DNA from: an uncultured Thiotrichaceae bacterium
Lineage (GTDB): Bacteria; Pseudomonadota; Gammaproteobacteria; SZUA-229
Assembly (NCBI GenBank): GCA_964522445.1
Contig: CAZFUY010000005.1
Coordinates: 1-52,129, forward strand
DNA: 52,129 bases
Direction: 5' to 3'
A model generated the notes under the pieces. The model saw only the letters and a list, made by a program, of their open reading frames with translations. It was not told the origin of the DNA and ran no database searches. This document shows, piece after piece, positions 1-52,129 of this stretch. The translations under genes and the position numbers were made by a program. The first letter of the stretch is position 1. Every line of letters begins with the position of its first letter.

Positions 1-52
1 CCTGACCGCTCGGTTCGTAGCCGAGTACTCTATCCAGCTGAGCTACAGGCGC
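1..52 (-). tRNA. tRNA-Arg(ACG), 5' part only (3' end runs off the window start)
   Basis: Reverse complement reads GCGCCTGTAGCTCAGCTGGATAGAGTACTCGGCT-ACG-AACCGAGCGGTCAGG, nearly identical to enterobacterial tRNA-Arg(ACG); anticodon at 16-18. Confidence 0.96.
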
Positions 53-71
53 ATATCTGCTGAGGGCGTGA

Positions 72-100
72 ATTATGGAGAATAGGCGGCGCTTCGTCAA
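72..100 (-). promoter_or_regulatory. sigma70 promoter of the tRNA gene
   Basis: Minus strand TTGACG (95-100), 17-nt spacer, CATAAT (72-77), then a GC-rich discriminator (TCACGCCCTC) about 20 nt before the tRNA. Confidence 0.8.
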
Positions 101-148
101 TGCATATTACAAGAAAATTACATGTAATTTTTATACTCTTAGAAATGC

Positions 149-1426
149 CTACAACCTTCCATCAATATCTTTAACAGGTAAAACATATTTTACGTCAAAA
201 ATAACATGGTTCTCTTTGCAAATAGCCTTAATGCCTGATGCACCCATTTCAACAAATTCTTTGTGAGAAACGGCTAGAATAACGGCATCATAGTGATTCT
301 TTTTAAGCTCATTAACCAGATCCAGATTATATTCATGTTGAGCTTCATTATGACTAACCCATGGATCATAAATATCTACATTGGCATTGTATGGTTCAAG
401 CTCTGCAAGAATATCAACCACTTTTGTATTGCGTAAGTCAGGGCAGTTTTCTTTGAATGAGAGCCCCATAACCAGAATGTTAGCATCAACGATATTAATA
501 CGTTTTTTTGCCATTAGTTTGGCTACCCGCTCAACAATATGGGCTGCCATATGCTCATTAGTGTTTCTGCTTGCGGGTATTATTTTAGGCTCGAAACCAG
601 TTTCCTGTGCTTTGTGAACAAGGTAATAGGGATCAACACCAATACAGTGGCCACCTACAATACCGGGTCTGAAAGGCAGAAAGTTCCATTTTGTGCCTGC
701 CGCTTCAAGTACATCGAGAGTATCTATATCAAGCCGTGCAAAAATAAGTGCTAATTCATTCACTAAAGCTATGTTTACGTCACGTTGTACATTTTCGATA
801 ACCTTTGCGGCTTCAGCGACTTTCATCGTGCTGGCCTTGTGTGTGCCAGCAGTGATGATACTGAGGTATAGTTTGTCTACATAATCGGCTACTTCAGGAG
901 TAGAGCCAGATGTAATTTTTAGAATTTTAGTAACATGGTGTTCTTTATCACCTGGGTTAATGCGCTCAGGACTATACCCAGCATAGAAATCTTTGTTGAA
1001 GGTTAATCCAGAATTTTTTTCAAGAGCTGGAATACATACTTCTTCTGTAGCGCCAGGAAATACTGTTGACTCATAAATTACAATATCATCTTTTTTGAGC
1101 ACTTTACCCAAAGCAAGACTGGATTGAATAAGTGGTGTTAAGTCAGGGTTGTTGTTTTTATCGACAGGGGTTGGAACAGTCACTATATAAACATTACAGT
1201 CAGCAATATCGTTTAATTCTGAGCTGTAACTGAGTTGTCTGGTGGCTTTAAGCTGATCCTCAGTAACTTCAAGCGTACTATCTTTGCCTGATTTGAGTTC
1301 CTCAATACGTGGCTTGTTGATGTCATAACCAATGGTTGGGAATTGTTTGCCGAATTCCACAGCTAGTGGCAGCCCTACATAGCCTAAGCCAACTATACCT
1401 ATTCGTGTGTTCGTGAGTTCCAGCAT
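149..1426 (-). CDS. tviB: UDP-N-acetylhexosamine C-6 dehydrogenase (TviB/WbpO family)
   Basis: Rossmann GLGYVGLPLA, IYESTVFPG, YSPERINPGD, catalytic GGHCIGVDPYYL, FKENCPDLRN; GGAG RBS upstream. Confidence 0.92.
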   Translation of the reverse strand: MLELTNTRIGIVGLGYVGLPLAVEFGKQFPTIGYDINKPRIEELKSGKDSTLEVTEDQLKATRQLSYSSELNDIADCNVYIVTVPTPVDKNNNPDLTPLIQSSLALGKVLKKDDIVIYESTVFPGATEEVCIPALEKNSGLTFNKDFYAGYSPERINPGDKEHHVTKILKITSGSTPEVADYVDKLYLSIITAGTHKASTMKVAEAAKVIENVQRDVNIALVNELALIFARLDIDTLDVLEAAGTKWNFLPFRPGIVGGHCIGVDPYYLVHKAQETGFEPKIIPASRNTNEHMAAHIVERVAKLMAKKRINIVDANILVMGLSFKENCPDLRNTKVVDILAELEPYNANVDIYDPWVSHNEAQHEYNLDLVNELKKNHYDAVILAVSHKEFVEMGASGIKAICKENHVIFDVKYVLPVKDIDGRL

Positions 1427-1465
1427 TGACGGTATGCTCCAGTTTTATATTTATCAAGTGGCGCA

Positions 1466-1494
1466 ATAATACCTGAAGGCTATACTCGTATCAT
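1466..1494 (-). promoter_or_regulatory. candidate sigma70 promoter for the tviB-like gene
   Basis: Minus strand ATGATA-17 nt-TATTAT followed by GC-rich TGCGCCAC. Confidence 0.4.
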
Positions 1495-1564
1495 CAGATT
1501 TTTATACGCTTAATCTTAATTAAAAGAATTTATATTTATATGGTTCAGTATATAGCTGAAAATT

Positions 1565-1573
1565 TGTTATAAT
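1565..1573 (+). promoter_or_regulatory. extended -10 promoter upstream of the priming sugar transferase
   Basis: TGtTATAAT is a perfect extended -10; no clear -35; AT-rich context lowers specificity. Confidence 0.45.
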
Positions 1574-1659
1574 AAAAAATTCACGTTGATTGATTGGTTT
1601 AACGCCCAATAACTAAATAATAATATTAAAAACAATGAGATAAGAGAAAATAAAATTAA

Positions 1660-3054
1660 ATGTTAAGGATATTTCGCCACTATATACCGACATCAATAGT
1701 ATGGCTAATTATTGTTGAGTTTTTTGTCCTCTATGGTTCAGTTTATTTAGGGGTCGAGCTTCGTTTTCTGGATGGAACGCTAGAAGATAAGCTGCTTCTA
1801 GAGCCTTTAATGCCCAAGGCTTTATTATTTGCAACCGCTATGTGGCTTGCTATGACTGCAATGGGGCTGCATACACGCAATGTAGTTGATGATTTTGCAG
1901 GTATGATGATTCGCATTGCTTTAAGTTTTGGCCTGGGTTTTCTGGGTAGCATCCTGGTTTTCTATGTATATCCTGAATTGCTTTTAGGTCGAGGTGTTTT
2001 AGCCTTTTCAATGCTAACCGCTTTTTTTGGCATACTGATTTCACGCACAATTTATCAGAAAATAGATAAACACAGAATTTTTAGAAGACGCATTCTTGTT
2101 TTAGGTACAGGTGATAAAGCCAAAATCCTTGAAGGAATAAATGATTCAGCCCAGCAGCGTGGCCAGGAAATTGTGGGCTATGTAAGTATTGATACAAATA
2201 CCCCTAAAGTAGCAGAAGAATCTATTCTAAAAGTTAAAACAACTCTGCTGGAACTTGCCGAAGAAAATGATATAGATGAAATTGTTTTAGCCATGGATGA
2301 CAGGCGACAGGGTTTTCCTATTAATGGCTTATTAGAATGTAAAATGCGTGGCATTTTCGTAAGGGATCTGGTGCATTTTCTGGAGCGCATTAGAGGGCAT
2401 ATTGAGCTTGAAGTGCTTCACCCAAGTGTGGTGATTTTTTCTTCTGGCTTTACTAAAGCGGTTTCACCCGGTGGAGGCAAACGCTTATTTGATGTTATGG
2501 CAAGCTTAATGTTACTTATTGTTGCAAGCCCCGTTATTGTTTTAACATTTATTGTTATCTGGTTAAGTAGCCTTGGTCGAGACCCAGTTTTTTATCGACA
2601 AATAAGAATAGGGTTATGTGATGAACCATTTGGTGTGCTGAAATTTAGAAGCATGAAAACAGATGCAGAAAAAGATGGCGCACAGTTTGCGAAGAAAAAA
2701 GACTCACGGGTAACAATGATAGGTGCTTTTATACGAAAAACGCGTATAGATGAGTTGCCACAATTAATTAATGTGTTTAGAGGGGATATGAGTTTTGTTG
2801 GTCCTCGCCCTGAACGTCCTGAGTTTGTATTGGGTTTTGAGCAATCTATACCACATTACGCGTTACGTCATACTGTAAAACCAGGCATTACTGGTTGGGC
2901 TCAAATATGCTATCCCTATGGAGAGACAGAAGAAGATACCAAAAATAAATTGCAGTTTGATCTTTACTATATTAAAAATTATAGCTTATTTCTTGATATG
3001 ACTATTCTTTTTCAGACTGTGCAGGTTGTCTTTTTTGGACAGGGTGCTCGATAA
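1660..3054 (+). CDS. Priming polyprenyl-phosphate sugar-1-phosphate transferase, PEP-CTERM/XrtA-system type (TIGR03013-like)
   Basis: N-terminal TM helices beginning MLRIFRHY, central CoA-binding-like domain, C-terminal Bac_transf motifs KFRSM, RIDELPQL, GDMSFVGPRPERP, VKPGITGWAQ, DLYYIKN. Confidence 0.9.
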   Translation: MLRIFRHYIPTSIVWLIIVEFFVLYGSVYLGVELRFLDGTLEDKLLLEPLMPKALLFATAMWLAMTAMGLHTRNVVDDFAGMMIRIALSFGLGFLGSILVFYVYPELLLGRGVLAFSMLTAFFGILISRTIYQKIDKHRIFRRRILVLGTGDKAKILEGINDSAQQRGQEIVGYVSIDTNTPKVAEESILKVKTTLLELAEENDIDEIVLAMDDRRQGFPINGLLECKMRGIFVRDLVHFLERIRGHIELEVLHPSVVIFSSGFTKAVSPGGGKRLFDVMASLMLLIVASPVIVLTFIVIWLSSLGRDPVFYRQIRIGLCDEPFGVLKFRSMKTDAEKDGAQFAKKKDSRVTMIGAFIRKTRIDELPQLINVFRGDMSFVGPRPERPEFVLGFEQSIPHYALRHTVKPGITGWAQICYPYGETEEDTKNKLQFDLYYIKNYSLFLDMTILFQTVQVVFFGQGAR

Positions 3055-3086
3055 GATATTAATACGTTTATGCTGGTTAAAAGAGT

Positions 3087-3863
3087 TTATTTTTTCTTGG
3101 GGTTGGGTAGTGAAAGACCTGCTTTTAGAGGCGATCCTTGAGCGCGTTTCCAACGAACAACTGCGCCATTGTTAAAATATATTTCTGATTTGCCATAGTA
3201 CCATATGTCACCATCGATCCTGGTTGGTGTTCCCTGTACGCTGATAACTTCGCCAATTGTTGATCCATACGTAAAAAATTTATTATTTTTACTATATATA
3301 ATGCTGTCTGACTTTTTCTTTCTATTTGTTTTATCTTTCTTTTCTAATCGTGTACTTTTACTAATGTTCTTTTTATTTTCTTTTTCTACTTTATATTTTT
3401 TTACTGTGGTTTGTGATTGTGTCGTTGTTTTGTTTTCAGGAGATAACTCTATATAAGCATAAACAAGAATAGAGGCAACGATAATAATTGAGAAATATGG
3501 CTTCTTTTTCTTTTCTTTATAAGGAGATGATTTTCTCGGTGTGGTCTTTTTTATTTTAGTTGTTGTTTGTTTTTTTTCTGTAGTAGTGGCTGCTGTTTTT
3601 TTTGGGGTGGTTAATGGTCTGGGCTTTTCTGCATCAGGTAATGAATTGTGCTTTTTATAATAAGTTAATAGTTGTTGATAGGCTGTATTAATATCTTTTA
3701 TTTTTTCTTCAGCCGCATATTTTTTTGAGCTTCCTTCTTTGAATCGATCAGGATGCCATTTCTGGATTTGTACTTTATATGCTTTTCGTAACTCACTCCA
3801 GTTGCATCCTGGTTTTATATTCAGGATTCGATAACATTCTCCATATGTGTACTTCTGTTTCAT
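3087..3863 (-). CDS. Membrane-anchored J-domain protein with a small C-terminal extracytoplasmic domain
   Basis: N-terminal J domain (YRILNI...AYK...WHPDRF...INTAYQQL, HPD intact), Lys/Thr-rich linker, one TM (YFSIIIVASILVYAYI), C-terminal GSTIGEVISVQGTP..WYYG domain resembling BamE/SmpA-type folds. Confidence 0.8.
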   Translation of the reverse strand: MKQKYTYGECYRILNIKPGCNWSELRKAYKVQIQKWHPDRFKEGSSKKYAAEEKIKDINTAYQQLLTYYKKHNSLPDAEKPRPLTTPKKTAATTTEKKQTTTKIKKTTPRKSSPYKEKKKKPYFSIIIVASILVYAYIELSPENKTTTQSQTTVKKYKVEKENKKNISKSTRLEKKDKTNRKKKSDSIIYSKNNKFFTYGSTIGEVISVQGTPTRIDGDIWYYGKSEIYFNNGAVVRWKRAQGSPLKAGLSLPNPKKK

Positions 3864-3895
3864 GCAAATCCAGGGCGGAGGTGAGTAAATGTGTT

Positions 3896-3919
3896 AATTT
3901 TAACCTAGTTGTTAAAATT
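3896..3919. promoter_or_regulatory. perfect 9-bp inverted repeat in the divergent J-protein/iorA intergenic region
   Basis: AATTTTAAC-CTAGTT-GTTAAAATT; a related TTTTAAT-GTAG-ATTAAAA lies at 3952-3969. Confidence 0.35.
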
Positions 3920-4010
3920 TTGATATTTTAGCCTTACTTAATTTGTTAGAATTTTAATGTAGATTAAAAATGCACTAATTCGATATCATCAAATTAATGA
4001 GTCTTGCAAA

Positions 4011-4496
4011 ATGATTACAATTCATGTGAACGGAAAACAGCATACCCTAAATGTAGATCCCGATATGCCATTATTATGGGTTTTGAGGGATAAACTTGGT
4101 TTAACCGGCACAAAATATGCCTGTGGTATTGCGCAGTGCGGTAGTTGCACTGTTCATGTTGACGGTGATGCGGTGACATCCTGTACGCTGCCTGTTTCCA
4201 GTGTGGTAGGAAAAAAAATAATAACAATTGAAGGCCTGTCAGCTAATAAAGAGTCATTGCATTATGTCCAGCAGGCATGGCTAGATGAAAATGTGCCTGA
4301 GTGTGGATACTGTCAGTCAGGCCAGATTATGACCGCAACGTCCTTACTTAAAAAGCAGGCAACCCCATCTGATGATGATATTGATCATGCAATGTCAGGT
4401 GTTTTGTGTCGATGTGGAACATACCAGCGGATACGAAAAGCAATCAAGCGTGCTGCTCAATATAATAAAGAAAATCAATCTGGGGAGATTAAATAA
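4011..4496 (+). CDS. iorA: (2Fe-2S)-binding small subunit, isoquinoline 1-oxidoreductase alpha/aldehyde oxidoreductase family
   Basis: [42 protein letters not shown]: two [2Fe-2S] cluster motifs. Confidence 0.9.
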
Positions 4497-6589
4497 TGGA
4501 GATAATAGAAAATACATCTCGCAGACATTTTATAAAATCTTCAGTTGCCTTAGGGGTTGGCTTAACTCTAGGTATTCAACTTACCTCATGTGAAAAAAAT
4601 CATGATGATATAAACAATATGATGTTTAGCCCTAATGTATGGTTAAAAATTGATTTAAATAATCAGGTTCATATTATTTTATCCAAATCTGAGATGGGGC
4701 AGGGTGTAATGACGGCTCTTAGTATGTTGATTGCTGAAGAGTTAGGAGCAAACTGGCATGATATTAAAATTGAGCTGGCTGATGCATCTGATAATTATGG
4801 CTCAATGGCAACAGCAGGTAGTACATCTATTCAGGAGCTCTGGTTGCCCTTAAGATCAGCTGGTGCAGCCGCTCGTGAGATGTTAATAAATGCAGCAGCA
4901 GATAAATGGAGCGTATCTGCTGCTGAATGTAAAGCACATTCAGGTAGTGTTACGCATTCAGGTAGTGGTAAATCAGCTTACTTTGGTGAATTAGCAGAGT
5001 TAGCGAACAGTCAGCCTGTTCCTGTATCACCTAAGTTGAAGCAGGCTTCAGATTTTAAATTAATTGGTCAGCCTGTTCCGCGTATTGATGCACCATTAAA
5101 AGTAACAGGACAGGCTAAGTACGGCATAGATACAGAGATAAAGGGATTGAAATATGCTGCTATTAGACAGTCTCCAGTTTTTGGTGCAATAGTTGAATCT
5201 GTTGATGATTCTGCAATTAAATCAGCTAAGAATATTCATTCTGTTGTTCATCTTAATAATGCTGTCGTTGTTGTTGCTGATAGTTATTGGGAGGCTCAAA
5301 AAGCAGTTGATGCTTTAAACGTTAAGTGGAGTGAGTCAGTAGTTTCTCTTGTTAGTAGTGCTTCAATAAAAGAAGATTATCAACAGTTGATAAAACAACC
5401 TGGCACTAAGGAATATGAAAATGGAAATAAATCTGGAAGGTCTATAGAAAAAACACTCAGTACGGAGTATGAAGTGTCATTTCAGGCTCATGCAACTATG
5501 GAACCTATGAATTGTGTGGCACATGTACATGAGTCAGGTTGTGATGTTTGGGTACCTACGCAGCATCCTCAGGGAGCACTAGATGCAACTAAATCCCTGC
5601 TGCAAACGGGATTAAAAAAGTATATTGCACAAATTCTGGAAAAATTCACAGCTGAAGATGCTATTAAAATTCATCCAACTCTGATTGGAGGGGGATTTGG
5701 TCGGCGCTTAGAACAGGACTTTGTTATTCAGGCTGTTGAAATATCCAGCAAAACAGGCCTGCCTATTAAGTTGATATGGTCCAGAGAAGAGGATATTCAG
5801 CATGACTTTTACAGGCCTTATACCTACCACAAAATAGAAGCAGACATTGCAAATTCGGATATTTTAGATTGGCGACACCGCATTGCAGGCCCAACACATG
5901 GGCGTTCTGTAGGGGGGGCGACTCATTTGCCTTATGATATAGAGCATATTTATATTGATTATCATAAGAAAAAACACGGCATTCCCATTGGTTCATGGCG
6001 CTCTATAGGTAGCTCGCATAATGCTTTTGTTACAGAAAGCTTTATTGATGAAATTGCCCATGCGTCAGGTAGTGATCCATTAGCATATCGAAAGAAACTT
6101 ATGAAAAATCAGCCAAGGTTATTGGCTGTGCTTGAAAAAGCAGCATCAGAAGCGGGTTGGAGTAAGAATAATAAATCAATGGGTATTGCTGTTCACCCAG
6201 GTTTTGGTAGTTATGTGGCACAAATTGCTGAGGTTTTGATAGAAGATACTGGAATTAAGGTTAAGAAGATTGTTTGCGTGGTTGATTGTGGTTTAGTTGT
6301 TAACCCAGATATTGTTAAGTCACAAATTGAAGGGGGTATTGTATTTGGCTTAACGGCAGCACTAAAAAATAGCATCCATATTAATAATGGCCGGGTAAAG
6401 CAAAGCAATTTTCATGATTATCCACTTTTAAGTATGCAGGAAATGCCTGAAGTTGGTGTTTACATAATGCCAAGTACAGAGACACCGGGTGGTGTTGGCG
6501 AAATTGCAGTGCCCCCTGTTGCCCCAGCAGTAGCGAATGCATTATTTGTTGCAACAGGAAAACGTATAAGGCAACTGCCTTTGTATTAA
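4496..6589 (+). CDS. iorB: Molybdopterin-binding subunit, isoquinoline 1-oxidoreductase beta family, Tat-exported
   Basis: Tat motif SRRHFIK, KSEMGQG, AHATMEPMNC, GGGFGRR, WSREEDIQHD, WRSIG, SQIEGG, GGVGE..VPPVAPAVANA; translationally coupled to iorA (TAATG). Confidence 0.9.
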   Translation: MEIIENTSRRHFIKSSVALGVGLTLGIQLTSCEKNHDDINNMMFSPNVWLKIDLNNQVHIILSKSEMGQGVMTALSMLIAEELGANWHDIKIELADASDNYGSMATAGSTSIQELWLPLRSAGAAAREMLINAAADKWSVSAAECKAHSGSVTHSGSGKSAYFGELAELANSQPVPVSPKLKQASDFKLIGQPVPRIDAPLKVTGQAKYGIDTEIKGLKYAAIRQSPVFGAIVESVDDSAIKSAKNIHSVVHLNNAVVVVADSYWEAQKAVDALNVKWSESVVSLVSSASIKEDYQQLIKQPGTKEYENGNKSGRSIEKTLSTEYEVSFQAHATMEPMNCVAHVHESGCDVWVPTQHPQGALDATKSLLQTGLKKYIAQILEKFTAEDAIKIHPTLIGGGFGRRLEQDFVIQAVEISSKTGLPIKLIWSREEDIQHDFYRPYTYHKIEADIANSDILDWRHRIAGPTHGRSVGGATHLPYDIEHIYIDYHKKKHGIPIGSWRSIGSSHNAFVTESFIDEIAHASGSDPLAYRKKLMKNQPRLLAVLEKAASEAGWSKNNKSMGIAVHPGFGSYVAQIAEVLIEDTGIKVKKIVCVVDCGLVVNPDIVKSQIEGGIVFGLTAALKNSIHINNGRVKQSNFHDYPLLSMQEMPEVGVYIMPSTETPGGVGEIAVPPVAPAVANALFVATGKRIRQLPLY

Positions 6590-6806
6590 CTTAAACTTAT
6601 AACAAGTTAATTTAACCCAAACGAGTGATGTTTTTCATATAAAAACTACCAGGTTTGTGCGTGGAAGTTACTGATTTTATTAAAAAACAATGGATTTGTT
6701 TCTCGGGAAACCTTAAAATAGCTGGCTCTTAAAAAATGGTATGGGAAGTATCAGCTGGCTGATTTCAGACGGTTCGATGAAATGGATTGCTTCCCCGGAG
6801 AAAAAA

Positions 6807-7445
6807 ATGATTAATCCCCTGATAATAACTAAATTACTGGTTATTTTTATAATGACACTGGTAGCTGGCTGTGCGTCAGATGTGTATATTTCAGCTGATT
6901 CACCTGTTCTAAAAAATCAGAATGTATCTAAAACAATTGCCGTATATCGTATTGGCGTTGATGATACGGTGCAAATTAATGTTTGGCGTAATCAGGAGCT
7001 ATCAGTTACGGTGCCAGTTCGACCTGATGGTAAAATATCTATGCCATTAATTGGTGACGTTCGTGCTGCAGGGTATACACCTGAAGAAGTGGCTGAAGCA
7101 ATACGTAAGCGTTTACAGAATTATGTTCGTGATCCCAATGTCACTTTAATGGTAACAGGGCTTTTAAGTAATGAATACTTAACTCGTTTACGGGTAACAG
7201 GTGCTGTTGCTACACCCAGTTCTCTAAATTATCGTCAAGGAATGACTGTTCTTGATGCCGTACTCGCGGCGGGCGGTGTAAGTGATTTTGCTGCACCAGA
7301 CAATACAAAACTGTATAGAAAAATAGCAGGTAAAACCAGGGTGATTAGTATTTATCTGGGCGATATTCTGTATAAAGGTCAATTACAGACTAATATAGAG
7401 CTAAGGCCAGGCGATATTATTACTGTACCTGAACGTTTATTTTAA
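6807..7445 (+). CDS. wza: Polysaccharide export outer-membrane lipoprotein (Wza/OPX, PEP-CTERM-system type)
   Basis: Lipobox LVAGC, YRIGVDD..INVW, PVRPDGKISMPLIGD, SLBB domain, ends VPERLF. Start moved to ATG 6807 (GGAG RBS at 6797-6800) from the ORF-track 6741. Confidence 0.9.
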   Translation: MINPLIITKLLVIFIMTLVAGCASDVYISADSPVLKNQNVSKTIAVYRIGVDDTVQINVWRNQELSVTVPVRPDGKISMPLIGDVRAAGYTPEEVAEAIRKRLQNYVRDPNVTLMVTGLLSNEYLTRLRVTGAVATPSSLNYRQGMTVLDAVLAAGGVSDFAAPDNTKLYRKIAGKTRVISIYLGDILYKGQLQTNIELRPGDIITVPERLF

Positions 7446-7466
7446 TTCTGCTGAGGAAATGCCTGG

Positions 7467-9017
7467 ATGCGTTTACCATTTGAACAATTATTACATGCCT
7501 TACTTGGTGAATGCTATGCCAGGCGTAATACTATTTTTATCATGTTTGTTATTATCAGCCTGGCTTTTCTGGCTGTGGGTTCTGTCTGGCCAAAGCGATA
7601 CACGTCTTTTACTATTATTCATGCCAATGAGACCAATATTCTACAACCACTGATGCAAGGCACAGCTGAAGCCACTCGAGCTACAGATTATGCCGCTAAT
7701 GCTCGAGAGATCATTTTTGGTGAAAGAATCATGAAGCATGTACTAAAAGATGCTGGCTGGTTAAAAACGAATCCTTCTGATGTTGAACAGGAAAAAATCA
7801 AAAAAGAAATTAGAGAGCATGTAGCAATTGATAGTCTGGGTGATAATTTAATAAGAATTGCTTATCAGGATAATAAGCCTATGCGTTCTTATATAACGGC
7901 TAAACGCATGGCTGAGCTTTTTATTAATGAAGGTGAGCGCGCAAAAATAGAAGAAAGTGAAGCGGCTTATCAGTTTATTGAAAAACAGGTTAATGAATAT
8001 CTCGCAAAATTAACAAAAGTGGAAGATGAACTAAGAGTTTTTCGTTCTGATAATCCTGATGCTCGCCCTGGGCTGGAAACCGAAGTTTCAACAAGAATTA
8101 GCGCATTAAAAACAAATATTGAACAGACTCGCTTATCCCTAAGAGAAGCATTAATACGTAAAAATTCACTTAAGGGGCAGTTATCTGGTGAAGCCGCTAT
8201 TGCTATTAGTCAATCAAAGGAAGGACAGTACCGAAGCAAAATAGCAGATTTGCAGGCTCGACTGGAAACCTTACGGCTGGATTATAAAGATACTTATCCA
8301 GATATAATTCGGATTAAGCATCAGATAGAAGATCTTAAAGGATCTATGAATAATGAAATACGGCGTCAGAAAGAAGCAAGAAATAAAGCTAAAAGCACAG
8401 GTACTACATATATAGATGAAGCGATTATATTGAATCCACTCTATCAGCAGCTAAGAAGTGATGCATCGACAACTGAAACTCAGATAGCGACTCTTAGAGC
8501 AAGAATTTCAGAAATGAATAAAATGCTTGAAAGCGAATATGAGCGAGCAAGAAGAATTCATGGCGGTGAAGCTGCTCTGTCAACATTGACACGAGATTAT
8601 CAGGTTAACCAGGAAATATACCAGGATTTATTAAGAAGAAGAGAAAGAGCTCGAGTCTCTCGAAGTATAGATCAGGAACAGCAGGGTCTTACATTTAAAA
8701 TTCAGGAGCCGGCCAAAATACCTCTATTACCCACAGGCTTACGTTTTCTTCATTTTGCTGTTGCAGGTCTGGTAGTTGGGTTGGGAACTCCAATAGGTCT
8801 TATTTTTGTCATGCTCCAAATAGATCCAAGAATACGTTTCTCTCATGTTATTTCATCTGAACTTGAACTGCCTGTATTAGCTGAAATAACGCGATTATCA
8901 AGTATTAATGATGAACGTAAAGCAAAAATTAATTTTATTTTACTTGCTGTTGGAACAATTATGGTTCTAGTTATTTATGGGTATGTTGGCTGGCTTAAAT
9001 TCACAGGGCAGATGTAA
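7467..9017 (+). CDS. Polysaccharide co-polymerase / chain-length determinant (Wzc N-terminal part, XrtA-system type)
   Basis: Two TM helices flanking a long coiled coil; YKDTYPDII motif; LTRDYQVN..YQDLL.R; IQEPAKIP before the second TM. Confidence 0.87.
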   Translation: MRLPFEQLLHALLGECYARRNTIFIMFVIISLAFLAVGSVWPKRYTSFTIIHANETNILQPLMQGTAEATRATDYAANAREIIFGERIMKHVLKDAGWLKTNPSDVEQEKIKKEIREHVAIDSLGDNLIRIAYQDNKPMRSYITAKRMAELFINEGERAKIEESEAAYQFIEKQVNEYLAKLTKVEDELRVFRSDNPDARPGLETEVSTRISALKTNIEQTRLSLREALIRKNSLKGQLSGEAAIAISQSKEGQYRSKIADLQARLETLRLDYKDTYPDIIRIKHQIEDLKGSMNNEIRRQKEARNKAKSTGTTYIDEAIILNPLYQQLRSDASTTETQIATLRARISEMNKMLESEYERARRIHGGEAALSTLTRDYQVNQEIYQDLLRRRERARVSRSIDQEQQGLTFKIQEPAKIPLLPTGLRFLHFAVAGLVVGLGTPIGLIFVMLQIDPRIRFSHVISSELELPVLAEITRLSSINDERKAKINFILLAVGTIMVLVIYGYVGWLKFTGQM

Positions 9018-9898
9018 TGAGTAAGATAGAAGAGGCATTAAAAAAAGCCAAAGAAAACCGAGACTCTAATATTAGATCTATTAGATCAGTCGATGCCAAA
9101 GCATCAAGCGTTAAAGATCTTGTTGCAAAAGATAATAATGAGATATCAACGGTTGACTGGAGATCCTCAACAAAAGAAATTGCTCTCATGGATGAAGGTG
9201 AAATTTTAGAAAACAAACAGCTATCCGAATTAAAAATTATTTTTTCGGAAATGTCAGATAATAAAATTGCCAATACCTATCGAGACCTGAGAACCAGGTT
9301 GATACAAAAAAGTCAGAGTAAAAACTTTATTGTAATGGTTACGTCCTGTTTACCTGGTTCAGCAAGCAGTTCTGTTGCCCTAAATCTATCAACAGCATTT
9401 TCTTTTGATGAAAGTAAAACTTCATTATTAATTGATTGTGACCTTAATAACCCAAAACTTGATGCATTATTGGGCATGGAGTCTGACCAGGGACTTACTG
9501 ACTATCTGGAAAATGAAGATATAGACATTGATGTTATTCTGCATAAAACGGGTATTAAACGATTAAGAATGATTCCTGCAGGAGCATCAAGAGAAACAGC
9601 TACCGAATATTTTACATCACTAAGAATGAGGGAGTTAATGTCTAATTTACTCACTCGTTATTCAGACCGTTATATATTTATTGATTCAGCCCCAATTGCT
9701 GATTCAGCAGACACACGTATTTTAGTTGAACTATGTGATTATGTACTTTTAGTTGTGCCTTATGGAACTGCAACAAAAAATAGAATTAAAGCAGCAGCAG
9801 ATGCTATAGGTTCTGAAAAATTACTTGGTGTTGTTTTTAATGATATCCCAAAATTACCAAGCTTTAGAGTTCCTGGCTTTGGTCGATCAAAAGCATAA
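9017..9898 (+). CDS. CpsD/CapB-like (BY-kinase family) cytoplasmic partner with degenerate Walker A
   Basis: MSKIEEALKKA start, YRDLRTRL, VMVTSCLPGSASS (no GK), LLIDCDL, IFIDSAP, LGVVFN; no C-terminal Tyr cluster. Confidence 0.85.
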   Translation: MSKIEEALKKAKENRDSNIRSIRSVDAKASSVKDLVAKDNNEISTVDWRSSTKEIALMDEGEILENKQLSELKIIFSEMSDNKIANTYRDLRTRLIQKSQSKNFIVMVTSCLPGSASSSVALNLSTAFSFDESKTSLLIDCDLNNPKLDALLGMESDQGLTDYLENEDIDIDVILHKTGIKRLRMIPAGASRETATEYFTSLRMRELMSNLLTRYSDRYIFIDSAPIADSADTRILVELCDYVLLVVPYGTATKNRIKAAADAIGSEKLLGVVFNDIPKLPSFRVPGFGRSKA

Positions 9899-9922
9899 GC
9901 AGTGTAGGTTTAATTAGTCGTT

Positions 9923-11203
9923 ATGTTCACTGTGCAAAAATATATCAGGTTGCTTTTTTTGCTGTTTATTTCATATAGCGTGTCTGCAACTGAAGTTAAC
10001 TACTCTGTTGGTGTAACAATATCTAAGTATGATAATCTAAATCTTGTACAAAACCCTGTACAGGAAGAAACTTCTGAATCTATTATTGGTACGCTCTCTA
10101 TTGTTGAAAATACAGTTAATTTAGTCGCTAATCTTAATGCATCATTACGAACTACCAATTATCAGAATAATCAATCTGATGATGAGAACTTAGGTAATCT
10201 AGTTGCTAATGCATTATGGGTTATCAGTCCAGGACGTTACGAATGGTTTGTTTCAGATACTTTTACACAAACATTGGCTAATACCTTTTCTGCAGACACA
10301 CCAAATAACAGGCAAAATACCAATGCTTTTTCAACTGGCCCTAACTTCATTTGGAGAATTAACTCTAGAAATAATTTGAATATAGAAGCAAGGGCAGAAA
10401 CAACTTCATTTGAGAGTTCACAGACTGTTACTGATGCTGATAATAATCGTGTGAGAATAGCAACTAGTTGGGAACACCAACTGCAAGTGGCATCATTATT
10501 ATCATTGAATTATACAACTGAAGCAGTTAACTTTGACGATGAAGTTTCTAATACAAATTTTGATAGAAATGATTTGTTTTTTAGGCTCATATATCAACGA
10601 GGGATAAATACATTTGAAGCGGATGCAGGTATTACACGTCTTGATATTGCAAATACGATAGATGAAACCCGTTTTAGATTGTCTGTATTAAATACAAGAA
10701 CAAGAACATCAACAATACAATTAGAAATAAACAGAAATCTTACTGATACAGCTAGTAACTTACTTAATCAGCCGTCAGGAAATACTGTAAATACAGGGTC
10801 TGAGGTTAGCACAGCTGATGTTTTTCTGGATAAAACAGCAAGAATTGTCTATAACAAAACATTGGTTTCCGGTAGCTTTAATATTGATATAAATAAAACA
10901 ATCAATGACTATCAGCAACAAAATCAATTAGATCAGATAGAAAAAGGTGTATTAATAACAGGTGTCTGGAATGTTCAACGAGCATCACAGCTCTCATTAA
11001 CGGCTCGATACATTAATTCTATTTATAATAATGTGTCTCGTGAAGATGACGACTATTTATATTCATTGCTATATACATACAGTGCCCGTCGTCATATTAC
11101 TGTTGGTTTACAAACTACTGCCCAAGAAAGAGAAAGTAGTGATCCAATAAACAACTATAATGATTTTAGAGTTATTCTCTCATTAACCTATAGCACTCAA
11201 TAA
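9923..11203 (+). CDS. Outer-membrane beta-barrel protein of EPS/PEP-CTERM loci
   Basis: Signal peptide (..SVSA/TE), YDNL near the N-terminus, alternating amphipathic strands, C-terminal strand RVILSLTY; typical position between kinase and ATPase. Confidence 0.75.
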   Translation: MFTVQKYIRLLFLLFISYSVSATEVNYSVGVTISKYDNLNLVQNPVQEETSESIIGTLSIVENTVNLVANLNASLRTTNYQNNQSDDENLGNLVANALWVISPGRYEWFVSDTFTQTLANTFSADTPNNRQNTNAFSTGPNFIWRINSRNNLNIEARAETTSFESSQTVTDADNNRVRIATSWEHQLQVASLLSLNYTTEAVNFDDEVSNTNFDRNDLFFRLIYQRGINTFEADAGITRLDIANTIDETRFRLSVLNTRTRTSTIQLEINRNLTDTASNLLNQPSGNTVNTGSEVSTADVFLDKTARIVYNKTLVSGSFNIDINKTINDYQQQNQLDQIEKGVLITGVWNVQRASQLSLTARYINSIYNNVSREDDDYLYSLLYTYSARRHITVGLQTTAQERESSDPINNYNDFRVILSLTYSTQ

Positions 11204-11215
11204 GGAATTGAATCA

Positions 11216-12247
11216 ATGTATCTAGATTTCTTTGGACTCAAAGATTTTCCATTCAGAATAACACCTGATACAGATTATCTGTATATGAGTTCAGCGCATT
11301 CTCGTGCCAAGGCATATATGGAATACGCTATTTTTAACCGCGAAGGCTTTGTTGTAATAACAGGGGAAATAGGTTCTGGAAAGACAACTTTAATTAAAAA
11401 GTTATTAATGGAGCTTGATGAAAATGTAATAGTTGCAAAAATATTTCAAACTCAGCTTGATGAAGTAGAGTTGTTGCAGGCTATATTAGTTGAATTTGGT
11501 TTAAATCCATTTACAGCGAAAAAAGTAGAATTATTAAACATGATCAACCAGTTTCTTGTTAATAGTTACCTGGATGGGAAACAGGTGCTGTTGATAATTG
11601 ATGATGCTCAAAATCTTAGTAAGCGTGTTTTAGAAGAAGTTACCATGCTATCTAGCGTGGAAACACAAAAGGAAAAAATATTACATGTGATTTTAGTGGG
11701 CCAACCAGAACTTAATCATAAACTTGAAGCGCAGGATATGGAGCAACTTTTACAACGAGTTAGTTTACGTTATCACGTACGAGCGCTGACAGAAGAAGAA
11801 ACAAAAGAATATGTTATTCATCGACTTAAAATAGCTGGCTTAAATAATCAGGTATTTGAAGATTCAATTTATCCATATATTTTCGAATATAGCGGAGGCA
11901 TTCCCCGCTTAATTAATACTTTATGTGATACCGCACTTACATGCTCTTATGCTGATAATGAAAAAGAAGTTAATAACGATGAATTTAAGAGTGCCATTAA
12001 TGAACTTCAATGGGGAAAGTTTTCTGAGAGAATAAAAAATAACAATTCTCAGATGATTGAAAATGATAATCTTTATGACACAGATATGTTGGGCAAAGAT
12101 ATACTTAAATCAGCTGATGCAAGAGACCTGATTCAGGGAGCTTATGGTCCTATCTCATCCAGAGCATTAGTTGAAATATCTCGTCAGTTAAAAAGAATAG
12201 CAGATCATCTTGATGGTAAATCTAGAAATATAGGTGACAAAAACTAA
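11216..12247 (+). CDS. ExeA-like AAA ATPase, PEP-CTERM-locus type
   Basis: MYLDFFGLKDFPF, Walker A GEIGSGKT, Walker B LLIIDDAQNL, LVGQPEL, GGIPRLIN. Confidence 0.9.
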   Translation: MYLDFFGLKDFPFRITPDTDYLYMSSAHSRAKAYMEYAIFNREGFVVITGEIGSGKTTLIKKLLMELDENVIVAKIFQTQLDEVELLQAILVEFGLNPFTAKKVELLNMINQFLVNSYLDGKQVLLIIDDAQNLSKRVLEEVTMLSSVETQKEKILHVILVGQPELNHKLEAQDMEQLLQRVSLRYHVRALTEEETKEYVIHRLKIAGLNNQVFEDSIYPYIFEYSGGIPRLINTLCDTALTCSYADNEKEVNNDEFKSAINELQWGKFSERIKNNNSQMIENDNLYDTDMLGKDILKSADARDLIQGAYGPISSRALVEISRQLKRIADHLDGKSRNIGDKN

Positions 12248-12249
12248 AA

Positions 12250-14190
12250 ATGTGTGGCATTGCTGGCATATTAAATATTTCTGAAGGTTCTGCACCAGAA
12301 AGATTAGAATTAAAGAAAATGATTACGATGTTAAAGCACCGTGGTCCAGATGATTATGGGTACTATACTGATGCATCCATAGGCTTAGCACATGCTCGTT
12401 TAAGTATTATTGATCTTGAAAATGGTCATCAGCCTATTCATGATGGAGAGAAAAATATATGGATTGTATTTAATGGTGAGATATTTAATTACATTGAATT
12501 GCGTAAGGATCTAGTTAAAGATGGTGTTAAATTCTATACGCATTCAGATACTGAAGTTATTGTTCACTTATATAAAAAATACGGGCTTGATTTTGTAAAT
12601 TATCTTAATGGGCAGTTTTCAATTGCTTTATGGGATAAGACAAGAAAACGTCTTGTGTTAATAAGAGATAGAGTTGGAATTGACCCTTTATTTTATTATA
12701 AAGAAGACAACCGTTTTTACTTTGCATCAGAAATAAAATCGATTTTACCCTGCATGAAAAATAGTCCTCGACTAAATGCCCATGCATTAGATCAGTTATT
12801 AACATTTTGGTCTCCTGTATCACCTAATTCATTATTTGAGAATATTTATGAAGTTCGCCCAGGTGAAATGACCTTAATTGAAAATAATAATATTAGCCAT
12901 CATCGTTATTGGGAGTGGGAATTTCCTACTGATAATAGTGATAATTATTTGCAGGGTAGTGAGGACGAACTAGTAGAAGAGTTGCACGACAAAATGGTTG
13001 AAGCAACAAAAATACGTTTGCGCTCTGACGTGCCTGTTGCTGCTTATTTATCTGGCGGATTAGATTCGTCTGCTCTTGTTTCCATAATACATCATCATGG
13101 TAATGTACCGCTAAGAACATTCTCTATAGGCTTTAAAGATAAGAAGCTAGATGAATCTAGCTATCAGCAGAAACTTATTAAACATTTAGGTGCTGATCAC
13201 AGTAGTATTGTTTGTTCAACTAAAGATATATCAGATAATTTTGAAAAAACAATCTGGCATACTGAGTCTACTATACTTAGAACAGCCCCAACCCCCATGA
13301 TGTTGTTGTCAGGGCTGGTTCATGAAAACCAATATAAAGTAGTATTAACAGGCGAAGGTGCTGATGAGGTATTTGGAGGATATGATATTTTCAAAGAAGG
13401 TAAAATCAGGCAGTTTTGGGCAAAAAATATAAATTCAAATATTCGGCCACTTTTATTAAAGCGCCTGTATCCTTATTTAGATATCAGCAAGTCTAATTCA
13501 AGAGCTTATTTAGAAGCATTCTTTGGTATAGGTTTAGATCAACCTGATGTTCCATATTTTGCGCACTTACCCCGTTGGGATACGACCTCAAAATCAAAAG
13601 CGTTTTATTCAGAAGAAATGAAAGCAAGTTTAAATGAAAACTCTATTGATAAACTATCACAATCTTTGCATAAAAATATAAGCAGCTGGCATACATTTAA
13701 TCGATCTCAATATATTGAGGCAAGGTCATTAATGGCCGGTTATCTTTTATCCTCACAGGGCGATAGAATGCTTATGTCAAACTCGGTAGAAGGGCGTTTT
13801 CCCTTTCTGGATCATAATGTCATTGAATTTGCTAATAAACTACACCCTAAACTTAAAATGAAAGTTCTTAATGAAAAATATTTATTAAAAAAATCAATGA
13901 AGCGTTATTTGCCTGATGAAATTATTAATCGTCACAAACAACCTTATCGTGCTCCAGATATACCCGCTTTTTTTCATGACAAAATGCCAGATTATGTGAA
14001 TGACCTATTATCAGAGAGTTCAATCAAGGAGTCAGATTATTTTGATTCAAAGAAAGTAGCAATACTATTAAGAAAAATAAATGCAGGTAAGGCAACAGGT
14101 TATAAAGATAACATGACCCTGATGGCTATTTTATCTACACAAATGTGGCATCATCTGTTCATTAAAAATCATGCAAATTATATTCATTAA
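12250..14190 (+). CDS. asnB: Asparagine-synthase-like glutamine amidotransferase (copy 1)
   Basis: MCGIAG (Cys2 nucleophile), HRGPD, RLSIID, FNGEIFN, SGGLDSS, GEGADE, EGRFPFLD. Confidence 0.92.
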   Translation: MCGIAGILNISEGSAPERLELKKMITMLKHRGPDDYGYYTDASIGLAHARLSIIDLENGHQPIHDGEKNIWIVFNGEIFNYIELRKDLVKDGVKFYTHSDTEVIVHLYKKYGLDFVNYLNGQFSIALWDKTRKRLVLIRDRVGIDPLFYYKEDNRFYFASEIKSILPCMKNSPRLNAHALDQLLTFWSPVSPNSLFENIYEVRPGEMTLIENNNISHHRYWEWEFPTDNSDNYLQGSEDELVEELHDKMVEATKIRLRSDVPVAAYLSGGLDSSALVSIIHHHGNVPLRTFSIGFKDKKLDESSYQQKLIKHLGADHSSIVCSTKDISDNFEKTIWHTESTILRTAPTPMMLLSGLVHENQYKVVLTGEGADEVFGGYDIFKEGKIRQFWAKNINSNIRPLLLKRLYPYLDISKSNSRAYLEAFFGIGLDQPDVPYFAHLPRWDTTSKSKAFYSEEMKASLNENSIDKLSQSLHKNISSWHTFNRSQYIEARSLMAGYLLSSQGDRMLMSNSVEGRFPFLDHNVIEFANKLHPKLKMKVLNEKYLLKKSMKRYLPDEIINRHKQPYRAPDIPAFFHDKMPDYVNDLLSESSIKESDYFDSKKVAILLRKINAGKATGYKDNMTLMAILSTQMWHHLFIKNHANYIH

Positions 14191-14205
14191 ATATAGAGGT
14201 TAATT

Positions 14206-14451
14206 ATGGAATTTGAAAAAAAATTAAGAGCATTTATTCTGGAAAATTATCTATTTACAGATGACGAGTCACAACTAAACAATAGTGACTCTTTTCTTGA
14301 TTCTGGAATTATTGACTCAACAGGTATACTAGAAGTAATTACGTTTATTCAGGATGAATTAGATTTAACTGTTGAGGATGAAGAAATGATTCCTGAGAAT
14401 CTGGATTCTATTAATAATATTATTGCTTATGTGGCGAAGAAGACTGGATAA
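14206..14451 (+). CDS. Acyl carrier protein
   Basis: 81 aa, very acidic, GIIDSTG phosphopantetheine-attachment motif, PENLDSI; GAGG RBS. Confidence 0.9.
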   Translation: MEFEKKLRAFILENYLFTDDESQLNNSDSFLDSGIIDSTGILEVITFIQDELDLTVEDEEMIPENLDSINNIIAYVAKKTG

Positions 14452-14452
14452 A

Positions 14453-15976
14453 ATGGCTTCTTCTATTGTTGAAAGAGTTATAGAAAACTTTGTCAGTCAA
14501 ACTGACAAGGTTGCAATTCAACAACAAAATATTAATAAAACCTATCGAGATCTTCAGCTTGCCTCACAATCAATAGCATCATATCTTCTAAAAAATGGTT
14601 TGAATAAAGGCGATAGAGTTGCTCTGCTTATTGAGAATTCATTTGAATATGTTGCTGCTTATTATGGAGTGTTATTGTCAGGTGGAGTTGTTGTTGCACT
14701 TAATTCAGCAGCTAAATCTAATGATTTGTGTAACTGGATAAGCCACTCTGGGGCAAGCTGGTTATTTACTATAGGAAAAAATCCTGAAATAGAAGATATT
14801 ACAGTTGAACTTTCTAGTAAAATAAAATATGTAGTTGTTGGTAAACATAAAATTAAATCTAATTTAAATATTGAAAGTTTTGAGAGTGTTTTAACTACAG
14901 TTATAGTAGAGAAATTTCCTGTTTTATTAGGTGAAGATAATGCAACTATTATTTACACATCTGGAACAACGGGTCAACCTAAAGGCGTTACGCTAACACA
15001 TACCAATTTGTTAGCGAATATGGAGTCGATTCTTGAATACATGCCTGTTGTTAGCAATGATCGCTGTTTAAATGTTTTGCCCTTTTATTATTCCTATGGT
15101 AATTCAGTGCTCCATATCCATATGATGGCTGGTGCAACTATTGTTCTGGAAAATTCATTTGTATTTCCACATGTTGTATTAAAAAAAATGCAAGATGAGA
15201 AAATCACATCTTTTTCTGGAGTGCCATCAACTTATGCGCTTTTATTAAATAGAACTAAACTTTCAGATTTTGACTTATCTTCTATTCGATACATGACTCA
15301 GGCTGGCGGCGCTATGTTGCCAGCTCATATTGAGCAATTAAGGTCTTATTTGCCTGATGTGGAATTTATTGTCATGTATGGTCAAACTGAAGCAACTGCG
15401 AGACTTGCTTATTTACCCTATGATCAACTTGATGAAAAAATGTCATCAGCAGGCAAAGCTATACCTGGTGTAACTTTGGAAATTCGAGATAACCAGGGAA
15501 AAAAACTTCCTTTAGGGGGACAGGGTGAGATTTATGCTTCTGGTAAAAATATTATGAAATGTTACTGGAATGATGAAAAGCTAACATCTACCGTGCTATT
15601 TGATGGTTGGCTAAAAACAGGAGACCTGGCTAGTCAGGATGATGATGGATTTATTTATATTATTGGACGCAAAACTGAAATGATTAAATCGGGAGCACAT
15701 AGGATAAGCCCGCTTGATATTGAAGAATCAATTTTACGATGTAATGGTGTTGGTGAAGTTGCAGTTATAGGGAAAAAAGATGAAATATTAGGGCAGGTTA
15801 TCAAAGCATTTATTGTATCTAAAGAGAATGTAAAATTAGAAAAAAGAGATATACAACGTCATTGTAAGAAAAGTCTGGCTGCATACAAAATACCAAAATT
15901 TATAGAGTTTATTGATGAATTACCAAAAACAGCATCAGGAAAACTGAAGCGATTTGAATTAGAAGATTTATATTAA
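14453..15976 (+). CDS. AMP-dependent acyl-CoA/acyl-ACP ligase (ANL superfamily)
   Basis: YTSGTTGQPKG, MYGQTEA, KTGDL, GRKTEMIK, LPKTASGK. Start set to ATG 14453 just after the ACP stop rather than 14423. Confidence 0.9.
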   Translation: MASSIVERVIENFVSQTDKVAIQQQNINKTYRDLQLASQSIASYLLKNGLNKGDRVALLIENSFEYVAAYYGVLLSGGVVVALNSAAKSNDLCNWISHSGASWLFTIGKNPEIEDITVELSSKIKYVVVGKHKIKSNLNIESFESVLTTVIVEKFPVLLGEDNATIIYTSGTTGQPKGVTLTHTNLLANMESILEYMPVVSNDRCLNVLPFYYSYGNSVLHIHMMAGATIVLENSFVFPHVVLKKMQDEKITSFSGVPSTYALLLNRTKLSDFDLSSIRYMTQAGGAMLPAHIEQLRSYLPDVEFIVMYGQTEATARLAYLPYDQLDEKMSSAGKAIPGVTLEIRDNQGKKLPLGGQGEIYASGKNIMKCYWNDEKLTSTVLFDGWLKTGDLASQDDDGFIYIIGRKTEMIKSGAHRISPLDIEESILRCNGVGEVAVIGKKDEILGQVIKAFIVSKENVKLEKRDIQRHCKKSLAAYKIPKFIEFIDELPKTASGKLKRFELEDLY

Positions 15977-15987
15977 AGGAAATTATT

Positions 15988-16992
15988 ATGGCCACAAAAT
16001 TAACAGATAATATTCTTGATCTTGATTATGAAGCAGAGGCGGACCGCATTTGTGCTAATTTAAGAAAAATTCTGAGTAAAAAACTTAAAAGACGTGGTCT
16101 TGTTGTTGCCATGTCTGGAGGTATTGATAGTTCAGTTTCTTCTGCGCTTGCAGTAAGAGCTTTAGGAAAGAAGAAGGTTTTTGGCATCTTATTACCAGAG
16201 CAGGATTCTTCTGACGATAGCACTGATCGCGGAAAGATATTAGCTGAACATTATGGTATAGAATATATTAAACAAGATATTAGAGAGCCACTAGCTGCTA
16301 TTGGTTGTTATGAGTGGCGTGATCAGGCTATAAAGAAAACATTTCCTGAATATGGAGATGGCTGGAAAAATAAAATAATTATTTCTGGTGGTGCTGAAGG
16401 TACTTTTAATTATTTTAAATTAGTGGTGCAAAACCCTGCTGGTGAAATGATGGAGAAGCGCCTTGAGCTTAAAGAGTATTTACAAATTGTAGCCGCTACA
16501 AATTATAAACAACGTATACGTAAGGCAATTGAATACTTTCATGCTGATCGTTTGAATTATGCTGTTGTCGGTACACCTAATCGTCTTGAATATGATCAGG
16601 GTTTTTTCGTGAAAAATGGTGATGGTTCAGCTGATGTGAAACCAATTACACATTTATATAAATCACAGGTTTATGCTATGGCTAGACATTTACAATTACC
16701 AGAAGTAATTTGTAGCGCTATACCTACTACTGACACATATAGCTTACCCCAGGGACAGGATGAATTTTATTTTGCATTACCATATCAGAAAATGGATGTA
16801 GCATTATGGTCTCTTAATCATAATGTTCCTGCCTCTGAATTAGCTTCGTATTTAGAAATAACAAAAGAACAGGCCGAGTTTATATATAGAGATATTCATA
16901 GTAAACGGGTAACCACTCATTATATGCATGCAAAAGCTTACCTTGTAGATGATGAGCCATCTAGAGAGCTTGAAGCTGCGCTAAAGAAATAA
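15988..16992 (+). CDS. nadE: NAD synthetase (NadE)-like N-type ATP pyrophosphatase, no glutaminase domain
   Basis: PP-loop AMSGGIDSSV, NYKQRIRK, GTPNRLE..GFFVKNGDG.AD..PI..LYKSQV; central insertion relative to housekeeping NadE, so probably not the NAD-pathway enzyme. Confidence 0.8.
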   Translation: MATKLTDNILDLDYEAEADRICANLRKILSKKLKRRGLVVAMSGGIDSSVSSALAVRALGKKKVFGILLPEQDSSDDSTDRGKILAEHYGIEYIKQDIREPLAAIGCYEWRDQAIKKTFPEYGDGWKNKIIISGGAEGTFNYFKLVVQNPAGEMMEKRLELKEYLQIVAATNYKQRIRKAIEYFHADRLNYAVVGTPNRLEYDQGFFVKNGDGSADVKPITHLYKSQVYAMARHLQLPEVICSAIPTTDTYSLPQGQDEFYFALPYQKMDVALWSLNHNVPASELASYLEITKEQAEFIYRDIHSKRVTTHYMHAKAYLVDDEPSRELEAALKK

Positions 16993-16993
16993 A

Positions 16994-18046
16994 ATGGCAT
17001 ATGAATTACGAGAATTAGTCCTGTCTGAGGATAGAGACTTTCTGGTCGATATACTGGAAAGTAATCTTCAGTTTTCTAATGGTGCCAATAATGTTATTAA
17101 CTGGAATAATGAAAAATCCAGATATCCAGCACAATGTATGATTTTAGAGAATGTGTCTGAGAATAATAAAAAAGAAAAAATTGGCAATATCTGTACTTTT
17201 TATCGTGATTTTAATTATTTTGGTAAAAGGATGAAAGTTGGTATTTTTGGCAATTTAGTTATTGATGAAAAATACCGTAGCCTTCAACCTGCACTAATTT
17301 TAACAAAAGGAAATGCTAAAAAATCGGTTGATAGCTTGCCTTTCCTTTATGTGTTTCCCAATGAAAAAGCTATAGGTGTTTTTAAGATATCAGGCTTCAA
17401 GATTATAGGAGACTTAATCCGATATGCGCATATAAATAGCTATAATTGTTTTCTTGGAGAAAGACTTCCTGTTATAGGAAACATTGCTGGTTCTTTTATT
17501 GATCTGGTTAAAAAAATCTTTTTCTCAATTCAATACATGATTAAGGCTAATAATTATACATCGCGAATTGAAAATACGTTCTCTTCTTCTTTAAAAAAAC
17601 TGTTTAAAAATAGTTTGTTGAGTGAATTTATATGTAATTATCGTGATAATGAGTATATGAACTGGCGTTATATTGATAATCCTGAATATGATTTTCAAAT
17701 ATTAAATTGTTACAGGAAAAAAGAGAAAGAAGAAGAGTTGGTTGCAACCTGCGTTTTTGATGTTGATAAAAATGTATTATTTATTAGAGACCTTATTTTC
17801 AAAGATGAAAAGTCATTTTATATTGTCATAGGCGCATTAAAAAAATGGTCTACTAAAAATAATATTAAGTCTATTTCAATTAGATTTATGGGGGCATCTA
17901 TTGTTAAGAGGCTCCTTAAACATAATGGGTTTTATGAACGTGAATCTGGAAGAGTTGTTGTTACAAAAACAAATAATAAATCTATGCTAGCCAATCTTAC
18001 TGATCACAATAACTGGTTTATTCTTGATGGGGATGAAGATATATAA
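16994..18046 (+). CDS. GNAT-family (two-domain, Fem-like) acyltransferase
   Basis: NLVIDEKYR motif A, YVFPNEKA, R..EYMNWRY..NP pattern typical of EPS-locus GNATs. Confidence 0.7.
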   Translation: MAYELRELVLSEDRDFLVDILESNLQFSNGANNVINWNNEKSRYPAQCMILENVSENNKKEKIGNICTFYRDFNYFGKRMKVGIFGNLVIDEKYRSLQPALILTKGNAKKSVDSLPFLYVFPNEKAIGVFKISGFKIIGDLIRYAHINSYNCFLGERLPVIGNIAGSFIDLVKKIFFSIQYMIKANNYTSRIENTFSSSLKKLFKNSLLSEFICNYRDNEYMNWRYIDNPEYDFQILNCYRKKEKEEELVATCVFDVDKNVLFIRDLIFKDEKSFYIVIGALKKWSTKNNIKSISIRFMGASIVKRLLKHNGFYERESGRVVVTKTNNKSMLANLTDHNNWFILDGDEDI

Positions 18047-18067
18047 TGTTAATTATATGGTGTTTTT

Positions 18068-18493
18068 ATGGAATGTGATTTAGATCATATATGCTTGGCC
18101 GTAAGATCAATAGAAAAAGCTGCAGATAAGATATGTCAATATCTTGGTTATGAAATTAAAACAAAGAAAATATTAAATACTAAACAGGATGTTTATGTTC
18201 AGTTTCTTGGAAAACCAGGATCAATAGATTTTAAATTAATTATGCCGGGAAGTTTAAAATCTCCTATTATTTCGTTCCTCAAGAAGAATGGAGAAGGCTT
18301 ACATCATGTGGGTCTTAAAACAGACAATGTAAAAAAAGCACTGGAAGAGGTTAAAAAAAAGGGGGCTATATCTACACTCCCTCCTGAGAAGGGCGAGGCA
18401 TTTTGCAATGAATTAATCGCTTTTGCTTATTTAGGCAATGGTTTAAATGCCGAATTCATAGATACAGATAAACGAGTTTTTATAGAAGAATAA
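18068..18493 (+). CDS. VOC-family protein (methylmalonyl-CoA epimerase-like)
   Basis: LDHICLAVRSIEKA, SPIISFLKKNGEGLHHVGL, NAEFID. Confidence 0.82.
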   Translation: MECDLDHICLAVRSIEKAADKICQYLGYEIKTKKILNTKQDVYVQFLGKPGSIDFKLIMPGSLKSPIISFLKKNGEGLHHVGLKTDNVKKALEEVKKKGAISTLPPEKGEAFCNELIAFAYLGNGLNAEFIDTDKRVFIEE

Positions 18494-18495
18494 TC

Positions 18496-19356
18496 ATGAC
18501 TAAAAAAATTATTAATGCCTTTACAGTGGATGTTGAGGACTTCTTTCAGGTTGAGGCTTTTAGCCAGGTAATAAATAGAGATTTATGGGATGATTTTTCC
18601 TGCCGAGTTGAAAAAAATACGGATTCTATTTTAGGTTTGTTGGATGATGCAAATGTAAAAGGAACTTTTTTTGTTCTTGGCTGGATTGCAAAACGTTATC
18701 CTCATGTAGTTAAGAGGATTTCTGATTTAGGTCATGAAGTGGCATCTCATGGTATGACTCATAAATTAATTTATAACCAGAATCAAAATACATTTAAACA
18801 GGAAACACTTGATTCAAAGCTATTGCTAGAAGATTTGTCACAACAACCAGTGAATGGCTATAGAGCAGCTACATATTCAATTACAAATAAATCATTATGG
18901 GCGTTAGATATATTAGTTGAAGCTGGTTTTAAGTATGACTCTAGTATCTTTCCTATGAGGCATGATAGATATGGTATATCAGACGCATGTCCATTGCCTA
19001 ATGTGCTTAAGACACCAAATAACTCAAGCATTATAGAGTTCCCAATTTCTACTGTGAGAAGTGAATTTTTTACTTTACCTATTGCGGGTGGCGGTTATTT
19101 TCGACTTTTTCCATATTCAGTTACACGCTGGGGATTGTCTTCCATTAACAGGAAGAATAATCCTTTTGTCTTCTATATACACCCCTGGGAAGTCGACTCT
19201 AATCAGCCCAGGATAAAAAATATAAGCAAATTCACAAAGTTTAGGCATTACAATAATCTTTCCCGTTGCCACCCAAGGCTAAAAAAATTATTAGCAGATT
19301 TTGATTTTAATACTATGCAACATGTATTAGATAATACGGCACTTATTGATTTGTAA
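18496..19356 (+). CDS. Polysaccharide deacetylase, XrtA-system type (CE4 + DUF3473-like)
   Basis: NAFTVDVEDFFQV, TFFVLGW, HEVASHG..H, GYRA, YDSSIFP, GGGYFRL, FYIHPWE.D. Confidence 0.9.
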   Translation: MTKKIINAFTVDVEDFFQVEAFSQVINRDLWDDFSCRVEKNTDSILGLLDDANVKGTFFVLGWIAKRYPHVVKRISDLGHEVASHGMTHKLIYNQNQNTFKQETLDSKLLLEDLSQQPVNGYRAATYSITNKSLWALDILVEAGFKYDSSIFPMRHDRYGISDACPLPNVLKTPNNSSIIEFPISTVRSEFFTLPIAGGGYFRLFPYSVTRWGLSSINRKNNPFVFYIHPWEVDSNQPRIKNISKFTKFRHYNNLSRCHPRLKKLLADFDFNTMQHVLDNTALIDL

Positions 19357-19384
19357 GTGTACTTTATAAGGTTAGGGGATTTAC

Positions 19385-20860
19385 TTGACTGATCAAAAAA
19401 AAGATATAAAACGTTTTTTTAAACATTCATACATCTATGCTATTGGAAATATAATAAATAGAATAGGCGCATTTTTATTGCTTCCTGTCTATACAAATTA
19501 CTTAACAACAGCAGAATATGGTTCATTAGAACTATTTTATGCTGTTAGTTCGGTTATATTTGGTTTTTTATCTATTGGTATTGCTCATGCAACCTTGCGA
19601 TTTTATTTTGAGTATAAAGAAGAGAAAGATAAACATGCTGTTGTCAGCACTAACTATATTGCTGCTTTTATAATTAGTTTAATTGGCGTTTCTATTGTAG
19701 GTATCTGGTATAAAGAACTTTCTATATTAGTATTTGGGTCTGATGAATATAAAAATGGCATTATTATTATACTTGCTACAATAGTCTTTGAGCTTTCTTC
19801 TCAAATATGTCTTGCTTATGTTAGAGCTGTTGAGCGGTCATTATTTTTTGTCTATATTGCAATTGCAAAACTCTTAATACAGGTTGCACTTAATATATAT
19901 CTTGTGATTTATGCTGGGGAAGGTGTTGTAGGTATATTGTTTGGTAATTTTATGGCTGTTTTTGTCGGCTGGTTAATACTTAGTGTTATGACATTAAAGG
20001 CTTGTGGCCTTCAATTTCATTTTGTCAAACTAATATCTATTTTACAATATAGTTTTCCCTTCTTATTAGGTACTGTTACAGAGCTTATCTCAACTAATGT
20101 GGATAAGTTTAGCTTGAATTATCTTGATACAATCGGTGCTGTTGGTATTTATATGCTAGCTATAAAGTTTAGCATGATAATTGAGCAGCTTATTGGTGAG
20201 CCGTTTAGTAGATCTTATGGGTCATTTAGATTTTCGATTATGGAAAATAAGAATGCAGCAGAGATACAGGCTAATATAGTCAAGTATTTATTTTATGGCG
20301 CATTATTTGCGGCTCTAGGAATGAGTCTGTTTATAAAGGATTTATTAATGATTATTTCTGATAAGTCATTTTGGCCTGCTGCAGATATTGTACCGATTGT
20401 TATGCTTGCATCTGTAATTAAAATAATGAATTACCCTGTTCAAACAGGCATTCTCTATGCGAAAAAAACAAAATACTTTTTTTATATTGGTGTTGTAGGC
20501 GCTATTGTAAGTACAGTCTCAAATTTGTCACTAATACCGTTTATTGGAATAATAGGAGCTTGTATTTCACTTATAATAACAGATGTTGTTTTGTTAATAC
20601 TCATGCATAAAAAATCTCAGAAATATTTTTATGTTACATATGAGTATAAGAAGTTATTTTTAGCATTGTTATTTTCTATATTTGTTTATCTAGCATCCTT
20701 TGTTGTTTACGGAGAAGAGCTTCTTGTTTCTATCCCAGTTAAAGTTATGTTAATAATGTTTTTTATTATTACATTGCTTAAAAGTGATTTATTTTTAAAT
20801 CATGAAGAAAGGAATTACATTTCTAGCTTTATAAATGCAAAGATTCTTAGGAAAAAATAG
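19385..20860 (+). CDS. wzx: Wzx-type oligosaccharide flippase
   Basis: TTG start; F..HSYIYAIGN...LLLPVYT.YLT..EYG N-terminal signature; about 12-14 hydrophobic segments. Confidence 0.85.
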   Translation: MTDQKKDIKRFFKHSYIYAIGNIINRIGAFLLLPVYTNYLTTAEYGSLELFYAVSSVIFGFLSIGIAHATLRFYFEYKEEKDKHAVVSTNYIAAFIISLIGVSIVGIWYKELSILVFGSDEYKNGIIIILATIVFELSSQICLAYVRAVERSLFFVYIAIAKLLIQVALNIYLVIYAGEGVVGILFGNFMAVFVGWLILSVMTLKACGLQFHFVKLISILQYSFPFLLGTVTELISTNVDKFSLNYLDTIGAVGIYMLAIKFSMIIEQLIGEPFSRSYGSFRFSIMENKNAAEIQANIVKYLFYGALFAALGMSLFIKDLLMIISDKSFWPAADIVPIVMLASVIKIMNYPVQTGILYAKKTKYFFYIGVVGAIVSTVSNLSLIPFIGIIGACISLIITDVVLLILMHKKSQKYFYVTYEYKKLFLALLFSIFVYLASFVVYGEELLVSIPVKVMLIMFFIITLLKSDLFLNHEERNYISSFINAKILRKK

Positions 20861-22111
20861 ATGATATTAATTTATCTTATTTTACTAATTATTGCACCGC
20901 AATTATGGATAGAGCCATTTGTTGATATGCGTGTCGACATGTTTATCTATCCTTTCTGGATGCTCATTATTCTCATTAAAGGAAGGTTAAATGAGTTTTT
21001 TGAATTCAATAAACAGGATCTGTTCTTTTTTGGAATGATTTTGTGGATTATTTTATCTGCATTAGCTAACCCTAGAACTGATATGACAAATCAGCTTATT
21101 ACAGAATATATAAAAATGTTTGTATTATACAGACTGGTTATATTATCAATTGATTCAGATGATGATTTTAAGGCTGTAATTAAATACATTATTGTACTTA
21201 CTTATATCATTGTTATAGAAGCTTTACAGCATAAATATAGTCCTGATGGTATTGGTTGGGCAGGACAAACTCTAGGTTGGGTTGACCAGTCTGTTCTTGA
21301 TGCTGGAGGCACAGGTAGAACAAGGTGGATAAATATTTTTGATGGGCCAGGTGTTTTTTGCGTGTTGTTCACTATAGCGCTTCCATTTGTTTTACGGTTC
21401 TTAGATAAACATTATTCATTTTTTATAAAGATCATGGCCATTATTCTTTTGATCCCCTTATTATGGGCTATATGGACAACAGGTTCGCGGGGAGGGTTTC
21501 TTGCAACATTATCAATTTTTGCCGTCTATGGCCTAATAAAAATGCAGGTCTCATTTATGACTATGATGAAAGTTGGTGGCTTTCTTGTAATAGCCTACAT
21601 GCTTGCACCAAGTCATTTAACTTCAATCAGAGATGATAATAAGTCAGCTCAACATCGTGTTGATATGTGGATTGAAGGGATAGAAATGATTGAGCAAAAC
21701 CCATTGTTTGGGATAGGAAAGGGGAACTTTGCACCATATACTGGTAAGCTTATTGCTCATAATTCAGCAATTGAAATAATGGGTGAAACTGGTGGTCCAG
21801 GTTTCTTTCTATGGATTGGTATATTGTACCTTGCTTTTAAGTCTATATATTTATTACATAAGAGCACGGATGATAAACGCTATATTTCATTATTAAATGC
21901 CTTAACAATTACATTTATAGGCTACATTGTTAGCTCTATGTTTGTAACACTAGAATATGAGACATTATATTTTTTACTTGCACTCCCCAGAGCTCTGATT
22001 CAAAATAAAAAAATAGATATCGATTTTAATCGGAAGGATTTTTACAATATTGCAGGCATGATGTTTGGCTTTTATATTACGCTTAAGGCATTTGTTATTA
22101 TGTATTATTAG
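20861..22111 (+). CDS. O-antigen ligase/Wzy polymerase family membrane protein
   Basis: Multi-TM; TGSRGGFL, SAQHR..MW, NPLFGIG.GNF, AHNS..E..GETG (Wzy_C motifs). Confidence 0.85.
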   Translation: MILIYLILLIIAPQLWIEPFVDMRVDMFIYPFWMLIILIKGRLNEFFEFNKQDLFFFGMILWIILSALANPRTDMTNQLITEYIKMFVLYRLVILSIDSDDDFKAVIKYIIVLTYIIVIEALQHKYSPDGIGWAGQTLGWVDQSVLDAGGTGRTRWINIFDGPGVFCVLFTIALPFVLRFLDKHYSFFIKIMAIILLIPLLWAIWTTGSRGGFLATLSIFAVYGLIKMQVSFMTMMKVGGFLVIAYMLAPSHLTSIRDDNKSAQHRVDMWIEGIEMIEQNPLFGIGKGNFAPYTGKLIAHNSAIEIMGETGGPGFFLWIGILYLAFKSIYLLHKSTDDKRYISLLNALTITFIGYIVSSMFVTLEYETLYFLLALPRALIQNKKIDIDFNRKDFYNIAGMMFGFYITLKAFVIMYY

Positions 22112-22121
22112 AAGGATAGTT

Positions 22122-23147
22122 ATGAGCAAAAAACAACTATTAGCAAATTTATTGAACAAACTATTTCCACATGGAATGTTGTCGTCTATTAGAGCATTTT
22201 TAAAAGATGAACTTATTGTTCTTGCTTATCATAGAGTTTGTGATATAAAAAAAAGCCAATATATATATGACATTGAGTTAATAAGTGCTGACTCAGATAG
22301 CTTTGAATATCAAATAAAATATATCAAGAAACACTATAATCCAATAAGCATGAATCAGCTTATTGATTATATTGAAAACAAAAAAAGCCTTCCTAAAAAA
22401 CCCATTCTTATTACATTTGATGATGGCTTTGATGATAATTATACAAAAGCCTTTCCTATTTTAAAAAAATATAATGTTCCTGCAACTATATTTATAACAA
22501 CCAGTTATATAGGGACAGATAAGACTATATGGTTTGATCATTTGGCATCATTAATATTCTTATTAGAAAAAGACAGGTTATTTATAAAGGAGATTGGGAA
22601 GACATATAATTTAAGTCAAACAAAGAAAGAAAGAGGCCCTGTTATGGAGGCGCTTTGTGAAGACCTTAAACTAATTCCTAATACTTTACGTGAAAGTATT
22701 TTAGAGCGATTAAATAATGAATACTCTAGCATTCTTAAAAATATTGATAATAGGCAAAGTAGAATGTTAAATTGGGAGCAAATAAAAGAAATGAGTGATT
22801 CTATTATAGACATAGGCTCTCATACCGTGACTCATTCAATATTAACAAAGCTTACAGATGAAAAAATATATTATGAACTGAGTGAATCAAAGGAAATACT
22901 AGAAAAAGAACTCGGAGTTGAAATTGCTTCAATTTCTTATCCTAATGGAAATGAAGATGCTTATAATGAAACTGTTATTAATAATCTGAATAAATTAAAT
23001 TATAAAATAGCATTTACTTATATTGCTGGGAACAATCCATTACCAATAGCTAATAAATTAGCAATAAAACGTTTGCATGTAGAAAATTATATAAATAAAA
23101 ATTATTTTAACATGCTTCTCTGTATGCCAGGTATTTTCAGTGACTAA
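22122..23147 (+). CDS. Polysaccharide deacetylase (CE4)
   Basis: LAYHRV, ITFDDG, GSHTVTH, SYPNG; start set at ATG 22122 (AAGGA RBS). Confidence 0.87.
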   Translation: MSKKQLLANLLNKLFPHGMLSSIRAFLKDELIVLAYHRVCDIKKSQYIYDIELISADSDSFEYQIKYIKKHYNPISMNQLIDYIENKKSLPKKPILITFDDGFDDNYTKAFPILKKYNVPATIFITTSYIGTDKTIWFDHLASLIFLLEKDRLFIKEIGKTYNLSQTKKERGPVMEALCEDLKLIPNTLRESILERLNNEYSSILKNIDNRQSRMLNWEQIKEMSDSIIDIGSHTVTHSILTKLTDEKIYYELSESKEILEKELGVEIASISYPNGNEDAYNETVINNLNKLNYKIAFTYIAGNNPLPIANKLAIKRLHVENYINKNYFNMLLCMPGIFSD

Positions 23148-24030
23148 TACTATAAAAGAAGGATTAGTCAGTGTTATATTGCCAACCTACAATAGGGCTT
23201 TACTTATTGAGAGGGCAATAAGCTCTGTTTTAAATCAAACATATCCTAATATTGAATTGATTGTGATAGATGATGGATCTACTGATGATACGTGTGAGAA
23301 ATTAAAGGGGTTTAATGAAAAAATATCTTATATTTATCAGGATAATTCAGGGGTTTCTTCTGCTCGTAATGTTGGCATACAAGCAGCAAGTGGCGAGTTC
23401 ATCGCTTTTATTGACTCTGATGATGTGTGGAAAAAAAGCAAATTAGAGCAGCAGTTAAATTATTTTAATGAAAATAATGAAATAGGCTTATGTTTTACTA
23501 ATGTCAGCATCATTAATTCAGATGGTTCTGTATCAAAAAAGCCTGAAGTTATTAAGCATACAAAGAATGATATTTATGATATCAAACAAGTGTTTCTTGA
23601 TCCGTATTTTGGCCTGCCAACAGTAATTATAAAAAGAGAGATTATAGATGTTGTTGGTTTTTTTAATGAATCACTGAAAACAGCTGAAGATCTAGATTTA
23701 TTTCTAAGGATTTCGCTTAAAACAAAATCAGGTTACTTACACAAAAGTTTGGTTGATGTTTATCTTACTGAAGGAAGTTTAAGTTCTGTTAATAATAGTT
23801 TTGAAGATAATATAAATGTAGTTACAAAATTTGTGGAAGAGAATAATGAACTCTGCAAGAGTTTTAGAGAAGTGATCAAAGATGTTCTTTTTAGAATAAA
23901 CTATGAATATGCTAAATCGCTTCAGTGGTATGGTGATAGTAAGGGAGCGAGAAAACGTATAACTGAAGCTCACAAACATAGAATAAAGTACTCTTCTTTG
24001 TTTCTTTTCCTTAAAACGTTAATTAAATAA
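23140..24030 (+). CDS. Glycosyltransferase family 2
   Basis: VSVILPTYNR, VIDDGSTD, GVSSARN.G, AFIDSDD, EDLDLFLR. Confidence 0.92.
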   Translation: MTNTIKEGLVSVILPTYNRALLIERAISSVLNQTYPNIELIVIDDGSTDDTCEKLKGFNEKISYIYQDNSGVSSARNVGIQAASGEFIAFIDSDDVWKKSKLEQQLNYFNENNEIGLCFTNVSIINSDGSVSKKPEVIKHTKNDIYDIKQVFLDPYFGLPTVIIKREIIDVVGFFNESLKTAEDLDLFLRISLKTKSGYLHKSLVDVYLTEGSLSSVNNSFEDNINVVTKFVEENNELCKSFREVIKDVLFRINYEYAKSLQWYGDSKGARKRITEAHKHRIKYSSLFLFLKTLIK

Positions 24031-25619
24031 TGAAAAAATCTAATAATATAGATAGTGATAGTTTTTTTTCACCAATTGCGTGGTGGCTTCATGCTGGCGA
24101 TAGATTGCGTGGTGTAGTCCTTGTTATTGGGGGTATTGATAGTGATTCTATTCATTTTATATCACGGCTAGCTAAGAAGTTATATATTTATGAGTCTTCT
24201 AGTTCTAATGATACTGGGATTTCATATGACAATGTTGATGTTATAGGGAATGAGTTAAAGAACAGTCTTGTGTATGATGCAATTATTATAAAGTCTTTAG
24301 ATAATCATGAAAGAAATGAAGAGTTATCGTTTCTTTTTTCAAAATGTTTATCTCATGATGGCGTAATATGCTTATATGAAAAGAATAGTTATAATTTTAA
24401 AAATTTTGTTCATTCATCTTTGGGTGTCATTAAGAATATATTTTATAAAAAACGTTATAAGAAAATATCATCTATATTAGATGGTTCATCGGTGTCATGC
24501 TTCCCAACAATTTCATATGAAAGAATCCCTTACGAATCATTTGTTGAAGGTCAATACATATCTAATAAAAATACATTCTTATTAAAAGAAAGGGTCAGAA
24601 CGTTTATTTTAAGGTCTAGATTTTCCAGGCTTTTTACAAATACTAATATATGGGTAATTCAAAAAAACAATAGCTCTAGAACTCTAGTTGATATATTGCT
24701 AGAAGAGCTTCCCTGTATAGATAAGATAAATTTTAAACATGACCTAAAGTGCTCTATTATTTATTATAAATTTGGGAAAATAATAATCGTCTTTTCTGAT
24801 GTGCATGAGAATAAAAACAATTATGTTGCTGTAATTGCTATTGATTCTGAGGCGGTAAAACAGAGAGAGAATGAAAGAATATCTATACGTTATCTTCTAA
24901 AAAATGAAATGATGAAAAAATATATACAAGAGGAACATATAAGGCACTCTATTTTAGGTTTTAACTGTTTTGTTATGAAAATGTATAAAGGCATTACGGT
25001 CGATATAAATAATACACACTTACAGAAAATGACAACCAATGTATATCCTGTTCTTGAAATATTGTCATCAAGTACCATTCATAATATGGATAATAAGGCA
25101 TTAAAAAACAAAATAAATCAATACGCAAAAGTAATGAAGGAAAGATTGTCAAATCATTTAGATGATATAAATATTGTAACTGATTTTATTATTAACAATA
25201 TAAGCAAACATAACTTTAAATCTGTTTGTATGCATGGAGATTTAAAGCTAGAGAATTTTGTTCTTGATTATAACTATCAGGTTGTTGGAGTAATTGATTG
25301 GGAATTATGTGAAATAGATGGAGTTCCTCTAATTGATCTATATTATCTAATTGGTTATAACCATCAAATCATCATGAATAATGATTTCGCTTATGCTTTT
25401 GTAGATCTTTGTGATAATAATCTGGAAAAATATGAAATAGATATGATCAATAAATATTGTAAGAAACTAGGGATAAAAAGTAATACAAAGCCGCTTATAC
25501 TTGCAATATTTTTTATGCATCATTATAGCCTCCGGTTTTACCTGGACCAATTAGATGGTGAATCTAATTCATATTTCATGCTTTCTTTAAATAGAATCAT
25601 AAGTCTCATATCGGAGTAG
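24030..25619 (+). CDS. APH/choline-kinase-like phosphotransferase with an uncharacterised N-terminal region
   Basis: C-terminal Brenner motif HGDLKLENF and metal-binding VIDWE; N-terminal part loosely resembles a degenerate Rossmann/methyltransferase fold. Confidence 0.65.
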   Translation: MKKSNNIDSDSFFSPIAWWLHAGDRLRGVVLVIGGIDSDSIHFISRLAKKLYIYESSSSNDTGISYDNVDVIGNELKNSLVYDAIIIKSLDNHERNEELSFLFSKCLSHDGVICLYEKNSYNFKNFVHSSLGVIKNIFYKKRYKKISSILDGSSVSCFPTISYERIPYESFVEGQYISNKNTFLLKERVRTFILRSRFSRLFTNTNIWVIQKNNSSRTLVDILLEELPCIDKINFKHDLKCSIIYYKFGKIIIVFSDVHENKNNYVAVIAIDSEAVKQRENERISIRYLLKNEMMKKYIQEEHIRHSILGFNCFVMKMYKGITVDINNTHLQKMTTNVYPVLEILSSSTIHNMDNKALKNKINQYAKVMKERLSNHLDDINIVTDFIINNISKHNFKSVCMHGDLKLENFVLDYNYQVVGVIDWELCEIDGVPLIDLYYLIGYNHQIIMNNDFAYAFVDLCDNNLEKYEIDMINKYCKKLGIKSNTKPLILAIFFMHHYSLRFYLDQLDGESNSYFMLSLNRIISLISE

Positions 25620-25626
25620 TTAGAAG

Positions 25627-26793
25627 ATGAGTTTTTTTGAAGAAATTTTAATATTTATTCTTGTTTTATCAATGGTGTTATTTGTTTATAACTATATTAT
25701 ATATCCATTATTTATTTTGGCTTTAAGTAAATTAATAGATGATGATCACATTAACAAAATAGACCCTTTTACGGAATATCCAGTAGTGAGCTTTATAATA
25801 GCTGCTTATAATGAAGAGAAGGTTATTGAAGATAAAATTAAAAATACTTTAAATATTGATTACCCTAAAGATAAGATAAATATTATTATTGTATCTGATG
25901 GTTCAAATGATAATACAGCTTCAATAGTTCGTGGTTATTCTGATAGAGGTATAGTAAGTTTGCATGAAGATAAACGTAGTGGAAAATCAGCCGCTCTTAA
26001 TCGAGCAGTTGAGGCATCCAATTGTGAGATATTGGTCTTTTCTGATGCTAATAATGATTTTTCTTCAGATTCAGTTAAACAACTTGTTAAGCATTTCTCA
26101 GATAAAGAAATAGGAGCTGTGACAGGATCAAAGCATATTTATATTAATAAAGACAGGCAAGCATCAGAAGGTGATGGCTTATACTGGAAGTATGAATCAA
26201 AAATAAAAGAGGCTGAAAGTCATCTTGGCTCAATAACAGCTGCTGAAGGAGAAATACTGGCTGTAAGAAAAAAAGACTTTCAGCCTATTGATATTTCAAT
26301 TATTAACGATGATGCTGCTATTACATTTAATATTATTAAATCAGGAAAAAGAATTATTTATGAGAAAAATGCAAAAGCATTTGAAGAGGCATCTAAAGAT
26401 CTTATTGATGATTTTCATGTAAAAATTCGTATGACAACTGGTGGTTATCAAACATTATCAAGAGAAAAATCATATTTAATGCCTCCAACCACATGGTTTT
26501 CATTTACTTTTTTATCACATAAATTTCTCCGCTGGCTTGCACCGCATTTTATGGTATTTATTTTTTTTATCCCTCTATTGTTATCTTACCGAAATGAGAT
26601 GTTGGCTTTATTTATTGTTCAGATGATATTTTATTCTATTTCATATTATGGCTGGATTAAAAGAGATACAGATTTACCTGGTTATATATATATACCAATG
26701 TATTTCACAAGTATGAACATTGCTTTATTTATAGGTTTTTTCAGATATTCCAGGAAAAATCATAGCGTTAACTGGCGAAAGGCAGAAAGATAA
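25627..26793 (+). CDS. Membrane glycosyltransferase family 2 (CESA-like)
   Basis: N-terminal TM, IAAYNEE, SDGSND, GKSAALN, FSDAN, YWKYE, INDD, C-terminal TMs. Confidence 0.9.
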   Translation: MSFFEEILIFILVLSMVLFVYNYIIYPLFILALSKLIDDDHINKIDPFTEYPVVSFIIAAYNEEKVIEDKIKNTLNIDYPKDKINIIIVSDGSNDNTASIVRGYSDRGIVSLHEDKRSGKSAALNRAVEASNCEILVFSDANNDFSSDSVKQLVKHFSDKEIGAVTGSKHIYINKDRQASEGDGLYWKYESKIKEAESHLGSITAAEGEILAVRKKDFQPIDISIINDDAAITFNIIKSGKRIIYEKNAKAFEEASKDLIDDFHVKIRMTTGGYQTLSREKSYLMPPTTWFSFTFLSHKFLRWLAPHFMVFIFFIPLLLSYRNEMLALFIVQMIFYSISYYGWIKRDTDLPGYIYIPMYFTSMNIALFIGFFRYSRKNHSVNWRKAER

Positions 26794-27885
26794 ATGATTG
26801 AATTATTGTTTCTTATATTTATTATCAGCAGTGTATTGCTTGGGGTCTTATTAAAATCAAGAAACATGCACTTATGGATTTTATCATATATGCGTCAGTC
26901 TTTAACTAAAACAAACCTACCAAAACATCAGAATGTTTATTTTTGTCTTGCTGATCATTTTGAGCCATATTTTGGAGGTGTTGATCAAAACTCTGCACGG
27001 GAGCTAGTAGATCAATGGATTAAGGAATATAAGAAAGTAGCAGTAAAACACACAGATAGTTTTGGCAATTATCCTAAACATTCATATTTCTATCCAGGTG
27101 AAGAATATGATGATTATATAATGGATGAGTTAAAATCAATTTGTAATGACGGTTTAGGTGATGTGGAAATCCATCTGCACCATGATGATGATACTGCAGA
27201 AAATTTAACAAATACACTTAATGATTTTAAAGAGATATTATTTAATAAGCATGGCCTTCTAAGAAAAAATGAATCTGGTGAAATTGTGTACGGATTTATT
27301 CATGGAAATTGGGCTCTTGATAATTCACGGCCTGATGGAAAATGGTGTGGTGTGAATAATGAAATAGATGTTTTGCTTAAAACAGGGTGCGTATACGATA
27401 TGACAATGCCTTCTGCACCAAGTGATACGCAAACATCAATAATTAATAGTCTCTATTTTGCAAAAGAAGATGGTAAAGCTAAATCTCATAACAAAGGAAA
27501 AAATCTAACTACTGATAATTGGACAGATACAGAACTATTGATGATACAAGGACCATTACGTCTTAACTGGAAAAATAGAAAATTTGGACTTATTCCTAGA
27601 ATTGAAGCAGGTGAGTTGTCCTTTGATGCGCCACCAACAGAAGACAGAGTTGATTTATGGAAGGGATCAAATATATCTATAAAAGGCAATAATGAGCATA
27701 TCTTTATTAAAGTTTATACTCATGGCCTACAAGCTAAAAATATGAAGATGTTTTTTAATAACAATGGCTTTAATGGTCTTTGGAATATATTAGAAAGAAA
27801 GTTTAAAGATGTAGACAAATATAGTCTACATTATGTAACAGCATGGGAAATGTTTAATAAGATAAGAGAACTTTCTAAAAAATAA
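26794..27885 (+). CDS. Membrane-anchored conserved protein, possible CE4/GH57-like metal hydrolase
   Basis: N-terminal TM; ADHFEP, EIHLHH, FIHGNWALDNS, KVYTHG, LHYVTAWE motifs suggest an Asp/His metal site. Confidence 0.55.
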   Translation: MIELLFLIFIISSVLLGVLLKSRNMHLWILSYMRQSLTKTNLPKHQNVYFCLADHFEPYFGGVDQNSARELVDQWIKEYKKVAVKHTDSFGNYPKHSYFYPGEEYDDYIMDELKSICNDGLGDVEIHLHHDDDTAENLTNTLNDFKEILFNKHGLLRKNESGEIVYGFIHGNWALDNSRPDGKWCGVNNEIDVLLKTGCVYDMTMPSAPSDTQTSIINSLYFAKEDGKAKSHNKGKNLTTDNWTDTELLMIQGPLRLNWKNRKFGLIPRIEAGELSFDAPPTEDRVDLWKGSNISIKGNNEHIFIKVYTHGLQAKNMKMFFNNNGFNGLWNILERKFKDVDKYSLHYVTAWEMFNKIRELSKK

Positions 27886-27890
27886 ATATT

Positions 27891-28976
27891 ATGAGAAATA
27901 TACTACATATTATTGAGTCACTGGAGTTCGGTGGAGCAGAAAAAGTTGTACTCCAGCTGGCTAATGGACTGTCATCAAAATATAATATTAGTATATGTAT
28001 TACAAAGCGTGAAGGTGACTTAATAAAAGATGTGAATAAAAATATTTCAATATATCCATTAAATTCAAAAGAGGGAAATGATTTATCAATTATACCAAGT
28101 ATAGCTAAAATTATAAAAGAAAATAAAATTGATGTGGTTCATATACATAATTGGGGGGTATTTATCGAATCTGTATTAGCCTCAAAATATGCGGGAGTAA
28201 ATAGAATTGTTCATACTGTGCATGGGCCATATATAAGCTATGAAGTAGGAGTAGCAAATAATTTGAAAAAACATTTTCGTCACTTTATCGAATATATTTT
28301 GTCTTTCTTTGTTTATAAATTCATTTCAGTCTCCAATGCTATAAAAAGTTATATGATTGATGATATTGGTATAAATAAAAATAGAATTAAAACCATTCAT
28401 AATGGAATAAAGGGGCTTCTGAAAAAAGAGAGATCTATTAATAACTTAAATTCGATTAATCTTGTATGTGTTGGAAGGGTAGCAAAAATAAAGAATCACA
28501 GACTACTATTAAGTGCATTAAAAGAAGCTTGTGAAACTGTTGATGTTTGCCTGACAATTGTTGGTGATGGCCCTGAGTTTGATGAGATAATATCTTATAG
28601 CAATGAATTGAAAATAAATGACAAAATAGATTTTATGGGCTTTAGAACGGATATAGATGATATTTTAAAAAACATGGATATTTGCATAGTTACATCAGAT
28701 TATGAAGGAATTTCTATCGCTATACTTGAAGCAATGAGTTTAGGTATGCCAGTTATTGCAAGCAATGTAGGAGGCAATCCAGAAACAGTTATTGATAATA
28801 AAACAGGGATTTTATTCGGCAAAGGTGATAAGAATGATTTAGTAAAAGCGATAATAAGAATGGCTTCAAATAAATCACTTCGTGAATCAATGGGTAATGC
28901 CGCTTTCACTCATTTCCAGAAAAATTTTCATGAAGATAATGTTTTAAATCAGTATTCACTATTATATTCTGATTAA
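27891..28976 (+). CDS. Glycosyltransferase family 4
   Basis: GGAEKV, HTVHG, VGR...KN, EGISIAILEAM, SNVGG..E. Confidence 0.92.
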   Translation: MRNILHIIESLEFGGAEKVVLQLANGLSSKYNISICITKREGDLIKDVNKNISIYPLNSKEGNDLSIIPSIAKIIKENKIDVVHIHNWGVFIESVLASKYAGVNRIVHTVHGPYISYEVGVANNLKKHFRHFIEYILSFFVYKFISVSNAIKSYMIDDIGINKNRIKTIHNGIKGLLKKERSINNLNSINLVCVGRVAKIKNHRLLLSALKEACETVDVCLTIVGDGPEFDEIISYSNELKINDKIDFMGFRTDIDDILKNMDICIVTSDYEGISIAILEAMSLGMPVIASNVGGNPETVIDNKTGILFGKGDKNDLVKAIIRMASNKSLRESMGNAAFTHFQKNFHEDNVLNQYSLLYSD

Positions 28977-28995
28977 ATTGCAAGGAATGAGATAG

Positions 28996-30192
28996 ATGGC
29001 CACTAAAAAGCTAAATATACTTTATCACCATCGCACTCAGGGGCGTGGTGCCGAGGGTGTACACATTACAAGCATTGTAAATGCATTTGAAGCCATGGGT
29101 CATAATGTTAAAGTTCTTTCTCCTCCAGGTATTAATCCATTAGAAAGTGCAGGAAATGCACCTGTAGATAAGTCTAATGTAAGAACAAGCGGTGTTAATT
29201 CTTTATGGAAATTTATAAGTAAAAATTTACCAAATTTTATATTTGAGTTTGCAGAAATTGCTTATAATGTTCCTGCAATGAGAAGTCTTGAAAAAGAACT
29301 CTCTTCTAATAAATATGATCTTATCTATGAGCGTTATGCTTTCTATTTGGTGTCTGGTTCAATAAAAGCAAAAAAATATAATATTCCATTTGTTTTAGAA
29401 GCAAATGAAGTAAATGGAATAAAAGACAGGGCAAGAACTCAATCATTTAAATGGTTATGTAATATATTTGAGAAGTTTATCTTTAAACGGTGTAAAGCTA
29501 TTCATACGGTTTCATCATATTTAAAGACGATGATAATTAATCAGGGAGTTGATGATTCATCAGTTTATGTATCACCAAATGCAATTGATCCATTAAAATT
29601 TACTGGATCAAAAGATACTGGAAAACTTATTAGTAAATATAAGTTAGAGAACAAAACCATTATTGGCTTTGCAGGTTGGTTTGATAATTGGGATAGACTT
29701 GACTTACTTGTTGATGTTTTTTCAAAGCTTAAGAAGAATCATTCAGATTTGATTCTCTTACTAATAGGTGATGGAGAAGTTCTTGAAACAGTTAGAATAA
29801 AATTAAAAGCTTATAATTTGACAAACGATGCTATTTTAACAGGAGCTGTTGACAGGCATGAGGTACATAACTATTTATCAATGTTAGATATAGCTGTTAT
29901 TACGCATTCAAATGAATTTGGTTCGCCTGTTGTCATGTTTGAATTTATGGGGCTTATGATACCAATAGTTGCTCCTAAATTATTGCCTATTACTGATGTT
30001 CTCTCTGATAATAAAAATGCTCTTCTTTTTGATGTGCTTGATATGAATGCTTTAGAGACGCAGATTAAAAAGTTATTAGAGGATAGTAAACTAGCTAAAA
30101 CACTTGCGGATTCAGCATATAATAAATTGATGTTGGAGCATACATGGGATTCAAACGCAAAAAAGATTATTGAATCAGGTATTAAATATTAA
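28996..30192 (+). CDS. Glycosyltransferase family 4
   Basis: YERY, VLEAN, PNAID, GFAG, SPVVMFEFM, HTW. Confidence 0.88.
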   Translation: MATKKLNILYHHRTQGRGAEGVHITSIVNAFEAMGHNVKVLSPPGINPLESAGNAPVDKSNVRTSGVNSLWKFISKNLPNFIFEFAEIAYNVPAMRSLEKELSSNKYDLIYERYAFYLVSGSIKAKKYNIPFVLEANEVNGIKDRARTQSFKWLCNIFEKFIFKRCKAIHTVSSYLKTMIINQGVDDSSVYVSPNAIDPLKFTGSKDTGKLISKYKLENKTIIGFAGWFDNWDRLDLLVDVFSKLKKNHSDLILLLIGDGEVLETVRIKLKAYNLTNDAILTGAVDRHEVHNYLSMLDIAVITHSNEFGSPVVMFEFMGLMIPIVAPKLLPITDVLSDNKNALLFDVLDMNALETQIKKLLEDSKLAKTLADSAYNKLMLEHTWDSNAKKIIESGIKY

Positions 30193-30194
30193 GA

Positions 30195-30806
30195 ATGAAA
30201 GATATATTAAAAAATATAGTTTACTTTATTTTTCAAAACCACCTTATTCGTTTTGGTAATAAGGCTTCTATATACCTTACCTTTGATGATGGACCGCATA
30301 AAGAAAATACACCTATGATTCTAGATATATTAGATAAAAAAGGAGTAAAGGCTACATTTTTTATGACGGGTGTTGAAATGGAAAAGCATATAGATATCGT
30401 TAAAGACATCGCTGCCAGAGGGCATCAATTAGGCTATCATTCATATACGCATATGAGTATGAAACACTTAAAATTAAATGATTTTATAATTGAAATGAAA
30501 AAAGTTGATGCTATATGCAAAGAGATAAATTGCAATATAAGATTATTTAGGCCTCCCTATGGTGATTTAAGTTTTTTATGTGTTATCTGGTTGATTTTTA
30601 ATGACTGGAAAATTGTAATGTGGTCATTAGATAGTAGAGATTCTTTTGATGATAAACATCAGGTATTAAGGAATGTTAGTCCTGAAAGGTTGAGGCCCGG
30701 AGAGATATTGTTATTTCATGATGATTATATTTTGACTATAGAAATACTCCCGGAAATTCTTTCTAGATTAAATGATAGTCATTTATCCTGTGCCAAACTA
30801 ACTTAG
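30195..30806 (+). CDS. Polysaccharide deacetylase (NodB-type CE4)
   Basis: YLTFDDGP, ATFF, GYHSYTH, FRPPYG, LLFHD. Confidence 0.92.
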   Translation: MKDILKNIVYFIFQNHLIRFGNKASIYLTFDDGPHKENTPMILDILDKKGVKATFFMTGVEMEKHIDIVKDIAARGHQLGYHSYTHMSMKHLKLNDFIIEMKKVDAICKEINCNIRLFRPPYGDLSFLCVIWLIFNDWKIVMWSLDSRDSFDDKHQVLRNVSPERLRPGEILLFHDDYILTIEILPEILSRLNDSHLSCAKLT

Positions 30807-30844
30807 TATAACCTTTGAATATATGAGTCTAAAAATATAGTTAC

Positions 30845-32281
30845 ATGAACTTTATAAGTCTACAATACTTTGTATTTTTTATATTTGTATTTTCTGCATA
30901 TTGGCATCTCTCAAGAAAAAATCAGAATATATTTCTTTTATTATCAAGCTGGTTTTTTTATGCGAACTGGGATTGGCGATTTTTAAGCCTGATTCTAATT
31001 TCTACTATTATAGATTATGTAAGCGGGAAAAAAATATATGATAATAATAGCTTAAAAATAAAACGACTATGGCTTACCATAAGCTTAGTAACTAATTTAT
31101 CTATTTTAGCATATTTCAAATATGCGAACTTTTTTATTGATAGTTTTATAAGTTTTACAAATAATTTGGGGTTTTCTGTAGCTCCAACTACTTTAAATGT
31201 GATATTACCTGTTGGTATTTCATTTTATACCTTTCAAAGTCTTAGTTATAGTCTTGATATATATCGGAATAAATTAAAACCATCAAATTCCTTAATAAAT
31301 TTTGCAACATTTGTTGCTTTCTTTCCACAACTTGTAGCTGGTCCTATTGTTAGAGCAAAAGAATTTTTGTATCAACTTGAGGTAGATAGGCAGTTTTCAG
31401 GTTCTGATTTTGAAAGTGGAATTATTCGATTCTTAAAAGGTTTCTTTAAAAAAGCGTTCATAGCTGATGGAATTGCTATTTATCTGGTTGATCCAGTATT
31501 TAGCAATCCAGAAAGTTACTCATCTGGAATGTTATGGCTAGCAATGTTTGGTTATGCGGTACAAATATATGCAGATTTCTCTGGGTATTCTGATATGGCA
31601 ATTGGTTCTGCAAGAATGCTAGGCTTTAAGTTACCAGAGAATTTTAACTTCCCTTATCTGGCAACAAGTTTTTCAGATTTCTGGCAGCGTTGGCATATGA
31701 CCATGTCTCGATTTTTTAGAGACTATGTTTATATTGCGCTGGGAGGAAACAGGGTTGGCCCTGTTCGTCATATAGCAAACTTATCAGTGACGACTTTAAT
31801 TAGTGGTTTGTGGCATGGTGCCGGATGGAATTTTGTGCTTTGGGGGGGGCTACATGGTGTCTATATTGCAATTAATCATATTATGTCAGCTACACTTAAA
31901 AAGAATAAACCTGTGGCTTGTTTGATATTAAGACTTACCCTTATACCTCGCTGGTTAAGTGTACAATTATTTGTTTGTTTTGCGTGGGTTTTATTTAGAT
32001 CGTCTAGTCTTTCTGATGCAATGCTTTATCTGGAAAGAATGTTCTTATTTGAACCTGGAGAGCAAATCATATTAAATGCAACTATTTATCTATGTTTTAC
32101 TGCTTTTTTTATTGATCATTTATATGGCTGGATTAAAGAGCATCATGTTCATATTTATGAATATTTTGATTCCGCAACGCTGGGTATACAGTTTAAAGCC
32201 ACAATATATACCTGTATGGTGCTCTTTTTGTTTTATTTTATTCCTGAGGGTGCTGCACCATTTATTTATTTTCAATTCTAA
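30845..32281 (+). CDS. MBOAT O-acyltransferase (AlgI/PatA-like), copy 1
   Basis: LPVGISFYTFQ, FFPQLVAGPIVR, DFSGYSDMA, FWQRWH, GLWHGA. Confidence 0.93.
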   Translation: MNFISLQYFVFFIFVFSAYWHLSRKNQNIFLLLSSWFFYANWDWRFLSLILISTIIDYVSGKKIYDNNSLKIKRLWLTISLVTNLSILAYFKYANFFIDSFISFTNNLGFSVAPTTLNVILPVGISFYTFQSLSYSLDIYRNKLKPSNSLINFATFVAFFPQLVAGPIVRAKEFLYQLEVDRQFSGSDFESGIIRFLKGFFKKAFIADGIAIYLVDPVFSNPESYSSGMLWLAMFGYAVQIYADFSGYSDMAIGSARMLGFKLPENFNFPYLATSFSDFWQRWHMTMSRFFRDYVYIALGGNRVGPVRHIANLSVTTLISGLWHGAGWNFVLWGGLHGVYIAINHIMSATLKKNKPVACLILRLTLIPRWLSVQLFVCFAWVLFRSSSLSDAMLYLERMFLFEPGEQIILNATIYLCFTAFFIDHLYGWIKEHHVHIYEYFDSATLGIQFKATIYTCMVLFLFYFIPEGAAPFIYFQF

Positions 32282-32332
32282 TATAGAAGATAATAAATAT
32301 TTTTATATTTAAAGGAATCTTTCTGAAGACTA

Positions 32333-33523
32333 ATGAATTATAAAGAATCTCAACAACCTGTATGGAAGCAACTGTTTCAATTGCATAAGTTATCAAAAAA
32401 ATTATTTTATTTTTTAATTTTTATTTTTGCAATAGAGTTATTTTCTATATTTTTTATGCCGTATTTATTGTCATCTACAGATTATTTGAGTCTTTTTTTA
32501 AAAAAAGAAGCTAAAGAAGCTACTGTTCGTTTTTTTAGAAATGAAAACTCAGTAATTCCAGATAAGATGCTAGGCTGGGTAAATAAGAAAAATTTTAAGC
32601 GAAAAAACTGGGTTATTGATGAGCATGGATCAAGAGCAACTCATGAGTTTACAGAAAAACCTTCTAAAAATATCAGGGCACTTTTTCTTGGTAGTTCAAT
32701 GATTAATGGATCATCCCATGTGACTAATAATGAGACCATATCAGCTTACCTGGAAAATAATAATATTGAATCTTTGAATTTTGCAACAATGCTTTATACA
32801 TTAGATCAGGTTTTTTTAATGTATAAGGAGTATTTAACTAAATATAATTCAAATATAATTATTGTTGGAATAGATAATGACCCTGTCTCAGGTTTAAAAA
32901 ATATTTATATTCCATTTATATCTCCTGAAGAGATAAATATGCCATATATGAAACCAAGATATAAACTTGTTGGTGATAAGCTGGAGTTAATAAAATTTAA
33001 TCTAGATGATTTTAAGATGATTTTAAATGATGATAGTATAGTTGAAGGGCTAAAAGATAAAGATGGTTTTTATTATGTTTTTGATTTATATAAACATTTT
33101 GGTATTACACCAATAGCATCAGGCTTTCTATATATCTATAAAAAAATTAGTAATCTTGAAAAATATCTAAAAGAAGATCTGACAGATAATGCTTTATTAT
33201 TTTCAATAATGGATAAGATGGTAAGAGAGGCAGAAGAAAATAATGCTCATGTTATTTTTATAACATTGGCTGATAGTGTGATTTATGATAAAGATAATAT
33301 TCGTAATCGTTTAACTGATTACTATGCGATACGGAAGGATCTTATGCTGAAAAAAGATTATAATATACTAGATTCAAGGGAGCTATTTAGAAATAGTGGT
33401 TATGATATCGATGATTTGTATGCAGATGATGGTGTTCATTTAACTAAAAAGTCAAATAAACTAATTGCTGAAAAGCTTAAATCAATAATTCATAAATTAA
33501 TAGAAAAAAATATTATTAATTAA
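32333..33523 (+). CDS. Membrane-anchored SGNH-fold protein (AlgJ/PatB-like partner), copy 1
   Basis: One N-terminal TM, D..LGW, FLGSSM (block I), DDGVH (DxxH); directly after the MBOAT. Confidence 0.72.
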   Translation: MNYKESQQPVWKQLFQLHKLSKKLFYFLIFIFAIELFSIFFMPYLLSSTDYLSLFLKKEAKEATVRFFRNENSVIPDKMLGWVNKKNFKRKNWVIDEHGSRATHEFTEKPSKNIRALFLGSSMINGSSHVTNNETISAYLENNNIESLNFATMLYTLDQVFLMYKEYLTKYNSNIIIVGIDNDPVSGLKNIYIPFISPEEINMPYMKPRYKLVGDKLELIKFNLDDFKMILNDDSIVEGLKDKDGFYYVFDLYKHFGITPIASGFLYIYKKISNLEKYLKEDLTDNALLFSIMDKMVREAEENNAHVIFITLADSVIYDKDNIRNRLTDYYAIRKDLMLKKDYNILDSRELFRNSGYDIDDLYADDGVHLTKKSNKLIAEKLKSIIHKLIEKNIIN

Positions 33524-33540
33524 AAATCAGGTAAATACAA

Positions 33541-35406
33541 ATGTGTGGTATTTCAGGAATATACAATTTTAAAGATAAGCATGTAGATAATACAATCTTA
33601 GAAAAGATGAAAGAAATTATTTTACATCGTGGTCCCGATGGATCTGGAATATATACTAGTAAAAATATTGGTATGGTTCATACAAGGCTTAGTATCCAGG
33701 ATTTATCTGAAGCAGCACATCAACCAATGTGGGATGATGATTCTCAATGTTGTATATCATATAATGGAGAAATTTATAATTTTCATTCTTTGCGTGATGA
33801 TTTAATTAATGAAGGTATTAAATTTAATTCTACTGGTGATACAGAAGTATTATTAAGGGCCTGTATTCATTATGGCGTAGAGGCCACATTACCAAAATTA
33901 AATGGAATGTTTGCATTTTCTTTTTGGAATGATAAAACCAGGGAATTATGGATTGGTCGTGATCGAATGGGGATCAAACCATTATATTATACCAATGTAA
34001 ATAATAGTTTATTGTTTGCATCAGAGATGAAAGCACTAACTCCTTTTATAAATAACTTAAAGCCAGACACATCTGTTCTGTTTGAGATATTAAATGGTGG
34101 TACAAGCTGGGAACCCTTCACACTTTTTTCTAATATTAATGCATTAAACCCAGGGCATTATATTCATTTAAGCCCGGATACAAAAGAAGTAGAACAAAAA
34201 GAATACTTTTCTATATTTAGTCTTGTTGATAAATCATTATATCAAGATTATTCAAAAGCCAGCCTCCAGGATATGACTGATATGTTTGGTCAAATCATGA
34301 ATGACAGCGTTAAAATACATGCAATATCTGATGCACCTGTAGCAACCTTAATAAGTGGAGGTATAGATTCATCATTAATTTCAACACTAACTAATAAATA
34401 TTGTAATGGTATTTCTTTATATCATGCAGATGTAGTTGGTGAAAATAGTGAAAAAAAATATGCAAAGCAGGTTGCAGACCATCTTAATCTGAAATTTGTC
34501 TATGCTGAAATGACTCAGAAGACATATGTTGACGATCTTGTTGAAACGACTTTTTCACATGAAACACCTTCAGCTTATCATCCTAATGATGTCCCTTTTC
34601 AGATTATCTCAAAGCGAGCACATGAAGATGGGATTAAAGTTCTATTAACAGGGGAAGGGGCTGATGAACTATTTATTGGATATGGTCATGCTTCAAAGCA
34701 AATATTAAGAAATAAAATTCAATATTCTTTAAGTCATCTCCCATTGTTTGGAAAAGTTAATACTTTAATTCAAAAAATATTTCCATATGGTTCAGGTAAA
34801 AGCATGATTGAGACTCTATCAACCCGTGGAGTTTCACAGAGCTGGGAAAATAGAGCAAAAAATACTTATGCTTTCATTAACGATGATGTGGAGAGGGCAG
34901 CACTAATACATAGCTCAGTATATCAGAAAGCGCATTTAAACTCTTTGTTGCAAAGAAATGATAGAATGGGCATGATGCATGCGCTTGAAAGCCGGATTCC
35001 ATTCTTAGAAAATGAAATGGTTAAATTTGCAGTTAATTTGCCATTGAAATTTAAGCACCCTGAATCATGGATCTCTATTGCACGAGGAAATCCACTTACT
35101 AGAAACAAAACGGTAGTTAGAGAATCTGCTCGTCAACTTCTTCCTGAAAATATTATTAAGCGTAAAAAGGTTGGTTTTCCAATAACCCCCGAAACCTATA
35201 TGCATTTAAAAGAAGATTTTTTCCGCGATGGTTTTATTGAAAACACACTTGAAATTAAACACTCAGAAATGAAAAATTTACTGTCAGATCTTTCATCTGA
35301 TATACGTTGGAATCTTTTTTCAACAGAGTTATTTGGTAAATTATTTTTTCTTGGAGAAGATCGTTCAAAATTGCGTGAAATAATTCAGAGTTATAGTATT
35401 AATTAA
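33541..35406 (+). CDS. asnB: Asparagine-synthase-like amidotransferase (copy 2)
   Basis: MCGISG, HRGPD, RLSIQD, YNGEIYN, SGGIDSS, GEGADELF, DRMGM..ALESRIPFL. Confidence 0.92.
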   Translation: MCGISGIYNFKDKHVDNTILEKMKEIILHRGPDGSGIYTSKNIGMVHTRLSIQDLSEAAHQPMWDDDSQCCISYNGEIYNFHSLRDDLINEGIKFNSTGDTEVLLRACIHYGVEATLPKLNGMFAFSFWNDKTRELWIGRDRMGIKPLYYTNVNNSLLFASEMKALTPFINNLKPDTSVLFEILNGGTSWEPFTLFSNINALNPGHYIHLSPDTKEVEQKEYFSIFSLVDKSLYQDYSKASLQDMTDMFGQIMNDSVKIHAISDAPVATLISGGIDSSLISTLTNKYCNGISLYHADVVGENSEKKYAKQVADHLNLKFVYAEMTQKTYVDDLVETTFSHETPSAYHPNDVPFQIISKRAHEDGIKVLLTGEGADELFIGYGHASKQILRNKIQYSLSHLPLFGKVNTLIQKIFPYGSGKSMIETLSTRGVSQSWENRAKNTYAFINDDVERAALIHSSVYQKAHLNSLLQRNDRMGMMHALESRIPFLENEMVKFAVNLPLKFKHPESWISIARGNPLTRNKTVVRESARQLLPENIIKRKKVGFPITPETYMHLKEDFFRDGFIENTLEIKHSEMKNLLSDLSSDIRWNLFSTELFGKLFFLGEDRSKLREIIQSYSIN

Positions 35407-35414
35407 CTTAGTCT

Positions 35415-36491
35415 ATGAATAATTATGATAACCCAGTTGTTGCTTTAATTTCTGAATATCCACCGCCTGCAGCAGGAATGACTGTTCTTGCTGAAGAGTT
35501 TTATTCGCGGTTAAAGAATGAGGGCTATCCGATTGTAAGAATAAGAACTAATCCAAAGCTCGGTATATTTTCATGGGTTAATAGAATTCGTGTATTTAGA
35601 TCAATTTTTAACTGGTTTATATTTGTTGTTAACTGCAGAAATATTTTAAAAGTTGATGTTATTCATATTTTTAGTTCCTCAGGCTTAAATTTCCTGTTAT
35701 TCACAATCCCTCCTGTCCTTATTTCACAATTAACAGGTAAAAGTATTGTAATAAACTATCATGGAGGAGGAGCGAAAGATTTCTTTTCTAGACATCCCAG
35801 GTTATTAAAATTTGTAATGAAAAGAATTGATAAGTTGGTTGTTCCTTCGGCTTACCTGGAGTCTGTATTTAATGAATTTGGTTTTAATTCGGATGTAATA
35901 CCGAATATCGCTAATGTTGAGCGCTTCTCTTTTAGAAAAAGAGATAAAATTAATCCCGTTGTTATTTCTATAAGAAATTTAACACCAGTGTATAATATTC
36001 AATGTGCGGTACGTGCTTTTTCTATTTTACAAAATAAATATCCCGAGGCTATTTTATATATAGCTGGTGATGGAATAGAAAGAAAGAATATTGAAAATCT
36101 TATTATTGAGTTAAATCTAAATAATGTTGAACTACTTGGGAATATATCTAATGAAGATATTCCGGCCTACTTTGACAGAGCAGACATTTTTATAAATACC
36201 TCAAATGTTGATAATATGCCTGGTTCTATTTTAGAAGCATTTGCATCAGGCTTGCCTGTTATTTCCACAAATGTTGGCGGCATACCTTATATGGTGGAAC
36301 ATGGTGACTCCGGTTTATTAGCTGAAGCAAATGACCATGATATGTTGGGTCAGTATCTTATTCATGTAGTTGAAAATCCGGCAGAATCTTTAGCAATGAC
36401 CGAAAAAGCCTCTCAGTACATTGATAAATTGAGCTGGTTAAATATAAAAGATAGCTGGTTAGATTTATATAAAAACCTTAATAGAAACTGA
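35415..36491 (+). CDS. Glycosyltransferase family 4
   Basis: YPPPAAG, NYHGG, DNMPGSILEAFASGLPVISTNVGG. Confidence 0.92.
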   Translation: MNNYDNPVVALISEYPPPAAGMTVLAEEFYSRLKNEGYPIVRIRTNPKLGIFSWVNRIRVFRSIFNWFIFVVNCRNILKVDVIHIFSSSGLNFLLFTIPPVLISQLTGKSIVINYHGGGAKDFFSRHPRLLKFVMKRIDKLVVPSAYLESVFNEFGFNSDVIPNIANVERFSFRKRDKINPVVISIRNLTPVYNIQCAVRAFSILQNKYPEAILYIAGDGIERKNIENLIIELNLNNVELLGNISNEDIPAYFDRADIFINTSNVDNMPGSILEAFASGLPVISTNVGGIPYMVEHGDSGLLAEANDHDMLGQYLIHVVENPAESLAMTEKASQYIDKLSWLNIKDSWLDLYKNLNRN

Positions 36492-36515
36492 TCTGTTAGC
36501 ATTTTATTTCTTATA

Positions 36516-37865
36516 CTAGAAATGCTCTTTGCTTATATTAGAAACAATAAATCGTCTTTTCCCTGATTCGGGGACTTCAATAGAATCTACAAGTGTAGTT
36601 TTTACGTTCGCTACGCCATCAACCATTGATTCTGTTGCTTTTCTTACATGGATTTCAAATTCATCTGAGTAATCTTCATCAGGAACCATGACTATTTCTA
36701 TTTCGTCTGGCTTATCCTGTCTTATCTGATAGGCTTTAATTCCTCTCATATCACTAAATAATGTTGCAAAATTAGGAGGGGTGAGAATTCGATCTTTTAA
36801 TGTAATAACATCAGCTATTCGTCCTTGAACGCTACGTATTTTGGGTAAACTCATTCCGCATTCACATTGGCCTTCTTCTTCAAGAATACCTAGATCTCCA
36901 ATTTCATAGCGTATAAATGGGAATGCATGATTTGATAAATCAGTTAAAAGTATTTTTCCTAATTCTCCAGGTTGACAGCGGCTACCATCAGGCTTTACTA
37001 CTTCAGCAAGAATTATTTCAGCATGTACATGGTAGCCATTGTGTTGAGAGCATTCAGAACCTATATACATTTCACGGCTTCCATATTGATCATAAACCTT
37101 GTTTTTTCCGAATACACGATTTATTGTTTCTCGTTGCTTAGGCCATAACATTTCTGAGCTAGTCATAATTGCCTGAATAAATGAGAAGTTAGTATCTGGG
37201 TGGTGTTCTTCAATAAATTCAGCAAAGATATTTAAACCGCTGGCATAACCCCAGATACTTGTGGGTTTGTAGGATAATAGGTCCTGATAATAATTTTCCA
37301 GAATTTCATCTGTCATAAAAGCAACAGAGAAATCTTTAAAGCGTTGTAAAAAATATACAAGTTTATACTGTAGACTTTGTGTAGTGTTATAATCAAAGTG
37401 AGATCCTGACATTTGTACTGTCTTTTCTCCGAATTTTGTATTACCCCACTCAGCGCTTCTATAAACACTTGCTCTATTCCAGTCCATACCTCGCTTATCC
37501 CAATAATAATACATTGGCTCACCTGTTGAGCCTCCAGTGCGATTTTCTTCAAATCTATTATCAGGTATATTTGTACATTTTATTTCTTTCTGATTTTTTC
37601 TAATATCATCTTTAGTAAGTATTGGTAATTCAGTGACTTCATCAAGAGAAGCGAAGGGAATATTAATATTAGATAGTCTGTCTTTATAGTAGGGAGAATT
37701 TTCTCTGGCCTGTTTTACTAATTGATTTAGGCGTTCTAACTGCCATTTTTTTATTTCATCAACTGACCATTTTTGAGATTTTCTAAGAAAATGTAATCTC
37801 TTAATGGTCTTTCTTCCTCTTAATATATCAAGGCTTCTAAAAAAAACATCCTGGTATAAATTCAT
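36516..37865 (-). CDS. Phenylacetate-CoA ligase family (CapK-like) adenylating enzyme
   Basis: LPILTK, TGGSTGEP, YGSRE, TDLSN.AFPFIRYEIGD, SGKRRF. Confidence 0.88.
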   Translation of the reverse strand: MNLYQDVFFRSLDILRGRKTIKRLHFLRKSQKWSVDEIKKWQLERLNQLVKQARENSPYYKDRLSNINIPFASLDEVTELPILTKDDIRKNQKEIKCTNIPDNRFEENRTGGSTGEPMYYYWDKRGMDWNRASVYRSAEWGNTKFGEKTVQMSGSHFDYNTTQSLQYKLVYFLQRFKDFSVAFMTDEILENYYQDLLSYKPTSIWGYASGLNIFAEFIEEHHPDTNFSFIQAIMTSSEMLWPKQRETINRVFGKNKVYDQYGSREMYIGSECSQHNGYHVHAEIILAEVVKPDGSRCQPGELGKILLTDLSNHAFPFIRYEIGDLGILEEEGQCECGMSLPKIRSVQGRIADVITLKDRILTPPNFATLFSDMRGIKAYQIRQDKPDEIEIVMVPDEDYSDEFEIHVRKATESMVDGVANVKTTLVDSIEVPESGKRRFIVSNISKEHF

Positions 37866-37881
37866 ATTAACTCTTATTGGT

Positions 37882-38997
37882 TTATAGCTTTCTGGAAATG
37901 TCTCTAAACTTTAATCGATAACGATTTTCTATATATTTATAAGTAAAACTTGAAGTATATATTACAAGTAATATCATACCAATATTAACCATTAAACCAG
38001 GGAATTCCCCAATTACAATGTAATCGTTTCCATCAATCGGTGTAAATTTATATTTAAAAATATATTCAAAAACATTACTGCATAGATCTAGAATGAGAGC
38101 ATGTAACATGTAAATTGAATATGAGTATTTGCCTATTATTTGAAATGGCTTTAGGTGTAATAACTGACTGATGTACCCTGTGTGTTGTACAGAAAAAACT
38201 AAAACCACAATAGTAAATGAAAACAATGTTACCATTTGTAATGTTAAGTTCTGGGAAGCATTTGTTGCGGCAAAAATAAGAAAAGCTATTGCAAGTGCTT
38301 CAAAAATAGTATTTCCTCGTTTAATACAAAATTTTCCGCTTTTAAATAAGTAATATACGGTAATACCAGAAAAGAATCCGCCAATACATCTAAAAATACC
38401 TAAATCATAAACTATATTTAAATCTGATCGTGTGGTTGTCTTCAACAAATAATAATAGGATAAAAGGGCTATAAGAGGAGCAAGATAAGGCCTAAATTTT
38501 TTAACGCTTGGCATTAAGCAGAATGCGGCAAAAACAATATAAGTATAAAATTCTACGCTTATGCTCCAGCTGGGGTCATTCCAGGATGGTTCTGTTAGAA
38601 AGCCCATTGAATGCAATAGTAATAAATTAAGAATAAAACTTTCAAGATTATTTACATCAGTGGGATCATGACCAAGTCCAGTTTTGGCATAGACTATGTA
38701 TTTTGCTAAAATATATCCTAGCCATGCAAGTAATATAGCCAGATGTAAAGGGTAGATTCGTCCAAATCTTAATACAATGTAGGGGATTATCTCACTAAGT
38801 TTGTTGAGACGGTCATCATAAACATAAATCATTACAAAACCGGATAAGACAAAAAAGAAATCAACAAATAAGAAACTATTGCCAATAAAGGTATTGTGGG
38901 TAATAGATGAGTATATTTGGGAGTGGAATAACACAACCAGTACAGCAGCGATCCCTCTGAATGCCTCTAGAGATTCAAGCTTGACTTTCCCGGCCAT
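37882..38997 (-). CDS. Acyltransferase family 3 (OafA-like) membrane O-acyltransferase
   Basis: LEAFRGIAA..VVLFH, VDFFFVLSGF, RFGRIYP, WSISVEFY, GKYSYSIYMLH, YIE; start set at ATG 38997 (GAGGA RBS). Confidence 0.9.
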   Translation of the reverse strand: MAGKVKLESLEAFRGIAAVLVVLFHSQIYSSITHNTFIGNSFLFVDFFFVLSGFVMIYVYDDRLNKLSEIIPYIVLRFGRIYPLHLAILLAWLGYILAKYIVYAKTGLGHDPTDVNNLESFILNLLLLHSMGFLTEPSWNDPSWSISVEFYTYIVFAAFCLMPSVKKFRPYLAPLIALLSYYYLLKTTTRSDLNIVYDLGIFRCIGGFFSGITVYYLFKSGKFCIKRGNTIFEALAIAFLIFAATNASQNLTLQMVTLFSFTIVVLVFSVQHTGYISQLLHLKPFQIIGKYSYSIYMLHALILDLCSNVFEYIFKYKFTPIDGNDYIVIGEFPGLMVNIGMILLVIYTSSFTYKYIENRYRLKFRDISRKL

Positions 38998-39211
38998 GAC
39001 AGTCCTCATTCAAAAAATAGTAAAAACCATGCTATAAGTATAAAGTAGTTTCATGTGGTTCATGAGAAACGAAGCCTAATTGTATGTTTTTTAGCAAAAA
39101 CAGTCTAGCTTCTATAAATTTATATTAGAATTAAATAAGGTGATAATAAATCCAGGGATGCTCTGATCAAGTATGCTTAGAATTTATACGCTTTCTTATG
39201 TTTCATGCTAT

Positions 39212-39220
39212 TGATATAAT
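39212..39220 (+). promoter_or_regulatory. extended -10 promoter for the SGNH-MBOAT pair 2
   Basis: TGaTATAAT in the divergent intergenic region 39010-39262. Confidence 0.4.
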
Positions 39221-39262
39221 TTATAAAAATAAAATGCAAAATAAGCACTATATGTTGTATGT

Positions 39263-40339
39263 GTGAAGGAAATTAAAGTTGCTGATTTCAAAGCAGTACC
39301 CAATACCATGAAAATACGGATCTTAGTTTTAATAATTGTTGCTCTTCTTCTTTTTTCTGAAGTTTTTTTACGACTTTTCATTAGCCAGCCTTCAACGCAA
39401 CAATTTGATGATGAATTAGGTTATACCAATATCCCTGGAAGTCAGATGATCGAAAGTCAGGAAGGCTATGGTTTTATTACTTTTAATTCATTGGGTTTTA
39501 ACGATTATGACCCAAATAATCATTTCTCCAGAAAGATTTTTATTATAGGTGACTCCTATACCGAGGCACTTCAGCTGGATAATGAATTTTCTTATACAAC
39601 TTTACTGGAAAAGCATCTTGAATCACAAAAAATTGACATTATAAAACTTGCCCGAGATTCATTTGTTCCGCTACATTATCCAATAGTTTCTAATCGTTAT
39701 TTTAATAAGTATCAACCCGAGCTAACTATTATTCAATTTGGATCACATACATTAAGCGATCTATATGGTGACAATATTACTATAAAATATACTGCTGATA
39801 ATAAAATTGAAAGTTATACTTTGCATATATCTGATGGTGATAGGAAAAAAGAAGCTATTCGTGGAATTATTAATAACTCAGCTTTAGCTTATTATTTGCT
39901 AAGGCGATATAAGTATCTAATTATTAACACACTTGATCGTTTTGAACAGCTCTTCTCATCAAGCACAAGCATCAAATCGAATAAAGAGTCACATAAAGAG
40001 CAAAGAAGCAGGGATGATTACGTTAATAGACTTGTTTATGTATTAAAACGCATAAAAGGAAAAGTGCTTGTTCTTTATCTTCCTGATCCAGGCATTTTGC
40101 TTGGTTCTGATAAAGAAAATACAGAAATTAGAAAGGTAATTGAATCAGCTGCAAGCATTGCTGGAACAGGTTTTATTGATTTATCTGATGATATAAAACG
40201 GGATTTTATAAAAAACAACCATATTTTAAATGGTTTTTCAAATAGTAAACCTGGAGCAGGACATCTTAATAAATATGGTCACAGTGTTGTTGCAAATAGC
40301 CTTCTGATCAAGTTAAAAAGCAATGGATACCTAAATTAA
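39263..40339 (+). CDS. Membrane-anchored SGNH-fold protein (AlgJ-like), copy 2
   Basis: N-terminal TM, FNSLGFND, IGDSYTE, GHLNKYGH; start could be ATG 39308. Confidence 0.75.
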   Translation: MKEIKVADFKAVPNTMKIRILVLIIVALLLFSEVFLRLFISQPSTQQFDDELGYTNIPGSQMIESQEGYGFITFNSLGFNDYDPNNHFSRKIFIIGDSYTEALQLDNEFSYTTLLEKHLESQKIDIIKLARDSFVPLHYPIVSNRYFNKYQPELTIIQFGSHTLSDLYGDNITIKYTADNKIESYTLHISDGDRKKEAIRGIINNSALAYYLLRRYKYLIINTLDRFEQLFSSSTSIKSNKESHKEQRSRDDYVNRLVYVLKRIKGKVLVLYLPDPGILLGSDKENTEIRKVIESAASIAGTGFIDLSDDIKRDFIKNNHILNGFSNSKPGAGHLNKYGHSVVANSLLIKLKSNGYLN

Positions 40340-40341
40340 TC

Positions 40342-41781
40342 ATGATTTTCTCTAGTATTGATTTCGTTATATTTTTTATTGTTGTATTGGCTCTTTTAAA
40401 AATTCTTGAGAATAGAGATGAGTCTAGCAAGAAGATACTATTGTTAGTATCAAGCTATTTCTTTTATGGTTATTGGGATTGGCGTTTTTTATCATTAATT
40501 TTTCTGAATACATTCATTAGCTATATTACCGGAAAACTAATTGAGAAAAATAGAGGGAATCATAAAGCGAAAAAACAATTCTTAGCTATAAGTGTAGTCT
40601 CCAGCCTGGGTATTCTGGCAATTTTTAAATATTATAATTTTTTTATTGATTCTTTAAATACTGTTTTTTCTTTAGAATCATCACCTTTATCTTCAATGAA
40701 TATTATTCTTCCTCTTGGGATTTCTTTTTATACTTTTCAGACATTAAGCTATACAATTGATATTTATAGAGACAAGATTAAGTCATCAGGCCCATTGGAT
40801 TTTTCTTTATTTGTTGTTTTCTTCCCGCAGCTAGTAGCAGGACCAATTGTTAGAGCTGCAGAATTCTTGCCCCAGTTAAATAATAAAATAAAACTAACTT
40901 TTAATAACTTTAAGCTTGGTATTGTTTTGTTTATTATAGGGTTTGCTAAAAAAAGTTTACTTGCAGATAGCCTTTCGATTTATGTAGATAATGTTTTTAC
41001 AAGACCTGAAATATTTGATTCTCTAACGCTTATGTTTGCAACCATGGCATATTCATTACAGATTTATTTTGATTTTTCTGGGTATTCTGATATGGCTATT
41101 GGCATTGGTTTAATAATAGGTTTCCACTTTCCTAAAAACTTTAGCTATCCCTATAAAGCAAGAAATATTACAGAATTCTGGCGACGATGGCATTTGACTT
41201 TATCTCGCTGGCTTCGAGATTATCTATATATTTCTTTAGGTGGAAATCGTAAGGGAAAATATAGAACCTATTTTAATTTATTTGCGACGATGACTTTAGG
41301 TGGTTTATGGCATGGAGCTAGTATGAACTTTGTTATTTGGGGGATGCTGCATGGTATAGCACTGGCTACACACAAAATATTTCATACTATAAGAAAGGTA
41401 AATATTAATGATTTTCCAGAGCAGGCTTTTACACATAAAAATGCAACAATATTTATTTATCAATTTTTATCAATATCAGTAACATATATTTTTGTTTGTA
41501 TAACATGGATTTTATTTAGAGCAAATACTTTTGATGATACTTATACTATATTTCATCAGATATTAACAAATGGAATTGGTATTCGCTGGGTTCATATTAG
41601 TTTTTATTTTATTGTTCCACTGTTTTTAATCTGGCAGCTCGTGCCTCACAATGAGCAAATAAGAAAGCAGGTATTTACATTAGAAAATTACAGAGGCTTT
41701 ACTGCGTGTGCAGCACTTGTTTTGATGATTGTACTGTTTAGTCCAACAGGGTTATCTCCCTTTATATATTTTCAGTTCTAA
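40342..41781 (+). CDS. MBOAT O-acyltransferase (AlgI/PatA-like), copy 2
   Basis: LPLGISFYTFQ, FFPQLVAGPIVR, DFSGYSDMA, FWRRWH, GLWHGA, ends PFIYFQF. Confidence 0.93.
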   Translation: MIFSSIDFVIFFIVVLALLKILENRDESSKKILLLVSSYFFYGYWDWRFLSLIFLNTFISYITGKLIEKNRGNHKAKKQFLAISVVSSLGILAIFKYYNFFIDSLNTVFSLESSPLSSMNIILPLGISFYTFQTLSYTIDIYRDKIKSSGPLDFSLFVVFFPQLVAGPIVRAAEFLPQLNNKIKLTFNNFKLGIVLFIIGFAKKSLLADSLSIYVDNVFTRPEIFDSLTLMFATMAYSLQIYFDFSGYSDMAIGIGLIIGFHFPKNFSYPYKARNITEFWRRWHLTLSRWLRDYLYISLGGNRKGKYRTYFNLFATMTLGGLWHGASMNFVIWGMLHGIALATHKIFHTIRKVNINDFPEQAFTHKNATIFIYQFLSISVTYIFVCITWILFRANTFDDTYTIFHQILTNGIGIRWVHISFYFIVPLFLIWQLVPHNEQIRKQVFTLENYRGFTACAALVLMIVLFSPTGLSPFIYFQF

Positions 41782-41782
41782 C

Positions 41783-41815
41783 AAATAAAGTAAGTCATCC
41801 ATGACTTTTTTATTT
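41783..41815. terminator. probable bidirectional terminator between convergent genes
   Basis: AAATAAAG-T-AAGTCA-TCCA-TGACTT-TTTTATTT hairpin with A/T tails. Confidence 0.55.
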
Positions 41816-41816
41816 A

Positions 41817-43391
41817 CTAATTATTTTTAGTAATAGTTACATTTTGAGGCACAGGAATAATAACGCTACCAATATTACCTGGTACATTATTGCCAAGAGC
41901 TTCCCAGATATGATTTGTTAATGTTTGACCACTAGCAGCAAAGCCTCGATTAGCAGGACTACTTGCAGGTAAATTTCTGGCGCCAGAGAAATCATCATGA
42001 ATTCTTGCCTCATAAGGCCATGGCCACAAGGCATCTGTTGTTACTGTGTTATAGCCAGTATCACCCCATAATGTACCACTTACACCAATTTTATTTGTAA
42101 TATTAGCTCCAACGCGACCACCACCTTCACCTGCTGTTATTAGATTTGAGCCATCTTCAATACGAGGCGGGTATAATAGACCATTAGTTGTCGGGTTATA
42201 AGTTGTTGTACCTGTAGATGAACAATTTGTAGCACCTGTGTTATAGCAATTATTGTATGAGTCCGTTACTGTGCCTCCATTGCCACTACTGGTAGCAAAA
42301 TCCACGTTATATATAATAGAGTCTTTTATATCAATTATACTATTTACACCACCCCATATTGCTGCTGCATAACCCTGATTACCAATGGTCATGTTTCTGG
42401 CATAAGTGCTTTTGAATGAGCCATTACTGTGTGCAAAAGCACCACCACCACCCGCATTAGTACCACCATTGCTCCACCAGACAACAACATCCTGGAAATT
42501 AATATTTTCTATATTTCCATAGCCGCCATGATCAAACGCATTGCCTTCTACATTTAATGCAATAGTTCCTCTTATATAATTGTCTCGGCATGTAGCATTT
42601 GCGGCTGTATTGTTAGCAAGAGTAAACGCGCCGACCCATTCAGAGCCACCGTTTGATGGATTTTCAGCACCATCAAGAATAATTACATTTTGTAATTCTA
42701 CATCATTGGAGTTATAAATAGTTCCTGATCCTTCTGGGTCAGTTTTACCTGTATTTGACCAGCCATGATCATGTCTTATAACTACTCGACGAATAATTAC
42801 TTTATTAGATCCATAAATAGATAAATTAATTCTGCCACCACTGCCATAAAACCAGCTATCTTCAATTAGAACATACGATGAATTACCACCAATTACAAAA
42901 ATTGTTTCATTGCCTGATGCCGCACCGCCTTCAAAAGCACTCTTTAATATTTTTATATGATGAGATCCGCCTCCAAGGCCAACGCTTTGGTCTGGCACTA
43001 TTGTAGCGCCTTCAAAAATAAATTTTATACCTTCAATTTGAAGATAACTTTCATTATTTATTCTTAAATAATCATTCTGACCATTACCAAAATCAAAAAT
43101 AGCGCCACCATCATTTTCAGCTTTGATAATATTGTAATTACCAGCTGTACCACTAACAAAAGAATTCATATCGTCATTGGCTTTATCATAGGTGCCATTT
43201 CTCAGGATCAAGGTGTCTCCACCAGAGGCTGACATACGAGCAATTCCCTGATTAACGTTATTATATGGGTTAGCTGATGAGCCATCGCCATTACTGACAT
43301 TAGGGTCGACATAATATGTTGCAGCTAAAGCATTGCCTGGAATAAAAATTAAAGTACTAATTATCAATAATGTATTGCGTAGATGTTTCAT
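41817..43391 (-). CDS. Secreted right-handed beta-helix protein (pectin-lyase-like fold) with a C-terminal PxPxNxT tail
   Basis: Sec signal ending NALA/ATYYVD, GDGSSANPY, GGDTLILRNGTY, Gly/Asn-rich repeats; paralog of 46039-47556. Confidence 0.75.
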   Translation of the reverse strand: MKHLRNTLLIISTLIFIPGNALAATYYVDPNVSNGDGSSANPYNNVNQGIARMSASGGDTLILRNGTYDKANDDMNSFVSGTAGNYNIIKAENDGGAIFDFGNGQNDYLRINNESYLQIEGIKFIFEGATIVPDQSVGLGGGSHHIKILKSAFEGGAASGNETIFVIGGNSSYVLIEDSWFYGSGGRINLSIYGSNKVIIRRVVIRHDHGWSNTGKTDPEGSGTIYNSNDVELQNVIILDGAENPSNGGSEWVGAFTLANNTAANATCRDNYIRGTIALNVEGNAFDHGGYGNIENINFQDVVVWWSNGGTNAGGGGAFAHSNGSFKSTYARNMTIGNQGYAAAIWGGVNSIIDIKDSIIYNVDFATSSGNGGTVTDSYNNCYNTGATNCSSTGTTTYNPTTNGLLYPPRIEDGSNLITAGEGGGRVGANITNKIGVSGTLWGDTGYNTVTTDALWPWPYEARIHDDFSGARNLPASSPANRGFAASGQTLTNHIWEALGNNVPGNIGSVIIPVPQNVTITKNN

Positions 43392-43408
43392 TGTTATGTC
43401 CTGAATTT

Positions 43409-43828
43409 TTACTCGATTAATATAGAGACTGTTTCTGAAAGTTGAGATTCTTCTAAGTTGTTTAAAGACGCTACCGCAAAGTTATAAGTGGTACATTTTT
43501 GAAGGCCATAGCTACTTGGAGTAAATGGCCAGCTATTTTCTGCTGCAGTGCCGCTAACGCTAAAATCACCCGCAGAATTTTGTTTTGTAATAAGAGTATT
43601 GCTGCCAAAATAAACTTTAAATCCATCAATTAGCCCAGAATTATCAGTAATTTGATTCCAGCTTATTGTATAAGTTTCTGTTGCAGTACCAGAGCCTGTA
43701 CAGCCCTGTGCAGCAGCTGTAGCTGAGTTTTCTGATGCAGAACCTGAGCAGGCAGATAAAAAAACAAATGATATAATCAGAGTAAGTGCTCTAACAGAAT
43801 AAGTTAAAATATATTTTGGGAAATACAT
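43409..43828 (-). CDS. Lipoprotein with a single FN3-like domain
   Basis: Lipobox FLSAC; YTISW, GFKVYF, YNFAVAS, ESQLSE are FN3 strands B, C, F, G; start set at ATG 43828 (GGAG RBS). Confidence 0.75.
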   Translation of the reverse strand: MYFPKYILTYSVRALTLIISFVFLSACSGSASENSATAAAQGCTGSGTATETYTISWNQITDNSGLIDGFKVYFGSNTLITKQNSAGDFSVSGTAAENSWPFTPSSYGLQKCTTYNFAVASLNNLEESQLSETVSILIE

Positions 43829-43898
43829 TGTATAAAGCTCCAAATCCATAATTTATGCCAGGCTCACTACTTGTGTCGATGCACTTGACAAGATCACC

Positions 43899-45794
43899 TT
43901 ATTCTATAGCTGTAGCTATAGAATTTGACAAGCCCGATTCCCCTTTAATTGTACCATATGCCGAAACTGCGATATGAACGGTCACGCAGCCCTGAAAGCC
44001 TAAAGCAGCGGGGTTAAAGTTCCAGCTAGTGCTGTTTCCCATGTCCTCAAATGCAGCATTTCCTTTAGTTAACGGTGTAGATGTGCCGTAGTACACTCTA
44101 TACCCACCCAGATCACTGTGAGTTACTGCATCCCAGGCAACTGTATAAGTTGCTGTAGGGCTGCCGCAAGTTGTAAATGACCATGTGTAGGTAGGCAAAG
44201 GGTTGCCTGCTGTATCAGTGACACCATTAAGAGTAGCTGTATAATTTGTTGCATTTCCCGCTAATTGGCCAGATGGAGTAAATATGGCTCGGGTATTATT
44301 ACTTGCCATGCTCAGAGAGCCTGTTAAGCCATTATTCAGGGTAAATGAAGAACTTGTTATAGTTGTGGGGTCTATTGCTTCATTAAAATCAGCTGTAATT
44401 TGTGTCAGACTGGCACTTACATTTGTAGCCTGGTTCTGCGGATTAGTTGAACTAACCGAAGGAGGGGTGGTATCAGTTGGATTAGCAGTGGTAAAACTCA
44501 TTGAATAATTAGACAGGGTGTTTCCAGAACTATCTGTAGCTCCAGAAATTGTGATGGTATAGCTTGTTTGTGATTCTAAGTTATTACTGGGATTAAATCT
44601 AAGCTGATTGCCGCCGACAACAGTAAGACTACCTGTAACAGCTGGGTTTATAGAGAATCCACTTGTTAAAGATCCTGAGTTCATAGTTTCATTAAAATTA
44701 ATGGCAATATTAGTTGAAATATCTACATCTGTAACATTGTTTGCAGGTGCTGAAGATAATACAAGTGGCGCACTTTCATCAGCTGTTATAAATGATGATG
44801 TATACGTAGTAAGTACATTTCCAGAAAGGTCTGTAGCTCCAGAAAGGGTAACTGTATAATTTGTTTGTTCATTAAAATTACTTGAAGGGGTAAATACAAA
44901 TCGGGTATTTGATGTCATTGATCCGTTTCCATTAACGGATGGCTGGATTGAGAAACCACTGGTTACACTGCCTGCATTCATGGCTTCATCAAAGTTAATT
45001 ACAATTTGAGAAGTATCTGTTGGAATGCTGCTCGTATTATTAGCGGGTGATGATGATGTAACAGAAGGAGCAGTTAAGTCCTGACTAGCTCTGGTTGTAA
45101 TACTTAAAGTGTACGCATCCATTATATTCCCGGCCTGATCTCGTAATCCACTTAGTGTCAAGGTATAAGCAGTATTAGAAGCAAGGTTTGAATCTGGCAG
45201 GAATCTAATAGTCTGACTGGATATGTAGGTAAGCGCGCCATCGATTGTGGGGCTAGTAGTAATATTGCTACTAGAAATAAAATTAGTATCCATGTTTTCA
45301 GAAAAAACAAAATAAAATGAATTAATATTAGTGGCTATATTTATAGAGTTATTGCCTGGTAACACATTAGACAGGGATGGTGCTGTTGCATCTGTTTCTG
45401 TATCAAAACTCCAGCTATATGTATCAAGGGTGTTTCCATTTACATCTTTTATGCCACTTAAGGAAGCCTCATAGGTCATATTATTTGCTAAAGGAGTCTG
45501 CAAACTAAAGAAAACTTTATTCTCAGAGGGGAGTAATGATTTATCAATAATGTAATTAATGCCAGGGGTAATAGTTAAATTTTGCTCGTTAACTGAGTCA
45601 GGATCAACTGCCTGATCAAATGTAATTTCAATTCTTTGCAGGTTTGTCACAACTGATTTTTGATTGTTAGAGGGTGTGCTAGTTAGTTTAACTGAATTAT
45701 TATCAGTAGTTTCTCCGGCTGAGCCAGCACAAGCTGCTAAACTTAATAACATAATGCCAATATAAACACCGCGAATTAGCGTGGTAAAATTCAT
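43899..45794 (-). CDS. Lipoprotein with five Big_5/SbsA-type Ig-like repeats and a C-terminal FN3-like domain
   Basis: Lipobox LAAC; five ~100-aa repeats (D.TAP.V....P.N...F.E.M.....YT.TLSG..D..GN.L..Y..SFTT); C-terminal YTVAW..GGYRVYYG..ESGLSN. Confidence 0.85.
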   Translation of the reverse strand: MNFTTLIRGVYIGIMLLSLAACAGSAGETTDNNSVKLTSTPSNNQKSVVTNLQRIEITFDQAVDPDSVNEQNLTITPGINYIIDKSLLPSENKVFFSLQTPLANNMTYEASLSGIKDVNGNTLDTYSWSFDTETDATAPSLSNVLPGNNSINIATNINSFYFVFSENMDTNFISSSNITTSPTIDGALTYISSQTIRFLPDSNLASNTAYTLTLSGLRDQAGNIMDAYTLSITTRASQDLTAPSVTSSSPANNTSSIPTDTSQIVINFDEAMNAGSVTSGFSIQPSVNGNGSMTSNTRFVFTPSSNFNEQTNYTVTLSGATDLSGNVLTTYTSSFITADESAPLVLSSAPANNVTDVDISTNIAINFNETMNSGSLTSGFSINPAVTGSLTVVGGNQLRFNPSNNLESQTSYTITISGATDSSGNTLSNYSMSFTTANPTDTTPPSVSSTNPQNQATNVSASLTQITADFNEAIDPTTITSSSFTLNNGLTGSLSMASNNTRAIFTPSGQLAGNATNYTATLNGVTDTAGNPLPTYTWSFTTCGSPTATYTVAWDAVTHSDLGGYRVYYGTSTPLTKGNAAFEDMGNSTSWNFNPAALGFQGCVTVHIAVSAYGTIKGESGLSNSIATAIE

Positions 45795-45854
45795 CAAAAA
45801 AAATCCTTGAAGCTTTTGCTTCAGTTAAATTACAGTCTCTTTTTTATTATTTAG

Positions 45855-45870
45855 TGTACCGGCAGGTACA
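45855..45870. promoter_or_regulatory. palindrome TGTACC-GGCA-GGTACA
   Basis: Perfect 6-bp arms, TGT-N10-ACA geometry, in the divergent intergenic region. Confidence 0.4.
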
Positions 45871-45980
45871 AGATATTCATCTTCAGATGTGTCATATTCT
45901 TTGAGAGATTATGGTTTTGAATCTAGTAAATATCTGTGCGGAAGTTCAAACTTTACTACTTTGTTTGGGGGATGCTATTT

Positions 45981-45996
45981 TGTGATAGAATTCACA
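45981..45996. promoter_or_regulatory. CRP/Vfr-family binding site
   Basis: TGTGA-TAGAAT-TCACA is a perfect TGTGA-N6-TCACA core; a weaker TGTGC-N6-TCAAA lies at 45935-45950. Confidence 0.65.
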
Positions 45997-46038
45997 CTAT
46001 TTTACAGGTCTTATAAATGACTGTTATTGGATGAATAA

Positions 46039-47556
46039 ATGAAAAACCTTTATGTGTTATTTCTTCTTCTCAGTGTTGTATCTTGTACGCACAATATTTC
46101 TGCCAAAACATATTATGTTGATGCAAATGTAAGTAATGGCAATGGTTCTTCAGAGGCTCCATACAACAATATCACAGATGGTATAGATGAAATGTCACCA
46201 TCTGGTGGAGACACTTTAATTATACGACCAGGAATATATAGTAAATCTAATGACAGTATGAGTTCATTTGTAAATGGTACTCCTGGTAACTACAACATTA
46301 TTAAAGCAGAGACTGATGGTACTGTTGTTATTAGTACCAAAGAAAATTTCCTGGTAAATAGAGGGCAAAACTATCTTCAATTTGAAGGGTTAAAATTTAT
46401 TACTGTTGGAACGAACTTTGAAAAAGCTATTAATGGTGCTCACCATATTAAAGTCCTTCGATGTGCATTTGAAGGAGGACCAGAAAGGGGTAATGCTAAT
46501 AATTTTGCTATAGGTGGTTATTCTAAATATATCCTTATAGAAGATAGCTGGTTCTATGGAAATGGTGGAAGGGAAAATCTTGTGATATTTACTTCTTCAA
46601 AGGTAATTATTCGCAGGGTAGTTTTAAGACATGATCATGGTTGGGTAATACAGCACGGAGATAAGAGTGAACCAGAAGGTGTTGGTACTATTTACAATTC
46701 CAATGAGGTTGAATTACAAAACGTAATAATTATAGATAGTTTAAGCAATCCTCATAATACAAGAATGGGAAGTGAGTGGGTAGGCGCATTTACTTTAGCT
46801 AATAATGCTAATAAGGGAGCATCCTGTAAAAATAATAATATTACAGGTGTCATTGCATTAAATGTAGAAGGCAATGGCTTTGATCATGGTGGCTATGGAA
46901 AAATTGAGAATATTAATTTTCAGGATGTAATTGTCTGGTGGAGTAAAGCAGGACGCAATAAAGGTGGTGGATTAGCTCATAGCAATAGATCATTTAAAAG
47001 CACAACTGCAAATAATATAACTATTGGTAATCAAACCTATGGTGCAGCTATATGGGGAGGAGTAAATAGTAAAATAAATTTAACAAACTCAATAATCTAT
47101 AATGTATCTTTTTCTTTTGGATCAAATGAACCTTCTCAGGGAGTTATTGATAACTCTTATAACAACTGTTATCGACATGATAAAAACTTTTGTTCAATGA
47201 AAGGAAAAAGTTCATTTAACCCCCTAAAAAATGGCTTAAAATACCTGCCTCGTATAGAGGCTAATTCAAAGTTACTACAGGCAGGAAAAAATAAAAGTAG
47301 AGCAGGTGCAATTATTACAAACAAAATAGGTGTTAGTGGGACTTTATGGGGTGAGCCTGGTTATAAAATAGTGACTAAAGAACCTTTATGGCCATGGCCA
47401 AACGAGAACAGAATTCATAAAGATATGTCAAATGCCAGTAATTTACTTAAAACAAGTCCAGCTAATCGTGGGTTTGCAGCTAAAAATCAGACCTTAACAA
47501 ACTATATTTGGTCTGCATTAGGTAATGAATTGCCTGGTAGTTTTAAAAGAAAATAG
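46039..47556 (+). CDS. Right-handed beta-helix protein, probable lipoprotein; paralog of 41817-43391
   Basis: MKNLYVLFLLLSVVSC (possible lipobox) then TYYVD, GGDTLIIRPG.Y; shares long motifs with its paralog (SEWVGAFTLANN, ALNVEGN.FDHGGYG, IGVSGTLWG, LWPWP). Confidence 0.75.
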   Translation: MKNLYVLFLLLSVVSCTHNISAKTYYVDANVSNGNGSSEAPYNNITDGIDEMSPSGGDTLIIRPGIYSKSNDSMSSFVNGTPGNYNIIKAETDGTVVISTKENFLVNRGQNYLQFEGLKFITVGTNFEKAINGAHHIKVLRCAFEGGPERGNANNFAIGGYSKYILIEDSWFYGNGGRENLVIFTSSKVIIRRVVLRHDHGWVIQHGDKSEPEGVGTIYNSNEVELQNVIIIDSLSNPHNTRMGSEWVGAFTLANNANKGASCKNNNITGVIALNVEGNGFDHGGYGKIENINFQDVIVWWSKAGRNKGGGLAHSNRSFKSTTANNITIGNQTYGAAIWGGVNSKINLTNSIIYNVSFSFGSNEPSQGVIDNSYNNCYRHDKNFCSMKGKSSFNPLKNGLKYLPRIEANSKLLQAGKNKSRAGAIITNKIGVSGTLWGEPGYKIVTKEPLWPWPNENRIHKDMSNASNLLKTSPANRGFAAKNQTLTNYIWSALGNELPGSFKRK

Positions 47557-47601
47557 TCAGGCAATATAAACAGTACCAGAATTAAGACTCATAAAAAAAT
47601 A

Positions 47602-48627
47602 ATGTATAAAAAAATAAAATTTCTTTTTAAGCAGTTTCTGTATTACTCTGGTTTTCTGAGCTTATTTCATAAAGTCAGAAATAGAAAAACTTTGACTGTA
47701 ATAATGCTACATAGAGTATTGTCCATAAATGATATTCGATGGAAGCAGGCTGATATGGACTGGACTCTTAGTGATATTTTTTACCAGGACTGCCTGTGTT
47801 TCTTTAATAAACACTATAATATTATTTCACTTGATGATATAAATTTATTCATTAATAAAGGAACACCTTTGCCTGATTATGCATTGTTAGTTACATTTGA
47901 TGATGGCTGGTCTGATAATTATGATTATGCATTAGATATTTCTCAGGATAATAATATTAATCCTTTACTATTTGTTACAACATCATCAATTGGTAAAAAG
48001 ATATTATCATGGCAGGAAGCTTTGTATAGCGCATGGAAGGTAGACTTGTTATCACCTTCATTAATAGAGTCAATATCGAATCTAATAAATTATCCTAAAA
48101 AAGTTATATATAATGAGAAAGATATTTATGGATTTATTAACGTAATTCAAGCCTCAAGCTCCAAAATTAAGACAGAGGTAAGAGAGCTGGCATATAACTT
48201 AGCAGGTGCCTTGCCAGGAAAAAAACAAATGTTATCAGTTGGTGAGTTAAAGAAACTTTTTGATCATGGTTTTTCAATGGGTACTCATGGTGTAATTCAT
48301 GAACCCTATACTCAGGTTAAATCAGCTTTAGATGATATGATAAAGAGCAAAGAACAACTCTCTAACATGATAAGCTCTACTAATGTTACTAGTATGTCTT
48401 TCCCGCATAGTCAATTAAATGATTCATTGATAAACTTGGCAGTTGAAGCAGGCTATACAACATTATTTACTGGTGATATTTGTCTTAATCGTATGAAAAG
48501 GTCTTCATATTGTATACTTGGCAGGTTGAATATTGATCAGAGTGACTTTTTATCTGCAAATGGACATTTGATCCCATCTGCAATGGCAATATATTTATTT
48601 AAACAAAATATTAAAGAAATACCATAA
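47602..48627 (+). CDS. Polysaccharide deacetylase (CE4)
   Basis: MLHRV, VTFDDGW, GTHGVIH, SFPH. Confidence 0.85.
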   Translation: MYKKIKFLFKQFLYYSGFLSLFHKVRNRKTLTVIMLHRVLSINDIRWKQADMDWTLSDIFYQDCLCFFNKHYNIISLDDINLFINKGTPLPDYALLVTFDDGWSDNYDYALDISQDNNINPLLFVTTSSIGKKILSWQEALYSAWKVDLLSPSLIESISNLINYPKKVIYNEKDIYGFINVIQASSSKIKTEVRELAYNLAGALPGKKQMLSVGELKKLFDHGFSMGTHGVIHEPYTQVKSALDDMIKSKEQLSNMISSTNVTSMSFPHSQLNDSLINLAVEAGYTTLFTGDICLNRMKRSSYCILGRLNIDQSDFLSANGHLIPSAMAIYLFKQNIKEIP

Positions 48628-48729
48628 ACTGATTTTTTTGACCAGATGCCTGCTAGATAAAATTGGAAAGTTAACGGGATAAGCGCATATAAATAGTTAT
48701 AAAAAATAATTCTACAAGGCACAAAATTA

Positions 48730-49338
48730 ATGATTGTTAAATTAATTAAAAATATTCTTTCTCATTTCTATAATAAAAAACCTACTGTTGAGAATATTGA
48801 TCAGGACGGATGGGATGAACGATATCGAAGTGGAGAATGGGACTATCTAGACCAATTGCACGAACTTGCACATTACTCAGTAATAGTTGGTTATTGCCAA
48901 CATTTGTTTCCAGATGGGAAATTTCTTGATGTTGGTTGTGGAGAAGGCATATTGCAGCAACGGTTATCAATTTTGCCTTATGAGAAATACACTGGAATTG
49001 ATTTGTCAAAACTTGCGGTTTCCAATGCTACTGAAAAATATGCTGACCATCGAACAAAATTTATAGCCGCAAATGCAGAAAAATTTGATGATCAATGCTT
49101 GTATGATCTTATTATATTTAATGAAAGTCTGTATTGCTTTGATGATGCTGTAAAAGTCCTTAATCATTATAAAAAAAGTCTTACCCCTGATGGGTTATTT
49201 GTTATTTCAATGCATGTCCAGGAAGTTAGTGAATATCACTGGGAAGAAATTGGACGTGATTTTAAGATAGTAGATTCCGTTGATGTTAAAAATGGTGAGA
49301 ATATATCCTGGAAATGTAAGTTAGTTAAACCTGATTAA
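48730..49338 (+). CDS. Class I SAM-dependent methyltransferase
   Basis: FLDVGCGEG motif I, YTGIDLS, YDLIIFNESLY. Confidence 0.85.
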   Translation: MIVKLIKNILSHFYNKKPTVENIDQDGWDERYRSGEWDYLDQLHELAHYSVIVGYCQHLFPDGKFLDVGCGEGILQQRLSILPYEKYTGIDLSKLAVSNATEKYADHRTKFIAANAEKFDDQCLYDLIIFNESLYCFDDAVKVLNHYKKSLTPDGLFVISMHVQEVSEYHWEEIGRDFKIVDSVDVKNGENISWKCKLVKPD

Positions 49339-49389
49339 GTTATTTGTTTTCTAGATAAATTATAATTATCTATTTCTAATCTAATGTTA

Positions 49390-50145
49390 TTAAGCCACTT
49401 TTATCAAGTTAAAATATTGTCGAAAAGGAAGTCCAAACTTCTTTTCCATTGTTGTAAAGTCAATTTTATATTTATCAGCAGGAATACCTTTGGTGGTTAT
49501 TAGCAGAATAACATTGCTCAATTTAACGGGTATTATGTATATATCATATTTAAATATTTTTCTAAGTTCATTAAGCCCACTATAATTAATATATTCGCTA
49601 CCAATAATATTTATACAAATGCAGCCATTAGTTGACAATAGTTCCTTTAATTCTAATATATGAGAATGTATGTTAACTGTAATATCTTTTCTATTTTCAG
49701 TTAAAAATAAATCAACAATAATTAGATCATATATAGTGTCTCTTTTTTGAGACAGAAATTCTTCTGCTAAACAGTAATCAACACTGAGACGCACATCATC
49801 AAGTGGCAGACTAAAATATTCTTCTGCTATCCTTGCTACTTCAGGTCTAAGTTCTACAGCATCAATACGGCTGTCAGGTAAAAAATGCAGTAAATATTTT
49901 GCAATAGAACCAGCACCAAGCCCAAGTATAAGAATCTTTTCTGGTGTGTGCCAACAAAGTGATGTCAGCATGGCTTGTGTGTATTTATGAATTAAAATAT
50001 TAGGGTTATATAGAAACATGCCTGTTTGTTGTGTGGTATTTCCAAAGTGCAGGCTGCGCAGTGTTTGTTTGTAATCAATTACTTCAATAGGGCCATAGTT
50101 ATCCCTGGTTGAATAAATTAATTGCCCACCATATTTGTTACTCAT
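49390..50145 (-). CDS. Spermidine-synthase-like SAM-binding protein
   Basis: RSLHFG..QQ, YTQAM, LILGLGAGS, DAVELRPEV, YDLIIVDLF. Confidence 0.8.
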   Translation of the reverse strand: MSNKYGGQLIYSTRDNYGPIEVIDYKQTLRSLHFGNTTQQTGMFLYNPNILIHKYTQAMLTSLCWHTPEKILILGLGAGSIAKYLLHFLPDSRIDAVELRPEVARIAEEYFSLPLDDVRLSVDYCLAEEFLSQKRDTIYDLIIVDLFLTENRKDITVNIHSHILELKELLSTNGCICINIIGSEYINYSGLNELRKIFKYDIYIIPVKLSNVILLITTKGIPADKYKIDFTTMEKKFGLPFRQYFNLIKVA

Positions 50146-50870
50146 TGAAGCGTTTTATATATCTCTTGTTGAGGTGCTTCTTCAGCTTTTATTTTAAAAG
50201 GTATAGCTAAAACAATAATGCCAACTAGTGGGTGATCAATATAATGAATCTCTTTGCTTCGCATTCTTCTTTCAAAAACTAATGGATAATCTCTGAAATT
50301 GTTAATGCTGTTTTCATCGGTATTTGTGTAAGTATTAAATGGCCTGGGTATTAATTTATGAAATATAAGATTGGTATTAATATGTAAATAACGGCTCATA
50401 ATTAAAGTTATATCACCATCGATATATGACTTGATAATATTGTCTGAATTTTCAGGATCAGTGTTATTCGTTATTTTCATTGGTAGAGCACTTTCTTTGT
50501 CCAGCCCCGGTTGCTTCCAGGCTTTATGTACAAGTATTCTGTAGTCAGGGCTTTTTTCGAGCTTTTCTGCCTGCTTGTTTAGTCGGTAACTTTCTTTCTC
50601 TATGTTTTCAAAAATTATTGGTTTAGCTTCTTCTATTTCAGATTCTATATTTTCTGTAGTTTCTTCGTCCGTTTTATCTGTATTTAATATTTCTGCATCA
50701 TCTTTTTTTTCTTCTATTGTTTCTGGCTCTGGCCATTTTTCAGAATGTTTATATGCACCTGTGGTATCTTCAAAAATTATAACTTCAACTTCATAGCCAA
50801 CATCATCAGCTAATGCAATATTGCCTGTTATTAAAAGTAATAGGGTACAAATTATAATGCTGGCCTTCAT
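50142..50870 (-). CDS. csiV: CsiV-family periplasmic peptidoglycan-binding protein
   Basis: Signal peptide, YEVEVIIFE, LVHKAWKQP, G.ITL..SRYLH, RRMRSKEIHYIDHPLVG; downstream of mfd as in many Gammaproteobacteria. Confidence 0.85.
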   Translation of the reverse strand: MKASIIICTLLLLITGNIALADDVGYEVEVIIFEDTTGAYKHSEKWPEPETIEEKKDDAEILNTDKTDEETTENIESEIEEAKPIIFENIEKESYRLNKQAEKLEKSPDYRILVHKAWKQPGLDKESALPMKITNNTDPENSDNIIKSYIDGDITLIMSRYLHINTNLIFHKLIPRPFNTYTNTDENSINNFRDYPLVFERRMRSKEIHYIDHPLVGIIVLAIPFKIKAEEAPQQEIYKTLQ

Positions 50871-52129
50871 CAGGCGGCCTCCTCAAAGGCAAGATGTTGA
50901 ATTGTCTGTTTTATAGTATCAATACGTTTCGCATAGTCATCCATTGACTTGCTGATGTATAGAGTATCTTTACCATTAAATTTATATACATCAGATTGCG
51001 TCTGAATAAGCATAATCAGTTTTGTGGTGTCGATTTTAGCATTTTCACTAAATACTATTCGAGCTGTTTCTTCAGTGGCATCTATTTTCTGTATGCCTAC
51101 TTCTTCTATTTCTAATTTCAATCGGGTTAGATCAAATAAATTTTTTGCGGTATCAGGTAATAAACCAAATCGGTCAATAAATTCCACACGTATCTCATCA
51201 AGATCAGCCTGAGATTTTGCACTGGATATACGCTTATATGATATCAGACGAATATGAATATCATAAATGTAATCATCTGGGAGCAGGGCAGGTATGCCAA
51301 GTTTAATTTCTGTGCCCTGATGCAAGGGTTTATCAAGGTCAGGTATATCACCAGATTTTAATGCCTTAACGGCTCTATCTAGTAATTCAGTATAAAGTGA
51401 GAAACCAATCTCCTGTATTTGGCCGCTCTGTCCTTCACCTAGTAGTTCGCCTGCACCCCGAATTTCAAGGTCGTGGGTTGCCAGAGTAAAACCAACACCC
51501 AGGTCTTCAAGAGATTCTATTGCTTCTAGTCTCTTGATAGCATCTTTAGTCATAACCGCTTCAGGGGGCGTGATTAAATAGGCATAGGCTCTGTGATGAG
51601 AGCGTCCTACACGGCCACGTATCTGGTGCAGTTGTGCCAGGCCTAGTTTGTCTGCTCGATTAATAATAATTGTATTTGCTGTGGGTACGTCAATGCCGCT
51701 TTCGATAATGGTTGTGCAAACTAAAAGATTAAAACGTTGATGATAAAAATCCAGCATTACCTGCTCAAGATCTCGTTCTCTCATCTGACCATGTGCAAAT
51801 TCAACACGTGCTTCAGGAATAAGTTCTTCAAGTTGCTTGCATACTTTGCCGATGGTTTTTACATCATTATGTAAAATATAAACCTGTCCGCCACGTTTTA
51901 TCTCTCGCAGGCAAGCTTCCTGAATAAGATTATCATTCCATTCAGAAAGAAATGTTTTAATTGCATGTCGTTGAGTGGGTGGTGATGCAATAATAGATAA
52001 ATCACGTAAGCCTGCCAGTGACATATTCAGTGTGCGCGGAATAGGCGTGGCAGTTAAAGTTAAAATATCAACTTCTGCACGTAAGTTTTTAAACTGTTCT
52101 TTATGTTTTACACCAAAGCGATGTTCTTC
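50870..52129 (-). CDS. mfd: Transcription-repair coupling factor, C-terminal part (5' end outside window)
   Basis: Frame is open to the window end (EEHRFGV..TLTATPIPRTL); GLAQLHQIRGRVGR, HDLEIRGAGELLG and TRCF domain. Confidence 0.97.
   Translation of the reverse strand, partial: EEHRFGVKHKEQFKNLRAEVDILTLTATPIPRTLNMSLAGLRDLSIIASPPTQRHAIKTFLSEWNDNLIQEACLREIKRGGQVYILHNDVKTIGKVCKQLEELIPEARVEFAHGQMRERDLEQVMLDFYHQRFNLLVCTTIIESGIDVPTANTIIINRADKLGLAQLHQIRGRVGRSHHRAYAYLITPPEAVMTKDAIKRLEAIESLEDLGVGFTLATHDLEIRGAGELLGEGQSGQIQEIGFSLYTELLDRAVKALKSGDIPDLDKPLHQGTEIKLGIPALLPDDYIYDIHIRLISYKRISSAKSQADLDEIRVEFIDRFGLLPDTAKNLFDLTRLKLEIEEVGIQKIDATEETARIVFSENAKIDTTKLIMLIQTQSDVYKFNGKDTLYISKSMDDYAKRIDTIKQTIQHLAFEEAA

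Follow-up and report, generated by a model that had tools for sequence, protein, structure and literature searches.

The closest described counterpart of the genes discussed here is the Sinorhizobium meliloti pSymB operon asnB-smb20651-smb20650-nadE, reportedly the subject of work by Ramos-Vega et al. in 2009 (Microbiology 155:257, doi 10.1099/mic.0.022079-0). That work is said to have found C12:0 and C18:0 fatty acids as the acyl groups on the carrier protein in E. coli. According to PMC7232532, smb20650 is co-transcribed with smb20651, E. coli co-expressing the two yields acylated SMb20651, and SMb20650 neither replaces FadD nor handles oleate as a CoA ligase substrate. The carrier protein SMb20651 has also been shown to receive a phosphopantetheine group. 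A 2017 paper (PMC5686131) states that the function of the operon still needs investigation. An initial annotation of the locus described below had named no biochemical characterisation of such cassettes; this was too strong, since some experimental work exists on the ACP and ligase of S. meliloti (PMC7232532).

Here we describe a related cassette from an uncultured Thiotrichaceae bacterium, which probably assembles, on a small carrier protein, an acyl decoration with an amide group. The DNA analysed, called the window, is a stretch of 52,129 nt of contig CAZFUY010000005.1 (GCA_964522445.1), read on the forward strand. Its AsnB, ACP, ligase and NadE-like genes have the order and orientation of asnB-SMb20651-SMb20650-nadE, and S. 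meliloti plasmid CP050561.1 likewise carries asnB, ACP, acyl-CoA ligase and nadE in the order of the window. Identities between the window and the pSymB operon are 44% for AsnB, 39% for the ACP, 34% for the ligase and 53% for the NadE-like protein. The pSymB nadE is an extra NadE paralog and falls in a common clade with the window gene. The window copy lies inside an EPS operon, whereas the S. meliloti copy lies outside one, with aldo/keto reductases, an unrelated VOC protein and minCDE around it. The window also has an adjacent double GNAT and a methylmalonyl-CoA-epimerase-like VOC protein, and S. meliloti has neither beside its operon. Finally, the S. meliloti ligase is of subtype II, with Asp in LPLAFDYGLY, whereas the window ligase is of subtype I, with Ser. 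The window cassette is a further member of this widespread type of cassette.

Results

Organization of the locus

The segment from 12250 to 18493 is filled exactly by six plus-strand ORFs, as read from the window. An XrtA-type ATPase gene lies on one side and a DUF3473 deacetylase gene on the other, all co-directional. The features referred to in the text are as follows:

11216..12247, +, XrtA/PEP-CTERM-type P-loop ATPase, upstream flank (TIGR03015 305.5 bits, just under the cut-off of 324.5; AAA_22 92.9 bits)
12250..14190, +, AsnB1, glutamine-dependent AsnB-type amidotransferase, 646 aa (Asn_synthase 308 bits; GATase_7 156 bits; TIGR01536 510 bits, cut-off 267)
14206..14451, +, dedicated acyl carrier protein (ACP), 81 aa (PP-binding 19.9 bits, just under the cut-off of 20.8)
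14453..15976, +, ANL (acyl-AMP-forming) ligase, presumed ACP loader (AMP-binding 262 bits; AMP-binding_C 77 bits)
15988..16992, +, NadE-like PP-loop ATP pyrophosphatase of PRK00876 type, 334 aa (NF002048 485.7 bits, cut-off 313; NAD_synthase 154 bits in two stretches)
16994..18046, +, 350-aa double-GNAT-like acyltransferase of a divergent subfamily, presumed off-loading enzyme (membership via relatives)
18068..18493, +, VOC-superfamily protein, methylmalonyl-CoA-epimerase-like, 141 aa (Glyoxalase_4 57 bits; TIGR03081 60.8 bits, cut-off 115)
18496..19356, +, XrtA-system polysaccharide deacetylase (CE4 + DUF3473), downstream flank (TIGR03006 386.8 bits, cut-off 276)
30845..32281, DltB-like MBOAT (TIGR04091 146 bits, DltB cut-off 375; Pfam MBOAT 108 bits)
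32333..33523, membrane-anchored SGNH-like protein, 3' of the MBOAT in the same operon (weak GDSL/SGNH match)
33541..35406, second AsnB in the window

From the ATPase to the deacetylase the gaps are 2, 15, 1, 11, 1, 21 and 2 nt, with ATG 14453 taken as the ligase start; the listed TTG at 14423 would give a 29-nt overlap with the ACP gene. No intergenic terminator-like site was found on the plus strand between the cassette genes. The ORFs, and gaps of 1-21 nt, agree with the initial annotation, which had described six tightly spaced genes between the ATPase and the deacetylase. Its word "inserted" is fair, because the two flanking genes adjoin directly in related loci L014, L029 and L104.

In the surrounding operon the XrtA-type export protein, the chain-length determinant and the DUF3473 deacetylase exceed their family cut-offs, and the XrtA-type ATPase and the tyrosine kinase fall just below theirs. 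No exosortase was found in the genome's own assembly, which is 88.7% complete. TM-like segments were found in none of the six cassette proteins, and hydropathy revealed neither a signal peptide nor a TM segment in the DUF3473 deacetylase.

AsnB1, ACP and ligase

AsnB1 has an N-terminal Cys2 glutaminase followed by a PP-loop synthetase with SGGLDSS. It reaches only 420 bits against TIGR03108 (cut-off 817), and its best solved relative is 7ylz, deposited as a "hydroxyamidotransferase". The ACP carries the DS-motif serine (...IIDSTGILE...) and weakly matches specialised ACPs in NCBIfam (OlsHI ACP 50 bits, DltC 26.5 bits). The top NCBIfam match of the ligase is PRK06187 (392 bits, cut-off 476), TIGR03098 gives 335 bits (cut-off 592), and its PDB neighbours are acyl-, oxalyl-, malonyl- and o-succinylbenzoyl-CoA ligases.

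Cassette ligases fall into two subtypes, the window enzyme being of the fatty-acyl/dicarboxylate-CoA-ligase-like subtype I (motif LPFYYSYGNS). It has Ser where amino-acid-activating (NRPS/DltA-type) enzymes carry the amino-binding Asp, a residue found there in only 10 of 74 cassette ligases. Because Ser replaces this Asp, the ligase substrate is probably not an amino acid.

The NadE-like protein is a paralog of canonical NadE

Like NadE (EC 6.3.1.5; P. horikoshii 2e18, F. tularensis 3fiu, B. subtilis 1ee1), the NadE-like protein has an SGGIDSS PP-loop, and the two agree in the C-terminal half of the fold; the score against 2e18 is 99.6 bits. It differs from the canonical enzyme in an insertion of about 45-50 aa (residues 99-164 stand in for 14 residues of 2e18), in changed positions, in forming its own clade, in being a second copy in the carriers checked, and in its linkage to an ACP and a ligase. 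Of 48 near-invariant positions defined from 10 canonical NadE domains, 25 are kept and 23 changed; at many of the changed ones another residue is fixed in 77-81 of the 81 members of the NadE-like clade. In a quick tree this clade stands apart from canonical NadE with SH-aLRT 99.

The genome's own canonical NadE is a 541-aa frame on contig C24 (255.6 bits against PF02540). Across 41 genomes from the family and the class (this one and 40 relatives), NF002048 exceeds its cut-off in only 4. All 41 have another, weaker match in a long frame, and canonical NadE frames are present in all 40 relatives. The five other carriers checked, both Desulfobacula genomes included, all have a canonical NadE besides the NadE-like protein. 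The initial annotation had proposed a search for a separate housekeeping nadE and a NadE tree, and both point the same way: judged by sequence and phylogeny, the NadE-like gene is an additional paralog, distinct from the housekeeping NAD synthetase. In two Desulfobacula loci the NadE-like gene stands without cassette partners among housekeeping genes; these copies nest within the cassette clade of the quick tree. Among 14 well-known control genomes, one has an NF002048 match above cut-off.

A conserved four-gene module

A NadE-like relative is encoded in 589 of 596 candidate stretches from species-representative genomes, and the best 80 were kept as related loci. Partners were counted in the 62 of these with at least 4.6 kb upstream. 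A ligase is present in 60, an ACP in 59, an AsnB1 homolog within 6 kb of the NadE-like gene in 52, and all three in 52; the NadE-like gene occurs without AsnB within 6 kb in 10. The ligase gene often ends directly at the NadE-like start. Median identity to the window proteins is 51% for AsnB, 50% for the ACP, 43% for the ligase and 66% for the NadE-like protein, the last figure being biased by the choice of loci on NadE-like similarity. AsnB-ACP-ligase-NadE-like is a conserved four-gene module.

Its surroundings are less constant. Within 8 kb, any homolog of the window EPS genes occurs in only 42 of the best 80 loci and a CE4 deacetylase homolog in 34. A DUF3473 deacetylase homolog of at least 150 bits is found in 10 (directly beside the cassette in L104 and L105), and an XrtA-type marker in only 17. 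In L060 a true TIGR03098 ligase and a TIGR03099 decarboxylase lie directly 5' of ACP-ligase-NadE-like. An MBOAT homolog was found within 8 kb in none of the best 80, and none was found in the cassette loci of three relatives, of which only L104 spans 19 kb. Gene-neighbourhood comparison bears out the earlier remark that similar cassettes exist in other EPS loci, as the module recurs, often in such loci. The proposal had been said to fall if the genes did not co-occur elsewhere or if the NadE-like gene were the only NAD synthetase; they do co-occur and a separate canonical NadE exists, so neither objection applies.

Accessory acyltransferase and VOC protein

The 350-aa protein itself has no Pfam or NCBIfam match and only 4 close homologs apart from itself, and its AF2 model, from 5 sequences, is poor (pLDDT 58.6). 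Its family profile reaches 1862 cluster representatives. Acetyltransf_9 is matched by 54 of 100 relatives, which have an N-terminal GNAT at about residues 10-140 and a second GNAT-like stretch at about 225-310. Its protein-atlas neighbours are GNAT clusters (scores 0.96-0.97), and one natural KS-AT-ACP fusion carries a domain of this family. Membership in a double-GNAT family is supported through these relatives only, so the earlier GNAT label stands by way of them and is not readable from the window protein itself. At the central Gly of the consensus R-x-x-G-x-A motif of the family, the window subfamily has Gln instead.

The top PDB matches of the VOC protein are methylmalonyl-CoA epimerases (E 3e-10). 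Its homologs occur in 3 of the best 80 loci (L011, L039 and L047), and genes like that for the 350-aa protein in 29, directly downstream in 15 of 72. The initial annotation had counted both as cassette parts; at 3/80 and 29/80 they are accessories, not core. Other GNAT-type or acyltransferase partners are pepcterm_femAB (L007), Acetyltransf_6 (L074) and two hexapeptide transferases (L081). Partners for the transfer step vary among loci yet keep recurring.

Discussion

We tentatively read the six genes, with a little less than even confidence in the whole scheme, as a tailoring module that belongs to the EPS operon, works in the cytoplasm and depends on a carrier protein. The ligase would adenylate a non-alpha-amino carboxylic acid and thioesterify it to the holo-ACP. 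One or two further carboxyls of the tethered unit would then become carboxamides, through AsnB1 with glutamine and the NadE-like protein with ammonia, both presumably working via acyl-adenylates. The window VOC protein might epimerise or isomerise the thioester-activated unit, and the double GNAT would pass the completed acyl unit on from the ACP to an amine. As acceptor, a sugar amine on a nucleotide- or lipid-linked EPS precursor, exposed by the neighbouring cytoplasmic CE4 deacetylase, would be likeliest, and the product would end up on the EPS. The net outcome would be a deacetylate-then-reacylate edit comparable to NodB/NodA/NodF or LpxC/LpxD.

The logic put forward earlier, of ligase plus carrier, amidation and acyl transfer, fits the conserved partners and the fusion of KS-AT-ACP with a GNAT-family domain. 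Of the initial interpretation as a whole, the module, its recurrence, the NadE paralogy and this general logic stand; the Dlt analogy, the ammonia hand-over and the VOC and GNAT proteins as core members do not. The hand-over, in which the NadE-like protein would take ammonia from the AsnB Ntn domain, finds no support: AsnB1 has a complete synthetase domain of its own, PP-loop included, and in 10 of 62 loci no AsnB lies within 6 kb of the NadE-like gene.

Some observations sit uneasily with the tailoring scheme. Copies of the cassette are also found where no EPS locus can be recognised, S. meliloti being one example, and the NadE-like gene occurs alone in Desulfobacula. The NadE-like protein is the best-conserved member while the ligase has two subtypes. 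The window GNAT subfamily lacks the central Gly of the family motif. The NadE-like protein exceeds the NF002048 cut-off for NAD(+) synthase, and since one control genome has such a match as well, the subfamily may include a true NAD synthetase.

Since more variation would be expected of an enzyme acting on the loaded acid, the NadE-like protein may act on an invariant non-ACP substrate. Its conservation, at about 65% identity across both ligase subtypes, is in line with a division of labour that we consider unlikely, though the strongest of the alternatives. Here ACP, ligase and GNAT would place a plain, perhaps fatty, acyl chain on a sugar by N-acylation; the resulting decoration would be lipid-like or hydrophobic, comparable to those of Nod factor and lipid A. 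The NadE-like protein and AsnB1 would amidate uronic-acid carboxyls on nucleotide sugars or repeat units and not a carrier-bound group, the dinucleotide-type pocket of the NadE-like protein taking an NDP-uronic acid. The top family matches of the ligase are long- and medium-chain acyl-CoA ligases, and AsnB-type enzymes are standard in XrtA loci without an ACP (TIGR03108; the second AsnB at 33541-35406). The C12:0 and C18:0 chains reportedly found on the S. meliloti ACP in E. coli also suit such a route, and would leave no free carboxyl to amidate. Against it, the NadE-like gene is nearly always joined to the ACP-ligase pair (60/62 and 59/62 loci), and this linkage holds outside EPS loci, S. 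meliloti having no adjacent uronic-acid polymer genes. SMb20650 also does not handle oleate as a CoA ligase substrate (PMC7232532).

That linkage bears equally on whether the NadE-like protein is a genuine second NH3-dependent NAD+ synthetase serving a local NAD demand, which would reduce the cassette to AsnB, ACP, ligase and GNAT. The protein does score above the cut-off of NCBI's "NAD(+) synthase" model NF002048, as does one in a control genome; it keeps the PP-loop and several catalytic-region positions, and it stands alone among housekeeping genes in two Desulfobacula genomes. Those copies nest inside the cassette clade, however, every carrier checked has a canonical NadE, the distribution is patchy (4/41 genomes), and the changed positions and the 45-aa insertion set the protein apart; we regard this alternative as very improbable. 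Equally hard to credit is a Dlt-like route, in which the ligase and ACP would charge a small acid, and the MBOAT and SGNH-like proteins would carry it across the membrane and esterify it to EPS outside the cytoplasm. The MBOAT and SGNH-like genes do follow one another in the operon of the cassette, and the ACP weakly matches DltC. Yet none of the best 80 related loci has an MBOAT homolog within 8 kb, the window MBOAT scores far below the DltB cut-off, and MBOAT plus SGNH is also the usual pair for ACP-independent O-acetylation. With Ser in place of the amino-binding Asp, the ligase gives the DltA/DltC analogy of the initial annotation no footing, and two amidating enzymes and the GNAT would be left without a role.

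The tailoring module that we favour can be set beside other known systems. XrtA/PEP-CTERM EPS loci have an accessory set whose families are attributed to Haft et al. 2006. It comprises a ligase (TIGR03098), a PLP decarboxylase (TIGR03099), an amidotransferase (TIGR03108) and a FemAB-like protein (TIGR03019), defined by genome context (NCBIfam/TIGRFAMs). The window likewise places ANL ligase and carrier logic inside an XrtA-type locus, but its ligase and AsnB1 fall below the family cut-offs (335 against 592 bits and 420 against 817 bits), and it lacks the decarboxylase and FemAB protein and adds a NadE-like enzyme.

Amidation of an ACP- or CoA-tethered carboxyl is known from OxyD, an AsnB homolog that makes the malonamyl starter of oxytetracycline. 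AsnB1, with its glutaminase Cys2 and PP-loop, is likewise an AsnB-family enzyme next to a carrier; the window differs in having no PKS and a second amidating enzyme of NadE type. Deacetylation of an amino sugar followed by reacylation with a dedicated ACP occurs in Nod factor (NodB/NodA/NodF(E)) and lipid A (LpxC/LpxD) synthesis. This comparison concerns only how the systems work: the window has a CE4-type deacetylase beside a specialised ACP and a putative N-acyltransferase, all predicted to be cytoplasmic. Its transferase has no homology to NodA or LpxD, and its acyl group would come from a ligase and amidating enzymes rather than from KS or FAS steps.

Six genes inside an exopolysaccharide operon

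The exopolysaccharide (EPS) operon of the window runs along the + strand at about 6741-36491, and its opening genes are of the XrtA/PEP-CTERM type. The export protein, chain-length determinant and DUF3473 deacetylase of the XrtA system all exceed their curated cut-offs, and the tyrosine kinase and ATPase fall just below theirs.

Genes of the EPS operon with their family-model scores
Export protein, + strand: TIGR03027, 203.8 bits (cut-off 180)
Chain-length determinant, + strand: TIGR03007, 328.8 bits (cut-off 278.85)
Tyrosine kinase, + strand: TIGR03018, 201.7 bits (cut-off 230.65, just below)
Outer-membrane barrel, + strand: early gene of the operon
ATPase, upstream of the cassette, + strand: TIGR03015, 305.5 bits (cut-off 324.5, just below)
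DUF3473 deacetylase, downstream of the cassette, + strand: TIGR03006, 386.8 bits (cut-off 276.2)

Between the ATPase and the deacetylase lie six open reading frames. They are real, they were correctly described in the initial annotation, and their coordinates are exactly as it gave them:

12250-18493, + strand: cassette of AsnB1 (amidotransferase), acyl carrier protein (ACP), ANL ligase, NadE-like protein, 350-aa GNAT-like protein (O350) and VOC protein
16994-18046, + strand: O350, within this cassette

From the ATPase through to the deacetylase the gaps are 2, 15, 1, 11, 1, 21 and 2 nt if the ligase is taken to begin with the ATG at 14453. No terminator-like site was seen on the + strand in the intergenic stretches between the ATPase, the six genes and the deacetylase, and a simple hydropathy scan found no transmembrane-like segment in the six cassette proteins or the DUF3473 deacetylase. 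We refer to the first four genes, AsnB-ACP-ligase-NadE-like, as the core. Downstream of the DUF3473 deacetylase come Wzx, Wzy, two further CE4 deacetylases, glycosyltransferases, an MBOAT protein with an SGNH-like partner, and a second amidotransferase, AsnB2. Several other features of the operon and its edge are of interest in their own right:

4011-6589, + strand: 2Fe-2S subunit and molybdopterin-binding subunit of the xanthine-dehydrogenase/aldehyde-oxidoreductase family, just upstream of the EPS operon
24030-25619, + strand: 529-aa operon protein whose sole match is short and APH/kinase-like, 28 bits
26794-27885, + strand: 363-aa operon protein with an N-terminal hydrophobic segment and no match in Pfam or NCBIfam
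30845-33523, + strand: DltB/AlgI-like MBOAT and a 396-aa membrane-anchored protein
33541-35406, + strand: AsnB2, 621 aa, near the operon end; passes TIGR01536 and scores 296.3 bits against TIGR03108 (cut-off 816.9)

The MBOAT scores 108 bits against its Pfam model, and the 396-aa protein that follows has a weak GDSL/SGNH match; the two probably serve as a separate pair for O-acylation of the EPS. The large subunit of the molybdopterin pair has a twin-arginine-like N-terminus (SRRHF). Homologs of this pair adjoin the core, in four arrangements, in 5 of the 80 related loci described below (L007, L011, L016, L019 and L070), which could reflect either common descent among related Gammaproteobacteria or a connection in function.

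The window's own genome assembly (88.7% complete, 219 contigs) gave no match to the exosortase models PF09721 and TIGR03109. Four PEP-CTERM domain matches were found in it (contigs C45, C119, C43 and C58; 23-24.7 bits against a cut-off of 20.7). The exosortase is either on the missing part of the assembly or absent.

The NadE-like protein is a paralog

The NadE-like protein (334 aa) scores 485.7 bits against NF002048 (PRK00876, 'NAD(+) synthase'; cut-off 313) and 154 bits against PF02540, and the SGGxDS signature of the PP-loop is present as SGGIDSS at residues 43-49. The initial annotation had made its reading of this protein depend on a separate housekeeping nadE. Such a copy exists: a 541-aa frame on contig C24 of the same genome scores 255.6 bits against PF02540, so the NadE-like gene is not the sole copy but a paralog. 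The NF002048 cut-off is exceeded in 4 of 41 genomes (the window's own and 40 relatives) and in 1 of 14 control genomes, while all 41 also contain a long frame with a weaker NadE-type match, of 532-602 aa in 38 of them and shorter in three. All of five other carriers checked also possess a canonical NadE, including both Desulfobacula genomes (those of loci L055 and L057), where it measures 267-271 aa.

The NadE-like protein departs from canonical NadE both in invariant positions and in length. Its residues 99-164 stand in place of 14 residues of Pyrococcus horikoshii NadE, an insertion of about 45 aa. When 81 members of the clade were aligned with 10 canonical NadE domains (two short, eight long), the clade was found to keep 25 of the 48 near-invariant canonical positions, the PP-loop among them, and to change the other 23, many to another fixed residue. 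In a quick maximum-likelihood tree a long branch (SH-aLRT 99) separates the 10 canonical proteins from the others, and the stand-alone Desulfobacula copies and the S. meliloti copy nest inside the cassette clade. The NadE-like protein is probably not an NAD synthetase; a caveat is the control genome in which the NF002048 cut-off is exceeded too.

The other core proteins and the VOC protein

AsnB1 combines a Cys2 glutaminase domain with its own PP-loop synthetase domain and passes TIGR01536 (510 bits). It falls below the cut-off of TIGR03108, the XrtA amidotransferase model (419.7 bits against 816.9). The initial annotation had proposed that the NadE-like protein takes ammonia from AsnB. This finds no support: AsnB1 itself carries a synthetase domain, and in 10 of 62 related loci a NadE-like gene has no AsnB nearby. 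The 81-aa ACP has the DS serine, scores just below the Pfam cut-off and gives weak matches to specialised ACPs.

The ligase is an ANL enzyme, closest among family models and solved structures to acyl-, oxalyl-, malonyl- and o-succinylbenzoyl-CoA ligases. Cassette ligases show two motif types, LPFYYSYGNS with close variants, as in the window (subtype I), versus LPLAFDYGLY in S. meliloti (subtype II). At the A4-like motif position, where NRPS and DltA enzymes hold the alpha-amino group with an Asp, 10 of 74 cassette ligases have this residue; the window ligase has Ser there, and an aspartate-like acid is therefore not adopted as the substrate of this copy. Ligase type clusters on the NadE-like tree, with 9 and 8 changes versus 30 and 18 in shuffles, though kin share labels.

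The VOC protein belongs to its superfamily by Glyoxalase_4 (57.3 bits against 27). With TIGR03081, the methylmalonyl-CoA epimerase model, it stays below the equivalog cut-off (60.8 bits against 114.95); its best PDB relatives are methylmalonyl-CoA epimerases (E 3e-10).

The four-gene core recurs in several phyla

Homologs of the NadE-like protein number more than 8000 at E < 1e-10 among the matches listed. Of 596 candidate stretches in species-representative genomes, 589 hold a gene for a relative; the best 80 of these, at 62-71% identity, were taken as related loci. They come from Gamma- and Betaproteobacteria, Myxococcota, Desulfobacterota, Verrucomicrobiota, Gemmatimonadota and Acidobacteriota. 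Partners were scored within 6 kb in those 62 loci whose sequence extends 4.6 kb or more upstream of the NadE-like gene: a ligase accompanies it in 60, an ACP in 59, an AsnB1 homolog in 52, and all three in 52. Over all 80 loci the counts are 76, 70 and 55 for ligase, ACP and AsnB1 homolog. Partners are missing in eight loci that have no nearby AsnB, in one with a ligase only, and in the two Desulfobacula loci. The commonest gene order is AsnB-ACP-ligase-NadE-like. The expectation that the cassette genes co-occur elsewhere is thus borne out for the core. Clustering of the unexplained neighbor ORFs yielded no new universal partner, and these ORFs were mostly overlapping spurious frames from high-GC genomes.

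The wider context was probed with the window's own proteins, so the following counts over the 80 loci are lower bounds: an O350-like gene is present in 29 (directly downstream in 15 of 72), a VOC homolog in 3, a CE4 deacetylase homolog in 34, any homolog of the window's EPS genes in 42, and an XrtA-type marker in 17, and no MBOAT homolog was found near the core in any of the 80. Other transferases adjoin the core in some loci, namely an XrtA FemAB-family protein in L007 (TIGR03019, 359 bits), an Acetyltransf_6 protein in L074 and two hexapeptide transferases in L081. Two loci with subtype II ligases carry a small-domain (MTS/PrmC-like) N-methyltransferase between the ligase and the NadE-like gene (L017, 3028-3924; L058, 7070-7966). 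There is no methyltransferase gene in the window cassette.

Within the window's own taxonomic family the core lies after the deacetylase in one genome (G008), before it and with an O350 homolog in another (G004), and next to a different CE4 deacetylase in a third (G019). Among members of one bacterial family the core can therefore precede or follow the DUF3473 deacetylase, and these differing placements make it a movable unit within such loci.

Two kinds of isolated copy were also seen. In one related genome a NadE-like gene survives as its C-terminal half alone, with an internal TAA stop (G005:C7:107991-108506, retrieved as L091/L107); no cassette partners occur within 16 kb of it, which suggests a remnant left by decay of the module. 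Both Desulfobacula MAG loci have a NadE-like gene, 64% identical to that of the window, without ACP and ligase neighbors. In L057, the one whose context was inspected, the gene (7992-8990) stands alone among the housekeeping genes relA/spoT, proS and ispG.

The 350-aa protein

The label GNAT that the initial annotation had attached to the 350-aa protein holds through its family, as 54 of 100 aligned relatives match Acetyltransf_9, and finds no match to a GNAT model in the protein's own sequence. Searched up to E 10, Pfam gave only Methyltransf_18 at E 0.2, and NCBIfam gave nothing. A related-locus search with the protein alone found no relative, and a word-based search found four close homologs besides itself (55-76% identity). 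A profile built from the close homologs retrieved 1862 cluster representatives; E is <=1e-10 for 883, and almost all are 340-360 aa long. Acetyltransf_1 was matched by 41 of the 100 aligned relatives.

In this family a GNAT domain covers roughly residues 10-140 at the N-terminus, and some members have a second, GNAT-like region near 225-310, which gives a double arrangement like that of Eis or N-myristoyltransferase. Matches of the profile to the PDB are weak (2ozg, E 4.4e-4; N-myristoyltransferases, 5e-4), and the protein-atlas neighbors of the 350-aa protein are GNAT clusters. One family representative is a KS-AT-ACP-(O350 domain) fusion and another (P0200) joins a small-domain methyltransferase to an O350-type GNAT. 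A structure model built from five sequences was poor, with a pLDDT of 58.6 and values under 50 in the N-terminal half. Membership of the GNAT superfamily is supported at the level of the family, and not from the window protein directly. An hhalign comparison of its family with one Acetyltransf_6/FemAB-like protein, that of L074, gave no sign of kinship (probability 0.2), and the 350-aa protein is not put forward as a homologous replacement for FemAB.

A possible pathway and its alternatives

From the observed genes we infer a course in which every chemical step is conditional. The ligase would put a carboxylic acid on the ACP. AsnB1, the NadE-like protein or both would then amidate free carboxyls of the tethered unit, which in the window copy only might also be epimerised by the VOC protein. 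The double GNAT would finally move the unit to an amine, plausibly one freed on the EPS precursor by the adjacent cytoplasmic deacetylase. Taken as a whole, this sequence of loading, amidation, epimerisation and transfer falls a little short of an even chance in our estimation.

A broader joint reading, which we offer more tentatively, is that the PRK00876-type 'NAD synthases', a group of over 8000 proteins spread across more than five phyla, are mis-annotated amidators of a carrier-tethered acid. With AsnB, ACP and ligase they would make an undescribed amide-bearing N-acyl substituent, which here the double GNAT would transfer to a de-N-acetylated sugar of an exosortase-type EPS, with the VOC epimerase setting its stereochemistry.

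The main rival to the carrier-tethered amide would have AsnB1 and the NadE-like protein amidate uronic acids rather than a carrier-bound group, while the ACP branch gives a plain acyl chain. C12:0 and C18:0 forms of SMb20651, the S. meliloti counterpart of the ACP, were reportedly seen in E. coli by Ramos-Vega et al. in 2009; beside this stands the recurrence of the amidating genes with ACP and ligase as one core. We consider this alternative unlikely, though it is the strongest of the competing explanations. Far less probable is that the NadE-like protein is a genuine NAD synthetase, as its family model is named and its intact PP-loop would allow; the canonical copy on C24 and the 23 altered positions speak for a paralog with another role. 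A Dlt-like route through the downstream MBOAT is similarly improbable. The initial annotation had likened the pairing of ligase and carrier to Dlt logic, and the MBOAT is of the DltB/AlgI-like kind. In contrast to a true D-alanylation system, the ligase has Ser in place of Asp, the ACP scores 26.5 bits against 68 for the DltC model, the MBOAT scores 146 bits against 375 for DltB (TIGR04091), and the related loci lack an MBOAT near the core, which takes away the ground for that analogy.

If the carrier-tethered amide is correct, thousands of genes annotated as 'NAD(+) synthase', 'asparagine synthase' and 'long-chain-fatty-acid-CoA ligase' would belong to one unsolved pathway, and this pathway would decorate bacterial surface polymers, which influence flocs, biofilms and symbioses. 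Reported from S. meliloti in 2009, the core has stayed uncharacterised. Carriers that grow in culture include S. meliloti, Pseudoxanthomonas mexicana DSM 17121, Steroidobacter gossypii and Luteimonas terricola, so that ACP mass spectrometry could address the question directly.

Comparison with known systems

The cassette differs from the ligase/decarboxylase set associated with exosortase A. The window ligase scores 335 bits against TIGR03098 (cut-off 592), and the window operon has no TIGR03099 decarboxylase. Locus L060 has both true members beside its core (TIGR03098, 748 bits against 592; TIGR03099, 564 against 478). No literature was found that joins the cassette gene names with exosortase, PEP-CTERM or polysaccharide.

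The closest known counterpart is an operon of S. meliloti. The NadE-like protein matches 116 plasmid records at 53-55% identity, most of them from Sinorhizobium megaplasmids. In S. meliloti CP050561.1 the annotated asnB, acyl carrier protein, acyl-CoA ligase and nadE lie on one strand in the order of window 12250-16992. All four core proteins are homologous over their full length to these counterparts, with identities of 44% over 638 aa for AsnB, 39% over 76 aa for the ACP, 34% over 503 aa for the ligase and 53% over 97% of the query for NadE. A VOC protein near the S. meliloti operon was ruled out as a homolog of that in the window (E 0.17).

In the relevant passages of PMC7232532, smb20650 (ligase) is co-transcribed with the ACP gene smb20651, the SMb20651 holo-ACP, formed with AcpS, is acylated in E. 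coli when SMb20650 is co-expressed, and SMb20650 is unable to replace FadD for oleate. The statement in PMC5686131 on this operon is that its function still needs investigation. The window ACP, to judge by its DS-motif serine, would be the counterpart of phosphopantetheinylated SMb20651. The window cassette is thus one more instance of a widespread cassette whose outline is known from S. meliloti, and what is new in it is its variant composition only: a subtype I ligase, a divergent double GNAT and a rare VOC protein.

Follow-up and report, generated by a model that had tools for sequence, protein, structure and literature searches.

We find that an exported beta-helix (BH) protein of an uncultured Thiotrichaceae bacterium, BH1, ends in an orphan peptide that resembles strand A of a fibronectin type III (FN3) domain, and that two lipoproteins encoded upstream on the same strand each close with an FN3-like domain whose first strand is B. 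By sequence comparison we were able to establish the anatomy of this tag and of its candidate socket, the complementarity of their registers, their conservation and their tight gene linkage, and on balance we lean towards a reading in which the tail serves as donor strand, completes the lipoprotein FN3 domain and so docks the enzyme on a short or a long stalk. The data suggest an undescribed plug-and-socket arrangement by which enzymes would be held at the cell envelope. Donor-strand complementation is the textbook way of building fibres (chaperone-usher and type V pili); to our knowledge it is known only from fibres and has not been described for docking enzymes on an anchored scaffold. A search of the full-text literature outside subscription journals found no paper on enzyme docking by a strand tag and an FN3 socket.

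The four open reading frames (ORFs) concerned lie where an earlier sequence-only reading of this DNA had placed them, and their coordinates were verified in the window, that is, the whole stretch analysed (52,129 nucleotides, GCA_964522445.1 CAZFUY010000005.1:1-52129):

41817..43391, minus strand: BH1, ORF of 524 aa, Sec-type right-handed beta-helix, predicted polysaccharide-lyase-like enzyme, tag-bearing
41820..41858, minus strand: tag IPVPQNVTITKNN, orphan FN3 strand-A-like peptide and proposed donor strand, 13 residues at the extreme C-terminus
41859..41888, minus strand: linker NVPGNIGSVI, from the end of the conserved body (..HIWEALGN) to the tag; the BH2 alignment ends inside it
43323..43391, minus strand: BH1 signal peptide MKHLRNTLLIISTLIFIPGNALA, signal-peptidase-I type, without Cys (by eye)
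43409..43849, minus strand: small lipoprotein, 146 aa, lipobox FLSAC34, Ser/Ala-rich tether and socket (short stalk)
43412..43702, minus strand: socket 1, FN3-like, C50-E146, from strand B, Cys pair C50/C119
43899..45797, minus strand: large lipoprotein, 632 aa, lipobox LAAC23, five Big_5 domains and terminal socket (long stalk)
43902..44168, minus strand: socket 2, FN3-like, C544-E632, from strand B, Cys pair C544/C604, abutting the last Big_5 strand
44169..45695, minus strand: stalk of five Big_5 Ig-like domains (Pfam; approximate limits)
46039..47556, plus strand: BH2, ORF of 505 aa, untagged paralog 60% identical to BH1 over 511 columns, possible (ambiguous) lipobox SVVSC16

The beta-helix enzyme and its C-terminal tag

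BH1 alone matched no family in Pfam or NCBIfam. A profile built from 69 homologs aligned to PL9 pectate lyase 1ru4 (3e-11), to 7dmk (3.7e-11) and to 1dbg (5.1e-08), PL6 alginate lyases and chondroitinase B being among its matches, the alignments to solved lyases covering mainly the first ~125-150 positions, which correspond to the N-terminal cap and first coils. The BH1 ortholog in genome G154 scored 27.4 bits with Pel9A-like_beta_helix (cut-off 25.2). These matches place BH1 in sequence kinship with PL9 and PL6-like lyases, with catalysis predicted. The locus of BH1 also encodes exopolysaccharide machinery of the XrtA or exosortase type.

The alignment of BH1 with BH2 stops at BH1 residue 505 and BH2 residue 500, after which BH2 closes with SFKRK, and the BH1 tail does extend past the region shared with its paralog, as first read; positions 41829-41858 (minus strand) translate to IPVPQNVTIT, and BH1 terminates in GSVIIPVPQNVTITKNN immediately before the stop. 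The sequence-only reading had named loss of conservation as a point on which it could fail, and all of the 8 nearest relatives with a tail (51-56% identity) finish on [LI][PL]x[PA][QK]N[IV]x[IVFY]xK.., while the tail is kept with a common endpoint in homologs of 28-59% identity. P26 and K33 are invariant in an alignment of ten tags, and tagged homologs with inspected N-termini carry a signal peptide of the same type as BH1. Among 3752 ORFs of at least 80 aa in the genome of origin, BH1 alone has a terminal strand-A-like end (a pattern scan of the last 25 residues gave 3 matches, terminal only in BH1); because the tail is conserved, chance can be excluded as its source. A regular expression for strand-A-like ends matched 53/164 distinct C-termini of the enzyme family, about one third, against a background of 212/3280 shuffles and 24/1148 other ORFs.

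BH1 aligns down to its last residues with the homolog P0004 (58% identity), in which the tag lies opposite LPIPQNLVVT and the chain runs on for 142 residues; the domain that follows this position in P0004 and P0002 was assigned to FN3 by eye only. In L032, a BH homolog fused to an FN3 domain, Pfam fn3 matched with 36.4 bits (profile 2-82), and the spacing from the conserved motif to the fn3 start equals that of the tag. FN3 comes after the conserved BH motif in L032, P0061, P0091 and P0095. As judged from these alignments, the tag is homologous in position to a real FN3 strand A. Scored against the canonical FN3 HMM, tails reach at least 5 bits in 7/85 cases versus 1/850 shuffles, a weak signal, and window-type tails score about 0 bits.

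The lipoproteins and their terminal domains

The C-terminal domains of the small and large lipoproteins, whose lipoboxes were identified by eye, share 36% identity (E 6e-15), bearing out the proposal that both proteins end in related FN3-like domains. In the small lipoprotein, Pfam fn3 (PF00041) matched residues 55-140 to profile positions 11-80 of 84, leaving the strand-A positions unmatched, with a score of 24.6 bits against a gathering threshold of 25; the corresponding domain of the large lipoprotein gave no Pfam fn3 match. Relatives exceed the cut-off (L054, 27.1 bits; G154 small, 36.0; G154 large, 38.4; L013, 38.1), and their matches start at position 13 in L054 and at positions 13 and 12 in the G154 lipoproteins. 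Canonical FN3 domains inside similar lipoproteins (L059, L062) and the fused FN3 of L032 match from position 2. In an hhalign comparison with canonical FN3, the socket segment GTATETYTISW pairs with the loop and with strand B, past strand A. By profile coverage, none of these sockets appears to be a complete seven-strand FN3 with strand A (profile positions ~1-10). Strand G is present, since sockets match fn3 through profile positions 80-82 of 84.

The residues in front of the sockets either form a linker of Gly, Ser and Ala or close a Big_5 or Big_13-like domain. In the large lipoprotein, Big_5 matched in five stretches (1e-82), the last of which (residues 442-543) fills the profile from 1 to 105 of 105 and ends directly before C544, leaving no room for a strand A. 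Both socket cysteines are invariant (alignment A3, 10 sequences). A socket-profile search returned 1425 proteins at E <=0.001, many of them ordinary multi-FN3 proteins; among 60 proteins taken from the best 150 matches, the domain sits at the extreme C-terminus in every one and a lipobox-like motif is found in 48. In L013, HMMER stretches the fn3 match to position 5, across the final strand of the Ig repeat before it, and in multi-domain lipoproteins that strand may act as a stand-in for strand A.

Linkage and modularity across loci

Co-occurrence of tail and lipoprotein, the other check proposed at the outset, came out, like tail conservation, strongly in favour: a lipoprotein with a terminal FN3-like domain was found in 16 loci and all 16 encode a tagged enzyme, with the lipoprotein gene directly upstream on the same strand in 14, counts that overstate independence as the linked loci are related. 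One of the 16 was reached from the lipoprotein side alone. Two loci run counter to this arrangement: in L003 the socket is 9 kb distant on the opposite strand, and in L061 the neighbouring lipoprotein gene is downstream. No socket was present in any of the 66 loci lacking the regular-expression tag, 23 of which extend at least 3 kb on each side, nor in six further stretches (three genomes) carrying 7 untagged BH genes. L054 has a tag-socket pair in an otherwise unrelated neighbourhood that, by eye, holds no polysaccharide or exosortase genes.

The notion of a short and a long anchor recurs in four more loci (L062, L039, G154 and G822, the last with an 89% ortholog of the G154 BH). In G154, picked up when 400 genomes of the class were searched with the socket profile, the order is small lipoprotein, GH140-like enzyme ending in APAAPTNLRVVS, large lipoprotein and BH protein ending in LSPPPNLRVQ. 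The window holds two sockets versus one tag, which counts against the docking reading.

We also demonstrate that the tag has been transferred to unrelated enzymes and is excluded from lipidated ones. It occurs on GH140-like, GH114 and Beta_helix/NosD proteins and on two unnamed families, and terminates proteins with complete extra domains as well (P0084, P0090, L039, L061). The last eight residues agree at a mean of 4.9 positions within a locus (9 pairs) versus 1.6 between loci (36 pairs). A lipobox is found in 0/44 tagged versus 13/86 untagged enzymes (Fisher p 0.004, for sequences that are not independent). BH2 itself had been put forward as a self-lipidated internal control: it does lack the tail, but its SVVSC16 satisfies a PROSITE-like lipobox rule while a signal-peptidase-I site is also conceivable, and in L004 the signal peptide of the untagged paralog is an ordinary one with no Cys, making this control weaker than stated. 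The earlier interpretation as a whole is partly supported. The homolog P0017 ends in a T9SS sorting domain (Por_Secre_tail, 39.9 bits) and P0004 in a weak Dockerin_1 match (17.5 bits, under the cut-off of 22.9); the T9SS domain and the weaker dockerin-like end are alternative anchors at the position of the tag, with the lipobox as a further one. The broader proposition, that a modular split FN3 is widespread and that tags of ~10-15 residues plug Sec-exported enzymes onto stalks of chosen length, we advance tentatively, at a little under even chances.

Proposed docking mechanism

BH1 and the lipoproteins carry export signals for one compartment. What follows on physical binding, on the geometry of strand A, on the location (at the periplasmic face or on the cell surface) and on the purpose is inferred. 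Sec would export BH1 via its ordinary signal peptide, and its tag would be strand A of the FN3 fold and nothing more. The two lipoproteins would display FN3-like strands B to G, with strand A absent, at the distal tip of a short tether or of a five-domain Ig stalk, the socket domain being pinned by a disulfide in the BH1-linked subfamily. The tag would lie beside socket strand B and complete the sandwich in trans by donor-strand complementation. BH1 would thereby be held in or on the envelope by a stalk of fixed length anchored in the membrane, where it would adjoin the exopolysaccharide machinery of its locus.

If this holds, it would account for how exosortase-type exopolysaccharide loci keep their periplasmic or surface enzymes in place, and exopolysaccharide-trimming enzymes (lyase-like beta-helices, GH114, GH140-like) would be set at fixed distances from the membrane, with strain-specific tag/socket dialects keeping pairs private. 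Two unannotated elements would acquire a name, the lipoproteins ending in a strand-A-less FN3 and the C-terminal enzyme tag, and the tag peptide would be predicted to bind a domain of ~95 residues.

Alternative explanations

The linkage, dialect and lipobox-exclusion data would also fit if tag and lipoprotein cooperated without filling of strand A, the peptide binding another FN3 face or binding transiently, or the lipoprotein serving the enzyme as pilot or chaperone on its way to the outer membrane. In either form we hold this to be fairly unlikely. It draws on L061, whose neighbouring lipoprotein matches fn3 from profile position 7 and may, going by that match, retain part of strand A, and on G822, where stops interrupt the tag region of the GH140-like gene though the upstream socket is retained; yet the FN3 strand-A consensus of the tag, its exact stop at strand A and the start of its partner exactly at strand B are all left unexplained. 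Alternatively, the two would not interact: the tail could be a remnant of a lost FN3 or a strand packed on the enzyme itself, the socket a self-sufficient six-strand variant (a glycan-binding domain or a spacer, for example), and the genes would adjoin only because both act on one exopolysaccharide. Truncation is plausible as the origin of the tail since fused BH-FN3 forms exist, and a self-sufficient six-strand form is plausible since G062 encodes four proteins with a strand-A-less FN3 immediately after the signal peptide, amid unrelated genes in the two neighbourhoods inspected (L136, L137). There are also 12 tagged BH loci, mostly short contigs, in which no socket was visible; one of the 12, L015, extends 10 kb on each side. 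However, a remnant should decay, whereas the tail is kept at 28-59% identity with a constant endpoint, sits on non-homologous enzymes in locus-specific wording and also closes proteins with complete extra domains, and in P0004 the equivalent residues enter a further domain and are not packed on the helix. We judge this set of readings unlikely.

In polysaccharide loci the tail forms the very end of several secreted enzymes, a place taken by a known sorting domain (T9SS) in other family members. This could point to a sorting or secretion signal for non-lipoprotein machinery, such as an outer-membrane translocon or a processing enzyme of the XrtA-type polysaccharide locus. PEP-CTERM-type signals consist of a transmembrane helix plus a basic cluster, whereas the 13-residue BH1 tail contains no hydrophobic or transmembrane helix and no basic cluster, and BH1 matched no known sorting-domain family (T9SS CTD, PEP-CTERM and kin) in Pfam or NCBIfam. 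The L054 pair, with no polysaccharide or exosortase genes seen around it by eye, speaks against such a signal too, and the missing strand of the neighbouring lipoprotein would go unexplained. We consider such a sorting signal very improbable.

Comparison with known systems

Of the known systems, type V pili (FimA/Mfa1, Bacteroidia) are described as having a lipoprotein beta-sandwich acceptor with an open N-terminal strand position, a donor that is the C-terminal strand of another protein, and protease-mediated strand exchange (PMC13655056). The likeness lies in the lipoprotein as candidate acceptor with an open N-terminal strand site and in the C-terminal tag, here a putative donor. The type V N-terminal anchor strand is encoded and cleaved by an Arg-protease, whereas in sockets the strand is absent from the gene; and the pilins are two-domain, transthyretin-like and polymerising, whereas the sockets are FN3-like (Pfam: fn3 and Big_5 only). 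Since sockets lack a donor strand and tagged enzymes lack a socket, a 1:1 enzyme-stalk pair is expected, not a fibre. Type V pili belong to Bacteroidia; tag-socket loci were found in Pseudomonadota and other non-Bacteroidia records.

In chaperone-usher pili, an Ig-like fold that lacks a strand receives it from another polypeptide, the product is a polymer, and a PapD-like chaperone and an usher are required. A scan of 29 window ORFs (Pfam, 9 ORFs; NCBIfam, 7 ORFs plus 20 at 11216-36491) found neither. The strand that pilus subunits lack is G, at the C-terminus, and it is replaced by an N-terminal extension of the donor (PMC13655056). In DraE a conserved disulfide stabilises the incomplete subunit. 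The sockets are alike in their apparently incomplete Ig-like fold and conserved disulfide (the invariant Cys pair), but they have strand G, lack the N-terminal strand and would receive a C-terminal donor.

The functional logic is closest to cohesin-dockerin. Neither BH1 nor the lipoproteins match a Dockerin or Cohesin family in Pfam; the homolog P0004 ends in the weak dockerin-like match. In that system, typical of Gram-positive organisms, a C-terminal module of diverse glycan-active enzymes plugs into a receptor on an anchored scaffold, and pairing is many-to-many and species-specific. The dockerin is a calcium-binding module of ~60-70 residues and the cohesin a complete jelly-roll, whereas here the plug would be a single strand of ~13 residues and the receptor an incomplete FN3 on Gram-negative lipoproteins. 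The tag and socket would, if real, be a Gram-negative counterpart on the donor-strand principle.

A truncated Ig-like or FN3 fold accepting an outside strand is also seen in SpyTag/SpyCatcher and other split Ig-like domains, engineered systems in which a truncated Ig-like domain is made whole by a single separate strand, and in anastellin, an animal-protein fragment of FN3 without its first strands that keeps its fold and attaches to strands from other modules. The tag and socket would differ as a natural bacterial pair, proposed from sequence; we are aware of no natural pair in bacteria that docks enzymes in the split-FN3 manner, and such loci could, if the reading holds, be a source of very small, mutually orthogonal tag/catcher pairs. 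Both elements occur, unannotated, across metagenomic and genomic records, mostly uncultured.

Lone strand-A tag and incomplete FN3 domains in one gene group

The sequence-only reading had proposed that a lone FN3 strand-A-like peptide at the C-terminus of a secreted beta-helix protein (the tag) serves as donor strand for FN3-like domains lacking strand A (the sockets) at the C-termini of two lipoproteins. BH1 denotes the tagged protein, BH2 its untagged paralog and BH the family.

Features of the window
11216-12247: XrtA-associated ATPase (NCBIfam, slightly below cut-off)
12250-14190 and 33541-35406: two AsnB-like amidotransferases (NCBIfam; XrtA-system amidotransferase model matched below cut-off)
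18496-19356: XrtA-system polysaccharide deacetylase (NCBIfam, 386.8 bits, cut-off 276.2)
30845-32281: second DltB/MBOAT-like gene (NCBIfam)
11216-36491: matches to XrtA-system GT4 glycosyltransferase models (NCBIfam, below cut-off)
41817-43391, minus strand: BH1, ORF of 524 aa
43409-43849, minus strand: small lipoprotein, ORF of 146 aa
43899-45797, minus strand: large lipoprotein, ORF of 632 aa
46039-47556, plus strand: BH2, ORF of 505 aa

The window is an exosortase-A-type (XrtA/PEP-CTERM-type) exopolysaccharide locus, the XrtA-related genes lying at 11216-36491. The three consecutive minus-strand genes (large lipoprotein, small lipoprotein, BH1) are separated by 49 and 17 bases, and only 35 bases lie on the 3' side of BH1 before a convergent MBOAT gene, the other neighbours being an SGNH-like protein, an acyltransferase_3, a PaaK-like ligase and another deacetylase (Pfam, NCBIfam). 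Since a profile of 69 BH homologs matched the PL9 pectate lyase 1ru4 (3e-11) and PL6 lyases, BH1 is best called a polysaccharide-lyase-like beta-helix and a putative enzyme. A scan of 41500-47800 for promoter-like (13 found vs 25.0 expected) and terminator-like sites (5 vs 4.0) was uninformative.

BH1 and BH2 are 60% identical in an alignment that ends at BH1 residue 505; beyond this shared region BH1 ends ...GSVIIPVPQNVTITKNN and BH2 ends SFKRK. The claim that the lipoprotein FN3-like domains start at strand B was also borne out. In the C-terminal domain common to both lipoproteins (36% identity, E 6e-15), the match to Pfam fn3 in the small lipoprotein covers profile positions 11-80 of 84 (24.6 bits, cut-off 25), and in the large lipoprotein the last of five Big_5 domains is matched to the very end of its profile, stopping one residue short of the terminal domain's first Cys. 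An invariant socket Cys pair (C50/C119 in the small, C544/C604 in the large lipoprotein) would fit a disulfide in an exported protein. At the level of sequence, the anatomical observation of a lone tag and strand-A-less sockets is confirmed, the window holding one tag versus two sockets.

The tag is conserved and resembles FN3 strand A

A homolog search gave 102 relatives of BH1, and the anticipated conservation of the tail held: all eight of the closest tail-bearing homologs (51-56% identity) share the same kind of terminal peptide, with terminal variants such as ..MPSPQNARSVKN in more distant ones. An assembly or gene-calling artefact as the source of the tails was ruled out, since stop codons close them on many separate contigs and, for BH1, the convergent MBOAT gene follows 35 bases on. 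Homologs with longer C-termini connect the peptide to complete domains. The homolog P0004 (58% identical) aligns up to the last residues of BH1, where its LPIPQNLVVT runs on for 142 more residues that look by eye like FN3 plus dockerin; in this continuation Pfam matched Dockerin_1 weakly and did not match fn3. At locus L032 a fused FN3 (Pfam fn3, 36.4 bits, profile 2-82) begins 19 residues past the conserved YIWE.LGN motif, which is the usual tag position, and three further homologs (P0061, P0091 and P0095) have FN3 at the same place after the motif. By these alignments, the tag is homologous to FN3 strand A.

Among 164 distinct BH-family C-termini, 33 end at the motif, 85 carry a short tail and 46 a long extension. 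A regular expression for strand-A-like endings such as ..DTTPPSAPQGLSVQ matched 53 of the 164, whereas its hit rate in shuffled ends was 6.5% and in other ORFs 2.1%; judged by eye, it missed tag-like ends at L059, L039, L064, L065 and L107 and gave false positives at L023, L112, L113, L115 and L119. Scored against an HMM built from 10 internal canonical FN3 domains, 7 of 85 real tails reached 5 bits vs 1 of 850 shuffles, a weak result; the seven best-scoring tails align to HMM positions 2-17, ending 1-2 residues ahead of the stop, and window-type tails score about 0 bits. Some long forms with extra domains (P0084, P0090, L039 and L061) still carry the tag at their very end, which argues that it stands as an independent terminal element, more than a remnant of whatever domain comes next. 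The BH at L039, adjacent to two socket lipoproteins, has a complete FN3 and then another lone strand, ..LPPVLTIE, at its end.

Two metagenome homologs of 607 aa (P0002 and P0006) consist of BH, an FN3-like domain recognised by eye that neither Pfam nor the canonical FN3 HMM detected, and a strand-like terminal peptide, ..IPAPTIIGVF.

The socket family

Searching with A3, a profile alignment of ten socket domains, in 1.84 billion representatives returned 1425 proteins (E up to 0.001), of which many are ordinary multi-FN3 proteins aligned from about profile position 10 on. We fetched 60 of 66 matches chosen because they reach the protein C-terminus. In the 59 that could be parsed the socket domain forms the last 77-88 residues, from the Y.[IV].W strand, and what precedes it in the fetched set is a Gly/Ser/Thr/Pro-rich linker or the final strand of an Ig-like domain. 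A lipobox-like motif was found by pattern in 48 of the 60 (several more by eye) and the Cys pair in 41, with a second subfamily lacking this pair. The lipoproteins of L059 and L062 provide a useful internal contrast, as they also contain an ordinary FN3 matched by Pfam from profile position 2: hhalign placed the socket GTATETYTISW on the loop and strand B of these canonical domains, past strand A (probability 57%, E 1e-4, 31 columns). The L061 lipoprotein, in which fn3 is matched from profile position 7, may keep part of strand A, and at L013 the HMMER fn3 match is stretched onto the last strand of the preceding domain.

At least five socket sequence types can be told apart (the window type with Cys, the TNTDGS type of L013, L021 and L003, and those of G154, G845 and L039), each with its own tag wording. 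As a genome probe, A3 gave few matches and was insensitive: within the class it matched 3 of 400 genomes (E up to 1e-8) and within the phylum 2 of 401 (1e-6), the window's own genome included in both. It missed G063 and G064, whose loci L013 and L021 hold a divergent socket, and therefore "no match" with A3 does not equal absence. At L039:5762-7552, two socket lipoproteins have a stalk made of a long (E-E-[TP]-P-V-V)n repeat in place of Ig domains.

Tag and socket genes are linked

BH matched in 7 of 61 genomes of relatives, with a best non-self identity of 33%; the window's relatives do not share the module as a family trait. Scans with BH alignments yielded 41 genome loci and 72 metagenome loci; we found a socket at the end of a non-BH protein in 13 loci, window included, and a tagged BH in every one of them (11 by pattern, L059 and L039 by eye). 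With G154, G822 and G845 added later the total is 16, in 14 of which the lipoprotein gene lies directly upstream of a tagged gene in the same orientation, the two often overlapping or a few bases apart, so the expected co-occurrence of tail and lipoproteins was found. The exceptions are L003 (socket 9 kb off, opposite strand) and L061 (lipoprotein directly downstream). No socket was found in the 66 loci without a pattern-tagged BH, 23 of which have at least 3 kb on each side and three of which, on short contigs, have tag-like ends by eye; nor was one found in six further stretches with 7 untagged BH genes in three relatives of G154. At L054 the pair is set among what appear by eye to be oxidase, efflux and fatty-acid genes, which argues that the tag and socket genes travel as a unit.

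Twelve tagged loci have no visible socket. The majority of them are short contigs; L015, however, is flanked by 10 kb on both sides, and a search of its genome (G062) found no lipoprotein-type socket. Four G062 proteins (L127-L130) have a strand-A-less FN3 (..[LIV]R[IV]SWN..GY.VYYG..) that immediately follows the signal-peptide cleavage site; L127, L128 and L129, which were read through, end in GGGSCF-like stretches, L129 with a hydrophobic tail in addition, and both neighbourhoods fetched are among unrelated genes. These N-terminal domains are either another socket type or a self-sufficient six-strand form. In the first case they may serve the L015 tag ..PNGVSVEII, and their layout would be the mirror image of the lipoproteins, anchor and socket having changed ends.

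The tag occurs on unrelated enzymes

The socket-profile search alone, in 400 genomes of the class, gave two matches besides the window's genome, G327 and G154. The G327 domains possess strand A, and therefore no tag is expected there. G154 has a terminal FN3 without strand A, and we examined the 20 kb around it.

Gene order at the G154 locus
Gene 1: small lipoprotein, 118 aa (fn3 profile 13-81)
Gene 2: apiosidase-like (GH140-type) enzyme, ending ..APAAPTNLRVVS
Gene 3: large lipoprotein, 423 aa, three Ig-like repeats (fn3 profile 12-81)
Gene 4: Pel9A-like BH, ending ..LSPPPNLRVQ
Gene 5 onward: polysaccharide genes

This locus has a short-stalk/long-stalk lipoprotein pair as in the window, and its tagged GH140-type enzyme has no similarity to BH. 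In G822 (L150:8780-8960), which holds an 89% ortholog locus, the GH140-like tag region is broken by two in-frame stops (..RVPAS-stop-stop-ASVRSPN) and the socket gene upstream is intact; this may mean that one tag is decaying or that the sequence is in error.

Tags also occur at L076 on a GH114 hydrolase and two unnamed proteins, at L063 on a second beta-helix, and at L066 on a second protein similar to BH (33% over 185 residues). Over the last eight residues, tags agree at a mean of 4.9 positions within a locus (9 pairs) vs 1.6 between loci (36 pairs, maximum 5). Such common wording on unrelated carriers is what a shared partner would impose. The four consecutive L076 genes (1019-7756: GH114, two related unnamed, BH) end ..P..P.NLR[IT]R, and no socket was found on this 8 kb contig.

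Window-type tags end K-N and their sockets end D/E/N; the sockets of loci with Lys-less tags ..NVVAD, ..NLRVQ and ..VLTIE (L013, L021, G154 and L039) carry a Lys near the end (four to five residues from it: ..ATKTIQ, ..VFKDIP, ..VYKRID). A charge swap between tag and socket ends is possible, seen in two or three clades only and not counted as evidence.

Comparison with known systems

Closest in logic are type V pili, in which the acceptor is a lipoprotein with an open N-terminal strand position and the donor is a C-terminal strand (PMC13655056); those pili differ in needing a protease, in their fold and in polymerising. In chaperone-usher pili both the strand and the end involved are the opposite ones, and a chaperone and an usher are required; neither turned up in the Pfam and NCBIfam scans of 29 window ORFs. 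Cohesin-dockerin is a functional analogue of tag and socket with no common parts. A preprint on a Candidate Phyla Radiation pilus system mentions FnIII-like and truncated Ig-like parts solely in connection with pili, and searches of the main text of openly available papers found no strand tag docking enzymes onto FN3 lipoproteins.

The interpretation is consistent with every test that was run. Points that may weigh against it are the tagged loci with no visible socket (L015 above all), the G062 domains if they are self-sufficient, the fn3 matches at L061 and L013, the socket kept at G822 beside a broken tag, the two window sockets for one tag, and the ambiguous lipobox of BH2 together with the non-lipidated L004 paralog. 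Tag and socket probably form a functional pair; that the tag complements the socket specifically as its strand A is a narrower proposal that we favour slightly, and we infer tag-socket binding, its geometry and its compartment. If strand-A complementation is true, the system would be of a new kind while resting on a structural principle already known.

Alternative anchors and export signals

Other BH members have different elements at the tag position: a T9SS sorting domain (39.9 bits) in P0017, dockerin-like ends (one weak match, others by eye) or hydrophobic C-terminal ends (by eye). A lipobox was found in 0 of 44 tagged vs 13 of 86 untagged members (Fisher p 0.004) and in 9 of 29 ending at the motif (p 0.0001), the sequences not being independent in either comparison. 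This distribution and the other anchors at the same position fit a view of the tag as one of several ways of holding the BH enzyme at the envelope. The simpler rule that untagged means lipidated holds only partly, given those 9 of 29 and the lack of a lipobox in the L004 untagged paralog. The earlier use of BH2 as a self-lipidated control paralog is weakened: it lacks the tail, and its lipobox is ambiguous.

At L061:48-3407, the BH (981 aa) and the small lipoprotein that follows it share their first ~20 residues (MREGRLKSVRWIPGLIFLSL); one gene start was apparently duplicated and so gave the other gene its signal peptide.
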